Assembly: GCA_963514005.1 (NCBI GenBank)
Contig: OY740799.1
Span: 33,170,001-33,234,000 of the forward strand
DNA from: Raja brachyura
Lineage: Eukaryota
Reading direction: 5' to 3'
Length of the DNA stretch: 64,000 nt
Shown: in pieces, positions 1 to 64,000 of the stretch
How positions within the stretch are numbered: position 1 is the stretch's first letter
Layout of the letters: each line of letters opens with the position of its first letter
Translations under genes and position numbers: made by a program
Notes under the pieces: generated by a model
Database searches by the model: none
Told to the model about the DNA's origin: nothing
What the model saw: only the letters and a program-made list of their open reading frames with translations

Positions 1-66
1 GAGCATATGCCCATGCTTGTGCTGCGAAGGGTGTCATTGTGAGGAACTGGAGAGGATCAGTGTGCA
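1..66 (+). CDS. Mucin exon (partial): end of C8 domain of D2
   Basis: [21 protein letters not shown], then donor a|GTAAGT at 67, phase 1. Confidence 0.9.
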
Positions 67-3000
67 GTAAGTGATTTTTCATTGCATGTTACATTATAAT
101 TACAGAAATAAAGTGGATAGAAGACTATTAAGATGTGGGAGGTGACTATTCAGTTATTGAGACACAAGAGATTGCAGATGCTGGCAAATTGCTGGCGGAC
201 CTCAGCGGGTCAGACAGCATCTGTGAAGGGAAGGGACAAGAGACATTTTGGGTTGGGACCCATCTTCAGATTGATGAAGTAGGTGGGAGAAAGCTGCAGA
301 ATGGAGGTTGGGGTGGTGCAAAGATACAGTTGGGGGTGGCGGGGGGATGATTAGCAGATGGGTGGAGATAATCAGAGAGTCGTACAGCGTGGCAACTCTT
401 GACGCCCTTTCTTTGGAAACGTTTATCAACTTTACACTTGCAAGCTCCATTGTCCCAGTATCCATTGACTTTTCCGGAAGGAAATTCCAAATGTAACTGA
501 TAGTTAACTTTGTTTGGACTCTATTGCACTGTGGGATAAATACAGCATTACATTTTCTTTAACCAGTTTGTCTTGATTTAATTGATTTAATCACTAGAAT
601 AAGATAATCTTGTAGAAACATGAAATAATTTGTTCAGAGCAGTGTATTAAGAAGTGGACATCATTGAACTTTTCATACATTGGCAGAGAAATTCAAGAGG
701 AATCCAAAGAGATTTTATTAGTATATTAGAATAACTAGGGGGAGAATAGGGCCTTTCAAAGACCAAAAGGGAATCTATATTTGGAGCTGCAGGAGATCAG
801 CGAGGTCCTCAGTGAATATTTCTACTCTGTTTTTACTGTGAAGAAAAAAATGAAGACCAATGAACTCACAAAGGATGTCTTAGGGTTCGACTGCATTACA
901 TTAAAGGAATTGTTGGACATACCTAAAATGTATAAAGGTAGATTAATCACTGGGGTCTGATCAGATGTAATCAAAAACACTGTAGGAAGGTAAAGAAGAA
1001 ATCACAGATTCCCTGGATAAGATGTATGGTTCATCGTTAGGCATGAGTGAAGTGCCCGAAGACATGAAATTTGATTGTATATTTTTGAAGAAGCACCAAG
1101 AAGGTTAATGAGGATTAAAAGCACATAGTTCGCTGAAAGTGATGTTACAGGTGGACAGAGTGATGAAGAAGGCTTTTAGCATGCTAGCCTTCATCAATGA
1201 GGGCAATGAGTAAAGAGTAAAGAAGATGGGGTTTTATGTTACACTTGTGCAAGATTTTGGTGAGGATGCACTTGGAGTATTGTGTTCAGTTCCTGCTAAA
1301 GGGAAGATGCTATTAAGTGGAAAGAGTGAAGAAAATATTTATGAGGATGCTGCCAGGACTTGAGAGACTGAGTTATAGAGAGAGGTTGGGCATGCTAGAA
1401 CTTTATTCCATGGAGACTGAGGGGTGATCTTACAGTGGTATATAAAATCATGAGGGACGTAGATAGGGTGAATGGACACAGTCTTTTTCCCAGAGTTGGG
1501 GAATCAAGAACCAGAGGATTAGGTTTAATGTGAGAGAGGAAAGGTACAATAGGAACTTGAGGGACAACTTTTCCCACACAGAGGGTGTTACTTTAAAGGA
1601 ACATTTATGGAAGTAGTGAGGCAGATACAATAATAACATTTTATGGCATTTGGACTCGCATATGGACAGGACGATTTTGAGGTATATGGGTCAAGGACAG
1701 ACTAATGAGAATAACTACTTTGATGCATCTTGGTCAGCATGGACTAGTTGGTCCTGTTTCTGTGCTCTGTGTCTCTAAGACTCTGGAGCGTCAGGGGCTG
1801 AGGGGGGACCTGATTGAAATTTATAAAATTATGCGATGCATGGACAGTCAGATTATTTTTCCAATGATGGAACTGTCAAGTCATAGAAAGCATAACTTTA
1901 AGATGAGAGGGGGAAAGTTTAAAGGAGATGTTCGGAGCAAGTCTTATACACAGAGTGATAGATTCTTGGAGGGTACTGCCAGGGAGAGTGATGGGAGCAG
2001 ATGTGATTGTGACGTTTAAGAGGCTTTTTGATATACAAATAACCAATAATTGGCATCATGTTTGGCACAGATATTGTGGGCTGAAAGACCTGTCCATGTA
2101 CTGCATTGTTCCATGATATATGTTGTAACTACTAAGAATGCTAAATATGATGTTTGGTGATTTTTTTCTATCATAATGAGATTGCTCTCCAAGGAGAACA
2201 AAATCCAAATAGGGTATTGTTGGAAAAATGCTATTCATTCATTAGAACAATTAACGAGCCGAGTCTTATCTTAGAAATGTAAAACGTGATTTTTTCCCCG
2301 TGGTTTGAAATAAGCATGGTCATCTGCAGTCAGAAAATTATTTCACGATATCTTTGCCAATTGAACGTCTTGAGCAATTAGCCATGCAATTACTAGTGTT
2401 CAATCATATTTGGAGTTAATGGCAAAAATTAAATGGCTTAATGGAATGTTTTTCCTTCTTAGGAGTAAATTGTCCAATAACACAGATTTTTCATCATGAT
2501 GTGAGAGCATGTAACCGTATGTGCAGGTTTCTGTCAAATCCTGATTTCACATGTGAGCTTGAAGATGTTCCAGTTGATGGTTGTGGTTGTCCTGAGGGAA
2601 AGTACATGAATGATGAGAAAGCATGCGTGAGCAGATCAGAATGCCCTTGTTATGTTGATGGTATAAATATACCACCAGGACAAAGTCTTACTTTAAATGG
2701 AATGCAATGGTAAGTGTTTTACATTTTGCTCTGTACATTTTGGATTAAAGTACTTGCAACTATAAAATAAGAAGTATGCTTTTTTTCTTAGTTTATGTCT
2801 CAATGGAGAACTTTCATGCCCTCATGCAACAAATCCACCAATTATACGAGGTAAACAAATTTTAATCTATTTAAACAACTGAAGCACACAATTTAACTTT
2901 GGAATTAAATGAATGCACTTTAGTTGCATTAAAAAATAATTCACTTTTTTTTGTTAGATTGCACGAAACAAAATAAAATATTTTCGAATTGTGTCGCTGC

Positions 3001-6000
3001 TGGTGCATGCAAGAAGACATGTGAAACGCTGTACAAACCATGTGTAAGTGAACATGAGCCAATATTCTGGGTCCATTTGTTCAAAATGAAAGACCAATGG
3101 AGTCATGAATCTCAACATAATTTAGTTTAATAGGTGTCTGTCATGACACAAATGGTGATCCATTCTATTCATCTTTTTCTTGGGCAGTCCCTCAAGATCA
3201 AGTGTGATTTCATTCTATTTTGGTTTTGTGGGTTATGAAATGGCCACTGAGGCCTTGTGGGAATCACATACCCTTTCACAGATGGGCAGATGCTGACTGA
3301 CAGGGCAAGGGTAGTTTAAGTGATCTATTTCTTGCATCACAGTGACGCTGTTTTCCTGATATATGACCTCAACGTTTTCTATATCATCTGCAATGCTTTT
3401 TCCCCCACATTGAGCGGTCCACAGGCCAGAGAATCAGTAAGATTGCTGCATTTCTCCAAGGTGCATTTGAGCACTTCCTCAGATCTTTTCCTATGTCTTC
3501 CTGGTAAATTGTTCCCATGCAGAGCTTGAAAAAGTACTAGACATATGAAAGTCATGAGGCATATGAATGTTGATGCCTGCCCATAGTAGCCTCCTGGGAG
3601 ATGACAATGATGTTGGTTCTTTAGTCCTTACAGCAAATTTGGCATTGGTATTCGTATTGGATTATTATTGTTATATGTACCGAGATACAGTAAAAAACTT
3701 GCTTTTAGTGCTAACGTCAAATACTGTACAAGTATAATTAAGCCATACACAAGCACAACGGATAGTACAAAGAAAAAATAGCAGAGAGCTGAATATAGTG
3801 TTACAGTATTATAGCACTACAGTCACAGAGAAAATGTTCAAGATTTGGAATGAGATAGGTTGGAAGATTGGGACTACACCTTAGCTTTTGGGAGTATTGT
3901 GCAGTAGTCCACTGGCCATGGGGAAGAATCTGTATCTGAACCTGATGGCATGTGCTTTCAAGATTTTGCACCTTCTGCCCAAAACTGACTGAGCTATAAA
4001 TGATTTACAATTTTGTTCACTGCTTTCCTGAAACAACAGAAGTTTAACGGGATCTGGGGGTCCTTGTGCATAGTCAATTAAAGTAAGCATGCAGGTACAG
4101 CTGGCAGTGAAGAAAGCGAATGGCATGTTGGCCTTCATAACAAGAGGAGTTGAGTATAGGAGCAAAGAGGTCCTTCTGCAGTTGTATAGGGCCCCAATGA
4201 GACCACACCTGGAGCATTGTGTGCAGTTTTGGTCCCCTGATTTAAATTGGACATTCTTGCTATTGAGGGAGTGCAGAGTAGGTTTACAAGGTTAATTCCC
4301 AGGATGACAGGACTGTCATATGCTGAGAGAATGGAGCGGCTGGGCTTGTATACTCTGGAGTTTAGTAGGATGAGAGGGGATCTTATTAAAACATATAAGA
4401 TTATTAAGGGTTTGGACATGCTAGAAGCAGAAACATGTTCCCAATGTTGGGGGAGTCCAGAACCAGGGGCCACAGTTTTAGAATAAGGGGTAAGCCATTT
4501 ACAATGGAGACGAGTAAACACTTTTTCTCACAGAGAGTTGTGAGTCTGTAAAATTCTCTGCCTCAGAGGGTGGTGGAGGCCGGTTCTCTGGATACTTTCA
4601 AAAGAGAGCTAGATAGAACTCTTAAAGATAGCGGAGTCAGTGGATATGGGGAGAAGGCAGGAACGGGGTACTGATTGGGGATGATCAGCCATGATCACAT
4701 TGAATGGTGGTGCTGGCTCGAAGGGCCGAATGGTCTACTTCTGCACCTATTGTCTATTGTCTATTGTCTATAGTCTAAGTGCAGATGGGGTTGATAGTTG
4801 AGAGACTAGTTTCTCGTGATGGACTACATCAGAGAGATTACAGTGAGTTGTGTTGCATCACAGCTCTCTGCAATTTCGTATGGTCTTGGGTAGAACTGTT
4901 GCTCAACCAGACTGTGAGGCAACTAAGTTAGGATGCTTTTTACAGTGCATCTGTAGAAGGTAAGTTTTTGGAGCATGTTAAAATTTCTTAGTCTTCTGAG
5001 AAAGTGTGGACATCTGTGTGCTTTTTTGCCCATAGCTTCAACGTGACTGTTCAAAGTGGGTGTAGATGCATTGAGTTAATCGGGAAGGGGCCCATTGTTG
5101 CCAGCGATACTACCTGCCTTCATTTTGTAGCTTTATACCATACGTGTCTTGTCACAATCTATGGGTATCTATGTCACTCAATCTATAAAATGGATAATGG
5201 ATTCATTGCTTGTAATGTGACCTGTTCTGTATTGTCGAGAAAAAGTAGTTTTACAGAACATGTGCACCGTCCACAACAGTCATCTTGAGCTTCCAGTTGG
5301 ATGTCTATTGAACTCTCCTCCCCATCCCTTCATTACCACAGTGAGGCTAAGTGCAAACTAGAAGAACAATACCTCAGATTCTGCTTTGTTAGCTTATGCC
5401 CAAAAGTATGAACATTGAATTTTCCATTCTCACATAACTCTGACACCCTATATTGTTGTCTAATCCCCACCAACCCTCCCAAGTTCTCTGTTCACCTTTT
5501 TCTTCCATTCCCCATGCTCCCTAATCTGGTTCCATCTGCTTATCATTTCCCCCCCTCTTCTGGTTCAACCTATCACCTACTAGATCCTCAATGTGCTCTT
5601 CTGGTTCAACCTATCACCTACTACAGTAGATTCATCAGTGTGCTTTTTTACCCATAGCTCAATGGGGCTGATCCAGGACAAATTGTTGGTGATATTCATA
5701 TCTAGGAATTTTAAGCATTCAACCATCTCCACTTCGGGAACATTAATGCTGATTTGAGGGTGTACCCCATAGCCCTTTTCTGAAATAGCATTGGTAGTAT
5801 TTTATCCTTTGCCTTAACATACCTGTTGCGGGTAGTCCTAGTCTCAGAAGCATATAGGACTGCAGGGTATAGTTTAACTATGTGATGATTACGCATACAT
5901 GCTGTCCAAGTATAGATCTTAATGCCAATTCTGCCAATTTTACAATGTTTTCTCCTTTATAAAGCCAAACCCATGTGTCCCGGGCTGTGTCTGCCCTGAC

Positions 6001-9000
6001 GGTTTGGTGGAGGATTCCAGTGGAAGATGCATTGCACCATCTCAGTGTCCTTGTGTATTTGGAGGTGAAACCTTTGGGCCTGGAGAAACAATCAAAAGGG
6101 ACTGCAATAAGTGGTGAGCCTCGACAAATGTCAAACAAAATAACAGCCCTTAACAGCATAGAATTGTAGAAAGATATTACTATGTCTTCTCTATTATAGC
6201 ACATGCAAAATTGGCACATGGGAATGTACCAATGATCCATGTCCAAAGACATGCCATGTTTATGGAGATGGACATTACATAACCTTTGATGGAAAGCGAT
6301 ACACTTTTGATGGCAACTGTGAATATATCTTTGTTGAGGTAAGATAGAGAACATCATATTCAATGTGCATTTTTTTTCTTTTTCATTTAGTTGTAAACAT
6401 ATATGATAATACTTAAATTTAAAATCTCTGTATTCTTTCTAAGTTTAGGCAGACATGCAAAAGATTATTGTTAATTGATATAATAATTGTAATCAGTATT
6501 TAAAATATTTCACTGAAGTATTTATTAAAAATTTCTCTAAAGTGATTTGTTCATTTAAAATGGATCGGTCCTAGCAACTACTTTTGACATTTGGTCAGCC
6601 TTTGGTTGTTGTTATTGATGGCTGTTGGAGGAGAGGGAGTAATACATGTGTGCAAATGGAATTGTTCACACATTTGCTTGTTTAATCACTCAAAGAATTT
6701 CACACTTCAAAATTATGACAGATGAGATTCTAAACATGAAGCAGCATATTAGATCGCATGTTTAAAAGTACAAATTGTCTCAGACACAATCAGCAAGAAT
6801 GGTTTTGAGTGTAATCTGAAATCTCTGATATTGCTTCTGAGATATAAATGAGAAGGTAAAAATGAGCAAAATGTATTAATCAGATTAAATGATCTGAGAT
6901 TCTATAGTATGAATGGTTCTTCAGCAAACCTTAAATGCTTTTGAAAGTGTTAACTATCACTTGGTGCTAAGGGTTTCAAGAGCTGTTATTATGACCTTGT
7001 CTTTTTCCTTTCCTTTGTCCTTATATTTTCTTGAGCTCAGAGGATAATGAAAAAATATATAAATCTTGATGAACTATAAATTATAGTGGAATTATTGAGC
7101 TGGCTCTGCCAATCCAGATTATGATTGGTTAAAATTACGCTGCACCAATTTAACCAAGTTATCTTAATTTTAGGATCGATGTCTGCAAAAGATTGGCACA
7201 TTCCAAATACTGACCGAGAGTGTTCCCTGCTGTGAAAATGGAGTGACATGTTCAAGAAACATCAGAATCATATTTGAGGTATATGCCCTTTGATTTATAA
7301 CAATTAGAATGCGTAAGATGGCGTTTTTAAATAAAGCATCCAAATGGATCCTTGCAATGAATTAATTTAGTTTATTCAGCATGTTATAAATCAATATATT
7401 TTCAAATATATTCTTATAGGATAAAGAAATAATTCTGTTGAGTGGAAATAGAGTGAGTGAAATATCCCTTGGCAAATACCAGTGCACGGAAAATTTATAT
7501 ACAATTCACAACGTTGGACTTTACTTAGTCATAACATTTTCCAATGGGATAACTGTGATATGGGACAAAAATACAAGATTTTCAATCACATTGGACCCCA
7601 GATGGAAGGTATGTATGATTGTAAATTAAAATGTTTCCTTAATTTCTGTTTATTGATAGAGAAAACATAATGAAAAAGCTTGTGTGGCATAATTCATATG
7701 AGAGACGTGGATGTGGTGTGAAAAATGTTTAACTAAATGCTCGTAGACAATTGAGCTGTAGATGGAATGGACAACACATAATTTGGGACAAAATTCCCTG
7801 AGCAATGCAGCATTGGATTCAAAATAAATTAGATGAAACGATGGTTTTTCATTTATTATTGGGCTCATTATCAGCTATTCAACTTTAAGAAGCAGCTGAG
7901 CAATAACCTACATTTCTTTGTATAAGGACAATATTAAATAGTACTTAGAAGCATTGCCAGCAGTTTAATAGGAATTGTGAAAAGGGTAGGGAGCTGCATT
8001 GTTTAACAATAGAGAAAAACTGGCACAAAATAACTATGGAAAACGGAGTTGAGCACAGATGTCCACAAAATTTTTAAAGGTGCACTAGAATGGAAAAGAT
8101 GTGAGGGGCAATGGTTATTATGGTAATTCTTCCATTATGTTAAAATTCAGATGCAGCCCAAGGCCTTGGTTGCACAAAATTAGCTTGATAGGTCTATCAC
8201 ATAATTGAGGGAAGCTTGATTAGGGAGTTATTGACACTGTGGTGACACACTAACACTCTATCAGATTTCTTACATGTGGTGGTAGGAGGAAATGAGAAGG
8301 AAGAGAAGGGAAGGGATCAGAATGGTGCTATTATGCATGGTAAGGGAAGGTTGAGACAAGCAGATGAAGGGTTGACAGAGTCCAGTAAATCAGCTGAGAA
8401 TGGATCATTGTGATGGGGAGTGGAGGGGGGGGGGGGGTGGTGTTAGGGTTTTAATGCAGATTAAAGGGTCAGGGTCTTAGTGGAGATTGACATTGGGTAG
8501 TACATTAAATTCGGCAGGTGACTTCGGCATTCGGCATTATATGACTTTCATACAGCTCTGCCAAAATAGCAAAATGGTAGAGAGGGTGTTGCCTTATTGA
8601 TTAAGGAGAATGTCATGGCATTAGTCCAAGATGACATTACTGATAGTTAAAAAAAACAAATAAAAGTAATAATGTTAAATATATATTAAAAGATATTTTG
8701 ATAGGTACATGGATAGGATAGGTTTAGAAGGATATGGGCAAATGCCTTCTAAGTGTAGATGGAGCATGTTGGTCGGTGCGGAGAAGTTGAGCTGAAGAGG
8801 CCTATTTCCACATTGTATGACTCTATAACTCTAATAGAAACCAACGTCCTCCTGTGTGGCTTTGAGGCGAAATTGACATTGGGGTCACAAGACTGGCTAT
8901 TGACAGGAAATGTCCTATCAAATTCTCAATACAGTGAAAAATATCCCAGAAATTATTATCACACTTCCCTCATAGACAAAACTTCTCCATGTGCACAGAT

Positions 9001-12000
9001 TGAATAAAACACCAACAGGGAACTGGAGATTTTTACGCAAATATGTTTTTATGACATCTTTTGTATATAAGCTTTGGATTTGTCAAGTTGGGAATAACCA
9101 ATGTGAATCTAAAAAAACTAAAAATACTGGAAAGTCTTAGCAGGTTAGGCAGCATCTGTGAAAAGTGATGCAGTTCAGGTCAAAGACCCATCCTCAGACC
9201 CATCTTCAGCCTTCGACCTGAAGAATTAACTGTTTATCTTTCCATTAGTATCTCCTGACCTGTTGTATTTTTGGAGGGTTTTGTTTTAATTTCAGATTTC
9301 CAGTATCTTAAGTTTTTTGATTTTCATTTAATGTGAACCTGAATCTCCCAATGCAGTGTTCCAGGATATAACGAGAGGCCAAGGTGAAAACCTTAATTGG
9401 ACAATCCCAACTCAAAATCTTGTCTCTAAGTCAATTGGCAGTGTGGAAAGGCAAAACAGAATCCACATGGGTGGTGCAAAAGGCTTCCTCAAACCTGCCA
9501 AATGGCTACCATTAAACATACGTATACATAAAGTAAAACCTTTATATGAAATGATAAATCACTTCAATGAAAGCAAAAATCCAAGAGGAATTGTTATAAA
9601 ATTACCCCTTTGATGCCATCTATTTTCAAGAGTCTGCAAGTACTGTATATATTTAAAAACAACAGTTCACATACAGATTTTCAATTAGCATTTATGAGGT
9701 TGACATTTCATTCAAAGGATGGCTTGATGCTTTGAGGAGTTAAATAGTAACAGTAAAAGGTGTACAATGTATGTATATGTGGTAAAGATCATGAGGATTC
9801 AAAGTCAAGAGTTTGTTGAAAATAAGGAAGATGAAATATAATTGGATCAGATAATAGTCTTGAATTATTCTTCATTTTAAATTATACATTTAGCAGTTTA
9901 ATCTTCTTTTATATACTTGCGCCAACTTTTATCATGAAATGTGTGACAATGGTGAAGGCCTTCAACCAATAGATTAGTCAATCAATCCAGAACTGTCAAA
10001 AATCCCCATATTGTATAATTTAGCAGTTTATTGAAAATACTTTGAATTTTCAACCATACTAATCCATAGGTAATGAAGAGTGAAATAACTTGCTTTATTT
10101 ATTGCCATTCACAAACTAAATTATAACCTCTTTATAGCCAATGTCTTTGGTTCTGGTTGTGATGTAAAACCCTCTTGATGCTTCACTCTCTCTATGATTG
10201 TGTTTATTTTTGGAGTAGACAAAAGCTGTGCTTCTGAAGTGCGGAACACTGAAAATTATATAAAAGATCAAAGACTAGGTCAAAAATTAACTAATTAAAT
10301 AATTGTAATGATTTAATTCATTAATTATGTTTGTATGGTGCCATACTGGATCTCAAGAGGAGACTATGTGGTTTATTTCAATGAAAGATTGATAATTCTG
10401 ACATTTGTATTGGGTTAACTTGGAAAAAGTAGGAAATTTTAATTGTAAATGTAGAATAGTAACCATTATTTTGCTTTTTTTACATACATAAGAATAAAGT
10501 TTGTGGCCTTTGTGGAAATTTCAATGAAAATATTGAAGACGACTTAACAACGAAGGGGAACTCCTTGGTGACCAGCTTTATGACCTTTGGGAACAGTTGG
10601 AAGTCCATGCAGTCATGCTCTGACACAGTTAATGAAATATACCCATGTGATAACAATCCATATTGTTTAGCATGGGCTCAGAAGAGGTGCAGCATAATTA
10701 CTGGCCCAGTCTTTCAAGCTTGTCATAAAGTGGTAAGATGCCAGTTAAATTTGAAATTTAAATAGAATCCATAATGCAATCATGATTTCTGACATTGTGG
10801 CTCTTTATCAGGTTAACCCAATCGCATTTTATGATGCTTGTGTCCAAGAAGCTTGTGTTTGTGATATGGAGGGAAAATACCAGGGTTTGTGTACTGCTAT
10901 TGCTGTGTACGCAGAGGCTTGCAACAAAGCTGATGTTTGCATTCGCTGGAGAACCCCTGAATTCTGCCGTAAGTCTAAACTTCTGTATTCCTTGTAGAGA
11001 ACAATTAAGGTATAAGGGCTCATCAACATATTTTTATAGATAGCAGAACACATTGATCCACAGAGTACCATAATTATTCAGATTGTTGTTCCAGATTCCC
11101 GCATCTGCAGACTCTTGTGTTCTCAAGGTCCAGATTGATGCTTGGTGCTGTTTAAAATCTGTGTCATTTTGTAATTGCAATAAATAAACCATATTTCCTT
11201 CTTCAATTCCCTGCCTCTTTTAACACAAGATCCTCCATCTTCTACTTGGTTCAGTAAACAGTGCACAATTAATTATCGAGAGTATTCTCCAAACAGAATC
11301 AATGTTTTAAGAAGATTGGCCTTTATTGCCTTCCATCACAGTGAAGAATGTGGGGAATCTGCTGTGTTGGTTGTTTATGTTAACTTTTATGTAGTTGTGT
11401 GTCTTGTTGCCTTTTTAAAAATATGGCTGTATGGTAATTTGAATTTCATTGCACCTTAATTAGTACATGTGACAATAAACTGACCTTGATACCTTGATTC
11501 TGTTTGGAGGATACTCTCGGGTATTTATTTGTGCACTGTTACTGAACCACTTTTTAGCTCACGATGGATAACATATCAAAACTGATTTTGATCCTTGCAA
11601 TGAAAGGCAGGTCATTTTGATCCTTTCAGTGAAAGGCAGGTCACTATCACTGTACACTTTTAATCCTTGATTCATCAAGAAAATACATTCAGAACCTCAC
11701 GCAGCCGAATATTCCAACACCTGCTGATCTGCAACTAATCCACAATATTTGTTTCATTAAATCTCATCTGTTTGCTTATTAATGGGATTTGTGGCTATTA
11801 ATTTGAAGATGATGTTCTGCCAACATTCAGTCTCTATCCTCCAAGTTTGGCATACACTGAAGAATAAATGCACGTATCATTCTATCTATCAATGTTACTG
11901 TTTTATCTAAAAAAGATACTTTGCAGGTTGATTGTATTGGTGCTCATGACAATTCTCCTTTACCTACTACATAAGTCAACTCATTTATCAACATGTATAC

Positions 12001-15000
12001 TCTTTGGAATAGAAGAATAAAGTTGTCCGAGTATCTGCCATGTTAAGGACAGATGTCTGAGAGTCCAACACTCCAGTTCACAGACCAATATCTATAAAAT
12101 AAATATACAGTGACTATTTGCCATGCAATATTGTGCTCATTTTGGGCAATGAATAACCAAGCCAAAATCACAATTTGATTGTTTCTTTTATTCTCCAGCT
12201 GTATTCTGTGACTATTATAACAGTCTTGGTGGCTGCAGTTGGCATTATCAGCCATGTGGAACAACAACAACAAAAACATGCACAAGGAAAAAGTTCTCTG
12301 CAAACCTAGAAGGTGCAGTTTAGAATGTATTCAAATATGTCACAATCATTTTACAATTTGTTTTAAACAATACTTTTAGGTTAGACTAAGATTCAGTTCT
12401 TAAAAATAAAAATCATAATAATCAATTCATTATGCAATTCATTACACATTATACTCAGTTAAAGTATCTATATATTTTGATTAATCTTCAAAAAAAATCA
12501 TGCGTATCCTGTCATTCGTTGGAAATTTGTGCATATTTAGAATAGAGATACATTTTATTGGTGTCAAGGTCTGCTGCATTTACAACATTCCTGTTTATCT
12601 TGATGGTCATTTTTACTTCTCACTACTTTAGGTTGCTATGCCAAGTGCCCAGATAATGCTCCTTACTTGGATGAAAATATTATGAAATGTGTTACACTAC
12701 CACAGTGCACATGTTATAATGATGGGAGAATACTACAACCTGGTGAAACAACAATAAATGATTGTGAAGAATGGTAAAGTAGTCATATCAGTAAATGTAT
12801 TTATCACTGTTCTAATATTGAAAGAAAAAAACAAGATAAATGCCAAAAAATTGGATTTTACAAATATTCCCTTAATAGTGACATTCGCTATTTTAATAAT
12901 TGAAATATAAAATGCAGTCTAGGATAATTTCACACCTGAACAAAGGCCAAAATAATTGTTTTCAAATTACTTCCCACCCACCACCCTCCCTCACCTACTT
13001 CAGTGACTTTAATCTACAGTTTGCAGTTATATTCATTTTCTGTTCCTTCTGCAAAAAGTTCTTCATTTTCTTTATTCTCTCTGGCTAACAATAATCAGTG
13101 ACTATTCTTTCTGAGAACCCATCCCTTAATAATTATCCTTCATTGTTACACTATATTGTAATATTTGTTGTGAATTATGAACATTATGTGGGCTATTGCT
13201 CCTTTAAAGGTTAACTTCTCCATGAGTTGCAACAATAAAGTGCGGGTGGTCTGTGATTACCCATGAATAAACCAACAAAATGTATTAAAACTTCTTATGT
13301 TTCATTCTGCTATTAGTAAAGAATCTATTCCCTTGAACAAACATTGCCTCCATTACATTTTTAAATCCTCCTGTGGACTATGGTTTTTGGTGGTGATTTC
13401 AGAGCTAACAGAGTTTTTACCTTTCCAATTCCATCTTTCCAGAGAGGTTGAACCATTGCAACACAATATGTCTTTAGACTAGTTTGTAGTTCTTTAGTTT
13501 GTCTTATTTGTAACATCTTTCTTTTTGTTGACAGTACATGCCTTAATGGAATCACTACTTGCCAAAGTAAGTAGTAACTTTCAGCATTCACCTGTTAAAA
13601 TAATGCATATTTGTAATTAATTATTGTTTTTCGATAAAGGAGAATGTTTGCTTATTTGCAGTGCAATATTAATAGTATCAGCAGTTGTAGTTATATCTTC
13701 AGTTTAAATATTTCCAAAACACTACTTATCAAATGCGAGACTTGAATAATTAGCACATCTGTAGAAGTTGGTGGGAGTTGTTGAAGACATGCCAAACTTG
13801 CTAAGCCTTCTGAGGAAGTAGAGGCATTGGTGTGCTCTCATAGCCTTTGCTTTGATACGGCTAGTTCAGGAGAAGTTGCTGGTGATATTTACTGCTAGGA
13901 ACTTGAAGCTTTCAACCATCTCTATTTTGGCACTGTCAATGTATGTGTAGCACTTTGCCTGACTTCTGAAGTTGATCGCTATCTCCTTTGTCTTGTTGAC
14001 ATTGAGAGAAAGGTTATTAACGCGACACCTGGTTACAAGTTTCTCAATGTCCTTCCTGTACTCCATCTCCCAATTATTTTGGTATCTGTGCCACTACGGT
14101 GGTGTCACCCATGAATTTGTAAATTTAGTTAAATTTGTACGAGGCTGCACAATTGTGGTGAATAAGGAGCAATGAAGGGAGCTGAGAACACATTCTTGCG
14201 GAGCACCCATATTGGGGATTATTGTAGAGGATGATTTGTCACCTACAACTTGTACTGAAGTCATAGCAGAGCTAAGAAACACTCATGCATGCAGGCAAAA
14301 TGTACCCAACATAGATAACCCCTGCATTATAGAGTGATTGCATTTGCTGTAATCGTGATTTTCTGCAACACATCTCCTTTTGCTCTTGAATCCCATGTTA
14401 TAAGTGGAGAATGTTTTTCTCTCATTTTAAACCAATTTATCAGTGATGACAAGAGAATTCTTATTTCTCTTGTCATCAGTGATGACAAGAGAATTCCACC
14501 ATTCTTATTTAACATTTGAGACCAACATTAGACCCAGATGAAACAGCAAGTTTCATCAATTTTTAATCACTCAATATTGTACGGCAATAAGATTTGAACA
14601 TGATTTTGTTGATTGGGTTAGGAGTCCCAGCTGAGCCGCCCACCTTTGCCATGCTCCCTCTAGTCCTATGATATGTGAACTCATGACTCAGACCGTAGCA
14701 CTGCCGGGGATTAATTTGTGAGTCCTACTATCTGATGCACAAGGCTCGCTGAACATGAAAGGGTTTACTAAGTGGGTTTATTTGGGAAAGGAATGGAATT
14801 CAAGGGTTGGGATTTATGGGAGAAAAGTGACGTAGAAGGAATTAATGGGGCAACACAGTGAAGTCTGCTCACCTCCCTGTGACCACGTGGCTTTCCTCTG
14901 TGTCCTCCTACATCTCAAAGACGGCGGGTTTGATGGTTCATCGGCCTCTGTAAGTTGCTCCTAATGTGTAGGGAACAAATGAAAAAGTGGGATAACATAG

Positions 15001-18000
15001 AAGTAATGTTAATGGATAATCGATGGTCAGCATGGACTCGGTGAGCCGAAATGCCAGTTTCCATGCTGTATCTTTAAACTAAACTACAGTTAAACCTCAG
15101 TGGCTGGGAGAAGTGGAGTAAACACTGAGGGATTACTTTAAGGAGATGGCCAGGGCTCCCCACATTGCACTCACAGGTGAAGTGCGCAGCAACACTGCAC
15201 TCTGAGACATCTGTTTATGTGTTTTTGGTCTGAAGAAGACATGGCTGTCACTGCCAACCCCTTTGACACAGTGACAAAACATAAAATTTGTTGTTTTGTT
15301 TGCATTTCTATATATATATTTATTTGTTTATTTTTCATTTTGGTAAGTGCAAATTTTAATCTGTATCTCAAATGTTTTGGTAGTTGACTACGAAATGGAT
15401 AAGGGCAAATTTCTATTACTTAAATGACAGTAGCATGGTTGTTGCCTTGAGGAAATATCAGAAATAGATAAGGACTGAAGTTTTATTATGTACGTGTTTA
15501 TAACAACAGGAATAAAGACCACAACTGTTCCATCTACAACACTGTTGACCACAACTCCACTTACATCAACTTCAACAATTTCTACACCAATCACTAGCCC
15601 AGGTAAGGTGATACTAGTTACAGGTTATGACATGTAATATTTACAATTTGGTAAGAACAGATTTCAAAAGATCAGAGGTGAAACTGGACATTGGTATGTC
15701 TGTACTTTTGGACATAATAATTATAAATGGGATTCATAAGCAGGTTATCACTTTCCAACACATTTCATGATGTTGGCGATCAGTAACTTTAATCTGCATA
15801 CTCCACCTGGGTATCAAAGAGATGATAAACATTGTGTAAAAAGGGCAAAAGAGAGTCTCTCCTGGCTCCACAAGGCAAATGTATGATTCAGTCAAATAGA
15901 TCTCATCTCAGTTCACTTTCACAGCTCCTGCCTCATAGGAACAAGCCCAAAGCAACTGTAGATGTAAGAGGCATACACCTCTTTGATATCAGCATATCAA
16001 AATGATGAAAGGGATAGACAGAGTTGACGTGGATAAGCTTTTCCCATTGAGGGTAGGAAAGATTCAAACAAGAGGGCATGACATGAGAATTAAGGGACAG
16101 AAGTTTAGGGGTAACATGAGGGGGAACTTCTTTACTCAGAGAGTGGTGGCTGTGTGGAATCACCTTCCTGCAGAAGTGGTGGAGGCAGGATCGATTTTAA
16201 CATTTAAAAGTAAAGTGGGTAGGTATATGGACGGGAAGGGAATGGAGGGGTATGGTCTGAGAGCAGGTAGATGGGACTAGGGGAAAATAAATGGTCGGCA
16301 CGGACTGGAAGGGCCGAGAAGGCCTGTTTCCGTGCTGTAATTGTTATATGGTTATATAGTTATATGGTTAAGAGGCAATTTGTATGGATAAAGTCTGAGC
16401 TTTGGCTTCTGTTTTAAACTCGCTTGTGAAAAGCACATAAGGTCAGGGTTTCATGTTGCCATCTTGCCGAAATGTTGATAAGGATAATGAATGTATATCA
16501 GGAACATCCTCACATAGAACAGTACAGCACAATAACAGGCCTTTTGGATCACACAATGCTCAGTTCAATTAATCTCCTCTGCCTGCAACTAATCTCTGCC
16601 TGCACAATTCTCCATTTTGTGGCTGGGCGACATTTAGAGAGGATGTGTGTATGGTGGGTGTTGAGTGCCCGGCCCACTGCTGAGGGTGGTGATGGAGGCA
16701 GATACAATTGTGGTGTTTAAGAGACTTTTGGATAGACACCTGGATATGCAGGAAATGGAGGGTATGGATTATGTACTGGCAGATAAGGATTGGTTTCGGC
16801 ATCATGTTCGCCACAGACATAGTGGGTTGATGGACCCGTTCCTGTGCTGTATTGTTCTATGTTCTTTTTGAGTAAAATTGACAACTGAATATAATGTCTG
16901 TTTGATTATATTGAGCAATTCTAAAACTGTTTTTTTTTTAAAAGGGGGATAGTAAGATACATTTTTCAGAAAGCTTATTCAGAGAAATGTAAATGTTAGT
17001 TTTAAATATTCATCAGTTTTAACTTCAGTTTTTGTGTTGTTACTATTTTAGTGGGGACCTACATTTCTGAGTGGCAGAAATCAGCCAATGCCCAGCCCCA
17101 TCCACACTAGTCCCACCTCTACATTTGCCAATGTCCTTCTAAACCTATCCAATCTATGTACCTATCCAAATGTTTCTTAATATATTTTTTTAATTTTTAC
17201 TTTAATTTGGGTTTTTTTAAACTGCCAGTAACATCATCTCAGACTAATGCCATGGCATTCTCCTTAATCAATAAACCTACCATTTTGCTATTTTGGGAGA
17301 ACTGCATGATTCTATGACTGAATGTTGGATCTCAATGAAAATATGAACTAAAACAGATGTGATATCAAACTCTGCTAGAGAGTTAACGTGTCATCACAGC
17401 GTCAATAAATATTTAATTCTAACCTCCCTCAATATTGTGATAGACTTATCAAGCTGACGTGAAGGTCAAATCTACAATACCCAATTTCTTGCAGCCAAGG
17501 CCTTGGGTTACATCTGAATATTGATATAATGGAAGGATGATCATAATAACCATTGCCCCTTCACATCTTTTCAATTCTAGTACACCTTTTAATTAAGAAT
17601 CTTGTAGACATCTCTGCTCAACTCTGTTATCCACAGTTATTTCCTGACAGTTTCCCTCTGTTAAATAATGTTGATATTGTTAAATATTGCAGCTCCCTAC
17701 CCTTTTACAAATTCCTCCTAAACTGATAGCAACGCTTCTAAGTACTATTTAATATTGTCCTTGTACAAAGAAATGTACCATAAATGTTGCAGACAGACCT
17801 GTTAGAAATATATGAAAATAAAGCAGCAGACACAGCGTGGACAGTCAGAACCAGGGCGGAAATAGCAGAGCATAGCCTTAACGTGAGAGGGGCATTGAAA
17901 TGAACATGGAGGTGGATTTGAGTAACTATCAAAGAACTGTAAAGGGATAATGCAGTTACCACTCTTGCTCACAAAATAATGTTCTATTGAAAGTATGGTT

Positions 18001-21000
18001 TCCTTGTGATGCAGATAAATCACCCAGCACATTATATTGCTGAATGGAGTATGGTTATAATTTGCTGAAATTATGTTATGCAATCATTTATCCGGTTAGT
18101 TTTCTACTGCCTCAGTTGTGCCATTCATCGTTGAATGGTCATGAATGCTTTTACTTTCTTAAGAAACAATAACAGTACCAACCATAACTGAGTTTACCAC
18201 CAGTCACACAACTGGTGGGTGATGCCTTCATTCAATATTAATTCATGGATATTTTAAAGCAACTATTCTTTTAAGCACTGCAAAGTTGAACTTTATTGGC
18301 TTGCCACAATCGTTTTAATTTCAGCGCAGTAGTGTTCTATCCTTCTCCAGAATCTTAAGGGTTCACTCGAGGTTGGTGATATGGCACAGAACAGATTAAA
18401 TATATCGCCTTCATTAACATTCGGAATTATTTCTGTATCAAGCACCAGAAATTTGGGTTGCCATACAGCCATACGAATAAAAAAGGAACACAACACACGA
18501 TAGAATTTAACATAGACATCCCCACACAGCAGAATCAACGTTTCCCACTGTGAGGGAAGGCAATAAAGTTCAGCCATCTTCCTCTTTGGTTACCCGTGGT
18601 CGGGGGCGCCAATGTTCAGGCCCTCGCCGGGATGATCGGAACTCCGACGTTGGAACGGAGAACTCTCTCAGCGGCTTGGAGTTCCGAACCGGCCACCTAC
18701 CGGAGACCAGAGCTCCCGATGTCCACAGGCCGTGCTTGGCGGAGATTCACACTGGCGTCCTCGCCAAAGGGACACCAGGACTCCAACACTAAGAATACCT
18801 CCAAAACATGCTTTTAAACGGACTAAAAATAACAAAAAGATGAAAAAAAAAGACAGAATGCAAACAGAGGCTGCCTTCAAATGGCCCCCCCCTGTGGTAA
18901 TGTAAATGTAATCATACAACTGAAATCTGAGATACCATATTGGAGAGAGATTAAAGACCAAATGTGATATACAAAACCAGCTGATTATCTGAAAGCTAAA
19001 TTTACTCTTGGGTCCTAAAGCCATATGCGTAGTTGGAAAATGAGGTACTGTAACTTACACTGAGTACTGAACTTTATTGGAAATGTGTTGGAGATACAAA
19101 GTGGAAACGTAGGGAACATTTAAATGACTGACATATAAAATCTCATAAATAACATATACTACAGTAAATCTGTTTTGGTCTCCACTCTGCTGTGGATCCT
19201 CCCTTTCCTTTTCTTGTATGCTCACTGCCTATCCTGATTATTTTTAAGATTTTATTTGTTTCTTTGCAGTAACACTTTTTCCAGACATACCCCTTGTTCT
19301 TTCTTCTCCTTTCCTTCCATCTTTCAGTCACTATTTGGGTCACTCAATCTCTCCTGGTCTCCAGCCCATCACATCATCCCCTATTTCTCTGCACTGTAAA
19401 TTTTGTTGCATTCTAAATTTTCCAGTACTTATAAAATAGAATCAGTCTCAAATGTTAATTCTTAACAGATGCTGCTTGACCTACCAAGTACTCCCAGTCA
19501 TTTCTGCTTTCATTTTTCTTATGTCTGAAATCTGCTTGAGCGGTATAAGAATTGAGTTGACTTTGTGATTTGAATTTGTTTGTTATTTTCCAGAAGAAAC
19601 ATCAACTGTTACATCAACCAGCATTCCTTCCACAACAGGTAGGTGTTGGCTTTTTCAATATATATTTATTTTGCAACCTCAACTGATCACAATGAAAATC
19701 CATTTGTTTTCTTCTCTATCATCGTCATAAACATCAACGTGCACGGTGCCTTACAATGCTATGTACGACAGTGATCATAACTTCTACTGAAGTGTGGATG
19801 GCCGTTGGCTCGCTTGGAGCTAATCTGCCTTTTGACAGGTCTTGTTTTTGGTCCTGCAGTGGGTTCACTGCCCCCTCCTCACCTGGCAAACTAGGTGGGG
19901 GAGACGGTTTAGTCACCGACTATCCGACCATGGAGCAGGTAGCACGGGATTACATGGTACCCGTGGCGGGTGGTAATCCCCCCTATCTTCTCTACCTTTT
20001 TGATATATTAGACCCTGTTCCCTGTTCCCCATTTTTACTGTCATAAGTAAAATGTTCGGTCACTCACAATGGCAGCTACTTTTATCATCATGCGGAAATT
20101 TGAACTCCCTTCTTTATAAGAATATGATAGGTAACTTCTTTATTTGGGCATGCGAGGAAACTGTTTGGCCCATTGTGTCCTTTTCAACTTCCAACAGCAC
20201 AATGTCATGTCCCCTGCTTATTTCCCTGTATTTCTACAACATATTCTCTTCCACATCCACTCTCCTTTGATTCTTTTGGTATTGGTCTATACAAAGGAAT
20301 AATTTACAAGAGCCAATTAATCTACCAGCATGTCTCTGGGTGACAGGAGGAACTCAAGGAAGTACAGGGAGCCAATATGAGCTCCATACAAACAGCACCT
20401 AATATCAGGATTGAACTTGGATCTCTCAAGCTTTCAGGCAAAGGCAAGGCACAGCCTTCCACAGCTTGTTGAGAGTGGTCTTCTTTTCATTATAATCTCT
20501 TTCCTCCTTTAACTCTTGATTCTGTTTTATGAATTGACAGCAAACGTGTTCCTTTATCATATATTATCCTGGAGCAGCTACCTTTTTGCCATTTCCCTCT
20601 TGCCCACTAATTAAACTCTTCTGCATATATGTTATACCTTTTCACCATATACAGTACGTAGCATGTTTCAAGGTGATATGGTGAGGCAACGCAACTACTC
20701 CAATAATGTTCTTCAATAGCACGCTGAGACCAACCCATCAAAGTGGAAAGAATATCCGGCTGTTAAAATCATGCAATAGTTAGTGCACAGCTGCAGTCAG
20801 CTGCCTGATAAGTGACATCTCACGTTTGTGCTTTATGCTTTTTCTCTATTGTTCTGTTCTGCACTGGCAATGAATGTTTCCCTACTTGAAGTTGTATCTT
20901 AATTCAGATCAATCAACAGTTCCCCAAACATATTGTTATTATTCCCATTTTACTGTTCCCATTTTCATTTAAACTGTAATTTGTAAGATTCATTTTGATG

Positions 21001-24000
21001 CACAACCATGTTTCTCAAATCTTGTTTTTTATATTTATGTTTATATTTTCCACTATGTAGTGTTTTTTTACAAGTTTGCCTTATGTTTTCTTTCTTTACA
21101 TTACAGTGCCATACTGTTTGGGTGTATGGTCTCCTTGGTCTAATAATGATACACCAACACCGTCATCTCCAAATGATTATGAATTGTTGATACCATATGG
21201 CACTCAATTGTGCCCATCTTCTTCTGATAAAATTACCACCATTCAGTGCCAATTTGCCAAACATCCTGAATGGCCACTAAGTGTATCGCCAGATGTTGTG
21301 ACCTGCAATAAAGAGATAGGATTGATGTGCACATTCTCTGGATCTCCTTCTGGCCACTTTTGTAATGACTACAGAATTAGAGTTTGCTGCGAGCCAACTG
21401 AGACGACAACTGTCCCCACGACTACAACTGAGTCTACCACCAGTCCCACGACTGGTGAGTGATACCTTCTCCAGTACTTGTTAACAGTCGTTTTAAAGGA
21501 AGGACAACTGTGTCCAAAGTATGTCCAGCTTGTGCTGGAATTGAACCAAATACAAATATTACTGCTCAATGTTGCGATGATTATAAATTTGCAGTGGCTT
21601 TTGTTGATGTTATTCCACAACTTCTCTTTAATCAATATATGCTGATTTTGTTACTACACTTAAAAATGTGCTTTTCTTCGTTGAATATAAAGGACATGTA
21701 TGCATTTGTTTACAGAAGAAACAACAACAACAACAGCTACGACCACCACAGAATCTACCACCAGTCCTACAACTGGTAAGTGATATCTTATCTCAATGTG
21801 CACTCATAGTTTTTTTTTATCACAGCTGAGTTCATACACACACGTTCCCATCCTTGCTTCAAGTTTCGCAATTTCATGATCCCATTTTAGAGTCTGTGGG
21901 TTCAGTCTTGATGGTCCTCTGATGCTGGATAGAGGTAGTGCAGCACTGACAATACTGTGCTGTTCAGCTTGAGATTTTGAGCTGGGTTTGTGAGTGTGCT
22001 GTTGTGACTGCGGTATATTTTGTGGCCAATAGCAAAGAACAGAAACATCTCTCAACTACCATGAATAATAACGATGATTACAACAAAATTTCTCAGGAAA
22101 TATTTTTAAGTTCTATAGTTTATCGGATGTAGATATGAATAAGTAGTTTCTGGTGTTCCCTATATTTCAGCTGTGACCATATTTTAATACAATTTCTTGC
22201 TGCAAGTCCTTTGCAAGATAGGAAGTATTGAAAGGAGTTTATCTCGACTTTACACAATCTCTTTTGAAATAGTCCAATTACCACCTGCATTTGTCGGTCA
22301 TTCAAAATCTACGATTCAACATGGATGATTTAATTGTCCATGAATTTGTTTCTCTTTCGAAGAAACATCTACAACAACCAGCACAACTGAGTCCACAACC
22401 ACTTCCACAACTGGTGGGTGGTGATATTTTCATTTGTAAATCTTTTAAACACAAGCTCACCTATACATATACATACTATATCACATAATTTAAAACAAAT
22501 GTAATGCCTTGGTAGACAAAAATGCTGGAGAAACTCAGCAGGTGCAGCAACATCTATGCAGCGAAGGATATAGGCAACGTTTCGGGCCGAAACCCTTCTT
22601 CAGACCCTTTCGGCCCGAAGCGTTGCCTATTTCCTTCACTCCATAGATGCTGCTGCACCCGCTGAGTTTCACCAACATTTTTGTCTACCTTTGATTTTCC
22701 AGCATCTACAGTTCCTTCGTAAATAAATGTAATGCCTTTATTATTTTCCAGAAGAAACCACTCCCACGGTGACACCAAGCACCACCACCACCTACACAAC
22801 AGGTGAGTGATCACCTCTGTCAGTAGCTTATTACCAGCCGTAACGTTCAGTCATTCAATTTCAACTTCTGCTTGCCTTCAGTTTAATCATTCTTCAACTT
22901 GCATGTAATGCTTTTATTTGCAGAAAAAACAACAATAACAACGCCAGGGCCACCCACAACCACGTCTACCACCAGCCCCACAACTGGTGAGTAATGCATT
23001 TTATCAATCATTTTAACACAAATATGCTCACAGTACCACTTGCAGGTTGTGACAATGATGATCACTCTTGCCTTGTGCAACACAATTTTACCTCAGCAGC
23101 TCATGGGATGTTATCGAATTTCAAAGTCTTGAGATTCAAACTAGAATTGTGTTTTAATGCAATGCAAAGGAACGACAGTAATGCCCAAAGTATGTGCTGG
23201 AGTTGAAACACATACAAATATTACTGCTGAATGTAGTATGGATTGTATATTTGCAGTGACTATGTTGAAATATTATTCCACAACTTCTTTTAATTTGTGC
23301 AATATATGTTCATTTTGTTACTCCTCTCTCAAATGTGTAATTCTTCAAGTTGAATGTAAAGGTCGTGTATGTATGTGTTTACAGAAAGAACTACACCAAC
23401 AGTGACAACAACAACAGAATCTACCACCAGTCCCACAACTGGTGAGTGATAACTACTCTCAATGTAAACCCATGGGTTTTTATATCACAGCTAAGCTCAT
23501 AAACATTATTTTCAGTTGCACTACTTTCCCTTCCTTTCTTCAATTTCACTTCATCCATAACAGATGAGTGATCGCCTCTGTCAGTATATACTCACTGGCT
23601 GTTGGATTTGGTTGTTCAATTAAAACTTCTACTCATCTTCAGTGAAAGTCTAATAATTTGACCTTTCCACTACAATTTCCAATAACAAGCATTGGTCTAA
23701 ATATTGAATGAAGGGTCCTGAAATTTATTTCTGCAGACAATTATTAGAATCCTCTTCTTTAAATGATGGCAACTATGATGATCAGCCAGCCTGTGTGAGT
23801 CTCAATAAAGCATCTCTCATGGGTAATTAAGCTATGTAATTCATAATAAAAGTGCAATGGTAGGTTTTCTGGTGATTGCCATAAATAAGTGGGTACACCA
23901 CACTGAAATGCATTGAAGTCTTTGAGGGAATGAAAACTGAGCAAAAATCGTGCAGGACTATACTATTTTGTTGCTGCTGCATCTCTACTCGTGATGGTTC

Positions 24001-27000
24001 TGCAGAGAAGAAAATAATTTTTCCATGTCTAAATTGTTTTCACATTTCTCAATAATTTCTCAGCATTACACTTGAAAGTTCCAAGTGATCAACAGTATGT
24101 TAAGTGCAGTTACCACGCTTGCTCACAAAATAATGTTCTATTGAAAGTATGGTTTCCTTGTGATGCAGATAAATCACCCAGCACATTATATTGCTGAATG
24201 GAGTATGGTTATCATTTTGAAGCCATTTGCTGAAATTATGTTACACAATCATTTATCCGGCTAATTTTCTACTTCCTCAGTTGTGCCATTCATCGTTGAA
24301 TGGTCATGAATGCTTTTACTTTCTTAAGAAACAATAACAGTATCAACCATAACTGAGTTTACCACCAGTCAGATAACTGGTGGGTGATGCCTTCATTCAA
24401 TATTAATTCATGGATATTTTAAAGCAACTATCCTTTTAAGCACTGCAAGCTTGAACTTTATTGGCTTGCCACAATCGTTTTAATTTCAGCGCAGTAGAGT
24501 TCTATCCTTCTCCAGAATCTTAAGGGTTCACTCGAGGTTGGTGATATGGCACAGAACAGATCAAATATATCTCCTTCATCAACATTCGGAATTATTTCTG
24601 TATCAAGCACTGGAAATTTGGGTTGCCATACAGCCATACGAATAAAAAAGGAACACAACACACGATAGAATTTAACATAGACATCCCCACACAGCAGAAT
24701 CAACGTTTCCCACTGTGAGGGAAGGCAATAAAGTTCAGCCATCTTCCTCTTTGTTTACCCGTGGTCGGGGGCCCCAATGTTCAGGCCCTCGCCGGGATGA
24801 TCGGAACTCCGACGTCGGAATGGAGAACTCTCTCAGCGACTTGGAGTTCCGAACCGGCCACCTACTGGAGACCAGGGCTCCCGATGTCCACAGGCCGTGC
24901 TTGGCGGAGATTCACACTGGCGTCCTCGCCAAAGGGACCACCAGGACTCCGCGATGTTGTTCAGCATTGCCTGCGGCTAGAAGCTCCGCAACCATAGTTC
25001 TACGATGTTAAAACAGTAGGCCCAATGCTCCGGAGCTTCATCAAACGATCCCCAGTAAGGAACAGACAGCTCCACTCAGAGGTGTTAATTCAGTGCTGCG
25101 TCGCTGTTGAAGCTCTGGTCGGTCTCCGGAAGGAACGGCCGCGCCAATCCAGTTTGTCTGCCGCGAGGAGTGGGCGAAGATGAGAATAGTCGCATCCTCG
25201 CCAGGAAGAGACTGAGAAAAGGTTCCCCACCCCCCTACCCTGACCCACTACCCCACATAAAAAGACTAAGAATACCTCCAAAACATACTTTTAAACAGAC
25301 TAAAAATAACAAAAAGATGAAAAAAAAAGACAGAATGCAAACAGAGGCTGCCTTCAAATGGCGCCCCCCTGTGGTAATGTAAATGTAATCATACAACTGA
25401 AATCTGAGATACCATATTGGAGAGAGATTAAAGACCAAATGTGATATACAAACCAGCTGATTATCTGAAAGCTAAATTTACTCTTGGGTCCTAAAGCCAT
25501 ATGCGTAGTTGGAAAATGAGGTACTGTAACTTACACTGAGTACTGAACTTTATTGGAAATGTGTTGGAGATACAAAGTGGAAACGTAGGGAACATTTAAA
25601 TGACTGACATATAAAATCTCATAAATAACATATACTACAGTAAATCTGTTTTGGTCTCCACTCTGCTGTGGATCCTCCCTTTCCTTTTCTTGTATGCTCA
25701 CTGCCTATCCTGATTATTTTTAAGATTTTATTTGTTTCTTTGCAGTAACACTTTTTCCAGACATACCCCTTGTTCTTTCTTCTCCTTTCCTTCCATCTTT
25801 CAGTCACTATTTGGGTCACTCAATCTCACCTGGTCTCCAGCCCATCACATCATCCCCTATTTCTCTGCACTGTAAATTTTGTTGCATTCTAAATTTTCCA
25901 GTACTTATAAAATAGAATCAGTCTCAAATGTTAATTCTTAACAGATGCTGCTTGACCTACCAAGTACTCCCAGTCATTTGTGCTTTCATTTTTCTTATGT
26001 CTGAAATCTGCTTGAGCGGTATAAGAATTGAGTTGACTTTGTGATTTGAATTTGTTTGTTATTTTCCAGAAGAAACATCAACTGTTACATCAACCAGCAT
26101 TCCTTCCACAACAGGTAGGTGTTGGCTTTTTCAATATATATTTATTTTGCAACCTCAACTGATCACAATGAAAATCCATTTGTTTTCTTCTCTATCATCG
26201 TCATAAACATCAACGTGCACGGTGCCTTACAATGCTATGTACGACAGTGATCATAACTTCTACTGAAGTGTGGATGGCCGTTGGCTCGCTTGGAGCTAAT
26301 CTGCCTTTTGACAGGTCTTGTTTTTGGTCCTGCAGTGGGTTCACTGCCCCCTCCTCACCTGGCAAACTAGGTGGGGGAGACGGTTTAGTCACCGACTATC
26401 CGACCATGGAGCAGGTAGCACGGGATTACATGGTACCCGTGGCGGGTGGTAATCCCCCCTATCTTCTCTACCTTTTTGATATATTAGACCCTGTTCCCTG
26501 TTCCCCATTTTTACTGTCATAAGTAAAATGTTCGGTCACTCACAATGGCAGCTACTTTTATCATCATGCGGAAATTTGAACTCCCTTCTTTATAAGAATA
26601 TGATAGGTAACTTCTTTATTTGGGCATGCGAGGAAACTGTTTGGCCCATTGTGTCCTTTTCAACTTCCAACAGCACAATGTCATGTCCCCTGCTTATTTC
26701 CCTGTATTTCTACAACATATTCTCTTCCACATCCACTCTCCTTTGATTCTTTTGGTATTGGTCTATACAAAGGAATAATTTACAAGAGCCAATTAATCTA
26801 CCAGCATGTCTCTGGGTGACAGGAGGAACTCAAGGAAGTACAGGGAGCCAATATGAGCTCCATACAAACAGCACCTAATATCAGGATTGAACTTGGATCT
26901 CTCAAGCTTTCAGGCAAAGGCAAGGCACAGCCTTCCACAGCTTGTTGAGAGTGGTCTTCTTTTCATTATAATCTCTTTCCTCCTTTAACTCTTGATTCTG

Positions 27001-30000
27001 TTTTATGAATTGACAGCAAACGTGTTCCTTTATCATATATTATCCTGGAGCAGCTACCTTTTTGCCATTTCCCTCTTGCCCACTAATTAAACTCTTCTGC
27101 ATATATGTTATACCTTTTCACCATATACAGTACGTAGCATGTTTCAAGGTGATATGGTGAGGCAACGCAACTACTCCAATAATGTTCTTCAATAGCACGC
27201 TGAGACCAACCCATCAAAGTGGAAAGAATATCCGGCTGTTAAAATCATGCAATAGTTAGTGCACAGCTGCAGTCAGCTGCCTGATAAGTGACATCTCACG
27301 TTTGTGTTTTATGCTTTTTCTCTATTGTTCTGTTCTGCACTGGCAATGAATGTTTCCCTACTTGAAGTTGTATCTTAATTCAGATCAATCAACAGTTCCC
27401 CAAACATATTGTTATTATTCCCATTTTACTGTTCCCATTTTCATTTAAACTGTAATTTGTAAGATTCATTTTGATGCACAACCATGTTTCTCAAATCTTG
27501 TTTTTTATATTTATGTTTATATTTTCCACTATGTGGTGTTTTTTTACAAGTTTGCCTTATGTTTTCTTTCTTTACATTACAGTGCCATACTGTTTGGGTG
27601 TATGGTCTCCTTGGTCTAATAATGATACACCAACACCGTCATCTCCAAATGATTATGAATTGTTGATACCATATGGCACTCAATTGTGCCCATCTTCTTC
27701 TGATAAAATTACCACCATTCAGTGCCAATTTGCCAAACATCCTGAATGGCCACTAAGTGTATCGCCAGATGTTGTGACCTGCAATAAAGAGATAGGATTG
27801 ATGTGCACATTCTCTGGATCTCCTTCTGGCCACTTTTGTAATGACTACAGAATTAGAGTTTGCTGCGAGCCAACTGAGACTACAACTGTCCCCACGACTA
27901 CAACTGAGTCTACCACCAGTCCCACGATTGGTGAGTGATACCTTCTCCAGTACTTGTTAACAGTCGTTTTAAAGGAAGGACAACTGTGTCCAAAGTATGT
28001 CCAGCTTGTGCTGGAATTGAACCAAATACAAATATTACTGCTCAATGTTGCGATGATTATAAATTTGCAGTGGCTTTTGTTGAAGTTATTCCACAACTTC
28101 TCTTTAATCAATATATGCTGATTTTGTTACTACACTTCCAAATGTGCCTTTCTTCGTTGAATATAAAGGACATGTATGCATTTGTTTACAGAAGAAACAA
28201 CAACAACAACAGCCACGACCACCACAGAATCTACCACCAGTCCTACAACTGGTAAGTGATATCTTATCTCAATGTGCACTCATAGTTTTTTTTTTATCAC
28301 AGCTGAGCTCATACACACACGTTCCCATCCTTGCTTCAAGTTTCGCAATTTCATGATCCCATTTTAGAGTCTGTGGGTTCAGTCTTGATGGTCCTCTGAT
28401 GCTGGATAGAGGTAGTGCAGCACTGACAATACTGTGCTGTTCAGCTTGAGATTTTGAGCTGGGTTTGTGAGTGTGCTGTTGTGACTGCGGTATATTTTGT
28501 GGCCAATAGCAAAGAACAGAAACATCTCTCAACTACCATGAATAATAACGATGATTACAACAAAATTTCTCAGGAAATATTTTTAAGTTCTATAGTTTAT
28601 CGGATGTAGATATGAATAAGTAGTTTCTGGTGTTCCCTATATTTCAGCTGTGACCATATTTTAATACAATTTCTTGCTGCAAGTCCTTTGCAAGATAGGA
28701 AGTATTGAAAGGAGTTTATCTCGACTTTACACAATCTCTTTTGAAATAGTCCAATTACCACCTGCATTTGTCGGTCATTCAAAATCTACGATTCAACATG
28801 GATGATTTAATTGTCCATGAATTTGTTTCTCTTTCGAAGAAACATCTACAACAACCAGCACAACTGAGTCCACAACCACTTCCACAACTGGTGGGTGGTG
28901 ATATTTTCATTTGTAAATCTTTTAAACACAAGCTCACCTATACATATACATACTATATCACATAATTTAAAACAAATGTAATGCCTTGGTAGACAAAAAT
29001 GCTGGAGAAACTCAGCAGGTGCAGCAACATCTATGCAGCGAAGGATATAGGCAACGTTTCGGGCCGAAACCCTTCTTCAGACCCTTTCGGCCCGAAGCGT
29101 TGCCTATTTCCTTCACTCCATAGATGCTGCTGCACCCGCTGAGTTTCACCAACATTTTTGTCTACCTTCGATTTTCCAGCATCTACAGTTCCTTCGTAAA
29201 TAAATGTAATGCCTTTATTATTTTCCAGAAGAAACCACTCCCACGGTGACACCAAGCACCACCACCACCTACACAACAGGTGAGTGATCACCTCTGTCAG
29301 TAGCTTATTACCAGCCGTAACGTTCAGTCATTCAATTTCAACTTCTGCTTGCCTTCAGTTTAATCATTCTTCAACTTGCATGTAATGCTTTTATTTGCAG
29401 AAAAAACAACAATAACAACGCCAGGGCCACCCACAACCACGTCTACCACCAGCCCCACAACTGGTGAGTAATGCATTTTATCAATCATTTTAACACAAAT
29501 ATGCTCACAGTACCACTTGCAGGTTGTGACAATGATGATCACTCTTGCCTTGTGCAACACAATTTTACCTCAGCAGCTCATGGGATGTTATCGAATTTCA
29601 AAGTCTTGAGATTCAAACTAGAATTGTGTTTTAATGCAATGCAAAGGAACGACAGTAATGCCCAAAGTATGTGCTGGAGTTGAAACACATACAAATATTA
29701 CTGGTGAATGTAGTATGGATTGTATATTTGCAGTGACTATGTTGAAATATTATTCCACAACTTCTTTTAATTTGTGCAATATATGTTCATTTTGTTACTC
29801 CTCTCTCAAATGTGTAATTCTTCAAGTTGAATGTAAAGGCCGTGTATGTATGTGTTTACAGAAAGAACTACACCAACAGCGACAACAACAACAGAATCTA
29901 CCACCAGTCCCACAACTGGTGAGTGATAACTACTCTCAATGTGAACCCATGGGTTTTTATATCACAGCTAAGCTCATAAACATTATTTTCAGTTGCACTA

Positions 30001-33000
30001 CTTTCCCTTCCTTTCTTCAATTTCACTTCATCCATAACAGATGAGTGATCGCCTCTGTCAGTATATACTCACTGGCTGTTGGATTTGGTTGTTCAATTAA
30101 AACTTCTACTCATCTTCAGTGAAAGTCTAATAATTTGACCTTTCCACTACAATTTCCAATAACAAGCATTGGTCTAAATATTGAATGAAGGGTCCTGAAA
30201 TTTATTTCTGCAGACAATTATTAGAATCCTCTTCTTTAAATGATGGCAACTATGATGATCAGCCAGCCTGTGTGAGTCTCAATAAAGCATCTCTCATGGG
30301 TAATTAAGCTATGTAATTCATAATAAAAGTGCAATGGTAGGTTTTCTGGTGATTGCTATAAATAAGTGGGTACACCACACTGAAATGCATTGAAGTCTTT
30401 GAGGGAATGAAAACTGAGCAAAAATCGTGCAGGACTATACTATTTTGTTGCTGCTGCATCTCCACTCGTGATGGTTCTGCAGAGAAGAAAATAATTTTTC
30501 CATGTCTAAATTGTTTTCACATTTCTCAATAATTTCTCAGCATTACACTTGAAAGTTCCAAGTGATCAACAGTATGTTAAGTGCAGTTACCACGCTTGCT
30601 CACAAAATAATGTTCTATTGAAAGTATGGTTTCCTTGTGATGCAGATAAATCACCCAGCACATTATATTGCTGAATGGAGTATGGTTATCATTTTGAAGC
30701 CATTTGCTGAAATTATGTTACACAATCATTTATCCGGCTAATTTTCTACTTCCTCAGTTGTGCCATTCATCGTTGAATGGTCATGAATGCTTTTATTTTC
30801 TTAAGAAACAATAACAGTATCAACCATAACTGAGTTTACCACCAGTCAGATAACTGGTGGGTGATGCCTTCATTCAATATTAATTCATGGATATTTTAAA
30901 GCAACTATCCTTTTAAGCACTGCAAGCTTGAACTTTATTGGCTTGCCACAATCGTTTTAATTTCAGCGCAGTAGAGTTCTATCCTTCTCCAGAATCTTAA
31001 GGGTTCACTCGAGGTTGGTGATATGGCACAGAACAGATCAAATATATCTCCTTCATCAACATTCGGAATTATTTCTGTATCAAGCACTGGAAATTTGGGT
31101 TGCCATACAGCCATACGAATAAAAAAGGAACACAACACACGATAGAATTTAACATAGACATCCCCACACAGCAGAATCAACGTTTCCCACTGTGAGGGAA
31201 GGCAATAAAGTTCAGCCATCTTCCTCTTTGTTTACCCGTGGTCGGGGGCCCCAATGTTCAGGCCCTCGCCGGGATGATCGGAACTCCGACGTCGGAATGG
31301 AGAACTCTCTCAGCGACTTGGAGTTCCGAACCGGCCACCTACCGGAGACCAGGGCTCCCGATGTCCACAGGCCGTGCTTGGCGGAGATTCACACTGGCGT
31401 CCTCGCCAAAGGGACCACCAGGACTCCGCGATGTTGTTCAGCATTGCCTGCGGCTAGAAGCTCCGCAACCATAGTTCTACGATGTTAAAACAGTAGGCCC
31501 AATGCTCCGGAGCTTCATCAAACGATCCCCAGTAAGGAACAGACAGCTCCACTCAGAGGTGTTAATTCAGTGCTGCGTCGCTGTTGAAGCTCTGGTCGGT
31601 CTCCGGAAGGAACGGCCGCGCCAATCCAGTTTGTCTGCCGCGAGGAGTGGGCGAAGATGAGAATAGTCGCATCCTCGCCAGGAAGAGACTGAGAAAAGGT
31701 TCCCCACCCCCCTACCCTGACCCACTACCCCACATAAAAAGACTAAGAATACCTCCAAAACATACTTTTAAACAGACTAAAAATAACAAAAAGATGAAAA
31801 AAAAAGACAGAATGCAAACAGAGGCTGCCTTCAAATGGCGCCCCCTGTGGTAATGTAAATGTAATCATACAACTGAAATCTGAGATACCATATTGGAGAG
31901 AGATTAAAGACCAAATGTGATATACAAAACCAGCTGATTATCTGAAAGCTAAATTTACTCTTGGGTCCTAAAGCCATATGCGTAGTTGGAAGATGAGGTA
32001 CTGTAACTTACACTGAGTACTGAACTTTATTGGAAATGTGTTGGAGATACAAAGTGGAAACGTAGGGAACATTTAAATGACTGACATATAAAATCTCATA
32101 AATAACATATACTACAGTAAATCTGTTTTGGTCTCCACTCTGCTGTGGACCCTCCCTTTCCTTTTCTTGTATATTCACTGCCTATCCTGATTATTTTTAA
32201 GATTTTATTTGTTTCTTTGCAGTAACACTTTTTCCAGACATACCCCTTGTTCTTTCTTCTCCTTTCCTTCCATCTTTCAGTCACTATTTGGGTCACTCAA
32301 TCTCTCCTGGTCTCCAGCCCATCACATCATCCCCTATTTCTCTGCACTGTAAATTTTGTTGCATTCTAAATTTTCCAGTACTTATAAAATAGAATCAGTC
32401 TCAAATGTTAATTCTTAACAGATGCTGCTTGACCTACCAAGTACTCCCAGTCATTTCTGCTTTCATTTTTCTTATGTCTGAAATCTGCTTGAGCGGTATA
32501 AGAATTGAGTTGACTTTGTGATTTGAATTTGTTTGTTATTTTCCAGAAGAAACATCAACTGTTACATCAACCAGCATTCCTTCCACAACAGGTAGGTGTT
32601 GGCTTTTTCAATATATATATATATTTTGCAACCTCAACTGATCACAATGAAAATCCATTTGTTTTCTTCTCTATCATCGTCATCGTTGAAAACATCAACG
32701 TGCACGGTGCCTTACAATGCTATGTACGACAGTGATCATAACTTCTACTGAAGTGTGGATGGCCGTTGGCTCGCTTGGAGCTAATCTGCCTTTTGACAGG
32801 TCTTGTTTTTGGTCCTGCAGTGGGTTCACTGCCCCCTCCTCACCTGGCAAACTAGGTGGGGGAGACAGTTTAGTCACCGACTATCCGACCATGGAGCAGG
32901 TAGCACGGGATTACATGGTACCCGTGGCGGGTGGTAATCCCCCCTATCTTCTCTACCTTTTTGATATATTAGACCCTGTTCCCTGTTCCCCATTTTTACT

Positions 33001-36000
33001 GTCATAAGTAAAATGTTCGGTCACTCACAATGGCAGCTACTTTTATCATCATGCAGATATTTGAACTCCCTTCTTTATAAGAATATGATAGGTAACTTCT
33101 TTATTTGGGCATGCGAGGAAACTGTTTGGCCCATTGTGTCCTTTTCAACTTCCAACAGCACAATGTCATGTCCCCTGCTTATTTCCCTGTATTTCTACAA
33201 CATATTCTCTTCCACATCCACTCTCCTTTGATTCTTTTGGTATTGGTCTATACAAAGGAATAATTTACAAGAGCCAATTAATCTACCAGCATGTCTCTGG
33301 GTGACAGGAGGAACTCAAGGAAGTACAGGGAGCCAATATGAGCTCCATACAAACAGCACCTAATATCAGGATTGAACTTGGATCTCTCAAGCTTTCAGGC
33401 AAAGGCAAGGCACAGCCTTCCACAGCTTGTTGAGAGTGGTCTTCTTTTCATTATAATCTCTTTCCTCCTTTAACTCTTGATTCTGTTTTATGAATTGACA
33501 GCAAACGTGTTCCTTTATCATATATTATCCTGGAGCAGCTACCTTTTTGCCATTTCCCTCTTGCCCACTAATTAAACTCTTCTGCATATATGTTATACCT
33601 TTTCACCATATACAGTACGTAGCATGTTTCAAGGTGATATGGTGAGGCAACGCAACTACTCCAATAATGTTCTTCAATAGCACGCTGAGACCAACCCATC
33701 AAAGTGGAAAGAATATCCGGCTGTTAAAATCATGCAATAGTTAGTGCACAGCTGCAGTCAGCTGCCTGATAAGTGACATCTCACGTTTGTGCTTTATGCT
33801 TTTTCTCTATTGTTCTGTTCTGCACTGGCAATGAATGTTTCCCTACTTGAAGTTGTATCTTAATTCAGATCAATCAACAGTTCCCCAAACATATTGTTAT
33901 TATTCCCATTTTACTGTTCCCATTTTCATTTAAACTGTAATTTGTAAGATTCATTTTGATGCACAACCATGTTTCTCAAATCTTGTTTTTTATATTTATG
34001 TTTATATTTTCCACTATGTAGTGTTTTTTTACAAGTTTGCCTTATGTTTTCTTTCTTTACATTACAGTGCCATACTGTTTGGGTGTATGGTCTCCTTGGT
34101 CTAATAATGATACACCAACACCGTCATCTCCAAATGATTATGAATTGTTGATACCATATGGCACTCAATTGTGCCCATCTTCTTCTGATAAAATTACCAC
34201 CATTCAGTGCCAATTTGCCAAACATCCTGAATGGCCACTAAGTGTATCGCCAGATGTTGTGACCTGCAATAAAGAGATAGGATTGATGTGCACATTCTCT
34301 GGATCTCCTTCTGGCCACTTTTGTAATGACTACAGAATTAGAGTTTGCTGCGAGCCAACTGAGACTACAACTGTCCCCACGACTACAACTGAGTCTACCA
34401 CCAGTCCCACGACTGGTGAGTGATACCTTCTCCAGTACTTGTTAACAGTCGTTTTAAAGGAAGGACAACTGTGTCCAAAGTATGTCCAGCTTGTGCTGGA
34501 ATTGAACCAAATACAAATATTACTGCTCAATGTTGCGATGATTATAAATTTGCAGTGGCTTTTGTTGAAGTTATTCCACAACTTCTCTTTAATCAATATA
34601 TGCTGATTTTGTTACTACACTTCCAAATGTGCCTTTCTTCGTTGAATATAAAGGACATGTATGCATTTGTTTACAGAAGAAACAACAACAACAACAACAG
34701 CCACGACCACCACAGAATCTACCACCAGTCCTACAACTGGTAAGTGATATCTTATCTCAATGTGCACTCATAGTTTTTTTTTATCACAGCTGAGCTCATA
34801 CACACACGTTCCCATCCTTGCTTCAAGTTTCGCAATTTCATGATCCCATTTTAGAGTCTGTGGGTTCAGTCTTGATGGTCCTCTGATGCTGGATAGAGGT
34901 AGTGCAGCACTGACAATACTGTGCTGTTCAGCTTGAGATTTTGAGCTGGGTTTGTGAGTGTGCTGTTGTGACTGCGGTATATTTTGTGGCCAATAGCAAA
35001 GAACAGAAACATCTCTCAACTACCATGAATAATAACGATGATTACAACAAAATTTCTCAGGAAATATTTTTAAGTTCTATAGTTTATCGGATGTAGATAT
35101 GAATAAGTAGTTTCTGGTGTTCCCTATATTTCAGCTGTGACCATATTTTAATACAATTTCTTGCTGCAAGTCCTTTGCAAGATAGGAAGTATTGAAAGGA
35201 GTTTATCTCGACTTTACACAATCTCTTTTGAAATAGTCCAATTACCACCTGCATTTGTCGGTCATTCAAAATCTACGATTCAACATGGATGATTTAATTG
35301 TCCATGAATTTGTTTCTCTTTCGAAGAAACATCTACAACAACCAGCACAACTGAGTCCACAACCACTTCCACAACTGGTGGGTGGTGATATTTTCATTTG
35401 TAAATCTTTTAAACACAAGCTCACCTATACATATACATACTATATCACATAATTTAAAACAAATGTAATGCCTTGGTAGACAAAAATGCTGGAGAAACTC
35501 AGCAGGTGCAGCAACATCTATGCAGCGAAGGATATAGGCAACGTTTCGGGCCGAAACCCTTCTTCAGACCCTTTCGGCCCGAAGCGTTGCCTATTTCCTT
35601 CACTCCATAGATGCTGCTGCACCCGCTGAGTTTCACCAACATTTTTGTCTACCTTCGATTTTCCAGCATCTACAGTTCCTTCGTAAATAAATGTAATGCC
35701 TTTATTATTTTCCAGAAGAAACCACTCCCACGGTGACACCAAGCACCACCACCACCTACACAACAGGTGAGTGATCACCTCTGTCAGTAGCTTATTACCA
35801 GCCGTAACGTTCAGTCATTCAATTTCAACTTCTGCTTGCCTTCAGTTTAATCATTCTTCAACTTGCATGTAATGCTTTTATTTGCAGAAAAAACAACAAT
35901 AACAACGCCAGGGCCACCCACAACCACGTCTACCACCAGCCCCACAACTGGTGAGTAATGCATTTTATCAATCATTTTAACACAAATATGCTCACAGTAC

Positions 36001-39000
36001 CACTTGCAGGTTGTGACAATGATGATCACTCTTGCCTTGTGCAACACAATTTTACCTCAGCAGCTCATGGGATGTTATCGAATTTCAAAGTCTTGAGATT
36101 CAAACTAGAATTGTGTTTTAATGCAATGCAAAGGAACGACAGTAATGCCCAAAGTATGTGCTGGAGTTGAAACACATACAAATATTACTGCTGAATGTAG
36201 TATGGATTGTATATTTGCAGTGACTATGTTGAAATATTATTCCACAACTTATTTTAATTTGTGCAATATATGTTCATTTTGTTACTCCTCTCTCAAATGT
36301 GTAATTCTTCAAGTTGAATGTAAAGGTCGTGTATGTATGTGTTTACAGAAAGAACTACACCAACAGCGACAACAACAACAGAATCTACCACCAGTCCCAC
36401 AACTGGTGAGTGATAACTACTCTCAATGTAAACCCATGGGTTTTTATATCACAGCTAAGCTCATAAACATTATTTTCAGTTGCACTACTTTCCCTTCCTA
36501 TCTTCAATTTCACTTCATCCATAACAGATGAGTGATCACCTCTGTCAGTATATACTCACTGGCTGTTGGATTTGGTTGTTCAATTAAAACTTCTACTCAT
36601 CTTCAGTGAAAGTCTAATAATTTGACCTTTCCACTACAATTTCCAATAACAAGCATTGGTCTAAATATTGAATGAAGGGTCCTGAAATTTATTTCTGCAG
36701 ACAATTATTAGAATCCTCTTCTTTAAATGATGGCAACTATGATGATCAGCCAGCCTGTGTGAGTCTCAATAAAGCATCTCTCATGGGTAATTAAGCTATG
36801 TAATTCATAATAAAAGTGCAATGGTAGGTTTTCTGGTGATTGCCATAAATAAGTGGGTACACCACACTGAAATGCATTGAAGTCTTTGAGGGAATGAAAA
36901 CTGAGCAAAAATCGTGCAGGACTATACTATTTTGTTGCTGCTGCATCTCTACTCGTGATGGTTCTGCAGAGAAGAAAATAATTTTTCCATGTCTAAATTG
37001 TTTTCACATTTCTCAATAATTTCTCAGCATTACACTTGAAAGTTCCAAGTGATCAACAGTATGTTAAGTGCAGTTACCACACTTGCTCACAAAATAATGT
37101 TCTATTGAAAGTATGGTTTCCTTGTGATGCAGATAAATCACCCAGCACATTATATTGCTGAATGGAGTATGGTTATCATTTTGAAGCCATTTGCTGAAAT
37201 TATGTTACACAATCATTTATCCGGCTAATTTTCTACTTCCTCAGTTGTGCCATTCATCGTTGAATGGTCATGAATGCTTTTACTTTCTTAAGAAACAATA
37301 ACAGTATCAACCATAACTGAGTTTACCACCAGTCAGATAACTGGTGGGTGATGCCTTCATTCAATATTAATTCATGGATATTTTAAAGCAACTATCCTTT
37401 TAAGCACTGCAAGCTTGAACTTTATTGGCTTGCCACAATCGTTTTAATTTCAGCGCAGTAGAGTTCTATCCTTCTCCAGAATCTTAAGGGTTCACTCGAG
37501 GTTGGTGATATGGCACAGAACAGATCAAATATATCTCCTTCATCAACATTCGGAATTATTTCTGTATCAAGCACTGGAAATTTGGGTTGCCATACAGCCA
37601 TACGAATAAAAAAGGAACACAACACACGATAGAATTTAACATAGACATCCCCACACAGCAGAATCAACGTTTCCCACTGTGAGGGAAGGCAATAAAGTTC
37701 AGCCATCTTCCTCTTTGTTTACCCGTGGTCGGGGGCCCCAATGTTCAGGCCCTCGCCGGGATGATCGGAACTCCGACGTCGGAATGGAGAACTCTCTCAG
37801 CGACTTGGAGTTCCGAACCGGCCACCTACTGGAGACCAGGGCTCCCGATGTCCACAGGCCGTGCTTGGCGGAGATTCACACTGGCGTCCTCGCCAAAGGG
37901 ACCACCAGGACTCCGCGATGTTGTTCAGCATTGCCTGCGGCTAGAAGCTCCGCAACCATAGTTCTACGATGTTAAAACAGTAGGCCCAATGCTCCGGAGC
38001 TTCATCAAACGATCCCCAGTAAGGAACAGACAGCTCCACTCAGAGGTGTTAATTCAGTGCTGCGTCGCTGTTGAAGCTCTGGTCGGTCTCCGGAAGGAAC
38101 GGCCGCGCCAATCCAGTTTGTCTGCCGCGAGGAGTGGGCGAAGATGAGAATAGTCGCATCCTCGCCAGGAAGAGACTGAGAAAAGATTCCCCACCCCCCT
38201 ACCCTGACCCACTACCCCACATAAAAAGACTAAGAATACCTCCAAAACATACTTTTAAACAGACTAAAAATAACAAAAAGATGAAAAAAAAAGACAGAAT
38301 GCAAACAGAGGCTGCCTTCAAATGGCGCCCCCCTGTGGTAATGTAAATGTAATCATACAACTGAAATCTGAGATACCATATTGGAGAGAGATTAAAGACC
38401 AAATGTGATATACAAAACCAGCTGATTATCTGAAAGCTAAATTTACTCTTGGGTCCTAAAGCCATATGCGTAGTTGGAAAATGAGGTACTGTAACTTACA
38501 CTGAGTACTGAACTTTATTGGAAATGTGTTGGAGATACAAAGTGGAAACGTAGGGAACATTTAAATGACTGACATATAAAATCTCATAAATAACATATAC
38601 TACAGTAAATCTGTTTTGGTCTCCACTCTGCTGTGGATCCTCCCTTTCCTTTTCTTGTATACTCACTGCCTATCCTGATTATTTTTAAGATTTTATTTGT
38701 TTCTTTGCAGTAACACTTTTTCCAGACATACCCCTTGTTCTTTCTTCTCCTTTCCTTCCATCTTTCAGTCACTATTTGGGTCACTCAATCTCACCTGGTC
38801 TCCAGCCCATCACATCATCCCCTATTTCTCTGCACTGTAAATTTTGTTGCATTCTAAATTTTCCAGTACTTATAAAATAGAATCAGTCTCAAATGTTAAT
38901 TCTTAACAGATGCTGCTTGACCTACCAAGTACTCCCAGTCATTTGTGCTTTCATTTTTCTTATGTCTGAAATCTGCTTGAGCGGTATAAGAATTGAGTTG

Positions 39001-42000
39001 ACTTTGTGATTTGAATTTGTTTGTTATTTTCCAGAAGAAACATCAACTGTTACATCAACCAGCATTCCTTCCACAACAGGTAGCTGTTGGCTTTTTCAAT
39101 ATATATTTATTTTGCAACCTCAACTGATCACAATGAAAATCCATTTGTTTTCTTCTCTATCATCGTCATAAACATCAACGTGCACGGTGCCTTACAATGC
39201 TATGTACGACAGTGATCATAACTTCTACTGAAGTGTGGATGGCCGTTGGCTCGCTTGGAGCTAATCTGCCTTTTGACAGGTCTTGTTTTTGGTCCTGCAG
39301 TGGGTTCACTGCCCCCTCCTCACCTGGCAAACTAGGTGGGGGAGACGGTTTAGTCACCGACTATCCGACCATGGAGCAGGTAGCACGGGATTACATGGTA
39401 CCCGTGGCGGGTGGTAATCCCCCCTATCTTCTCTACCTTTTTGATATATTAGACCCTGTTCCCTGTTCCCCATTTTTACTGTCATAAGTAAAATGTTCGG
39501 TCACTCACAATGGCAGCTACTTTTATCATCATGCGGAAATTTGAACTCCCTTCTTTATAAGAATATGATAGGTAACTTCTTTATTTGGGCATGCGAGGAA
39601 ACTGTTTGGCCCATTGTGTCCTTTTCAACTTCCAACAGCACAATGTCATGTCCCCTGCTTATTTCCCTGTATTTCTACAACATATTCTCTTCCACATCCA
39701 CTCTCCTTTGATTCTTTTGGTATTGGTCTATACAAAGGAATAATTTACAAGAGCCAATTAATCTACCAGCATGTCTCTGGGTGACAGGAGGAACTCAAGG
39801 AAGTACAGGGAGCCAATATGAGCTCCATACAAACAGCACCTAATATCAGGATTGAACTTGGATCTCTCAAGCTTTCAGGCAAAGGCAAGGCACAGCCTTC
39901 CACAGCTTGTTGAGAGTGGTCTTCTTTTCATTATAATCTCTTTCCTCCTTTAACTCTTGATTCTGTTTTATGAATTGACAGCAAACGTGTTCCTTTATCA
40001 TATATTATCCTGGAGCAGCTACCTTTTTGCCATTTCCCTCTTGCCCACTAATTAAACTCTTCTGCATATATGTTATACCTTTTCACCATATACAGTACGT
40101 AGCATGTTTCAAGGTGATATGGTGAGGCAACGCAACTACTCCAATAATGTTCTTCAATAGCACGCTGAGACCAACCCATCAAAGTGGAAAGAATATCCGG
40201 CTGTTAAAATCATGCAATAGTTAGTGCACAGCTGCAGTCAGCTGCCTGATAAGTGACATCTCACGTTTGTGCTTTATGCTTTTTCTCTATTGTTCTGTTC
40301 TGCACTGGCAATGAATGTTTCCCTACTTGAAGTTGTATCTTAATTCAGATCAATCAACAGTTCCCCAAACATATTGTTATTATTCCCATTTTACTGTTCC
40401 CATTTTCATTTAAACTGTAATTTGTAAGATTCATTTTGATGCACAACCATGTTTCTCAAATCTTGTTTTTTATATTTATGTTTATATTTTCCACTATGTG
40501 GTGTTTTTTTACAAGTTTGCCTTATGTTTTCTTTCTTTACATTACAGTGCCATACTGTTTGGGTGTATGGTCTCCTTGGTCTAATAATGATACACCAACA
40601 CCGTCATCTCCAAATGATTATGAATTGTTGATACCATATGGCACTCAATTGTGCCCATCTTCTTCTGATAAAATTACCACCATTCAGTGCCAATTTGCCA
40701 AACATCCTGAATGGCCACTAAGTGTATCGCCAGATGTTGTGACCTGCAATAAAGAGATAGGATTGATGTGCACATTCTCTGGATCTCCTTCTGGCCACTT
40801 TTGTAATGACTACAGAATTAGAGTTTGCTGCGAGCCAACTGAGACTACAACTGTCCCCACGACTACAACTGAGTCTACCACCAGTCCCACGACTGGTGAG
40901 TGATGCCTTCTCCAGTACTTGTTAACAGTCGTTTTAAAGGAAGGACAACTGTGTCCAAAGTATGTCCAGCTTGTGCTGGAATTGAACCAAATACAAATAT
41001 TACTGCTCAATGTTGCGATGATTATAAATTTGCAGTGGCTTTTGTTGAAGTTATTCCACAACTTCTCTTTAATCAATATATGCTGATTTTGTTACTACAC
41101 TTCCAAATGTGCCTTTCTTCGTTGAATATAAAAGACATGTATGCATTTGTTTACAGAAGAAACAACAACAACAACAGCTACGACCACCACAGAATCTACC
41201 ACCAGTCCTACAACTGGTAAGTGATATCTTATCTCAATGTGCACTCATAGTTTTTTTTTTATCACAGCTGAGCTCATACACACACGTTCCCATCCTTGCT
41301 TCAAGTTTCGCAATTTCATGATCCCATTTTAGAGTCTGTGGGTTCAGTCTTGATGGTCCTCTGATGCTGGATAGAGGTAGTGCAGCACTGACAATACTGT
41401 GCTGTTCAGCTTGAGATTTTGAGCTGGGTTTGTGAGTGTGCTGTTGTGACTGCGGTATATTTTGTGGCCAATAGCAAAGAACAGAAACATCTCTCAACTA
41501 CCATGAATAATAACGATGATTACAACAAAATTTCTCAGGAAATATTTTTAAGTTCTATAGTTTATCGGATGTAGATATGAATAAGTAGTTTCTGGTGTTC
41601 CCTATATTTCAGCTGTGACCATATTTTAATACAATTTCTTGCTGCAAGTCCTTTGCAAGATAGGAAGTATTGAAAGGAGTTTATCTCGACTTTACACAAT
41701 CTCTTTTGAAATAGTCCAATTACCACCTGCATTTGTCGGTCATTCAAAATCTACGATTCAACATGGATGATTTAATTGTCCATGAATTTGTTTCTCTTTC
41801 GAAGAAACATCTACAACAACCAGCACAACTGAGTCCACAACCACTTCCACAACTGGTGGGTGGTGATATTTTCATTTGTAAATCTTTTTAACACAAGCTC
41901 ACCTATACATATACATACTATATCACATAATTTAAAACAAATGTAATGCCTTGGTAGACAAAAATGCTGGAGAAACTCAGCAGGTGCAGCAACATCTATG

Positions 42001-45000
42001 CAGCGAAGGATATAGGCAACGTTTCGGGCCGAAACCCTTCTTCAGACCCTTTCGGCCCGAAGCGTTGCCTATTTCCTTCACTCCATAGATGCTGCTGCAC
42101 CCGCTGAGTTTCACCAACATTTTTGTCTACCTTCGATTTTCCAGCATCTACAGTTCCTTCGTAAATAAATGTAATGCCTTTATTATTTTCCAGAAGAAAC
42201 CACTCCCACGGTGACACCAAGCACCACCACCACCTACACAACAGGTGAGTGATCACCTCTGTCAGTAGCTTATTACCAGCCGTAACGTTCAGTCATTCAA
42301 TTTCAACTTCTGCTTGCCTTCAGTTTAATCATTCTTCAACTTGCATGTAATGCTTTTATTTGCAGAAAAAACAACAATAACAACGCCAGGGCCACCCACA
42401 ACCACGTCTACCACCAGCCCCACAACTGGTGAGTAATGCATTTTATCAATCATTTTAACACAAATATGCTCACAGTACCACTTGCAGGTTGTGACAATGA
42501 TGATCACTCTTGCCTTGTGCAACACAATTTTACCTCAGCAGCTCATGGGATGTTATCGAATTTCAAAGTCTTGAGATTCAAACTAGAATTGTGTTTTAAT
42601 GCAATGCAAAGGAACGACAGTAATGCCCAAAGTATGTGCTGGAGTTGAAACACATACAAATATTACTGCTGAATGTAGTATGGATTGTATATTTGCAGTG
42701 ACTATGTTGAAATATTATTCCACAACTTATTTTAATTTGTGCAATATATGTTCATTTTGTTACTCCTCTCTCAAATGTGTAATTCTTCAAGTTGAATGTA
42801 AAGGTCGTGTATGTATGTGTTTACAGAAAGAACTACACCAACAGCGACAACAACAACAGAATCTACCACCAGTCCCACAACTGGTGAGTGATAACTACTC
42901 TCAATGTAAACCCATGGGTTTTTATATCACAGCTAAGCTCATAAACATTATTTTCAGTTGCACTACTTTCCCTTCCTATCTTCAATTTCACTTCATCCAT
43001 AACAGATGAGTGATCACCTCTGTCAGTATATACTCACTGGCTGTTGGATTTGGTTGTTCAATTAAAACTTCTACTCATCTTCAGTGAAAGTCTAATAATT
43101 TGACCTTTCCACTACAATTTCCAATAACAAGCATTGGTCTAAATATTGAATGAAGGGTCCTGAAATTTATTTCTGCAGACAATTATTAGAATCCTCTTCT
43201 TTAAATGATGGCAACTATGATGATCAGCCAGCCTGTGTGAGTCTCAATAAAGCATCTCTCATGGGTAATTAAGCTATGTAATTCATAATAAAAGTGCAAT
43301 GGTAGGTTTTCTGGTGATTGCCATAAATAAGTGGGTACACCACACTGAAATGCATTGAAGTCTTTGAGGGAATGAAAACTGAGCAAAAATCGTGCAGGAC
43401 TATACTATTTTGTTGCTGCTGCATCTCTACTCGTGATGGTTCTGCAGAGAAGAAAATAATTTTTCCATGTCTAAATTGTTTTCACATTTCTCAATAATTT
43501 CTCAGCATTACACTTGAAAGTTCCAAGTGATCAACAGTATGTTAAGTGCAGTTACCACACTTGCTCACAAAATAATGTTCTATTGAAAGTATGGTTTCCT
43601 TGTGATGCAGATAAATCACCCAGCACATTATATTGCTGAATGGAGTATGGTTATCATTTTGAAGCCATTTGCTGAAATTATGTTACACAATCATTTATCC
43701 GGCTAATTTTCTACTTCCTCAGTTGTGCCATTCATCGTTGAATGGTCATGAATGCTTTTACTTTCTTAAGAAACAATAACAGTATCAACCATAACTGAGT
43801 TTACCACCAGTCAGATAACTGGTGGGTGATGCCTTCATTCAATATTAATTCATGGATATTTTAAAGCAACTATCCTTTTAAGCACTGCAAGCTTGAACTT
43901 TATTGGCTTGCCACAATCGTTTTAATTTCAGCGCAGTAGAGTTCTATCCTTCTCCAGAATCTTAAGGGTTCACTCGAGGTTGGTGATATGGCACAGAACA
44001 GATCAAATATATCTCCTTCATCAACATTCGGAATTATTTCTGTATCAAGCACTGGAAATTTGGGTTGCCATACAGCCATACGAATAAAAAAGGAACACAA
44101 CACACGATAGAATTTAACATAGACATCCCCACACAGCAGAATCAACGTTTCCCACTGTGAGGGAAGGCAATAAAGTTCAGCCATCTTCCTCTTTGTTTAC
44201 CCGTGGTCGGGGGCCCCAATGTTCAGGCCCTCGCCGGGATGATCGGAACTCCGACGTCGGAATGGAGAACTCTCTCAGCGACTTGGAGTTCCGAACCGGC
44301 CACCTACTGGAGACCAGGGCTCCCGATGTCCACAGGCCGTGCTTGGCGGAGATTCACACTGGCGTCCTCGCCAAAGGGACCACCAGGACTCCGCGATGTT
44401 GTTCAGCATTGCCTGCGGCTAGAAGCTCCGCAACCATAGTTCTACGATGTTAAAACAGTAGGCCCAATGCTCCGGAGCTTCATCAAACGATCCCCAGTAA
44501 GGAACAGACAGCTCCACTCAGAGGTGTTAATTCAGTGCTGCGTCGCTGTTGAAGCTCTGGTCGGTCTCCGGAAGGAACGGCCGCGCCAATCCAGTTTGTC
44601 TGCCGCGAGGAGTGGGCGAAGATGAGAATAGTCGCATCCTCGCCAGGAAGAGACTGAGAAAAGATTCCCCACCCCCCTACCCTGACCCACTACCCCACAT
44701 AAAAAGACTAAGAATACCTCCAAAACATACTTTTAAACAGACTAAAAATAACAAAAAGATGAAAAAAAAAGACAGAATGCAAACAGAGGCTGCCTTCAAA
44801 TGGCGCCCCCCTGTGGTAATGTAAATGTAATCATACAACTGAAATCTGAGATACCATATTGGAGAGAGATTAAAGACCAAATGTGATATACAAAACCAGC
44901 TGATTATCTGAAAGCTAAATTTACTCTTGGGTCCTAAAGCCATATGCGTAGTTGGAAAATGAGGTACTGTAACTTACACTGAGTACTGAACTTTATTGGA

Positions 45001-48000
45001 AATGTGTTGGAGATACAAAGTGGAAACGTAGGGAACATTTAAATGACTGACATATAAAATCTCATAAATAACATATACTACAGTAAATCTGTTTTGGTCT
45101 CCACTCTGCTGTGGATCCTCCCTTTCCTTTTCTTGTATACTCACTGCCTATCCTGATTATTTTTAAGATTTTATTTGTTTCTTTGCAGTAACACTTTTTC
45201 CAGACATACCCCTTGTTCTTTCTTCTCCTTTCCTTCCATCTTTCAGTCACTATTTGGGTCACTCAATCTCACCTGGTCTCCAGCCCATCACATCATCCCC
45301 TATTTCTCTGCACTGTAAATTTTGTTGCATTCTAAATTTTCCAGTACTTATAAAATAGAATCAGTCTCAAATGTTAATTCTTAACAGATGCTGCTTGACC
45401 TACCAAGTACTCCCAGTCATTTGTGCTTTCATTTTTCTTATGTCTGAAATCTGCTTGAGCGGTATAAGAATTGAGTTGACTTTGTGATTTGAATTTGTTT
45501 GTTATTTTCCAGAAGAAACATCAACTGTTACATCAACCAGCATTCCTTCCACAACAGGTAGCTGTTGGCTTTTTCAATATATATTTATTTTGCAACCTCA
45601 ACTGATCACAATGAAAATCCATTTGTTTTCTTCTCTATCATCGTCATAAACATCAACGTGCACGGTGCCTTACAATGCTATGTACGACAGTGATCATAAC
45701 TTCTACTGAAGTGTGGATGGCCGTTGGCTCGCTTGGAGCTAATCTGCCTTTTGACAGGTCTTGTTTTTGGTCCTGCAGTGGGTTCACTGCCCCCTCCTCA
45801 CCTGGCAAACTAGGTGGGGGAGACGGTTTAGTCACCGACTATCCGACCATGGAGCAGGTAGCACGGGATTACATGGTACCCGTGGCGGGTGGTAATCCCC
45901 CCTATCTTCTCTACCTTTTTGATATATTAGACCCTGTTCCCTGTTCCCCATTTTTACTGTCATAAGTAAAATGTTCGGTCACTCACAATGGCAGCTACTT
46001 TTATCATCATGCGGAAATTTGAACTCCCTTCTTTATAAGAATATGATAGGTAACTTCTTTATTTGGGCATGCGAGGAAACTGTTTGGCCCATTGTGTCCT
46101 TTTCAACTTCCAACAGCACAATGTCATGTCCCCTGCTTATTTCCCTGTATTTCTACAACATATTCTCTTCCACATCCACTCTCCTTTGATTCTTTTGGTA
46201 TTGGTCTATACAAAGGAATAATTTACAAGAGCCAATTAATCTACCAGCATGTCTCTGGGTGACAGGAGGAACTCAAGGAAGTACAGGGAGCCAATATGAG
46301 CTCCATACAAACAGCACCTAATATCAGGATTGAACTTGGATCTCTCAAGCTTTCAGGCAAAGGCAAGGCACAGCCTTCCACAGCTTGTTGAGAGTGGTCT
46401 TCTTTTCATTATAATCTCTTTCCTCCTTTAACTCTTGATTCTGTTTTATGAATTGACAGCAAACGTGTTCCTTTATCATATATTATCCTGGAGCAGCTAC
46501 CTTTTTGCCATTTCCCTCTTGCCCACTAATTAAACTCTTCTGCATATATGTTATACCTTTTCACCATATACAGTACGTAGCATGTTTCAAGGTGATATGG
46601 TGAGGCAACGCAACTACTCCAATAATGTTCTTCAATAGCACGCTGAGACCAACCCATCAAAGTGGAAAGAATATCCGGCTGTTAAAATCATGCAATAGTT
46701 AGTGCACAGCTGCAGTCAGCTGCCTGATAAGTGACATCTCACGTTTGTGCTTTATGCTTTTTCTCTATTGTTCTGTTCTGCACTGGCAATGAATGTTTCC
46801 CTACTTGAAGTTGTATCTTAATTCAGATCAATCAACAGTTCCCCAAACATATTGTTATTATTCCCATTTTACTGTTCCCATTTTCATTTAAACTGTAATT
46901 TGTAAGATTCATTTTGATGCACAACCATGTTTCTCAAATCTTGTTTTTTATATTTATGTTTATATTTTCCACTATGTGGTGTTTTTTTACAAGTTTGCCT
47001 TATGTTTTCTTTCTTTACATTACAGTGCCATACTGTTTGGGTGTATGGTCTCCTTGGTCTAATAATGATACACCAACACCGTCATCTCCAAATGATTATG
47101 AATTGTTGATACCATATGGCACTCAATTGTGCCCATCTTCTTCTGATAAAATTACCACCATTCAGTGCCAATTTGCCAAACATCCTGAATGGCCACTAAG
47201 TGTATCGCCAGATGTTGTGACCTGCAATAAAGAGATAGGATTGATGTGCACATTCTCTGGATCTCCTTCTGGCCACTTTTGTAATGACTACAGAATTAGA
47301 GTTTGCTGCGAGCCAACTGAGACTACAACTGTCCCCACGACTACAACTGAGTCTACCACCAGTCCCACGACTGGTGAGTGATACCTTCTCCAGTACTTGT
47401 TAACAGTCATTTTAAAGGAAGGACAACTGTGTCCAAAGTATGTCCAGCTTGTGCTGGAATTGAACCAAATACAAATATTACTGCTCAATGTTGCGATGAT
47501 TATAAATTTGCAGTGGCTTTTGTTGAAGTTATTCCACAACTTCTCTTTAATCAATATATGCTGATTTTGTTACTACACTTCCAAATGTGCCTTTCTTCGT
47601 TGAATATAAAAGACATGTATGCATTTGTTTACAGAAGAAACAACAACAACAACAGCTACGACCACCACAGAATCTACCACCAGTCCTACAACTGGTAAGT
47701 GATATCTTATCTCAATGTGCACTCATAGTTTTTTTTTTATCACAGCTGAGCTCATACACACACGTTCCCATCCTTGCTTCAAGTTTCGCAATTTCATGAT
47801 CCCATTTTAGAGTCTGTGGGTTCAGTCTTGATGGTCCTCTGATGCTGGATAGAGGTAGTGCAGCACTGACAATACTGTGCTGTTCAGCTTGAGATTTTGA
47901 GCTGGGTTTGTGAGTGTGCTGTTGTGACTGCGGTATATTTTGTGGCCAATAGCAAAGAACAGAAACATCTCTCAACTACCATGAATAATAACGATGATTA

Positions 48001-51000
48001 CAACAAAATTTCTCAGGAAATATTTTTAAGTTCTATAGTTTATCGGATGTAGATATGAATAAGTAGTTTCTGGTGTTCCCTATATTTCAGCTGTGACCAT
48101 ATTTTAATACAATTTCTTGCTGCAAGTCCTTTGCAAGATAGGAAGTATTGAAAGGAGTTTATCTCGACTTTACACAATCTCTTTTGAAATAGTCCAATTA
48201 CCACCTGCATTTGTCGGTCATTCAAAATCTACGATTCAACATGGATGATTTAATTGTCCATGAATTTGTTTCTCTTTCGAAGAAACATCTACAACAACCA
48301 GCACAACTGAGTCCACAACCACTTCCACAACTGGTGGGTGGTGATATTTTCATTTGTAAATCTTTTAAACACAAGCTCACCTATACATATACATACTATA
48401 TCACATAATTTAAAACAAATGTAATGCCTTGGTAGACAAAAATGCTGGAGAAACTCAGCAGGTGCAGCAACATCTATGCAGCGAAGGATATAGGCAACGT
48501 TTCGGGCCGAAACCCTTCTTCAGACCCTTTCGGCCCGAAGCGTTGCCTATTTCCTTCACTCCATAGATGCTGCTGCACCCGCTGAGTTTCACCAACATTT
48601 TTGTCTACCTTCGATTTTCCAGCATCTACAGTTCCTTCGTAAATAAATGTAATGCCTTTATTATTTTCCAGAAGAAACCACTCCCACGGTGACACCAAGC
48701 ACCACCACCACCTACACAACAGGTGAGTGATCACCTCTGTCAGTAGCTTATTACCAGCCGTAACGTTCAGTCATTCAATTTCAACTTCTGCTTGCCTTCA
48801 GTTTAATCATTCTTCAACTTGCATGTAATGCTTTTATTTGCAGAAAAAACAACAATAACAACGCCAGGGCCACCCACAACCACGTCTACCACCAGCCCCA
48901 CAACTGGTGAGTAATGCATTTTATCAATCATTTTAACACAAATATGCTCACAGTACCACTTGCAGGTTGTGACAATGATGATCACTCTTGCCTTGTGCAA
49001 CACAATTTTACCTCAGCAGCTCATGGGATGTTATCGAATTTCAAAGTCTTGAGATTCAAACTAGAATTGTGTTTTAATGCAATGCAAAGGAACGACAGTA
49101 ATGCCCAAAGTATGTGCTGGAGTTGAAACACATACAAATATTACTGCTGAATGTAGTATGGATTGTATATTTGCAGTGACTATGTTGAAATATTATTCCA
49201 CAACTTCTTTTAATTTGTGCAATATATGTTCATTTTGTTACTCCTCTCTCAAATGTGTAATTCTTCAAGTTGAATGTAAAGGTCGTGTATGTATGTGTTT
49301 ACAGAAAGAACTACACCAACAGCGACAACAACAACAGAATCTACCACCAGTCCCACAACTGGTGAGTGATAACTACTCTCAATGTAAACCCATGGGTTTT
49401 TATATCACAGCTAAGCTCATAAACATTATTTTCAGTTGCACTACTTTCCCTTCCTATCTTCAATTTCACTTCATCCATAACAGATGAGTGATCACCTCTG
49501 TCAGTATATACTCACTGGCTGTTGGATTTGGTTGTTCAATTAAAACTTCTACTCATCTTCAGTGAAAGTCTAATAATTTGACCTTTCCACTACAATTTCC
49601 AATAACAAGCATTGGTCTAAATATTGAATGAAGGGTCCTGAAATTTATTTCTGCAGACAATTATTAGAATCCTCTTCTTTAAATGATGGCAACTATGATG
49701 ATCAGCCAGCCTGTGTGAGTCTCAATAAAGCATCTCTCATGGGTAATTAAGCTATGTAATTCATAATAAAAGTGCAATGGTAGGTTTTCTGGTGATTGCC
49801 ATAAATAAGTGGGTACACCACACTGAAATGCATTGAAGTCTTTGAGGGAATGAAAACTGAGCAAAAATCGTGCAGGACTATACTATTTTGTTGCTGCTGC
49901 ATCTCTACTCGTGATGGTTCTGCAGAGAAGAAAATAATTTTTCCATGTCTAAATTGTTTTCACATTTCTCAATAATTTCTCAGCATTACACTTGAAAGTT
50001 CCAAGTGATCAACAGTATGTTAAGTGCAGTTACCACACTTGCTCACAAAATAATGTTCTATTGAAAGTATGGTTTCCTTGTGATGCAGATAAATCACCCA
50101 GCACATTATATTGCTGAATGGAGTATGGTTATCATTTTGAAGCCATTTGCTGAAATTATGTTACACAATCATTTATCCGGCTAATTTTCTACTTCCTCAG
50201 TTGTGCCATTCATCGTTGAATGGTCATGAATGCTTTTACTTTCTTAAGAAACAATAACAGTATCAACCATAACTGAGTTTACCACCAGTCAGATAACTGG
50301 TGGGTGATGCCTTCATTCAATATTAATTCATGGATATTTTAAAGCAACTATCCTTTTAAGCACTGCAAGCTTGAACTTTATTGGCTTGCCACAATCGTTT
50401 TAATTTCAGCGCAGTAGAGTTCTATCCTTCTCCAGAATCTTAAGGGTTCACTCGAGGTTGGTGATATGGCACAGAACAGATCAAATATATCTCCTTCATC
50501 AACATTCGGAATTATTTCTGTATCAAGCACTGGAAATTTGGGTTGCCATACAGCCATACGAATAAAAAAGGAACACAACACACGATAGAATTTAACATAG
50601 ACATCCCCACACAGCAGAATCAACGTTTCCCACTGTGAGGGAAGGCAATAAAGTTCAGCCATCTTCCTCTTTGTTTACCCGTGGTCGGGGGCCCCAATGT
50701 TCAGGCCCTCGCCGGGATGATCGGAACTCCGACGTCGGAATGGAGAACTCTCTCAGCGACTTGGAGTTCCGAACCGGCCACCTACTGGAGACCAGGGCTC
50801 CCGATGTCCACAGGCCGTGCTTGGCGGAGATTCACACTGGCGTCCTCGCCAAAGGGACCACCAGGACTCCGCGATGTTGTTCAGCATTGCCTGCGGCTAG
50901 AAGCTCCGCAACCATAGTTCTACGATGTTAAAACAGTAGGCCCAATGCTCCGGAGCTTCATCAAACGATCCCCAGTAAGGAACAGACAGCTCCACTCAGA

Positions 51001-54000
51001 GGTGTTAATTCAGTGCTGCGTCGCTGTTGAAGCTCTGGTCGGTCTCCGGAAGGAACGGCCGCGCCAATCCAGTTTGTCTGCCGCGAGGAGTGGGCGAAGA
51101 TGAGAATAGTCGCATCCTCGCCAGGAAGAGACTGAGAAAAGATTCCCCACCCCCCTACCCTGACCCACTACCCCACATAAAAAGACTAAGAATACCTCCA
51201 AAACATACTTTTAAACAGACTAAAAATAACAAAAAGATGAAAAAAAAAGACAGAATGCAAACAGAGGCTGCCTTCAAATGGCGCCCCCCTGTGGTAATGT
51301 AAATGTAATCATACAACTGAAATCTGAGATACCATATTGGAGAGAGATTAAAGACCAAATGTGATATACAAAACCAGCTGATTATCTGAAAGCTAAATTT
51401 ACTCTTGGGTCCTAAAGCCATATGCGTAGTTGGAAAATGAGGTACTGTAACTTACACTGAGTACTGAACTTTATTGGAAATGTGTTGGAGATACAAAGTG
51501 GAAACGTAGGGAACATTTAAATGACTGACATATAAAATCTCATAAATAACATATACTACAGTAAATCTGTTTTGGTCTCCACTCTGCTGTGGATCCTCCC
51601 TTTCCTTTTCTTGTATACTCACTGCCTATCCTGATTATTTTTAAGATTTTATTTGTTTCTTTGCAGTAACACTTTTTCCAGACATACCCCTTGTTCTTTC
51701 TTCTCCTTTCCTTCCATCTTTCAGTCACTATTTGGGTCACTCAATCTCACCTGGTCTCCAGCCCATCACATCATCCCCTATTTCTCTGCACTGTAAATTT
51801 TGTTGCATTCTAAATTTTCCAGTACTTATAAAATAGAATCAGTCTCAAATGTTAATTCTTAACAGATGCTGCTTGACCTACCAAGTACTCCCAGTCATTT
51901 GTGCTTTTATTTTTCTTATGTCTGAAATCTGCTTGAGCGGTATAAGAATTGAGTTGACTTTGTGATTTGAATTTGTTTGTTATTTTCCAGAAGAAACATC
52001 AACTGTTACATCAACCAGCATTCCTTCCACAACAGGTAGCTGTTGGCTTTTTCAATATATATTTATTTTGCAACCTCAACTGATCACAATGAAAATCCAT
52101 TTGTTTTCTTCTCTATCATCGTCATAAACATCAACGTGCACGGTGCCTTACAATGCTATGTACGACAGTGATCATAACTTCTACTGAAGTGTGGATGGCC
52201 GTTGGCTCGCTTGGAGCTAATCTGCCTTTTGACAGGTCTTGTTTTTGGTCCTGCAGTGGGTTCACTGCCCCCTCCTCACCTGGCAAACTAGGTGGGGGAG
52301 ACGGTTTAGTCACCGACTATCCGACCATGGAGCAGGTAGCACGGGATTACATGGTACCCGTGGCGGGTGGTAATCCCCCCTATCTTCTCTACCTTTTTGA
52401 TATATTAGACCCTGTTCCCTGTTCCCCATTTTTACTGTCATAAGTAAAATGTTCGGTCACTCACAATGGCAGCTACTTTTATCATCATGCGGAAATTTGA
52501 ACTCCCTTCTTTATAAGAATATGATAGGTAACTTCTTTATTTGGGCATGCGAGGAAACTGTTTGGCCCATTGTGTCCTTTTCAACTTCCAACAGCACAAT
52601 GTCATGTCCCCTGCTTATTTCCCTGTATTTCTACAACATATTCTCTTCCACATCCACTCTCCTTTGATTCTTTTGGTATTGGTCTATACAAAGGAATAAT
52701 TTACAAGAGCCAATTAATCTACCAGCATGTCTCTGGGTGACAGGAGGAACTCAAGGAAGTACAGGGAGCCAATATGAGCTCCATACAAACAGCACCTAAT
52801 ATCAGGATTGAACTTGGATCTCTCAAGCTTTCAGGCAAAGGCAAGGCACAGCCTTCCACAGCTTGTTGAGAGTGGTCTTCTTTTCATTATAATCTCTTTC
52901 CTCCTTTAACTCTTGATTCTGTTTTATGAATTGACAGCAAACGTGTTCCTTTATCATATATTATCCTGGAGCAGCTACCTTTTTGCCATTTCCCTCTTGC
53001 CCACTAATTAAACTCTTCTGCATATATGTTATACCTTTTCACCATATACAGTACGTAGCATGTTTCAAGGTGATATGGTGAGGCAACGCAACTACTCCAA
53101 TAATGTTCTTCAATAGCACGCTGAGACCAACCCATCAAAGTGGAAAGAATATCCGGCTGTTAAAATCATGCAATAGTTAGTGCACAGCTGCAGTCAGCTG
53201 CCTGATAAGTGACATCTCACGTTTGTGCTTTATGCTTTTTCTCTATTGTTCTGTTCTGCACTGGCAATGAATGTTTCCCTACTTGAAGTTGTATCTTAAT
53301 TCAGATCAATCAACAGTTCCCCAAACATATTGTTATTATTCCCATTTTACTGTTCCCATTTTCATTTAAACTGTAATTTGTAAGATTCATTTTGATGCAC
53401 AACCATGTTTCTCAAATCTTGTTTTTTATATTTATGTTTATATTTTCCACTATGTGGTGTTTTTTTACAAGTTTGCCTTATGTTTTCTTTCTTTACATTA
53501 CAGTGCCATACTGTTTGGGTGTATGGTCTCCTTGGTCTAATAATGATACACCAACACCGTCATCTCCAAATGATTATGAATTGTTGATACCATATGGCAC
53601 TCAATTGTGCCCATCTTCTTCTGATAAAATTACCACCATTCAGTGCCAATTTGCCAAACATCCTGAATGGCCACTAAGTGTATCGCCAGATGTTGTGACC
53701 TGCAATAAAGAGATAGGATTGATGTGCACATTCTCTGGATCTCCTTCTGGCCACTTTTGTAATGACTACAGAATTAGAGTTTGCTGCGAGCCAACTGAGA
53801 CTACAACTGTCCCCACGACTACAACTGAGTCTACCACCAGTCCCACGACTGGTGAGTGATACCTTCTCCAGTACTTGTTAACAGTCGTTTTAAAGGAAGG
53901 ACAACTGTGTCCAAAGTATGTCCAGCTTGTGCTGGAATTGAACCAAATACAAATATTACTGCTCAATGTTGCGATGATTATAAATTTGCAGTGGCTTTTG

Positions 54001-57000
54001 TTGAAGTTATTCCACAACTTCTCTTTAATCAATATATGCTGATTTTGTTACTACACTTCCAAATGTGCCTTTCTTCGTTGAATATAAAAGACATGTATGC
54101 ATTTGTTTACAGAAGAAACAACAACAACAACAGCTACGACCACCACAGAATCTACCACCAGTCCTACAACTGGTAAGTGATATCTTATCTCAATGTGCAC
54201 TCATAGTTTTTTTTTTATCACAGCTGAGCTCATACACACACGTTCCCATCCTTGCTTCAAGTTTCGCAATTTCATGATCCCATTTTAGAGTCTGTGGGTT
54301 CAGTCTTGATGGTCCTCTGATGCTGGATAGAGGTAGTGCAGCACTGACAATACTGTGCTGTTCAGCTTGAGATTTTGAGCTGGGTTTGTGAGTGTGCTGT
54401 TGTGACTGCGGTATATTTTGTGGCCAATAGCAAAGAACAGAAACATCTCTCAACTACCATGAATAATAACGATGATTACAACAAAATTTCTCAGGAAATA
54501 TTTTTAAGTTCTATAGTTTATCGGATGTAGATATGAATAAGTAGTTTCTGGTGTTCCCTATATTTCAGCTGTGACCATATTTTAATACAATTTCTTGCTG
54601 CAAGTCCTTTGCAAGATAGGAAGTATTGAAAGGAGTTTATCTCGACTTTACACAATCTCTTTTGAAATAGTCCAATTACCACCTGCATTTGTCGGTCATT
54701 CAAAATCTACGATTCAACATGGATGATTTAATTGTCCATGAATTTGTTTCTCTTTCGAAGAAACATCTACAACAACCAGCACAACTGAGTCCACAACCAC
54801 TTCCACAACTGGTGGGTGGTGATATTTTCATTTGTAAATCTTTTAAACACAAGCTCACCTATACATATACATACTATATCACATAATTTAAAACAAATGT
54901 AATGCCTTGGTAGACAAAAATGCTGGAGAAACTCAGCAGGTGCAGCAACATCTATGCAGCGAAGGATATAGGCAACGTTTCGGGCCGAAACCCTTCTTCA
55001 GACCCTTTCGGCCCGAAGCGTTGCCTATTTCCTTCACTCCATAGATGCTGCTGCACCCGCTGAGTTTCACCAACATTTTTGTCTACCTTCGATTTTCCAG
55101 CATCTACAGTTCCTTCGTAAATAAATGTAATGCCTTTATTATTTTCCAGAAGAAACCACTCCCACGGTGACACCAAGCACCACCACCACCTACACAACAG
55201 GTGAGTGATCACCTCTGTCAGTAGCTTATTACCAGCCGTAACGTTCAGTCATTCAATTTCAACTTCTGCTTGCCTTCAGTTTAATCATTCTTCAACTTGC
55301 ATGTAATGCTTTTATTTGCAGAAAAAACAACAATAACAACGCCAGGGCCACCCACAACCACGTCTACCACCAGCCCCACAACTGGTGAGTAATGCATTTT
55401 ATCAATCATTTTAACACAAATATGCTCACAGTACCACTTGCAGGTTGTGACAATGATGATCACTCTTGCCTTGTGCAACACAATTTTACCTCAGCAGCTC
55501 ATGGGATGTTATCGAATTTCAAAGTCTTGAGATTCAAACTAGAATTGTGTTTTAATGCAATGCAAAGGAACGACAGTAATGCCCAAAGTATGTGCTGGAG
55601 TTGAAACACATACAAATATTACTGCTGAATGTAGTATGGATTGTATATTTGCAGTGACTATGTTGAAATATTATTCCACAACTTCTTTTAATTTGTGCAA
55701 TATATGTTCATTTTGTTACTCCTCTCTCAAATGTGTAATTCTTCAAGTTGAATGTAAAGGTCGTGTATGTATGTGTTTACAGAAAGAACTACACCAACAG
55801 CGACAACAACAACAGAATCTACCACCAGTCCCACAACTGGTGAGTGATAACTACTCTCAATGTAAACCCATGGGTTTTTATATCACAGCTAAGCTCATAA
55901 ACATTATTTTCAGTTGCACTACTTTCCCTTCCTATCTTCAATTTCACTTCATCCATAACAGATGAGTGATCACCTCTGTCAGTATATACTCACTGGCTGT
56001 TGGATTTGGTTGTTCAATTAAAACTTCTACTCATCTTCAGTGAAAGTCTAATAATTTGACCTTTCCACTACAATTTCCAATAACAAGCATTGGTCTAAAT
56101 ATTGAATGAAGGGTCCTGAAATTTATTTCTGCAGACAATTATTAGAATCCTCTTCTTTAAATGATGGCAACTATGATGATCAGCCAGCCTGTGTGAGTCT
56201 CAATAAAGCATCTCTCATGGGTAATTAAGCTATGTAATTCATAATAAAAGTGCAATGGTAGGTTTTCTGGTGATTGCCATAAATAAGTGGGTACACCACA
56301 CTGAAATGCATTGAAGTCTTTGAGGGAATGAAAACTGAGCAAAAATCGTGCAGGACTATACTATTTTGTTGCTGCTGCATCTCTACTCGTGATGGTTCTG
56401 CAGAGAAGAAAATAATTTTTCCATGTCTAAATTGTTTTCACATTTCTCAATAATTTCTCAGCATTACACTTGAAAGTTCCAAGTGATCAACAGTATGTTA
56501 AGTGCAGTTACCACACTTGCTCACAAAATAATGTTCTATTGAAAGTATGGTTTCCTTGTGATGCAGATAAATCACCCAGCACATTATATTGCTGAATGGA
56601 GTATGGTTATCATTTTGAAGCCATTTGCTGAAATTATGTTACACAATCATTTATCCGGCTAATTTTCTACTTCCTCAGTTGTGCCATTCATCGTTGAATG
56701 GTCATGAATGCTTTTACTTTCTTAAGAAACAATAACAGTATCAACCATAACTGAGTTTACCACCAGTCAGATAACTGGTGGGTGATGCCTTCATTCAATA
56801 TTAATTCATGGATATTTTAAAGCAACTATCCTTTTAAGCACTGCAAGCTTGAACTTTATTGGCTTGCCACAATCGTTTTAATTTCAGCGCAGTAGAGTTC
56901 TATCCTTCTCCAGAATCTTAAGGGTTCACTCGAGGTTGGTGATATGGCACAGAACAGATCAAATATATCTCCTTCATCAACATTCGGAATTATTTCTGTA

Positions 57001-60000
57001 TCAAGCACTGGAAATTTGGGTTGCCATACAGCCATACGAATAAAAAAGGAACACAACACACGATAGAATTTAACATAGACATCCCCACACAGCAGAATCA
57101 ACGTTTCCCACTGTGAGGGAAGGCAATAAAGTTCAGCCATCTTCCTCTTTGTTTACCCGTGGTCGGGGGCCCCAATGTTCAGGCCCTCGCCGGGATGATC
57201 GGAACTCCGACGTCGGAATGGAGAACTCTCTCAGCGACTTGGAGTTCCGAACCGGCCACCTACTGGAGACCAGGGCTCCCGATGTCCACAGGCCGTGCTT
57301 GGCGGAGATTCACACTGGCGTCCTCGCCAAAGGGACCACCAGGACTCCGCGATGTTGTTCAGCATTGCCTGCGGCTAGAAGCTCCGCAACCATAGTTCTA
57401 CGATGTTAAAACAGTAGGCCCAATGCTCCGGAGCTTCATCAAACGATCCCCAGTAAGGAACAGACAGCTCCACTCAGAGGTGTTAATTCAGTGCTGCGTC
57501 GCTGTTGAAGCTCTGGTCGGTCTCCGGAAGGAACGGCCGCGCCAATCCAGTTTGTCTGCCGCGAGGAGTGGGCGAAGATGAGAATAGTCGCATCCTCGCC
57601 AGGAAGAGACTGAGAAAAGATTCCCCACCCCCCTACCCTGACCCACTACCCCACATAAAAAGACTAAGAATACCTTCAAAACATACTTTTAAACAGACTA
57701 AAAATAACAAAAAGATGAAAAAAAAAGACAGAATGCAAACAGAGGCTGCCTTCAAATGGCGCCCCCCTGTGGTAATGTAAATGTAATCATACAACTGAAA
57801 TCTGAGATACCATATTGGAGAGAGATTAAAGACCAAATGTGATATACAAAACCAGCTGATTATCTGAAAGCTAAATTTACTCTTGGGTCCTAAAGCCATA
57901 TGCGTAGTTGGAAAATGAGGTACTGTAACTTACACTGAGTACTGAACTTTATTGGAAATGTGTTGGAGATACAAAGTGGAAACGTAGGGAACATTTAAAT
58001 GACTGACATATAAAATCTCATAAATAACATATACTACAGTAAATCTGTTTTGGTCTCCACTCTGCTGTGGATCCTCCCTTTCCTTTTCTTGTATACTCAC
58101 TGCCTATCCTGATTATTTTTAAGATTTTATTTGTTTCTTTGCAGTAACACTTTTTCCAGACATACCCCTTGTTCTTTCTTCTCCTTTCCTTCCATCTTTC
58201 AGTCACTATTTGGGTCACTCAATCTCACCTGGTCTCCAGCCCATCACATCATCCCCTATTTCTCTGCACTGTAAATTTTGTTGCATTCTAAATTTTCCAG
58301 TACTTATAAAATAGAATCAGTCTCAAATGTTAATTCTTAACAGATGCTGCTTGACCTACCAAGTACTCCCAGTCATTTGTGCTTTTATTTTTCTTATGTC
58401 TGAAATCTGCTTGAGCGGTATAAGAATTGAGTTGACTTTGTGATTTGAATTTGTTTGTTATTTTCCAGAAGAAACATCAACTGTTACATCAACCAGCATT
58501 CCTTCCACAACAGGTAGCTGTTGGCTTTTTCAATATATATTTATTTTGCAACCTCAACTGATCACAATGAAAATCCATTTGTTTTCTTCTCTATCATCGT
58601 CATAAACATCAACGTGCACGGTGCCTTACAATGCTATGTACGACAGTGATCATAACTTCTACTGAAGTGTGGATGGCCGTTGGCTCGCTTGGAGCTAATC
58701 TGCCTTTTGACAGGTCTTGTTTTTGGTCCTGCAGTGGGTTCACTGCCCCCTCCTCACCTGGCAAACTAGGTGGGGGAGACGGTTTAGTCACCGACTATCC
58801 GACCATGGAGCAGGTAGCACGGGATTACATGGTACCCGTGGCGGGTGGTAATCCCCCCTATCTTCTCTACCTTTTTGATATATTAGACCCTGTTCCCTGT
58901 TCCCCATTTTTACTGTCATAAGTAAAATGTTCGGTCACTCACAATGGCAGCTACTTTTATCATCATGCGGAAATTTGAACTCCCTTCTTTATAAGAATAT
59001 GATAGGTAACTTCTTTATTTGGGCATGCGAGGAAACTGTTTGGCCCATTGTGTCCTTTTCAACTTCCAACAGCACAATGTCATGTCCCCTGCTTATTTCC
59101 CTGTATTTCTACAACATATTCTCTTCCACATCCACTCTCCTTTGATTCTTTTGGTATTGGTCTATACAAAGGAATAATTTACAAGAGCCAATTAATCTAC
59201 CAGCATGTCTCTGGGTGACAGGAGGAACTCAAGGAAGTACAGGGAGCCAATATGAGCTCCATACAAACAGCACCTAATATCAGGATTGAACTTGGATCTC
59301 TCAAGCTTTCAGGCAAAGGCAAGGCACAGCCTTCCACAGCTTGTTGAGAGTGGTCTTCTTTTCATTATAATCTCTTTCCTCCTTTAACTCTTGATTCTGT
59401 TTTATGAATTGACAGCAAACGTGTTCCTTTATCATATATTATCCTGGAGCAGCTACCTTTTTGCCATTTCCCTCTTGCCCACTAATTAAACTCTTCTGCA
59501 TATATGTTATACCTTTTCACCATATACAGTACGTAGCATGTTTCAAGGTGATATGGTGAGGCAACGCAACTACTCCAATAATGTTCTTCAATAGCACGCT
59601 GAGACCAACCCATCAAAGTGGAAAGAATATCCGGCTGTTAAAATCATGCAATAGTTAGTGCACAGCTGCAGTCAGCTGCCTGATAAGTGACATCTCACGT
59701 TTGTGCTTTATGCTTTTTCTCTATTGTTCTGTTCTGCACTGGCAATGAATGTTTCCCTACTTGAAGTTGTATCTTAATTCAGATCAATCAACAGTTCCCC
59801 AAACATATTGTTATTATTCCCATTTTACTGTTCCCATTTTCATTTAAACTGTAATTTGTAAGATTCATTTTGATGCACAACCATGTTTCTCAAATCTTGT
59901 TTTTTATATTTATGTTTATATTTTCCACTATGTGGTGTTTTTTTACAAGTTTGCCTTATGTTTTCTTTCTTTACATTACAGTGCCATACTGTTTGGGTGT

Positions 60001-63000
60001 ATGGTCTCCTTGGTCTAATAATGATACACCAACACCGTCATCTCCAAATGATTATGAATTGTTGATACCATATGGCACTCAATTGTGCCCATCTTCTTCT
60101 GATAAAATTACCACCATTCAGTGCCAATTTGCCAAACATCCTGAATGGCCACTAAGTGTATCGCCAGATGTTGTGACCTGCAATAAAGAGATAGGATTGA
60201 TGTGCACATTCTCTGGATCTCCTTCTGGCCACTTTTGTAATGACTACAGAATTAGAGTTTGCTGCGAGCCAACTGAGACTACAACTGTCCCCACGACTAC
60301 AACTGAGTCTACCACCAGTCCCACGACTGGTGAGTGATACCTTCTCCAGTACTTGTTAACAGTCGTTTTAAAGGAAGGACAACTGTGTCCAAAGTATGTC
60401 CAGCTTGTGCTGGAATTGAACCAAATACAAATATTACTGCTCAATGTTGCGATGATTATAAATTTGCAGTGGCTTTTGTTGAAGTTATTCCACAACTTCT
60501 CTTTAATCAATATATGCTGATTTTGTTACTACACTTCCAAATGTGCCTTTCTTCGTTGAATATAAAAGACATGTATGCATTTGTTTACAGAAGAAACAAC
60601 AACAACAACAGCTACGACCACCACAGAATCTACCACCAGTCCTACAACTGGTAAGTGATATCTTATCTCAATGTGCACTCATAGTTTTTTTTTAATCACA
60701 GCTGAGCTCATACACACACGTTCCCATCCTTGCTTCAAGTTTCGCAATTTCATGATCCCATTTTAGAGTCTGTGGGTTCAGTCTTGATGGTCCTCTGATG
60801 CTGGATAGAGGTAGTGCAGCACTGACAATACTGTGCTGTTCAGCTTGAGATTTTGAGCTGGGTTTGTGAGTGTGCTGTTGTGACTGCGGTATATTTTGTG
60901 GCCAATAGCAAAGAACAGAAACATCTCTCAACTACCATGAATAATAACGATGATTACAACAAAATTTCTCAGGAAATATTTTTAAGTTCTATAGTTTATC
61001 GGATGTAGATATGAATAAGTAGTTTCTGGTGTTCCCTATATTTCAGCTGTGACCATATTTTAATACAATTTCTTGCTGCAAGTCCTTTGCAAGATAGGAA
61101 GTATTGAAAGGAGTTTATCTCGACTTTACACAATCTCTTTTGAAATAGTCCAATTACCACCTGCATTTGTCGGTCATTCAAAATCTACGATTCAACATGG
61201 ATGATTTAATTGTCCATGAATTTGTTTCTCTTTCGAAGAAACATCTACAACAACCAGCACAACTGAGTCCACAACCACTTCCACAACTGGTGGGTGGTGA
61301 TATTTTCATTTGTAAATCTTTTAAACACAAGCTCACCTATACATATACATACTATATCACATAATTTAAAACAAATGTAATGCCTTGGTAGACAAAAATG
61401 CTGGAGAAACTCAGCAGGTGCAGCAACATCTATGCAGCGAAGGATATAGGCAACGTTTCGGGCCGAAACCCTTCTTCAGACCCTTTCGGCCCGAAGCGTT
61501 GCCTATTTCCTTCACTCCATAGATGCTGCTGCACCCGCTGAGTTTCACCAACATTTTTGTCTACCTTCGATTTTCCAGCATCTACAGTTCCTTCGTAAAT
61601 AAATGTAATGCCTTTATTATTTTCCAGAAGAAACCACTCCCACGGTGACACCAAGCACCACCACCACCTACACAACAGGTGAGTGATCACCTCTGTCAGT
61701 AGCTTATTACCAGCCGTAACGTTCAGTCATTCAATTTCAACTTCTGCTTGCCTTCAGTTTAATCATTCTTCAACTTGCATGTAATGCTTTTATTTGCAGA
61801 AAAAACAACAATAACAACGCCAGGGCCACCCACAACCACGTCTACCACCAGCCCCACAACTGGTGAGTAATGCATTTTATCAATCATTTTAACACAAATA
61901 TGCTCACAGTACCACTTGCAGGTTGTGACAATGATGATCACTCTTGCCTTGTGCAACACAATTTTACCTCAGCAGCTCATGGGATGTTATCGAATTTCAA
62001 AGTCTTGAGATTCAAACTAGAATTGTGTTTTAATGCAATGCAAAGGAACGACAGTAATGCCCAAAGTATGTGCTGGAGTTGAAACACATACAAATATTAC
62101 TGCTGAATGTAGTATGGATTGTATATTTGCAGTGACTATGTTGAAATATTATTCCACAACTTCTTTTAATTTGTGCAATATATGTTCATTTTGTTACTCC
62201 TCTCTCAAATGTGTAATTCTTCAAGTTGAATGTAAAGGTCGTGTATGTATGTGTTTACAGAAAGAACTACACCAACAGCGACAACAACAACAGAATCTAC
62301 CACCAGTCCCACAACTGGTGAGTGATAACTACTCTCAATGTAAACCCATGGGTTTTTATATCACAGCTAAGCTCATAAACATTATTTTCAGTTGCACTAC
62401 TTTCCCTTCCTATCTTCAATTTCACTTCATCCATAACAGATGAGTGATCACCTCTGTCAGTATATACTCACTGGCTGTTGGATTTGGTTGTTCAATTAAA
62501 ACTTCTACTCATCTTCAGTGAAAGTCTAATAATTTGACCTTTCCACTACAATTTCCAATAACAAGCATTGGTCTAAATATTGAATGAAGGGTCCTGAAAT
62601 TTATTTCTGCAGACAATTATTAGAATCCTCTTCTTTAAATGATGGCAACTATGATGATCAGCCAGCCTGTGTGAGTCTCAATAAAGCATCTCTCATGGGT
62701 AATTAAGCTATGTAATTCATAATAAAAGTGCAATGGTAGGTTTTCTGGTGATTGCCATAAATAAGTGGGTACACCACACTGAAATGCATTGAAGTCTTTG
62801 AGGGAATGAAAACTGAGCAAAAATCGTGCAGGACTATACTATTTTGTTGCTGCTGCATCTCTACTCGTGATGGTTCTGCAGAGAAGAAAATAATTTTTCC
62901 ATGTCTAAATTGTTTTCACATTTCTCAATAATTTCTCAGCATTACACTTGAAAGTTCCAAGTGATCAACAGTATGTTAAGTGCAGTTACCACACTTGCTC

Positions 63001-64000
63001 ACAAAATAATGTTCTATTGAAAGTATGGTTTCCTTGTGATGCAGATAAATCACCCAGCACATTATATTGCTGAATGGAGTATGGTTATCATTTTGAAGCC
63101 ATTTGCTGAAATTATGTTACACAATCATTTATCCGGCTAATTTTCTACTTCCTCAGTTGTGCCATTCATCGTTGAATGGTCATGAATGCTTTTACTTTCT
63201 TAAGAAACAATAACAGTATCAACCATAACTGAGTTTACCACCAGTCAGATAACTGGTGGGTGATGCCTTCATTCAATATTAATTCATGGATATTTTAAAG
63301 CAACTATCCTTTTAAGCACTGCAAGCTTGAACTTTATTGGCTTGCCACAATCGTTTTAATTTCAGCGCAGTAGAGTTCTATCCTTCTCCAGAATCTTAAG
63401 GGTTCACTCGAGGTTGGTGATATGGCACAGAACAGATCAAATATATCTCCTTCATCAACATTCGGAATTATTTCTGTATCAAGCACTGGAAATTTGGGTT
63501 GCCATACAGCCATACGAATAAAAAAGGAACACAACACACGATAGAATTTAACATAGACATCCCCACACAGCAGAATCAACGTTTCCCACTGTGAGGGAAG
63601 GCAATAAAGTTCAGCCATCTTCCTCTTTGTTTACCCGTGGTCGGGGGCCCCAATGTTCAGGCCCTCGCCGGGATGATCGGAACTCCGACGTCGGAATGGA
63701 GAACTCTCTCAGCGACTTGGAGTTCCGAACCGGCCACCTACTGGAGACCAGGGCTCCCGATGTCCACAGGCCGTGCTTGGCGGAGATTCACACTGGCGTC
63801 CTCGCCAAAGGGACCACCAGGACTCCGCGATGTTGTTCAGCATTGCCTGCGGCTAGAAGCTCCGCAACCATAGTTCTACGATGTTAAAACAGTAGGCCCA
63901 ATGCTCCGGAGCTTCATCAAACGATCCCCAGTAAGGAACAGACAGCTCCACTCAGAGGTGTTAATTCAGTGCTGCGTCGCTGTTGAAGCTCTGGTCGGTC
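1..64000 (+). CDS. muc19: Gel-forming mucin gene, MUC19-like D'D3 assembly followed by (CysD-PTS)n; internal portion only, both ends outside the window
   Basis: Consecutive GT-AG exons with compatible phases give an uninterrupted C8-TIL-E-TIL'-E'-VWD(GDGH...CGLCG)-C8-TIL-E-PTS/CysD protein. Motifs [16 protein letters not shown] and [17 protein letters not shown] match MUC19/submaxillary mucin as I recall them. Gel-forming mucin identity is secure; MUC19 orthology is tentative. Confidence 0.8.
158..380 (-). mobile_element. Degenerate Penelope-end/MER6-like repeat fragment
   Basis: gctggcggacctcagcgggtcagacagcatct...gacccatcttcaga resembles the arm of the 22511 element. Confidence 0.5.
680..1770 (+). 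mobile_element. Degenerate CR1 LINE ORF2 and 3' UTR fragments
   Basis: Decayed CR1 motifs (cacttggagtattgtgttcagtt = HLEYCVQF; ctgaggggtgatct = LRGDL), with many stops and frameshifts. Confidence 0.8.
1780..2115 (+). mobile_element. CR1 LINE 3' end fragment
   Basis: [13 protein letters not shown]...[11 protein letters not shown], followed by a CR1-type 3' UTR. Confidence 0.8.
2463..2709 (+). CDS. Mucin exon: TIL2 and start of E2
   Basis: ttcttAG acceptor; VNCPITQIF...CNRMC...[11 protein letters not shown]...[10 protein letters not shown]...NGMQ; tg|GTAAGT donor; phase 1 to 2. Confidence 0.93.
2792..2850 (+). CDS. Mucin exon: end of E2
   Basis: ttttcttAG; (C)[19 protein letters not shown]; g|GTAAAC; phase 2 to 1. 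Confidence 0.88.
2958..3043 (+). CDS. Mucin exon: TIL' first half
   Basis: ttgttAG; (D)[28 protein letters not shown]; |GTAAGT; phase 1 to 0. Confidence 0.88.
3640..4010 (-). mobile_element. L2/Rex1-type LINE 3' fragment, apparently continuing at ~4780-5060 and ~5660-5810
   Basis: Minus strand reads like GRR.....A...RF...FFP.A..LLN, the C-terminus of L2/Rex1 ORF2; interrupted by the CR1 copy at ~4030. Confidence 0.55.
4030..4775 (+). mobile_element. 5'-truncated, relatively young CR1 LINE
   Basis: [32 protein letters not shown]...[13 protein letters not shown] / [13 protein letters not shown]...[13 protein letters not shown]; 3' UTR ending in a (CTATTGT)n tail. Confidence 0.93.
5320..5630 (+). 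mobile_element. Penelope-like element 3' fragment (GIY-YIG C-terminus plus pyrimidine-rich UTR)
   Basis: aaactagaagaacaatacctcagattc...atgaacattgaattt = KLEEQ.L.F...MNIEF, similar to Penelope ORF ends. Confidence 0.6.
5965..6113 (+). CDS. Mucin exon: TIL' second half and E'
   Basis: [49 protein letters not shown]; tg|GTGAGC; phase 0 to 2. Confidence 0.92.
6200..6338 (+). CDS. Mucin exon: end of E', start of VWD3
   Basis: ttatAG; [47 protein letters not shown]; |GTAAGA. Confidence 0.95.
7174..7278 (+). CDS. Mucin exon: VWD3
   Basis: ttttAG; [35 protein letters not shown]; |GTATAT; 105 nt, phase 0-0. Confidence 0.92.
7420..7608 (+). CDS. Mucin exon: VWD3
   Basis: cttatAG; DKEIILLSG...[37 protein letters not shown]; |GTATGT; 189 nt. 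Confidence 0.93.
8680..8835 (+). mobile_element. CR1 3' UTR fragment
   Basis: ttttgataggtacatggataggataggtttagaaggatatggg...ctgaagaggcctatttcc...tatgactctataactcta. Confidence 0.65.
9110..9325. mobile_element. Old palindromic Penelope-derived/MER6-like element
   Basis: Degenerate inverted arms (gcaggttaggcagcatct / ctcctgacctgttg) around gacccatcttcag. Confidence 0.5.
10493..10732 (+). CDS. Mucin exon: end of VWD3 (CGLCG), start of C8-3
   Basis: [20 protein letters not shown]...FGNSWK...[30 protein letters not shown]; |GTAAGA; 240 nt. Confidence 0.95.
10812..10968 (+). CDS. Mucin exon: C8-3
   Basis: tatcAG; [52 protein letters not shown]; c|GTAAGT. Confidence 0.95.
11304..11497 (+). mobile_element. 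3' end of an L2-tailed non-autonomous repeat
   Basis: ctttattgccttcc..cacagtg...tatggctgtatggtaa...gtgacaataaactgaccttgataccttga; homologous to the reverse complement of ~18440-18580. Confidence 0.65.
12199..12312 (+). CDS. Mucin exon: TIL3
   Basis: ctccAG; [38 protein letters not shown]; g|GTGCAG (weak donor); phase 1-1. Confidence 0.9.
12632..12773 (+). CDS. Mucin exon: TIL3 end and E3
   Basis: ctttAG; [47 protein letters not shown]; tg|GTAAAG. Confidence 0.93.
13535..13566 (+). CDS. Mucin microexon: end of E3
   Basis: ctttttgttgacAG; (C)[10 protein letters not shown]; a|GTAAGT; 32 nt, phase 2 to 1, completes the CxxCxC..C pattern. Confidence 0.85.
13755..14260 (-). mobile_element. L2/Rex1-Babar clade LINE reverse transcriptase fragment
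   Basis: [10 protein letters not shown]...FT and [31 protein letters not shown]...VESFKFL.VNI; frameshifted. Confidence 0.85.
14845..15090 (+). mobile_element. V-SINE/HE1-like SINE with CR1-derived tail
   Basis: ctccctgtgaccacgtggctttcctc...cctcctacatctcaaagac core; tail gcatggactcggtgagccgaa...tttccatgctgtatctttaaactaaact. Confidence 0.65.
15510..15602 (+). CDS. Mucin exon: first, non-repeated PTS exon
   Basis: caacAG; [30 protein letters not shown]; g|GTAAGG; 93 nt, phase 1-1. Confidence 0.85.
15995..16370 (+). mobile_element. Young CR1 LINE 3' end
   Basis: [15 protein letters not shown]...TRGH...[25 protein letters not shown]; (TATATGGT)n tail. Confidence 0.92.
16660..16866 (+). mobile_element. 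CR1 3' end fragment
   Basis: [19 protein letters not shown] followed by 3' UTR. Confidence 0.75.
18164..18214 (+). CDS. Repeat microexon A (51 nt, PTS: [17 protein letters not shown])
   Basis: ttacttttcttAAG-type acceptor, actg|GTGGGT donor. Copies at 24329-24379, 30806-30856, 37293-37343, 43771-43821, 50249-50299, 56727-56777 and 63205-63255 read [17 protein letters not shown]. Confidence 0.72.
19594..19638 (+). CDS. Repeat microexon B (45 nt, [15 protein letters not shown])
   Basis: ttttccAG; acag|GTAGGT. Copies at 26070-26114, 32547-32591, 39035-39079, 45513-45557, 51991-52035, 58469-58513. Confidence 0.8.
19725..19980. mobile_element. Probable RTE-type retroposon UTR fragment in intron B-C (all copies)
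   Basis: GC-elevated block gcaaactaggtgggggagacggtttagtc, preceded by a (ATC)n-like tail; family assignment from recall only. Confidence 0.4.
20140..20460 (-). mobile_element. Degenerate V-SINE/HE1-like SINE in intron B-C (all copies)
   Basis: aatttacaagagccaattaatctaccagcatgtctctggg...caaacagcacctaatatcaggattgaacttggatctct is the reverse complement of the SINE core and tRNA-like head. Confidence 0.55.
21107..21454 (+). CDS. Repeat exon C copy 1: CysD (Mucin2_WxxW) domain plus PTS tail
   Basis: ttacAG; [17 protein letters not shown]...NDYE...C...IQC...VTC...GLMC...[11 protein letters not shown] then [20 protein letters not shown]; actg|GTGAGT; 348 nt, phase 1-1. Confidence 0.95.
21716..21775 (+). 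CDS. Repeat microexon D (60 nt, [20 protein letters not shown])
   Basis: tttacAG; actg|GTAAGT. Copies at 28192-28251, 34677-34739 (63 nt), 41157-41216, 47635-47694, 54113-54172, 60591-60650. Confidence 0.88.
22363..22413 (+). CDS. Repeat microexon E (51 nt, [17 protein letters not shown])
   Basis: tctctttcgAAG acceptor; actg|GTGGGT. Copies at 28840-28890, 35327-35377, 41805-41855, 48283-48333, 54761-54811, 61239-61289. Confidence 0.75.
22511..22724. mobile_element. Palindromic Penelope-derived/MER6-like short element with 14-bp TSD, in intron E-F of all copies
   Basis: Inverted arms 22511-~22591 and ~22609-22689; flanking direct repeat AAATGTAATGCCTT at 22497-22510 and 22725-22738. Confidence 0.85.
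22752..22802 (+). CDS. Repeat microexon F (51 nt, [17 protein letters not shown])
   Basis: ttttccAG; acag|GTGAGT. Copies at 29229-29279, 35716-35766, 42194-42244, 48672-48722, 55150-55200, 61628-61678. Confidence 0.88.
22924..22986 (+). CDS. Repeat microexon G (63 nt, [21 protein letters not shown])
   Basis: tttgcAG; actg|GTGAGT. Copies at 29401-29463, 35888-35950, 42366-42428, 48844-48906, 55322-55384, 61800-61862. Confidence 0.88.
23385..23441 (+). CDS. Repeat microexon H (57 nt, [19 protein letters not shown]; V is A in later copies)
   Basis: tttacAG; actg|GTGAGT. Copies at 29862-29918, 36349-36405, 42827-42883, 49305-49361, 55783-55839, 62261-62317. Confidence 0.88.
24450..25375 (-). 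mobile_element. CpG-rich non-autonomous interspersed repeat in intron A-B of every cassette (internally deleted in copy 1, ~18286-18895)
   Basis: GC/CpG-rich island in an AT-rich intron; its minus-strand 3' part matches 11304-11497 and ends in caataaagttcaa. Confidence 0.65.
27583..27930 (+). CDS. CysD+PTS exon copy 2
   Basis: Same as 21107-21454, but ends SPTI instead of SPTT. Confidence 0.93.
34068..34415 (+). CDS. CysD+PTS exon copy 3
   Basis: Same translation and splice sites as copy 1. Confidence 0.93.
40548..40895 (+). CDS. CysD+PTS exon copy 4
   Basis: Same translation and splice sites as copy 1. Confidence 0.93.
47026..47373 (+). CDS. CysD+PTS exon copy 5
   Basis: Same translation and splice sites as copy 1. 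Confidence 0.93.
53504..53851 (+). CDS. CysD+PTS exon copy 6
   Basis: Same translation and splice sites as copy 1. Confidence 0.93.
59982..60329 (+). CDS. CysD+PTS exon copy 7
   Basis: Same translation and splice sites as copy 1. Confidence 0.93.

Follow-up and report, generated by a model that had tools for sequence, protein, structure and literature searches.

The window analyzed here, the whole 64-kb stretch of Raja brachyura DNA, probably covers the middle of a gel-forming mucin gene of the MUC19 lineage, in which D'D3 is followed by an array of 6.5-kb cassettes carrying a CysD domain that was likely inherited. The gene belongs to MUC19 by descent, not by the mammalian domain list. Judging from its relatives, the whole protein would read D1-D2-D'D3-(PTS-CysD)n-D4-VWC-cystine knot.

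Exon structure and the CysD cassette array

The forward-strand model has 71 exons without a stop; it starts in the last part of D2, continues across D'D3 and passes into phase-1 mini-exons rich in Thr. This is the gel-forming mucin layout, with VWD-C8-TIL assemblies followed by PTS. An exon at 3..66, which has a GT donor and runs off the 5' edge of the window, encodes the end of C8-2 of D2 and is 95% identical to residues 609-629 of P0001, a Rhinoraja longicauda model named "mucin-6-like". TIL2 and the start of E2 lie at 2463..2709 (Pfam TIL, E 2e-6). Three GT-AG exons that are in frame and match P0001 (2792-2850, 2958-3043 and 5965-6113) encode the end of D2 and D' (TIL' and E'), with a Pfam TIL match on 5965-6111 (E 9e-7). 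The end of E' and VWD3 occupy four exons (6200-6338, 7174-7278, 7420-7608 and 10493-10732), assigned from motif counts and from Pfam VWD matches on the first and last; a CGLCG motif lies here, as do two additional cysteines of the MUC19 type. On exon 6200-6338, a weak match to Pfam Toxin_21 (E 0.023, below cut-off) was put down to chance, given the cysteine content. C8-3 is encoded at 10812..10968 (Pfam C8, E 1e-13). TIL3 and E3 follow on three exons (12199-12312, 12632-12773 and 13535-13566) placed by the exon model, comparison with P0001, and motif and column counts, TIL3 being 4 residues shorter than in P0001. The exons bearing the four D3 motifs considered below (7174-7278, 10493-10732, 10812-10968 and 12632-12773) are all GT-AG and share one reading frame. 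The first Thr/Ser/Pro exon (15510..15602, phase 1-1) has near-identical text after D3 in P0001. CNTN1, beside SLC2A13 and LRRK2, is a synteny marker of MUC19. In a tblastn search of the window with four relatives, matches fell only on exons of this mucin gene; no neighbor gene was recognized in the window.

The first CysD exon (21107..21454) is 348 bp long, phase 1-1, and encodes WxxW, eight cysteines and a PTS tail; ten cysteines are found in the CysD of MUC2 (PMC3195396). Its proposed identity was borne out by the Pfam Mucin2_WxxW profile (E 1.2e-14, 55.2 bits, cut-off 22.4) and by the solved CysDs of MUC5B, MUC5AC and MUC2 (E 2e-10 to 3e-5). Further copies in open frame lie at 27583-27930, 34068-34415, 40548-40895, 47026-47373, 53504-53851 and 59982-60329, making seven in the window, one per cassette. 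The tandem array spans 18785..64000 on the forward strand and comprises six whole cassettes and one cut by the window end, with units of 6476-6488 bp that are 99.6-99.7% identical by self-BLAST. Within a cassette, a single CysD exon is accompanied by at most seven PTS mini-exons, each 45-63 bp long, and the whole encodes about 242 residues. A diverged partial cassette at the 5' edge of the array (17948..18784) is 95.5% identical to the units and lacks about 310 bp of the unit. One possible 51-bp PTS mini-exon (18164..18214) recurs in each cassette; it has a weak AAG acceptor and no counterpart in P0001, and its inclusion is uncertain. The initial annotation had located a real feature at 7174..21454 but drew its span too short, since exons begin at the 5' edge of the window and the array reaches position 64000. 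The seven-fold recurrence of CysD in a 6.48-kb cassette was absent from that annotation.

Unequal crossing-over is likely to have built and homogenized the array. Exons account for 11% of the unit and contain 4 of the 41 substitutions among cassettes, so that dN/dS is uninformative here. The near-identity of units 4-7 (0-4 differing sites over about 5.5 kb) could also mean that the array is real but that its copy number or uniformity is partly an artefact of assembly. We consider this unlikely, though not negligibly so, and it is compatible with the overall interpretation; against it, units 1-3 differ from the other units at 9-19 sites in a gradient from the array edge, with shared variants, and near-identical CysD copies occur in relatives too.

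A MUC19-type D3

The D3 of the window falls inside the MUC19 clade with mammals, Latimeria and the reedfish Erpetoichthys (support 100/99; 100/100 under a mixture model), and an AU test rejected a single clade of the chondrichthyan rows with MUC2/5 (p 0.005). Its identity is 53-58% to 23 mammalian MUC19 D3s and 40-49% to 127 MUC2/5 D3s. Regular expressions for the four motifs matched 79, 72, 80 and 67 of 81 MUC19-type D3s (a count that includes the window) and none of the 127 MUC2/5 D3s, the two groups being separated at 52% identity, which gives the same division as the tree. In the window, three of the four motifs match the tested patterns, and each of the four regions aligns with its MUC19 counterpart; the K/R that one pattern requires after EG is present. 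Judged on these counts, the D3 motifs are lineage-specific and not a product of chance. The MUC19-type assignment made in the initial annotation is upheld.

Cysteine positions give the same division. In the register of MUC2 and MUC5AC chains, C8-3 of the window has Tyr where MUC2 has Cys1088 and Gly where MUC2 has Cys1090; both cysteines occur together in 0 of 79 MUC19-type D3s against 141 of 142 MUC2/5 D3s. Human MUC19 likewise lacks Cys1088 and Cys1090, and MUC6 retains Cys1088 (PMC6739602). The Cys1130-equivalent, in the TIL3/E3 exons, is retained in the window. Interspersion of CysD in PTS is a MUC2/MUC5 trait found in this gene; membership in MUC2/MUC5 was nevertheless rejected on D3, which lacks Cys1088/1090 and lies outside the MUC2/5 clade.

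Origin of the CysD domain in MUC19

CysD is usual in shark and ray MUC19. Of 60 chondrichthyan MUC19-type models, 31 contain it, as do 24 of the 25 that reach D4 (isoform pairs included), and all five chondrichthyan MUC19 paralogue groups in the trees carry it. Among bony fishes its support consists of two gene models: reedfish P0085 (48.7 bits on a custom HMM; its nearest Atlas clusters give WxxW at 0.89, a lead only) and P0246, whose D3 is 70% identical to that of reedfish. Database Pfam lists undercount CysD, since Pfam scans of whole proteins missed it in all six long models (P0085, P0065, P0070, P0071, P0058 and P0068) in which an unfiltered HMM finds it; a first HMM pass had missed five of them. 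Relatives have the overall layout D1-D2-D'D3-(PTS/CysD)n-D4-CK, and the nearest full-length ones, P0065 and P0068, have four VWD domains; the C-terminal part of the window gene lies beyond the window. In Latimeria the model stops 67 residues past D3, and the 23 mammalian MUC19 models are mostly cut short, with 3 reaching the cystine knot. In a representative search, 16 of 150 rows were examined: one was an amphibian MUC5-like protein, three were shark/skate-like with CysD and one was ray-finned-like with CysD. Five combined a MUC19-type D3 (or part of one) with a D4 and had neither CysD nor WxxW in the stretch between; the other six were fragments of D4 lacking CysD. Several fish-type records have thus kept D4 and show no CysD.

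We favor inheritance of CysD from an ancestral jawed-vertebrate MUC19, followed by later loss; the sequence comparisons make this quite probable, and mammals likely lost both CysD and D4. This was one of two origins suggested by the initial annotation, and it is favored by the presence of CysD in all five chondrichthyan groups and in two ray-finned-type records and by a tree in which these domains are not nested in MUC2/5. The wording that this gene may preserve the ancestral form is too narrow, because the CysD layout is usual in shark and ray MUC19.

The main competing account is that MUC19 first lacked CysD and took it from MUC2/5 on two occasions, one at the base of the cartilaginous fishes and one in early ray-finned fishes, through phase-1 exon shuffling or gene conversion. 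MUC6 and mammalian MUC19 lack CysD (PMC11207715), and the CysD exon is phase 1-1, although phase symmetry is silent on shuffling because every exon downstream of D3 is phase 1-1. The CysD tree separates 37 MUC19-lineage from 43 MUC2/5 domains (99/97) and places reedfish between the shark and MUC2/5 groups; being unrooted, with all MUC2/5 rows from bony vertebrates, it is compatible with a root between sharks and bony fish. Grouping the reedfish and P0246 CysDs with ray-finned MUC2 CysDs was not rejected (AU p 0.089), and the reedfish CysD is closer to the MUC19-type group by a narrow margin (MUC19-type median 42%, best 50.6%; MUC2/5 median 38.5%, best 49.3%). Two gains nonetheless appear improbable. 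A spacing of 3 residues from the first Cys to WxxW is shared by 54 of 56 MUC19-type CysDs, reedfish included, against 1 of 288 in MUC2/5, although a second indel character is also seen in 17 of 288 MUC2/5 CysDs. The last CysD stands at the same position before D4, 84-109 residues in 16 of 24 chondrichthyan models and 101 in reedfish, and D4 splits in the same way (18 MUC19-lineage against 23 MUC2/5, 100/99). According to PMC4948705, CysD goes back to Bilateria, with PTS in deuterostomes.

It is very unlikely that the shark and ray genes are not MUC19 orthologues but a paralogue of their own, either sister to MUC19 or related to MUC6. The comparison sets contained no true MUC6, chondrichthyan MUC2/MUC5, otogelin, VWF, amphibian MUC19/FIM-B.1 or invertebrate CysD. 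One row named mucin-6 bears CysD and was counted as MUC5-like, and a search with the gar MUC2 D3 found no chondrichthyan MUC2/5 or MUC6 among the 120 best of 2145 matches. The genes go by several database names (mucin-2-like, -6-like, -19-like), and in one D3 tree sarcopterygian MUC19 groups with sharks and not with ray-fins (96/87), in conflict with the species tree. Against this, a long, fully supported stem joins the shark and ray genes to mammalian MUC19, with which they share the loss of Cys1088/1090, and MUC6 retains Cys1088; PMC4948705 already counts three Muc19 paralogues for Callorhinchus.

Recent shuffling of CysD into this one skate gene, the other origin initially proposed, is largely refuted and scarcely credible: the window CysD is only 59% identical to that of Rhinoraja where D3 is 91% identical, but in the CysD tree its nearest relatives come from its own D3 subgroup (Rhinoraja, Hypanus and Leucoraja), and CysD is carried by nearly all chondrichthyan models that reach D4.

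Relation to known mucins and implications

The gene shares with the MUC19/porcine submaxillary mucin/spiggin family its D3 sequence and motifs, the lost Cys1088/1090 equivalents and its tree position. It also shares tandem paralogue expansion, as in sticklebacks (PMC4989455). It differs in its CysD repeats, in the D4 of full-length relatives and in the number of shark and ray paralogue groups, at least five by D3 trees. Mammalian MUC19 lacks both CysD and D4; spiggin B has four VWD domains (PMC4989455). Whether many small exons encode the Ser/Thr region of mammalian MUC19, as the initial annotation took to be established, is disputed: a passage in PMC13345508 refers to a central exon without interruption in the longest isoform of the human gene. 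With MUC2, MUC5AC and MUC5B the lineage shares the overall layout, in relatives, and the CysD family match, and the first CysD lies 50-67 residues after D3, similar to about 40 in MUC2 (PMC7599080). The differences lie in D3, in the eight-cysteine CysD with its other spacing, and in the separate CysD and D4 tree groups. In chicken MUC2, too, numerous exons encode the PTS region, which has repeated cassettes with CysDs set between them (PMC3549977), but that gene is of the MUC2 lineage with 69-aa repeats, whereas the unit here is a 6.5-kb intron-containing one with its own CysD. Rhinoraja P0001 is 89% identical over 574 N-terminal residues and has repeated identical CysDs and similar mini-exon-like PTS blocks; its CysD sequence and its PTS blocks differ, and its database name is misleading.

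By analogy with MUC2, the protein would dimerize via the cystine knot and polymerize via D3. The proposed D3 link is the retained Cys1130-equivalent, since this gene, like human MUC19, lacks the Cys1088/1090 pair. The predicted role of CysD is non-covalent cross-linking of the mucus gel (PMC3195396, PMC7599080), and one CysD per roughly 242 residues would give evenly spaced sticky points between O-glycosylated stretches.

In reviews, PMC11207715 among them, having CysD marks a mucin as MUC2/MUC5 and lacking it marks one as MUC19. Our literature search found no paper stating a CysD-bearing ancestral MUC19, and one seabream paper hints at it. The gene models of relatives are already publicly available, their database entries listing the Pfam domain, and the finding refines mucin evolution rather than revealing a new kind of system. 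More tentatively, and with somewhat less than an even chance of holding as a whole, the ancestral jawed-vertebrate MUC19 may have been a full MUC2/5-like mucin with D4 and its own eight-cysteine CysD subtype. Sharks and rays may have expanded it into a cluster of at least five genes, now mislabelled mucin-2/5/6-like, possibly supplying much of their surface gel. This gel may be tuned by copying intron-containing CysD and PTS cassettes, with CysD diverging fast between species and the terminal CysD conserved, and polymerized through a D3 interface rewired around different cysteines. If CysD and D4 are ancestral in MUC19, the mammalian protein has been reduced, and the full layout was already present in the ancestor common to these mucins. 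Many database entries for sharks and rays labelled "mucin-2/5AC/6-like" are MUC19 paralogues, which bears on the reading of shark mucus proteomes, and the gene offers a natural test of CysD-assisted assembly with a D3 lacking Cys1088 and of CysD spacing as a determinant of gel properties.

The MUC19-type gene and its D3

The window contains one recognisable gene, on the plus strand; with exon borders placed by hand at AG/GT, its 71 exons form a stop-free frame of 2317 codons. The model starts at the window edge inside C8-2, continues through TIL2, D' and D3 and passes into Thr-rich exons; Pfam TIL, VWD and C8 were matched on single exons, and neither D4 nor cystine knot was found within the 64 kb. 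The TIL3 exon (12199-12312) lacks 12 bp (4 residues) relative to the Rhinoraja longicauda model P0001 and other displayed MUC19-type D3s, with its frame intact. Apparent decayed retroelement fragments, recognised by eye, lie in introns at ~760-2100, 4050-4750, 7909-8268 and 17368-17777 and include an inverted pair with 75-81% identity.

The protein set comprised 235 sequences (242 retrieved, 7 left out). The best match of a D3 exon was the R. longicauda model (93%; 89% over 574 residues), which makes a skate the likely source of the window. In D3 trees, built without true MUC6 and with a distant FCGBP outgroup that drew a long-branch warning from the tool, the window groups with MUC19 of mammals, Latimeria and Erpetoichthys, with clade support of 99 (FastTree, 92 rows), 100/99 (IQ-TREE, 55 rows) and 100/100 (mixture model, 25 rows); one D3 tree is at odds with the species tree. 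Grouping of the D3 with MUC2/5 was not seen, and forcing the chondrichthyan rows together with MUC2/5 was rejected (p-AU 0.005). The window D3 is 53-58% identical to mammalian MUC19 versus 40-49% to MUC2/5, and each of four motif patterns is found in 67-80 of 81 MUC19-type D3s but in 0 of 127 MUC2/5 D3s. The four D3 motifs of the initial annotation are all present in the window, and its MUC19-type assignment is upheld by the trees, identities and motif counts. By MUC2 numbering, equivalents of Cys1088 and Cys1090 are absent here, as in 79 of 79 scored MUC19-type rows, and that of Cys1130 is kept, as in 71 of 80; human MUC19 is described as lacking Cys1088 and Cys1090, with Cys1088 and Cys1130 kept in MUC6 (PMC6739602). 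The exons at 7174-7278 and 10493-10732 encode two additional cysteines peculiar to D3s of the MUC19 type.

The CysD cassette array

The exon at 21107-21454 encodes a CysD (Pfam Mucin2_WxxW, E 1.2e-14), as the initial annotation had proposed, and its significant PDB matches are exclusively MUC5B, MUC5AC and MUC2 CysD structures (5 of 7 rows). The proposed junction of a MUC19-type N-terminus with CysD is real, but broader than first described: a tandem repeat that had gone unremarked extends from 18785 to the window end, with a period of ~6478 bp and 99.6-99.7% identity. Each unit contains a single CysD exon of 348 bp together with seven PTS (Thr/Ser/Pro-rich) mini-exons of 45-63 bp, phase 1-1 throughout and open in all copies. 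CysDs recur at intervals of 242-243 residues, separated by 148 residues of which 55% are Thr. Scanning unit 1 for T-rich AG..GT segments gave six in its coding phase and none in its two other phases or antisense strand, nor were there any in 15.4 kb upstream, which argues that the mini-exons did not arise by chance. PTS regions split over many exons are known in chicken MUC2 and Muc13.

There are 14-19 differing sites between units 1 and 2 and the rest, 9-10 between unit 3 and units 4-7, and 0-4 among units 4-7, a gradient that fits an origin by unequal crossing-over; the exact cassette number could be a matter of assembly. The edge copy (17948-18784), compared with 24101-25262, lacks ~310 bp found in all whole units and is 95.5% identical to them. 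The donor of the 45-bp mini-exon changes from GTAGGT in units 1-3 to GTAGCT in units 4-7 (39035-58513), which might weaken splicing. A shark MUC19-type model, P0261, shows this array design in a full-length protein, with 11 CysDs and D4.

Age and distribution of the CysD

Chondrichthyan MUC19-type genes form at least five paralogue groups in sharks and rays, and full-length models read D1-D2-D'D3-(PTS/CysD)n-D4-VWC-knot. Within a species, several models lie on contigs of equal length, among them five in Rhincodon and five in Pristis, and a pair of Scyliorhinus torazame models carries consecutive locus tags, which indirectly suggests a tandem cluster. By their D3, many public chondrichthyan entries named mucin-2-like, mucin-5AC-like or mucin-6-like are MUC19-type; shark skin proteomics cites mucin-5B and mucin-2-like entries only, in the portion covered (PMC10707392).

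Standard Pfam scans miss the CysD of these public models. With filters off, 31 of 60 chondrichthyan models of the MUC19 type, spanning all five groups, show it, as do 24 of the 25 whose sequence extends to D4 (a count with two isoform pairs). None of 23 mammalian MUC19 models has one, only 3 of which reach the C-terminus. Single CysDs precede D4 in the reedfish MUC19-like model and in P0246, whose D3 is 70% identical to that of reedfish and its sister in the tree; five other MUC19-type proteins have D4 without CysD, and the four placed in the tree adjoin this pair.

The initial annotation had left open whether the CysD was ancestral or gained by phase-1 exon shuffling. An unrooted CysD tree of ~100 columns, without chondrichthyan MUC2/5, separates MUC19-type from 43 MUC2/5 CysDs at a 99/97 branch (99/98 with P0246 added). 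The D4 tree shows the same split (100/99), evidence against a chimera carrying a MUC2/5 tail. A spacing of 3 residues ahead of WxxW, an unpolarised character, marks 54 of 56 MUC19-type versus 1 of 288 MUC2/5 CysDs. Placing the reedfish and P0246 CysDs with ray-finned MUC2 CysDs was not rejected (p 0.089), which, like the D3 tree at odds with the species tree, counts against inheritance. Together, the D4-reaching models and the CysD and D4 trees favour ancestry over gain: the CysD of MUC19-type genes is likely to have been inherited, and the cassette architecture is probably ancestral in the lineage. The amphibian MUC5-like model P0243 carries six tandem D4 assemblies.

Within a gene, array CysDs approach 100% identity, but between species they diverge fast; that at 21107-21454 is 59% identical to P0001, with D3 at 91% in the same pair. 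Where paralogues carry four or five CysDs, the last is a separate, slower type, 78-84% identical between orthologues versus 49-77% for the first. Models P0048, P0049, P0050, P0053, P0054 and P0063 combine a homogenised array type with a conserved terminal type ~100 residues before D4.

In the excerpts covered, PMC4948705 assigns CysD to Muc2/Muc5, makes no mention of it in Muc19, and describes some spiggins as having D4 and Callorhinchus as having three Muc19 paralogues; PMC11207715 gives CYS domains for MUC2/5AC/5B only, and the spiggin papers report no CysD. Seabream muc19 is credited with "a very similar structure" to WxxW-domain mucins in PMC11035888, a figure of which may already draw teleost Muc19 with WxxW. 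No statement that MUC19 carries CysD was found in searches of an open-access library.

A proposed role for the cassettes

The mucin encoded in the window belongs to the MUC19 lineage and carries an array of CysD cassettes, a design typical of cartilaginous fishes. By analogy with known mucins, its secreted chains would form dimers through the cystine knot and, in the Golgi, polymers through D3. Since Cys1088 is missing, the bond between chains is likely made by the Cys1130 equivalent, and the two extra cysteines may re-pair those remaining. In MUC2, filaments require CysD1, which clamps D1/D2 of neighbouring beads (PMC7599080); the first CysD of the window gene lies 50-67 residues after D3, near the 40 residues of MUC2, and could therefore play the same clamp role. 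In MUC2, CysD also dimerises non-covalently, and these dimers have been proposed to determine pore size (PMC3195396); on this model, the copies in the array would act as evenly spaced cross-links.

Follow-up and report, generated by a model that had tools for sequence, protein, structure and literature searches.

Chicken Muc13 gave rise in 2006 to the hypothesis that the length of a mucin can be set by splicing (Lang et al. 2006, PMC1552070). For frog FIM-C.1, the published accounts describe polymorphism by alternative splicing (PMC7177656, PMC5789918). Both the layout and the splicing idea treated here have thus appeared in print before, for mucins of birds and frogs. A symmetric phase is reported to be shared by 108 of 118 neighbouring exons of high similarity in human genes, and symmetric exons are described there as those surviving tandem duplication (PMC3632108). 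The window analyzed here (64,000 nucleotides of contig OY740799.1 of Raja brachyura) carries an array of short repeat exons. The original prediction held that these are all symmetric phase-1 cassettes, that any subset splices in frame, and that combinatorial splicing could set PTS spacer length and CysD number. The symmetry extends over the whole array, and duplication at the DNA level, more than a splicing switch under regulation, is its likely origin.

Domain organization of the gene

Judging from domain content, the array is the central PTS/CysD region of a mucin gene whose product would be O-glycosylated, secreted, and gel-forming. The order of domains in the gene is three VWD, PTS with 14 CysD, VWD, and cystine knot. 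Exons of the three N-terminal VWD-C8-TIL units were tiled from window coordinate −15,067 to 12,771 by tblastn with residues 35–1175 of the Rhinoraja longicauda model XP_078275996.1 (P0001), and a signal-peptide exon was not located in this tiling. The non-repeat N-terminal exons are 89% identical to P0001 over 552 aa, and Pfam matches VWD on 10493–10732. A 4,146-aa frame runs without stops across the array into the C-terminal exons. The central PTS comprises 110 exons and 3,410 aa, with 79–94% T/S/P in microexon classes B–H. Downstream of the array lie a further VWD (window coordinate 106,730 onward; Pfam, E 2e-14) and a candidate Cys_knot on a 53-aa exon piece (126,925–127,083; E 9e-5, 23.1 bits, just below the 24-bit cut-off). 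Ten VWD3-exon paralogues are found on the contig carrying the gene.

In an N-terminal sequence tree of 42 rows, the MUC2/MUC5AC rows split from the side of the window with support 100/100, and the window falls within a shark/ray clade of 25 rows that connects with MUC19 of coelacanth and mammals at 95/85. This tree is midpoint-rooted, holds no MUC6, otogelin or VWF rows, and uses database names as labels. According to the available part of PMC4948705, CysD within PTS together with a fourth VWD define the MUC2/MUC5 type, and mammalian Muc19 is without a fourth VWD. Here, 14 CysD and a VWD after the array are found. Since the fourth VWD and CysD are present, we call the gene MUC19-related, not MUC19. 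LRRK2 adjoins MUC19, and the human MUC19 gene is rich in short exons and in splice variants. A genome search with COR-A, made exon by exon and therefore insensitive, gave two matches, neither on the contig of the mucin. Literature searches returned no paper on the exon structure of human MUC19.

Exon layout of the array

The features are listed in Table 1. The unit period is approximately 6,478 bp. The whole array, followed through neighbouring stretches, reaches window coordinate ~104,800 (104,814) and comprises 10 type-1 and 4 type-2 CysD-bearing units, so that the CysD cassette C occurs 14 times in the gene and 7 times in the window. A scan assuming neither phase nor length recovered the same eight exons of unit 1. 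It replaced a donor-first scan, which gave false internal donors and missed cassette A.

Table 1. Positions of the exons and repeat features in window coordinates. One unit of the array is itemized; X1 is an RNA-like run of another, related organism.
Feature	Position	Strand	Remarks
12 non-repeat exons, N-terminal TIL/VWD3/C8 region	2463..13566	+	mixed phases; match to P0001
Unique first PTS exon, 93 nt, phase 1-1	15510-15602	+	26/31 residues match P0001
Genomic tandem array, ~6.48-kb units (7 in window)	17951..64000	+	unit junction in 3/3 DNA runs
Cassette A, 51 nt, AAG acceptor, GTGGGT donor	18164-18214	+	most decayed of the eight classes; inclusion uncertain
Cassette B, 45 nt, tandem acceptor	19594-19638	+	B-C joint in X1
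Cassette C, CysD + PTS tail, 348 nt, phase 1-1	21107-21454	+	Pfam Mucin2_WxxW, E 1.2e-14
Cassette D, 60 nt (63 or 66 in some units), tandem acceptor	21716-21775	+	D-E joint in X1
Cassette E, 51 nt, AAG acceptor, GTGGGT donor	22363-22413	+	acceptor and donor both used in X1
Cassette F, 51 nt, tandem acceptors 22752 and 22755	22752-22802	+	both acceptors seen in X1
Cassette G, 63 nt	22924-22986	+	G-H joint in X1
Cassette H, 57 nt	23385-23441	+	G-H joint in X1
Decayed cassette I, 48 nt, after H	23516-23563	+	downstream flank related to that of F

In the window, the 57 array exons without exception have a length divisible by 3, a final G, and no stop in phase 1, and all 110 exons of the whole array are likewise multiples of 3, phase 1-1, and stop-free, so that any subset of the 110 stays in frame, as originally predicted. 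Of 12 upstream non-repeat exons in the window used as a contrast set, only one is phase 1-1 and four are symmetric in any phase. The symmetry of the array exceeds chance, though the 57 exons are not independent, because they are eight classes copied seven times and the classes themselves are related. The wording "every exon" is valid only for surviving exons, because a decayed ninth cassette, I, had been overlooked. It has 11 copies. In nine of these (including all seven in the window) the donor reads AT in place of GT, while a further copy, with an intact donor, is 49 nt long. The rebuilding of a Glu codon at each microexon junction was seen in 50 of 50 microexons of the window, which start with AA, and fails in five beyond it. 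It is not general, as the CysD exons (seven in the window) start with TG and give a Val junction. Over the whole array, exon starts are 91 AA, 14 TG, 4 TT, and 1 GA (n = 110).

The splice sites do vary as had been claimed, with two acceptor types (86 CAG and 24 AAG) and six donor types (62 GTGAGT, 21 GTGGGT, 13 GTAAGT, 5 GTAGGT, 5 GTAGCT, and 4 GTGATT) across the 110 exons. The GTAGCT donor should nevertheless be read as one recent mutation present in 5 of 10 units: cassette B has GTAGGT in units 1–3 and 9–10 and GTAGCT in units 4–8, a single substitution common to the latter. Tandem AG acceptors 3 nt apart are found in 43 of the 110 exons (classes B, D, D'', and F). Although cassette E has the weakest acceptor/donor pair (AAG and GTGGGT), the joints listed for X1 include D-E. 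Counts of matches to U1 are a coarse measure that fails to distinguish exons in use from those not used, with a score of 6 for E as well as for A. In cassette A, 6 of 16 residues are outside T/S/P/E/K/A/R versus 0–2 in B–H, and its best match in Rhinoraja models is 7–10 of 17 residues. The depth of X1 is zero at three listed places in cassette A and no listed contig crosses it, a coverage gap that proves nothing.

Duplication and in-frame change of the array

The exon classes cross-match one another in sequence, and their intron flanks are also related between classes (D with H, A with D/H, C with D'', and F with I and F'; z about 8–51 versus 40–60 shuffles). Unit pairs differ by 2–32 substitutions, most by 9–32, plus unit-specific indels; units 4–7 are nearly identical, with 2–5 base differences in 6,478. 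The length variants of D and G all differ by multiples of 3, while seven of the eight intron indel rows among type-1 units do not. Exons are fused in D+E (75 nt) and D+F (90 and 93 nt), B is deleted in unit 11, and the make-up of the units varies within the gene (type 1, a unit 10–11 hybrid, and type 2). The array gains, loses, and fuses exons at the DNA level with the frame kept. In three paralogous genes with the same layout, a phase-1 start was seen in 31 of 31 candidate exons and a length divisible by 3 in 27 of them. The symmetry is to be expected, because the exon classes were duplicated with their intron flanks, the paralogues and chicken MUC2 share the phase, and the array changes in frame. 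Positive selection on the CysD between unit types was not significant.

The ratio of contig depth between the unit and unique DNA was 6.9, 10.8, and 6.2 in three DNA runs; these ratios are not copy numbers, and their spread gives a weak hint of copy-number variation.

Joints in spliced contigs and isoform models

Among the runs listed for the stretch, none is recorded as RNA. X1 consists of contigs from a single run, by which levels cannot be ranked, and no DNA run of its organism accompanies it. Its contigs connect exons across GT..AG sites, which none of the three DNA runs does, and for this reason we accept that X1 is spliced. Upstream of the array, one spliced contig connects 10495–10731, 10811–10968, and 12630–12772. 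Fifteen of the 1,165 joints of X1 were listed. Nine of these were set aside: seven within repeat elements only, one that leads from a repeat element at 22670 into F at 22780 without GT..AG sites, and the junction between units seen in DNA. The six exon-to-exon joints comprise four in assembly order (B-C, D-E, E-F', and G-H), one ambiguous (D-to-E+3, with a best in-order match of 23/29 on each side), and one misfit. The misfit joins D to F in frame, skipping E relative to the assembly. It is well supported, its best in-order left side in the assembly is 21 of 29, and a D-F deletion is absent among the listed joints of the DNA runs. A further listed join runs from 22399 back to 21715.

RefSeq isoforms of shark/ray paralogues differ by a single 13–20-aa cassette or one 108–127-aa CysD exon. 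Among the isoforms listed, 53 of 68 have peptides missing from the longest listed isoform, 9 of 68 are without a CysD, and 15 of 68 have no new peptide and could derive from reads of another repeat copy. This comparison used 8 of 10 clusters with up to 15 listed members each; those of S. canicula and Mustelus, with mixed differences versus the listed reference, were excluded. The skip joint of X1 and these skipping isoform models make some cassette skipping likely, whereas its regulation remains a conjecture.

Discussion

The explanation that we favor, with a probability of roughly 0.68, is that the 110 symmetric exons arose by duplication of exon-plus-intron DNA, in which only frame-keeping blocks survived, and that splicing for the most part follows exon order, with a certain amount of in-frame skipping that is not regulated. 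Unequal crossing-over would be the driver. The length of the mucin and its number of CysD would then be set mainly by the allele, to which leaky skipping and the 3-nt acceptor wobble may add a mild spread in length. The CysD domains would serve as cross-links of non-covalent type, a role reported for human MUC2. It may be that skipping is a common event and not a minor one, because the D-to-F joint is listed and well supported, and it may be widespread, because so many listed isoforms carry new peptides and some lack CysD. The persistent weak splice sites could be selected, a point against this explanation.

A strictly constitutive pattern is unlikely. In such a pattern all live cassettes would follow one another in order, with A and I dead, and the odd joints would stem from differently composed units in the genome of the other organism or from mis-mapping among similar exons. 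The differing unit make-up within the gene is in its favor, as are the first unit of the Rhinoraja model, which passes from D-like to F-like peptide, and the similarity of exon ends (H has 27 of the last 29 nt of D). The D-to-F joint, which has no in-order counterpart in the assembly and no matching deletion among the listed DNA joints, speaks against it, as do the new junction peptides in 13 of 13 listed Leucoraja isoforms. We consider it improbable that splicing is regulated and combinatorial, with cells picking subsets of cassettes or units and tuning PTS spacer, CysD number, and gel mesh by tissue or condition. Such regulation would draw on the in-frame subsets, the one out-of-order joint and the use of both F acceptors in X1, and isoform models differing by single cassettes or one CysD exon; pore size has been proposed to be set by CysD dimers (PMC3195396, in the part available). 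However, a regulator could hardly distinguish units 4–7, given how few bases differ among them, and the site variation is traceable to single recent mutations. Tissue and infection surveys of chicken MUC2, as far as PMC3549977 presents them, yielded a single in-frame variant that was characterised and no change on a large scale, and the 15 listed isoforms creating no new peptide also weigh against it. The original prediction finds partial support in the in-frame subsets and in the signs of some skipping, but its step from symmetry to regulated combinatorial splicing is unsupported. Its statement that a single-exon VNTR could not do the same was too strong, since a human MUC2 transcript without a PTS domain is cited in PMC3549977. 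It is similarly doubtful that sharks and rays have an expanded cluster of MUC19-related CysD mucins with phase-1 cassette cores in which regulated PTS/CysD skipping tunes the mucus mesh by tissue, atop allele-level variation.

That the unit number is partly an assembly artefact, so that 57 or 110 exons overstate the real gene, is very improbable. The near-identity of units 4–7 and the depth ratio of 6.9 against 10 type-1 units, in a run whose unique DNA is identical to that of the window, would suit such an artefact. On the other hand, every unit pair has at least 2 base differences, the unit junction is present in all three DNA runs, heterozygous alleles would likewise reduce the ratio, and the symmetry is independent of copy number. 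Short reads are unable to settle the splicing question, because the units are nearly identical. If regulated skipping were true, the 2006 proposal would become testable in a gel-forming mucin where the spacing of the CysD is proposed to determine pore size.

Comparison with known systems

Chicken Muc13 differs from the present gene in being a transmembrane SEA mucin with one exon per 20-aa repeat and, in the account given, no CysD (PMC1552070). Chicken MUC2 is alike in being gel-forming, with multi-exon PTS, CysD, and one in-frame PTS splice variant (PMC3549977, in the part available). Its exons 28–32 (198, 27, 477, 192, and 603 nt) are phase 1-1, as computed here from Table 2 of that paper. 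It differs in exons mostly of 190–600 nt, four CysD, the MUC2 lineage, and a described structure without 45–66-nt microexon units. The Xenopus skin mucins FIM-C.1 and FIM-B.1 and MucXS of X. tropicalis are also similar, the last having a multi-exon central domain with alternating Cys-rich and PTS repeats (PMC7177656, PMC5789918); as described, they have TFF or other Cys-rich modules in place of CysD and belong to other lineages. In Schistosoma, an exon with its flanking introns is tandemly repeated and homogenised in SmPoMuc, and the short exons of the micro-exon genes (MEG), which show splice variants, are for the most part divisible by 3 in length. These are parasite proteins described without VWD or CysD, and their diversity was shown by cDNA (PMC2576457, PMC10526429, in the parts available). 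Short exons of one symmetric phase, the trait of arrays of the FIM-C.1, MEG, and SmPoMuc type, are found here in 110 of 110 cases.

Literature searches returned no paper on the exon structure of shark/ray mucin models. The RefSeq entries named "mucin-2/5AC/6/19-like" are automatic models with inconsistent names, and many form isoform series differing by one cassette or CysD. Among the models listed, XP_078275996.1 of the skate Rhinoraja longicauda is the closest, with the same B and CysD cassettes. The present gene is a well-resolved case of a known design, with a fully assembled multi-exon PTS/CysD core of ~87 kb, a kind of region that few assemblies resolve.

Gene organization and kinship

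In the 2.7-Gb genome containing the window (G000:C19:33170001-33234000), a tandem array with a period of approximately 6,478 bp follows VWD/C8/TIL-region exons. With the neighboring stretches included, the gene extends at least from −15,067 to 127,083 in window coordinates, and an open frame of 4,146 residues runs from exon 2463 through exon 106,962. The array exons include 14 CysD exons (10 type-1 units of about 6.48 kb and four type-2 units of 5,266 bp), and the CysD exon matches Pfam Mucin2_WxxW.

Features of the gene and related loci, in gene order where applicable (window numbering, extended beyond 64,000; L003, L005, L020, and L021 are other stretches of the same contig, C19)
Feature	Position	Remarks
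Three VWD units		
Unique PTS exon		
Array	from ~17,950	110 exons
Intron repeat fragments	15990-16360, 18474-18830, 22511-22720	high-copy, interspersed; very high depth in all runs; those within the unit duplicated together with it
CysD exon, type 1	21107-21454	
CysD exon, type 2	L003:109-456	other type-2 copies present
Cassette I	23516-23563 and 10 further copies	decayed
Exit exon	105,605-105,657 (L005:1605-1657)	53 nt, phase 1-0
Further VWD		
Cystine-knot-like exon		
Dense-CysD paralogue	L020-L021 (G000:C19:30,673,000-30,683,000)	six CysD exons, 342-354 nt; one ~60-nt PTS exon between each

The best protein match found comes from the skate Rhinoraja longicauda, a mucin model with 89% identity over 552 residues in the N-terminal part versus 59% in CysD; a skate is therefore the likely host. 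Three near-identical Rhinoraja models of this mucin (P0001–P0003) lie on a single contig, which may reflect either a recent duplication of the gene or the splitting of models; P0001 stops within the repeat. A 42-row tree that contains no MUC6 or outgroup sequences places the N-terminal part among shark and ray mucins, adjoining MUC19 (support 95/85), with MUC2/MUC5AC set apart (100/100). The domain layout, however, is that of MUC2/MUC5 as outlined in PMC4948705. The gene is therefore called MUC19-related and filed under neither name. The VWD3 exon has ten matches at 56–100% identity on C19 (30.6–33.2 Mb) and five more distant ones (39–52%) on C18 (44.5–45.7 Mb). MUC19-related mucins are apparently expanded in this genome, compared with the three Muc19 paralogues described for ghost shark (PMC4948705).

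Exon symmetry, junctions, and splice sites

The original prediction held that all array exons are symmetric phase-1 cassettes, so that any subset splices in frame. This feature is real and was correctly read: every array exon, 57 of 57 inside the window and 110 of 110 overall, has a length divisible by 3, a final G, and no stop in phase 1. A phase-blind scan of unit 1 recovers the identical eight exons (classes A–H, C being CysD). Only one of 12 upstream non-repeat exons is 1-1. The proposed Glu codon at every microexon junction holds within the window, where 50/50 microexons start with AA, but not throughout the array, since outside the window Val arises at four exons of the variant class F′ and Gly at one A; CysD junctions also give Val. 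Two features had been overlooked, namely tandem acceptors spaced 3 nt apart at 43 of the 110 exons and a ninth, decayed cassette, I. The donor of cassette I is dead in 9 of 11 copies; it survives in one copy of 48 nt at 81,323 and in one of 49 nt at 104,889, and the latter would shift the frame if included.

Splice-site strength varies, as had been noted. Units 4–8 carry GTAGCT as the donor of B, and the other units carry GTAGGT. GTAGCT is present in X2, a DNA run identical to the window in unique DNA, and absent from DNA runs X4 and X6, as expected of one recent mutation spread by duplication. The weakest pair (AAG, GTGGGT) is common to A and E, yet X1, a spliced, RNA-like run of a related organism, shows E joined at both its acceptor and its donor. 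Six of the 16 residues of A fall outside the usual set, and the Rhinoraja models, which have no close A match, pass from the unique exon directly to B. Judging from sequence, cassette A looks decayed.

Variation of the array in DNA

Nine of the type-1 units are 2–32 substitutions apart. The contig depth of the unit relative to unique DNA is 6.9 (X2), 10.8 (X4), and 6.2 (X6, a separate sample from X4 under one organism label); because this ratio is not a copy number, it gives only a hint that the array itself is a VNTR. Type-1 and type-2 CysD exons differ by 19–22 residue-changing codons and 2 silent ones (pN ~0.09–0.10, pS 0.044; flanking introns 0.02–0.07), and the test for positive selection between the unit types is not significant (p 0.26–0.47).

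Origin of the symmetry and use of the exons

The frame survives exon duplication only when the exon is symmetric. The 57 window exons (eight classes, seven copies) are kin to one another, intron flanks included: D resembles H on both sides, A resembles D and H upstream, C resembles variant D″ downstream, and F resembles I and F′ downstream. A frame filter is visible at the DNA level. All length differences among D and G variants are multiples of 3, whereas 7 of 8 intron indel rows in nine type-1 units are not; D+E has fused into one exon of 75 nt and D+F into exons of 90 and 93 nt, and one unit has lost B. In three paralogues that share this contig, candidate PTS/CysD exons start in phase 1 in 31/31 cases and are multiples of 3 in 27/31, the exceptions being two calls of 64 nt and two 374-nt CysD exons, the last in each series scanned. 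Exons 28–32 of chicken MUC2 are likewise 1-1, as computed here from the table in PMC3549977. These observations together indicate that the symmetry needs no splicing-based selection. Neighboring exons of high similarity in human genes share a symmetric phase in 108 of 118 cases (PMC3632108). The exit exon has a D/H-like upstream intron flank and first bases, suggesting that the array and the first C-terminal exon share an acceptor, copied in one direction or the other.

X1 differs from the window by 3, 0, and 0 positions in three unique exons. Its evidence consists of contigs, whose depth does not rank levels, and 1,150 joints lie outside those listed. Among the joints listed, six join exon to exon, and none of the six occurs in the three DNA runs. 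Four match the assembly order (B-C, D-E, G-H, and E to the 39-nt type-2 exon F′), a D-to-E+3 joint is ambiguous, and the sixth, which runs from D (or from H, whose end is similar) to the second F acceptor, matches no joint expected in order, although the related organism's own genome could carry a unit without E. A loose end joins E to the first F acceptor; it and all six joints are in frame. A second spliced contig (record 3, 12630-12773; 22 differences in 144 nt) is a paralogous mucin in the same run. Isoform models of shark and ray paralogues, which are automatic and give no view of the reads behind each, differ by 13–20-residue cassettes or by one CysD and point the same way on skipping. 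In a comparison of 68 isoforms, peptides not present in the longest listed isoform occur in 53, and the other 15 bring no new peptide; a CysD is missing from 9.

The most likely mechanism (probability about 0.68) is one in which exon blocks would be duplicated in DNA, the frame filter retaining symmetric ones, and splicing would proceed mostly in order with some in-frame leak. Regulated combinatorial tuning of PTS length and CysD number by splicing, as first envisaged, is improbable, though the skipping in isoform models is compatible with it.

Comparison with known mucin genes

Searches of the openly accessible literature on elasmobranch mucin gene structure listed no account of the exon layout of this family. 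In human MUC2, MUC5AC, MUC5B, and MUC6, the mucin domains are each described as lying in a single exon (PMC9712336). Pore size has been proposed to depend on CysD dimers (PMC3195396). The PTS/CysD region of chicken MUC2 spans several exons; one in-frame variant of it has been characterized, and the infection data reported there gave no detectable change (PMC3549977). Length control by splicing was proposed for the multi-exon PTS domain of chicken Muc13 by Lang et al. 2006 (PMC1552070). The skate array is a further example of this already known kind of gene design.
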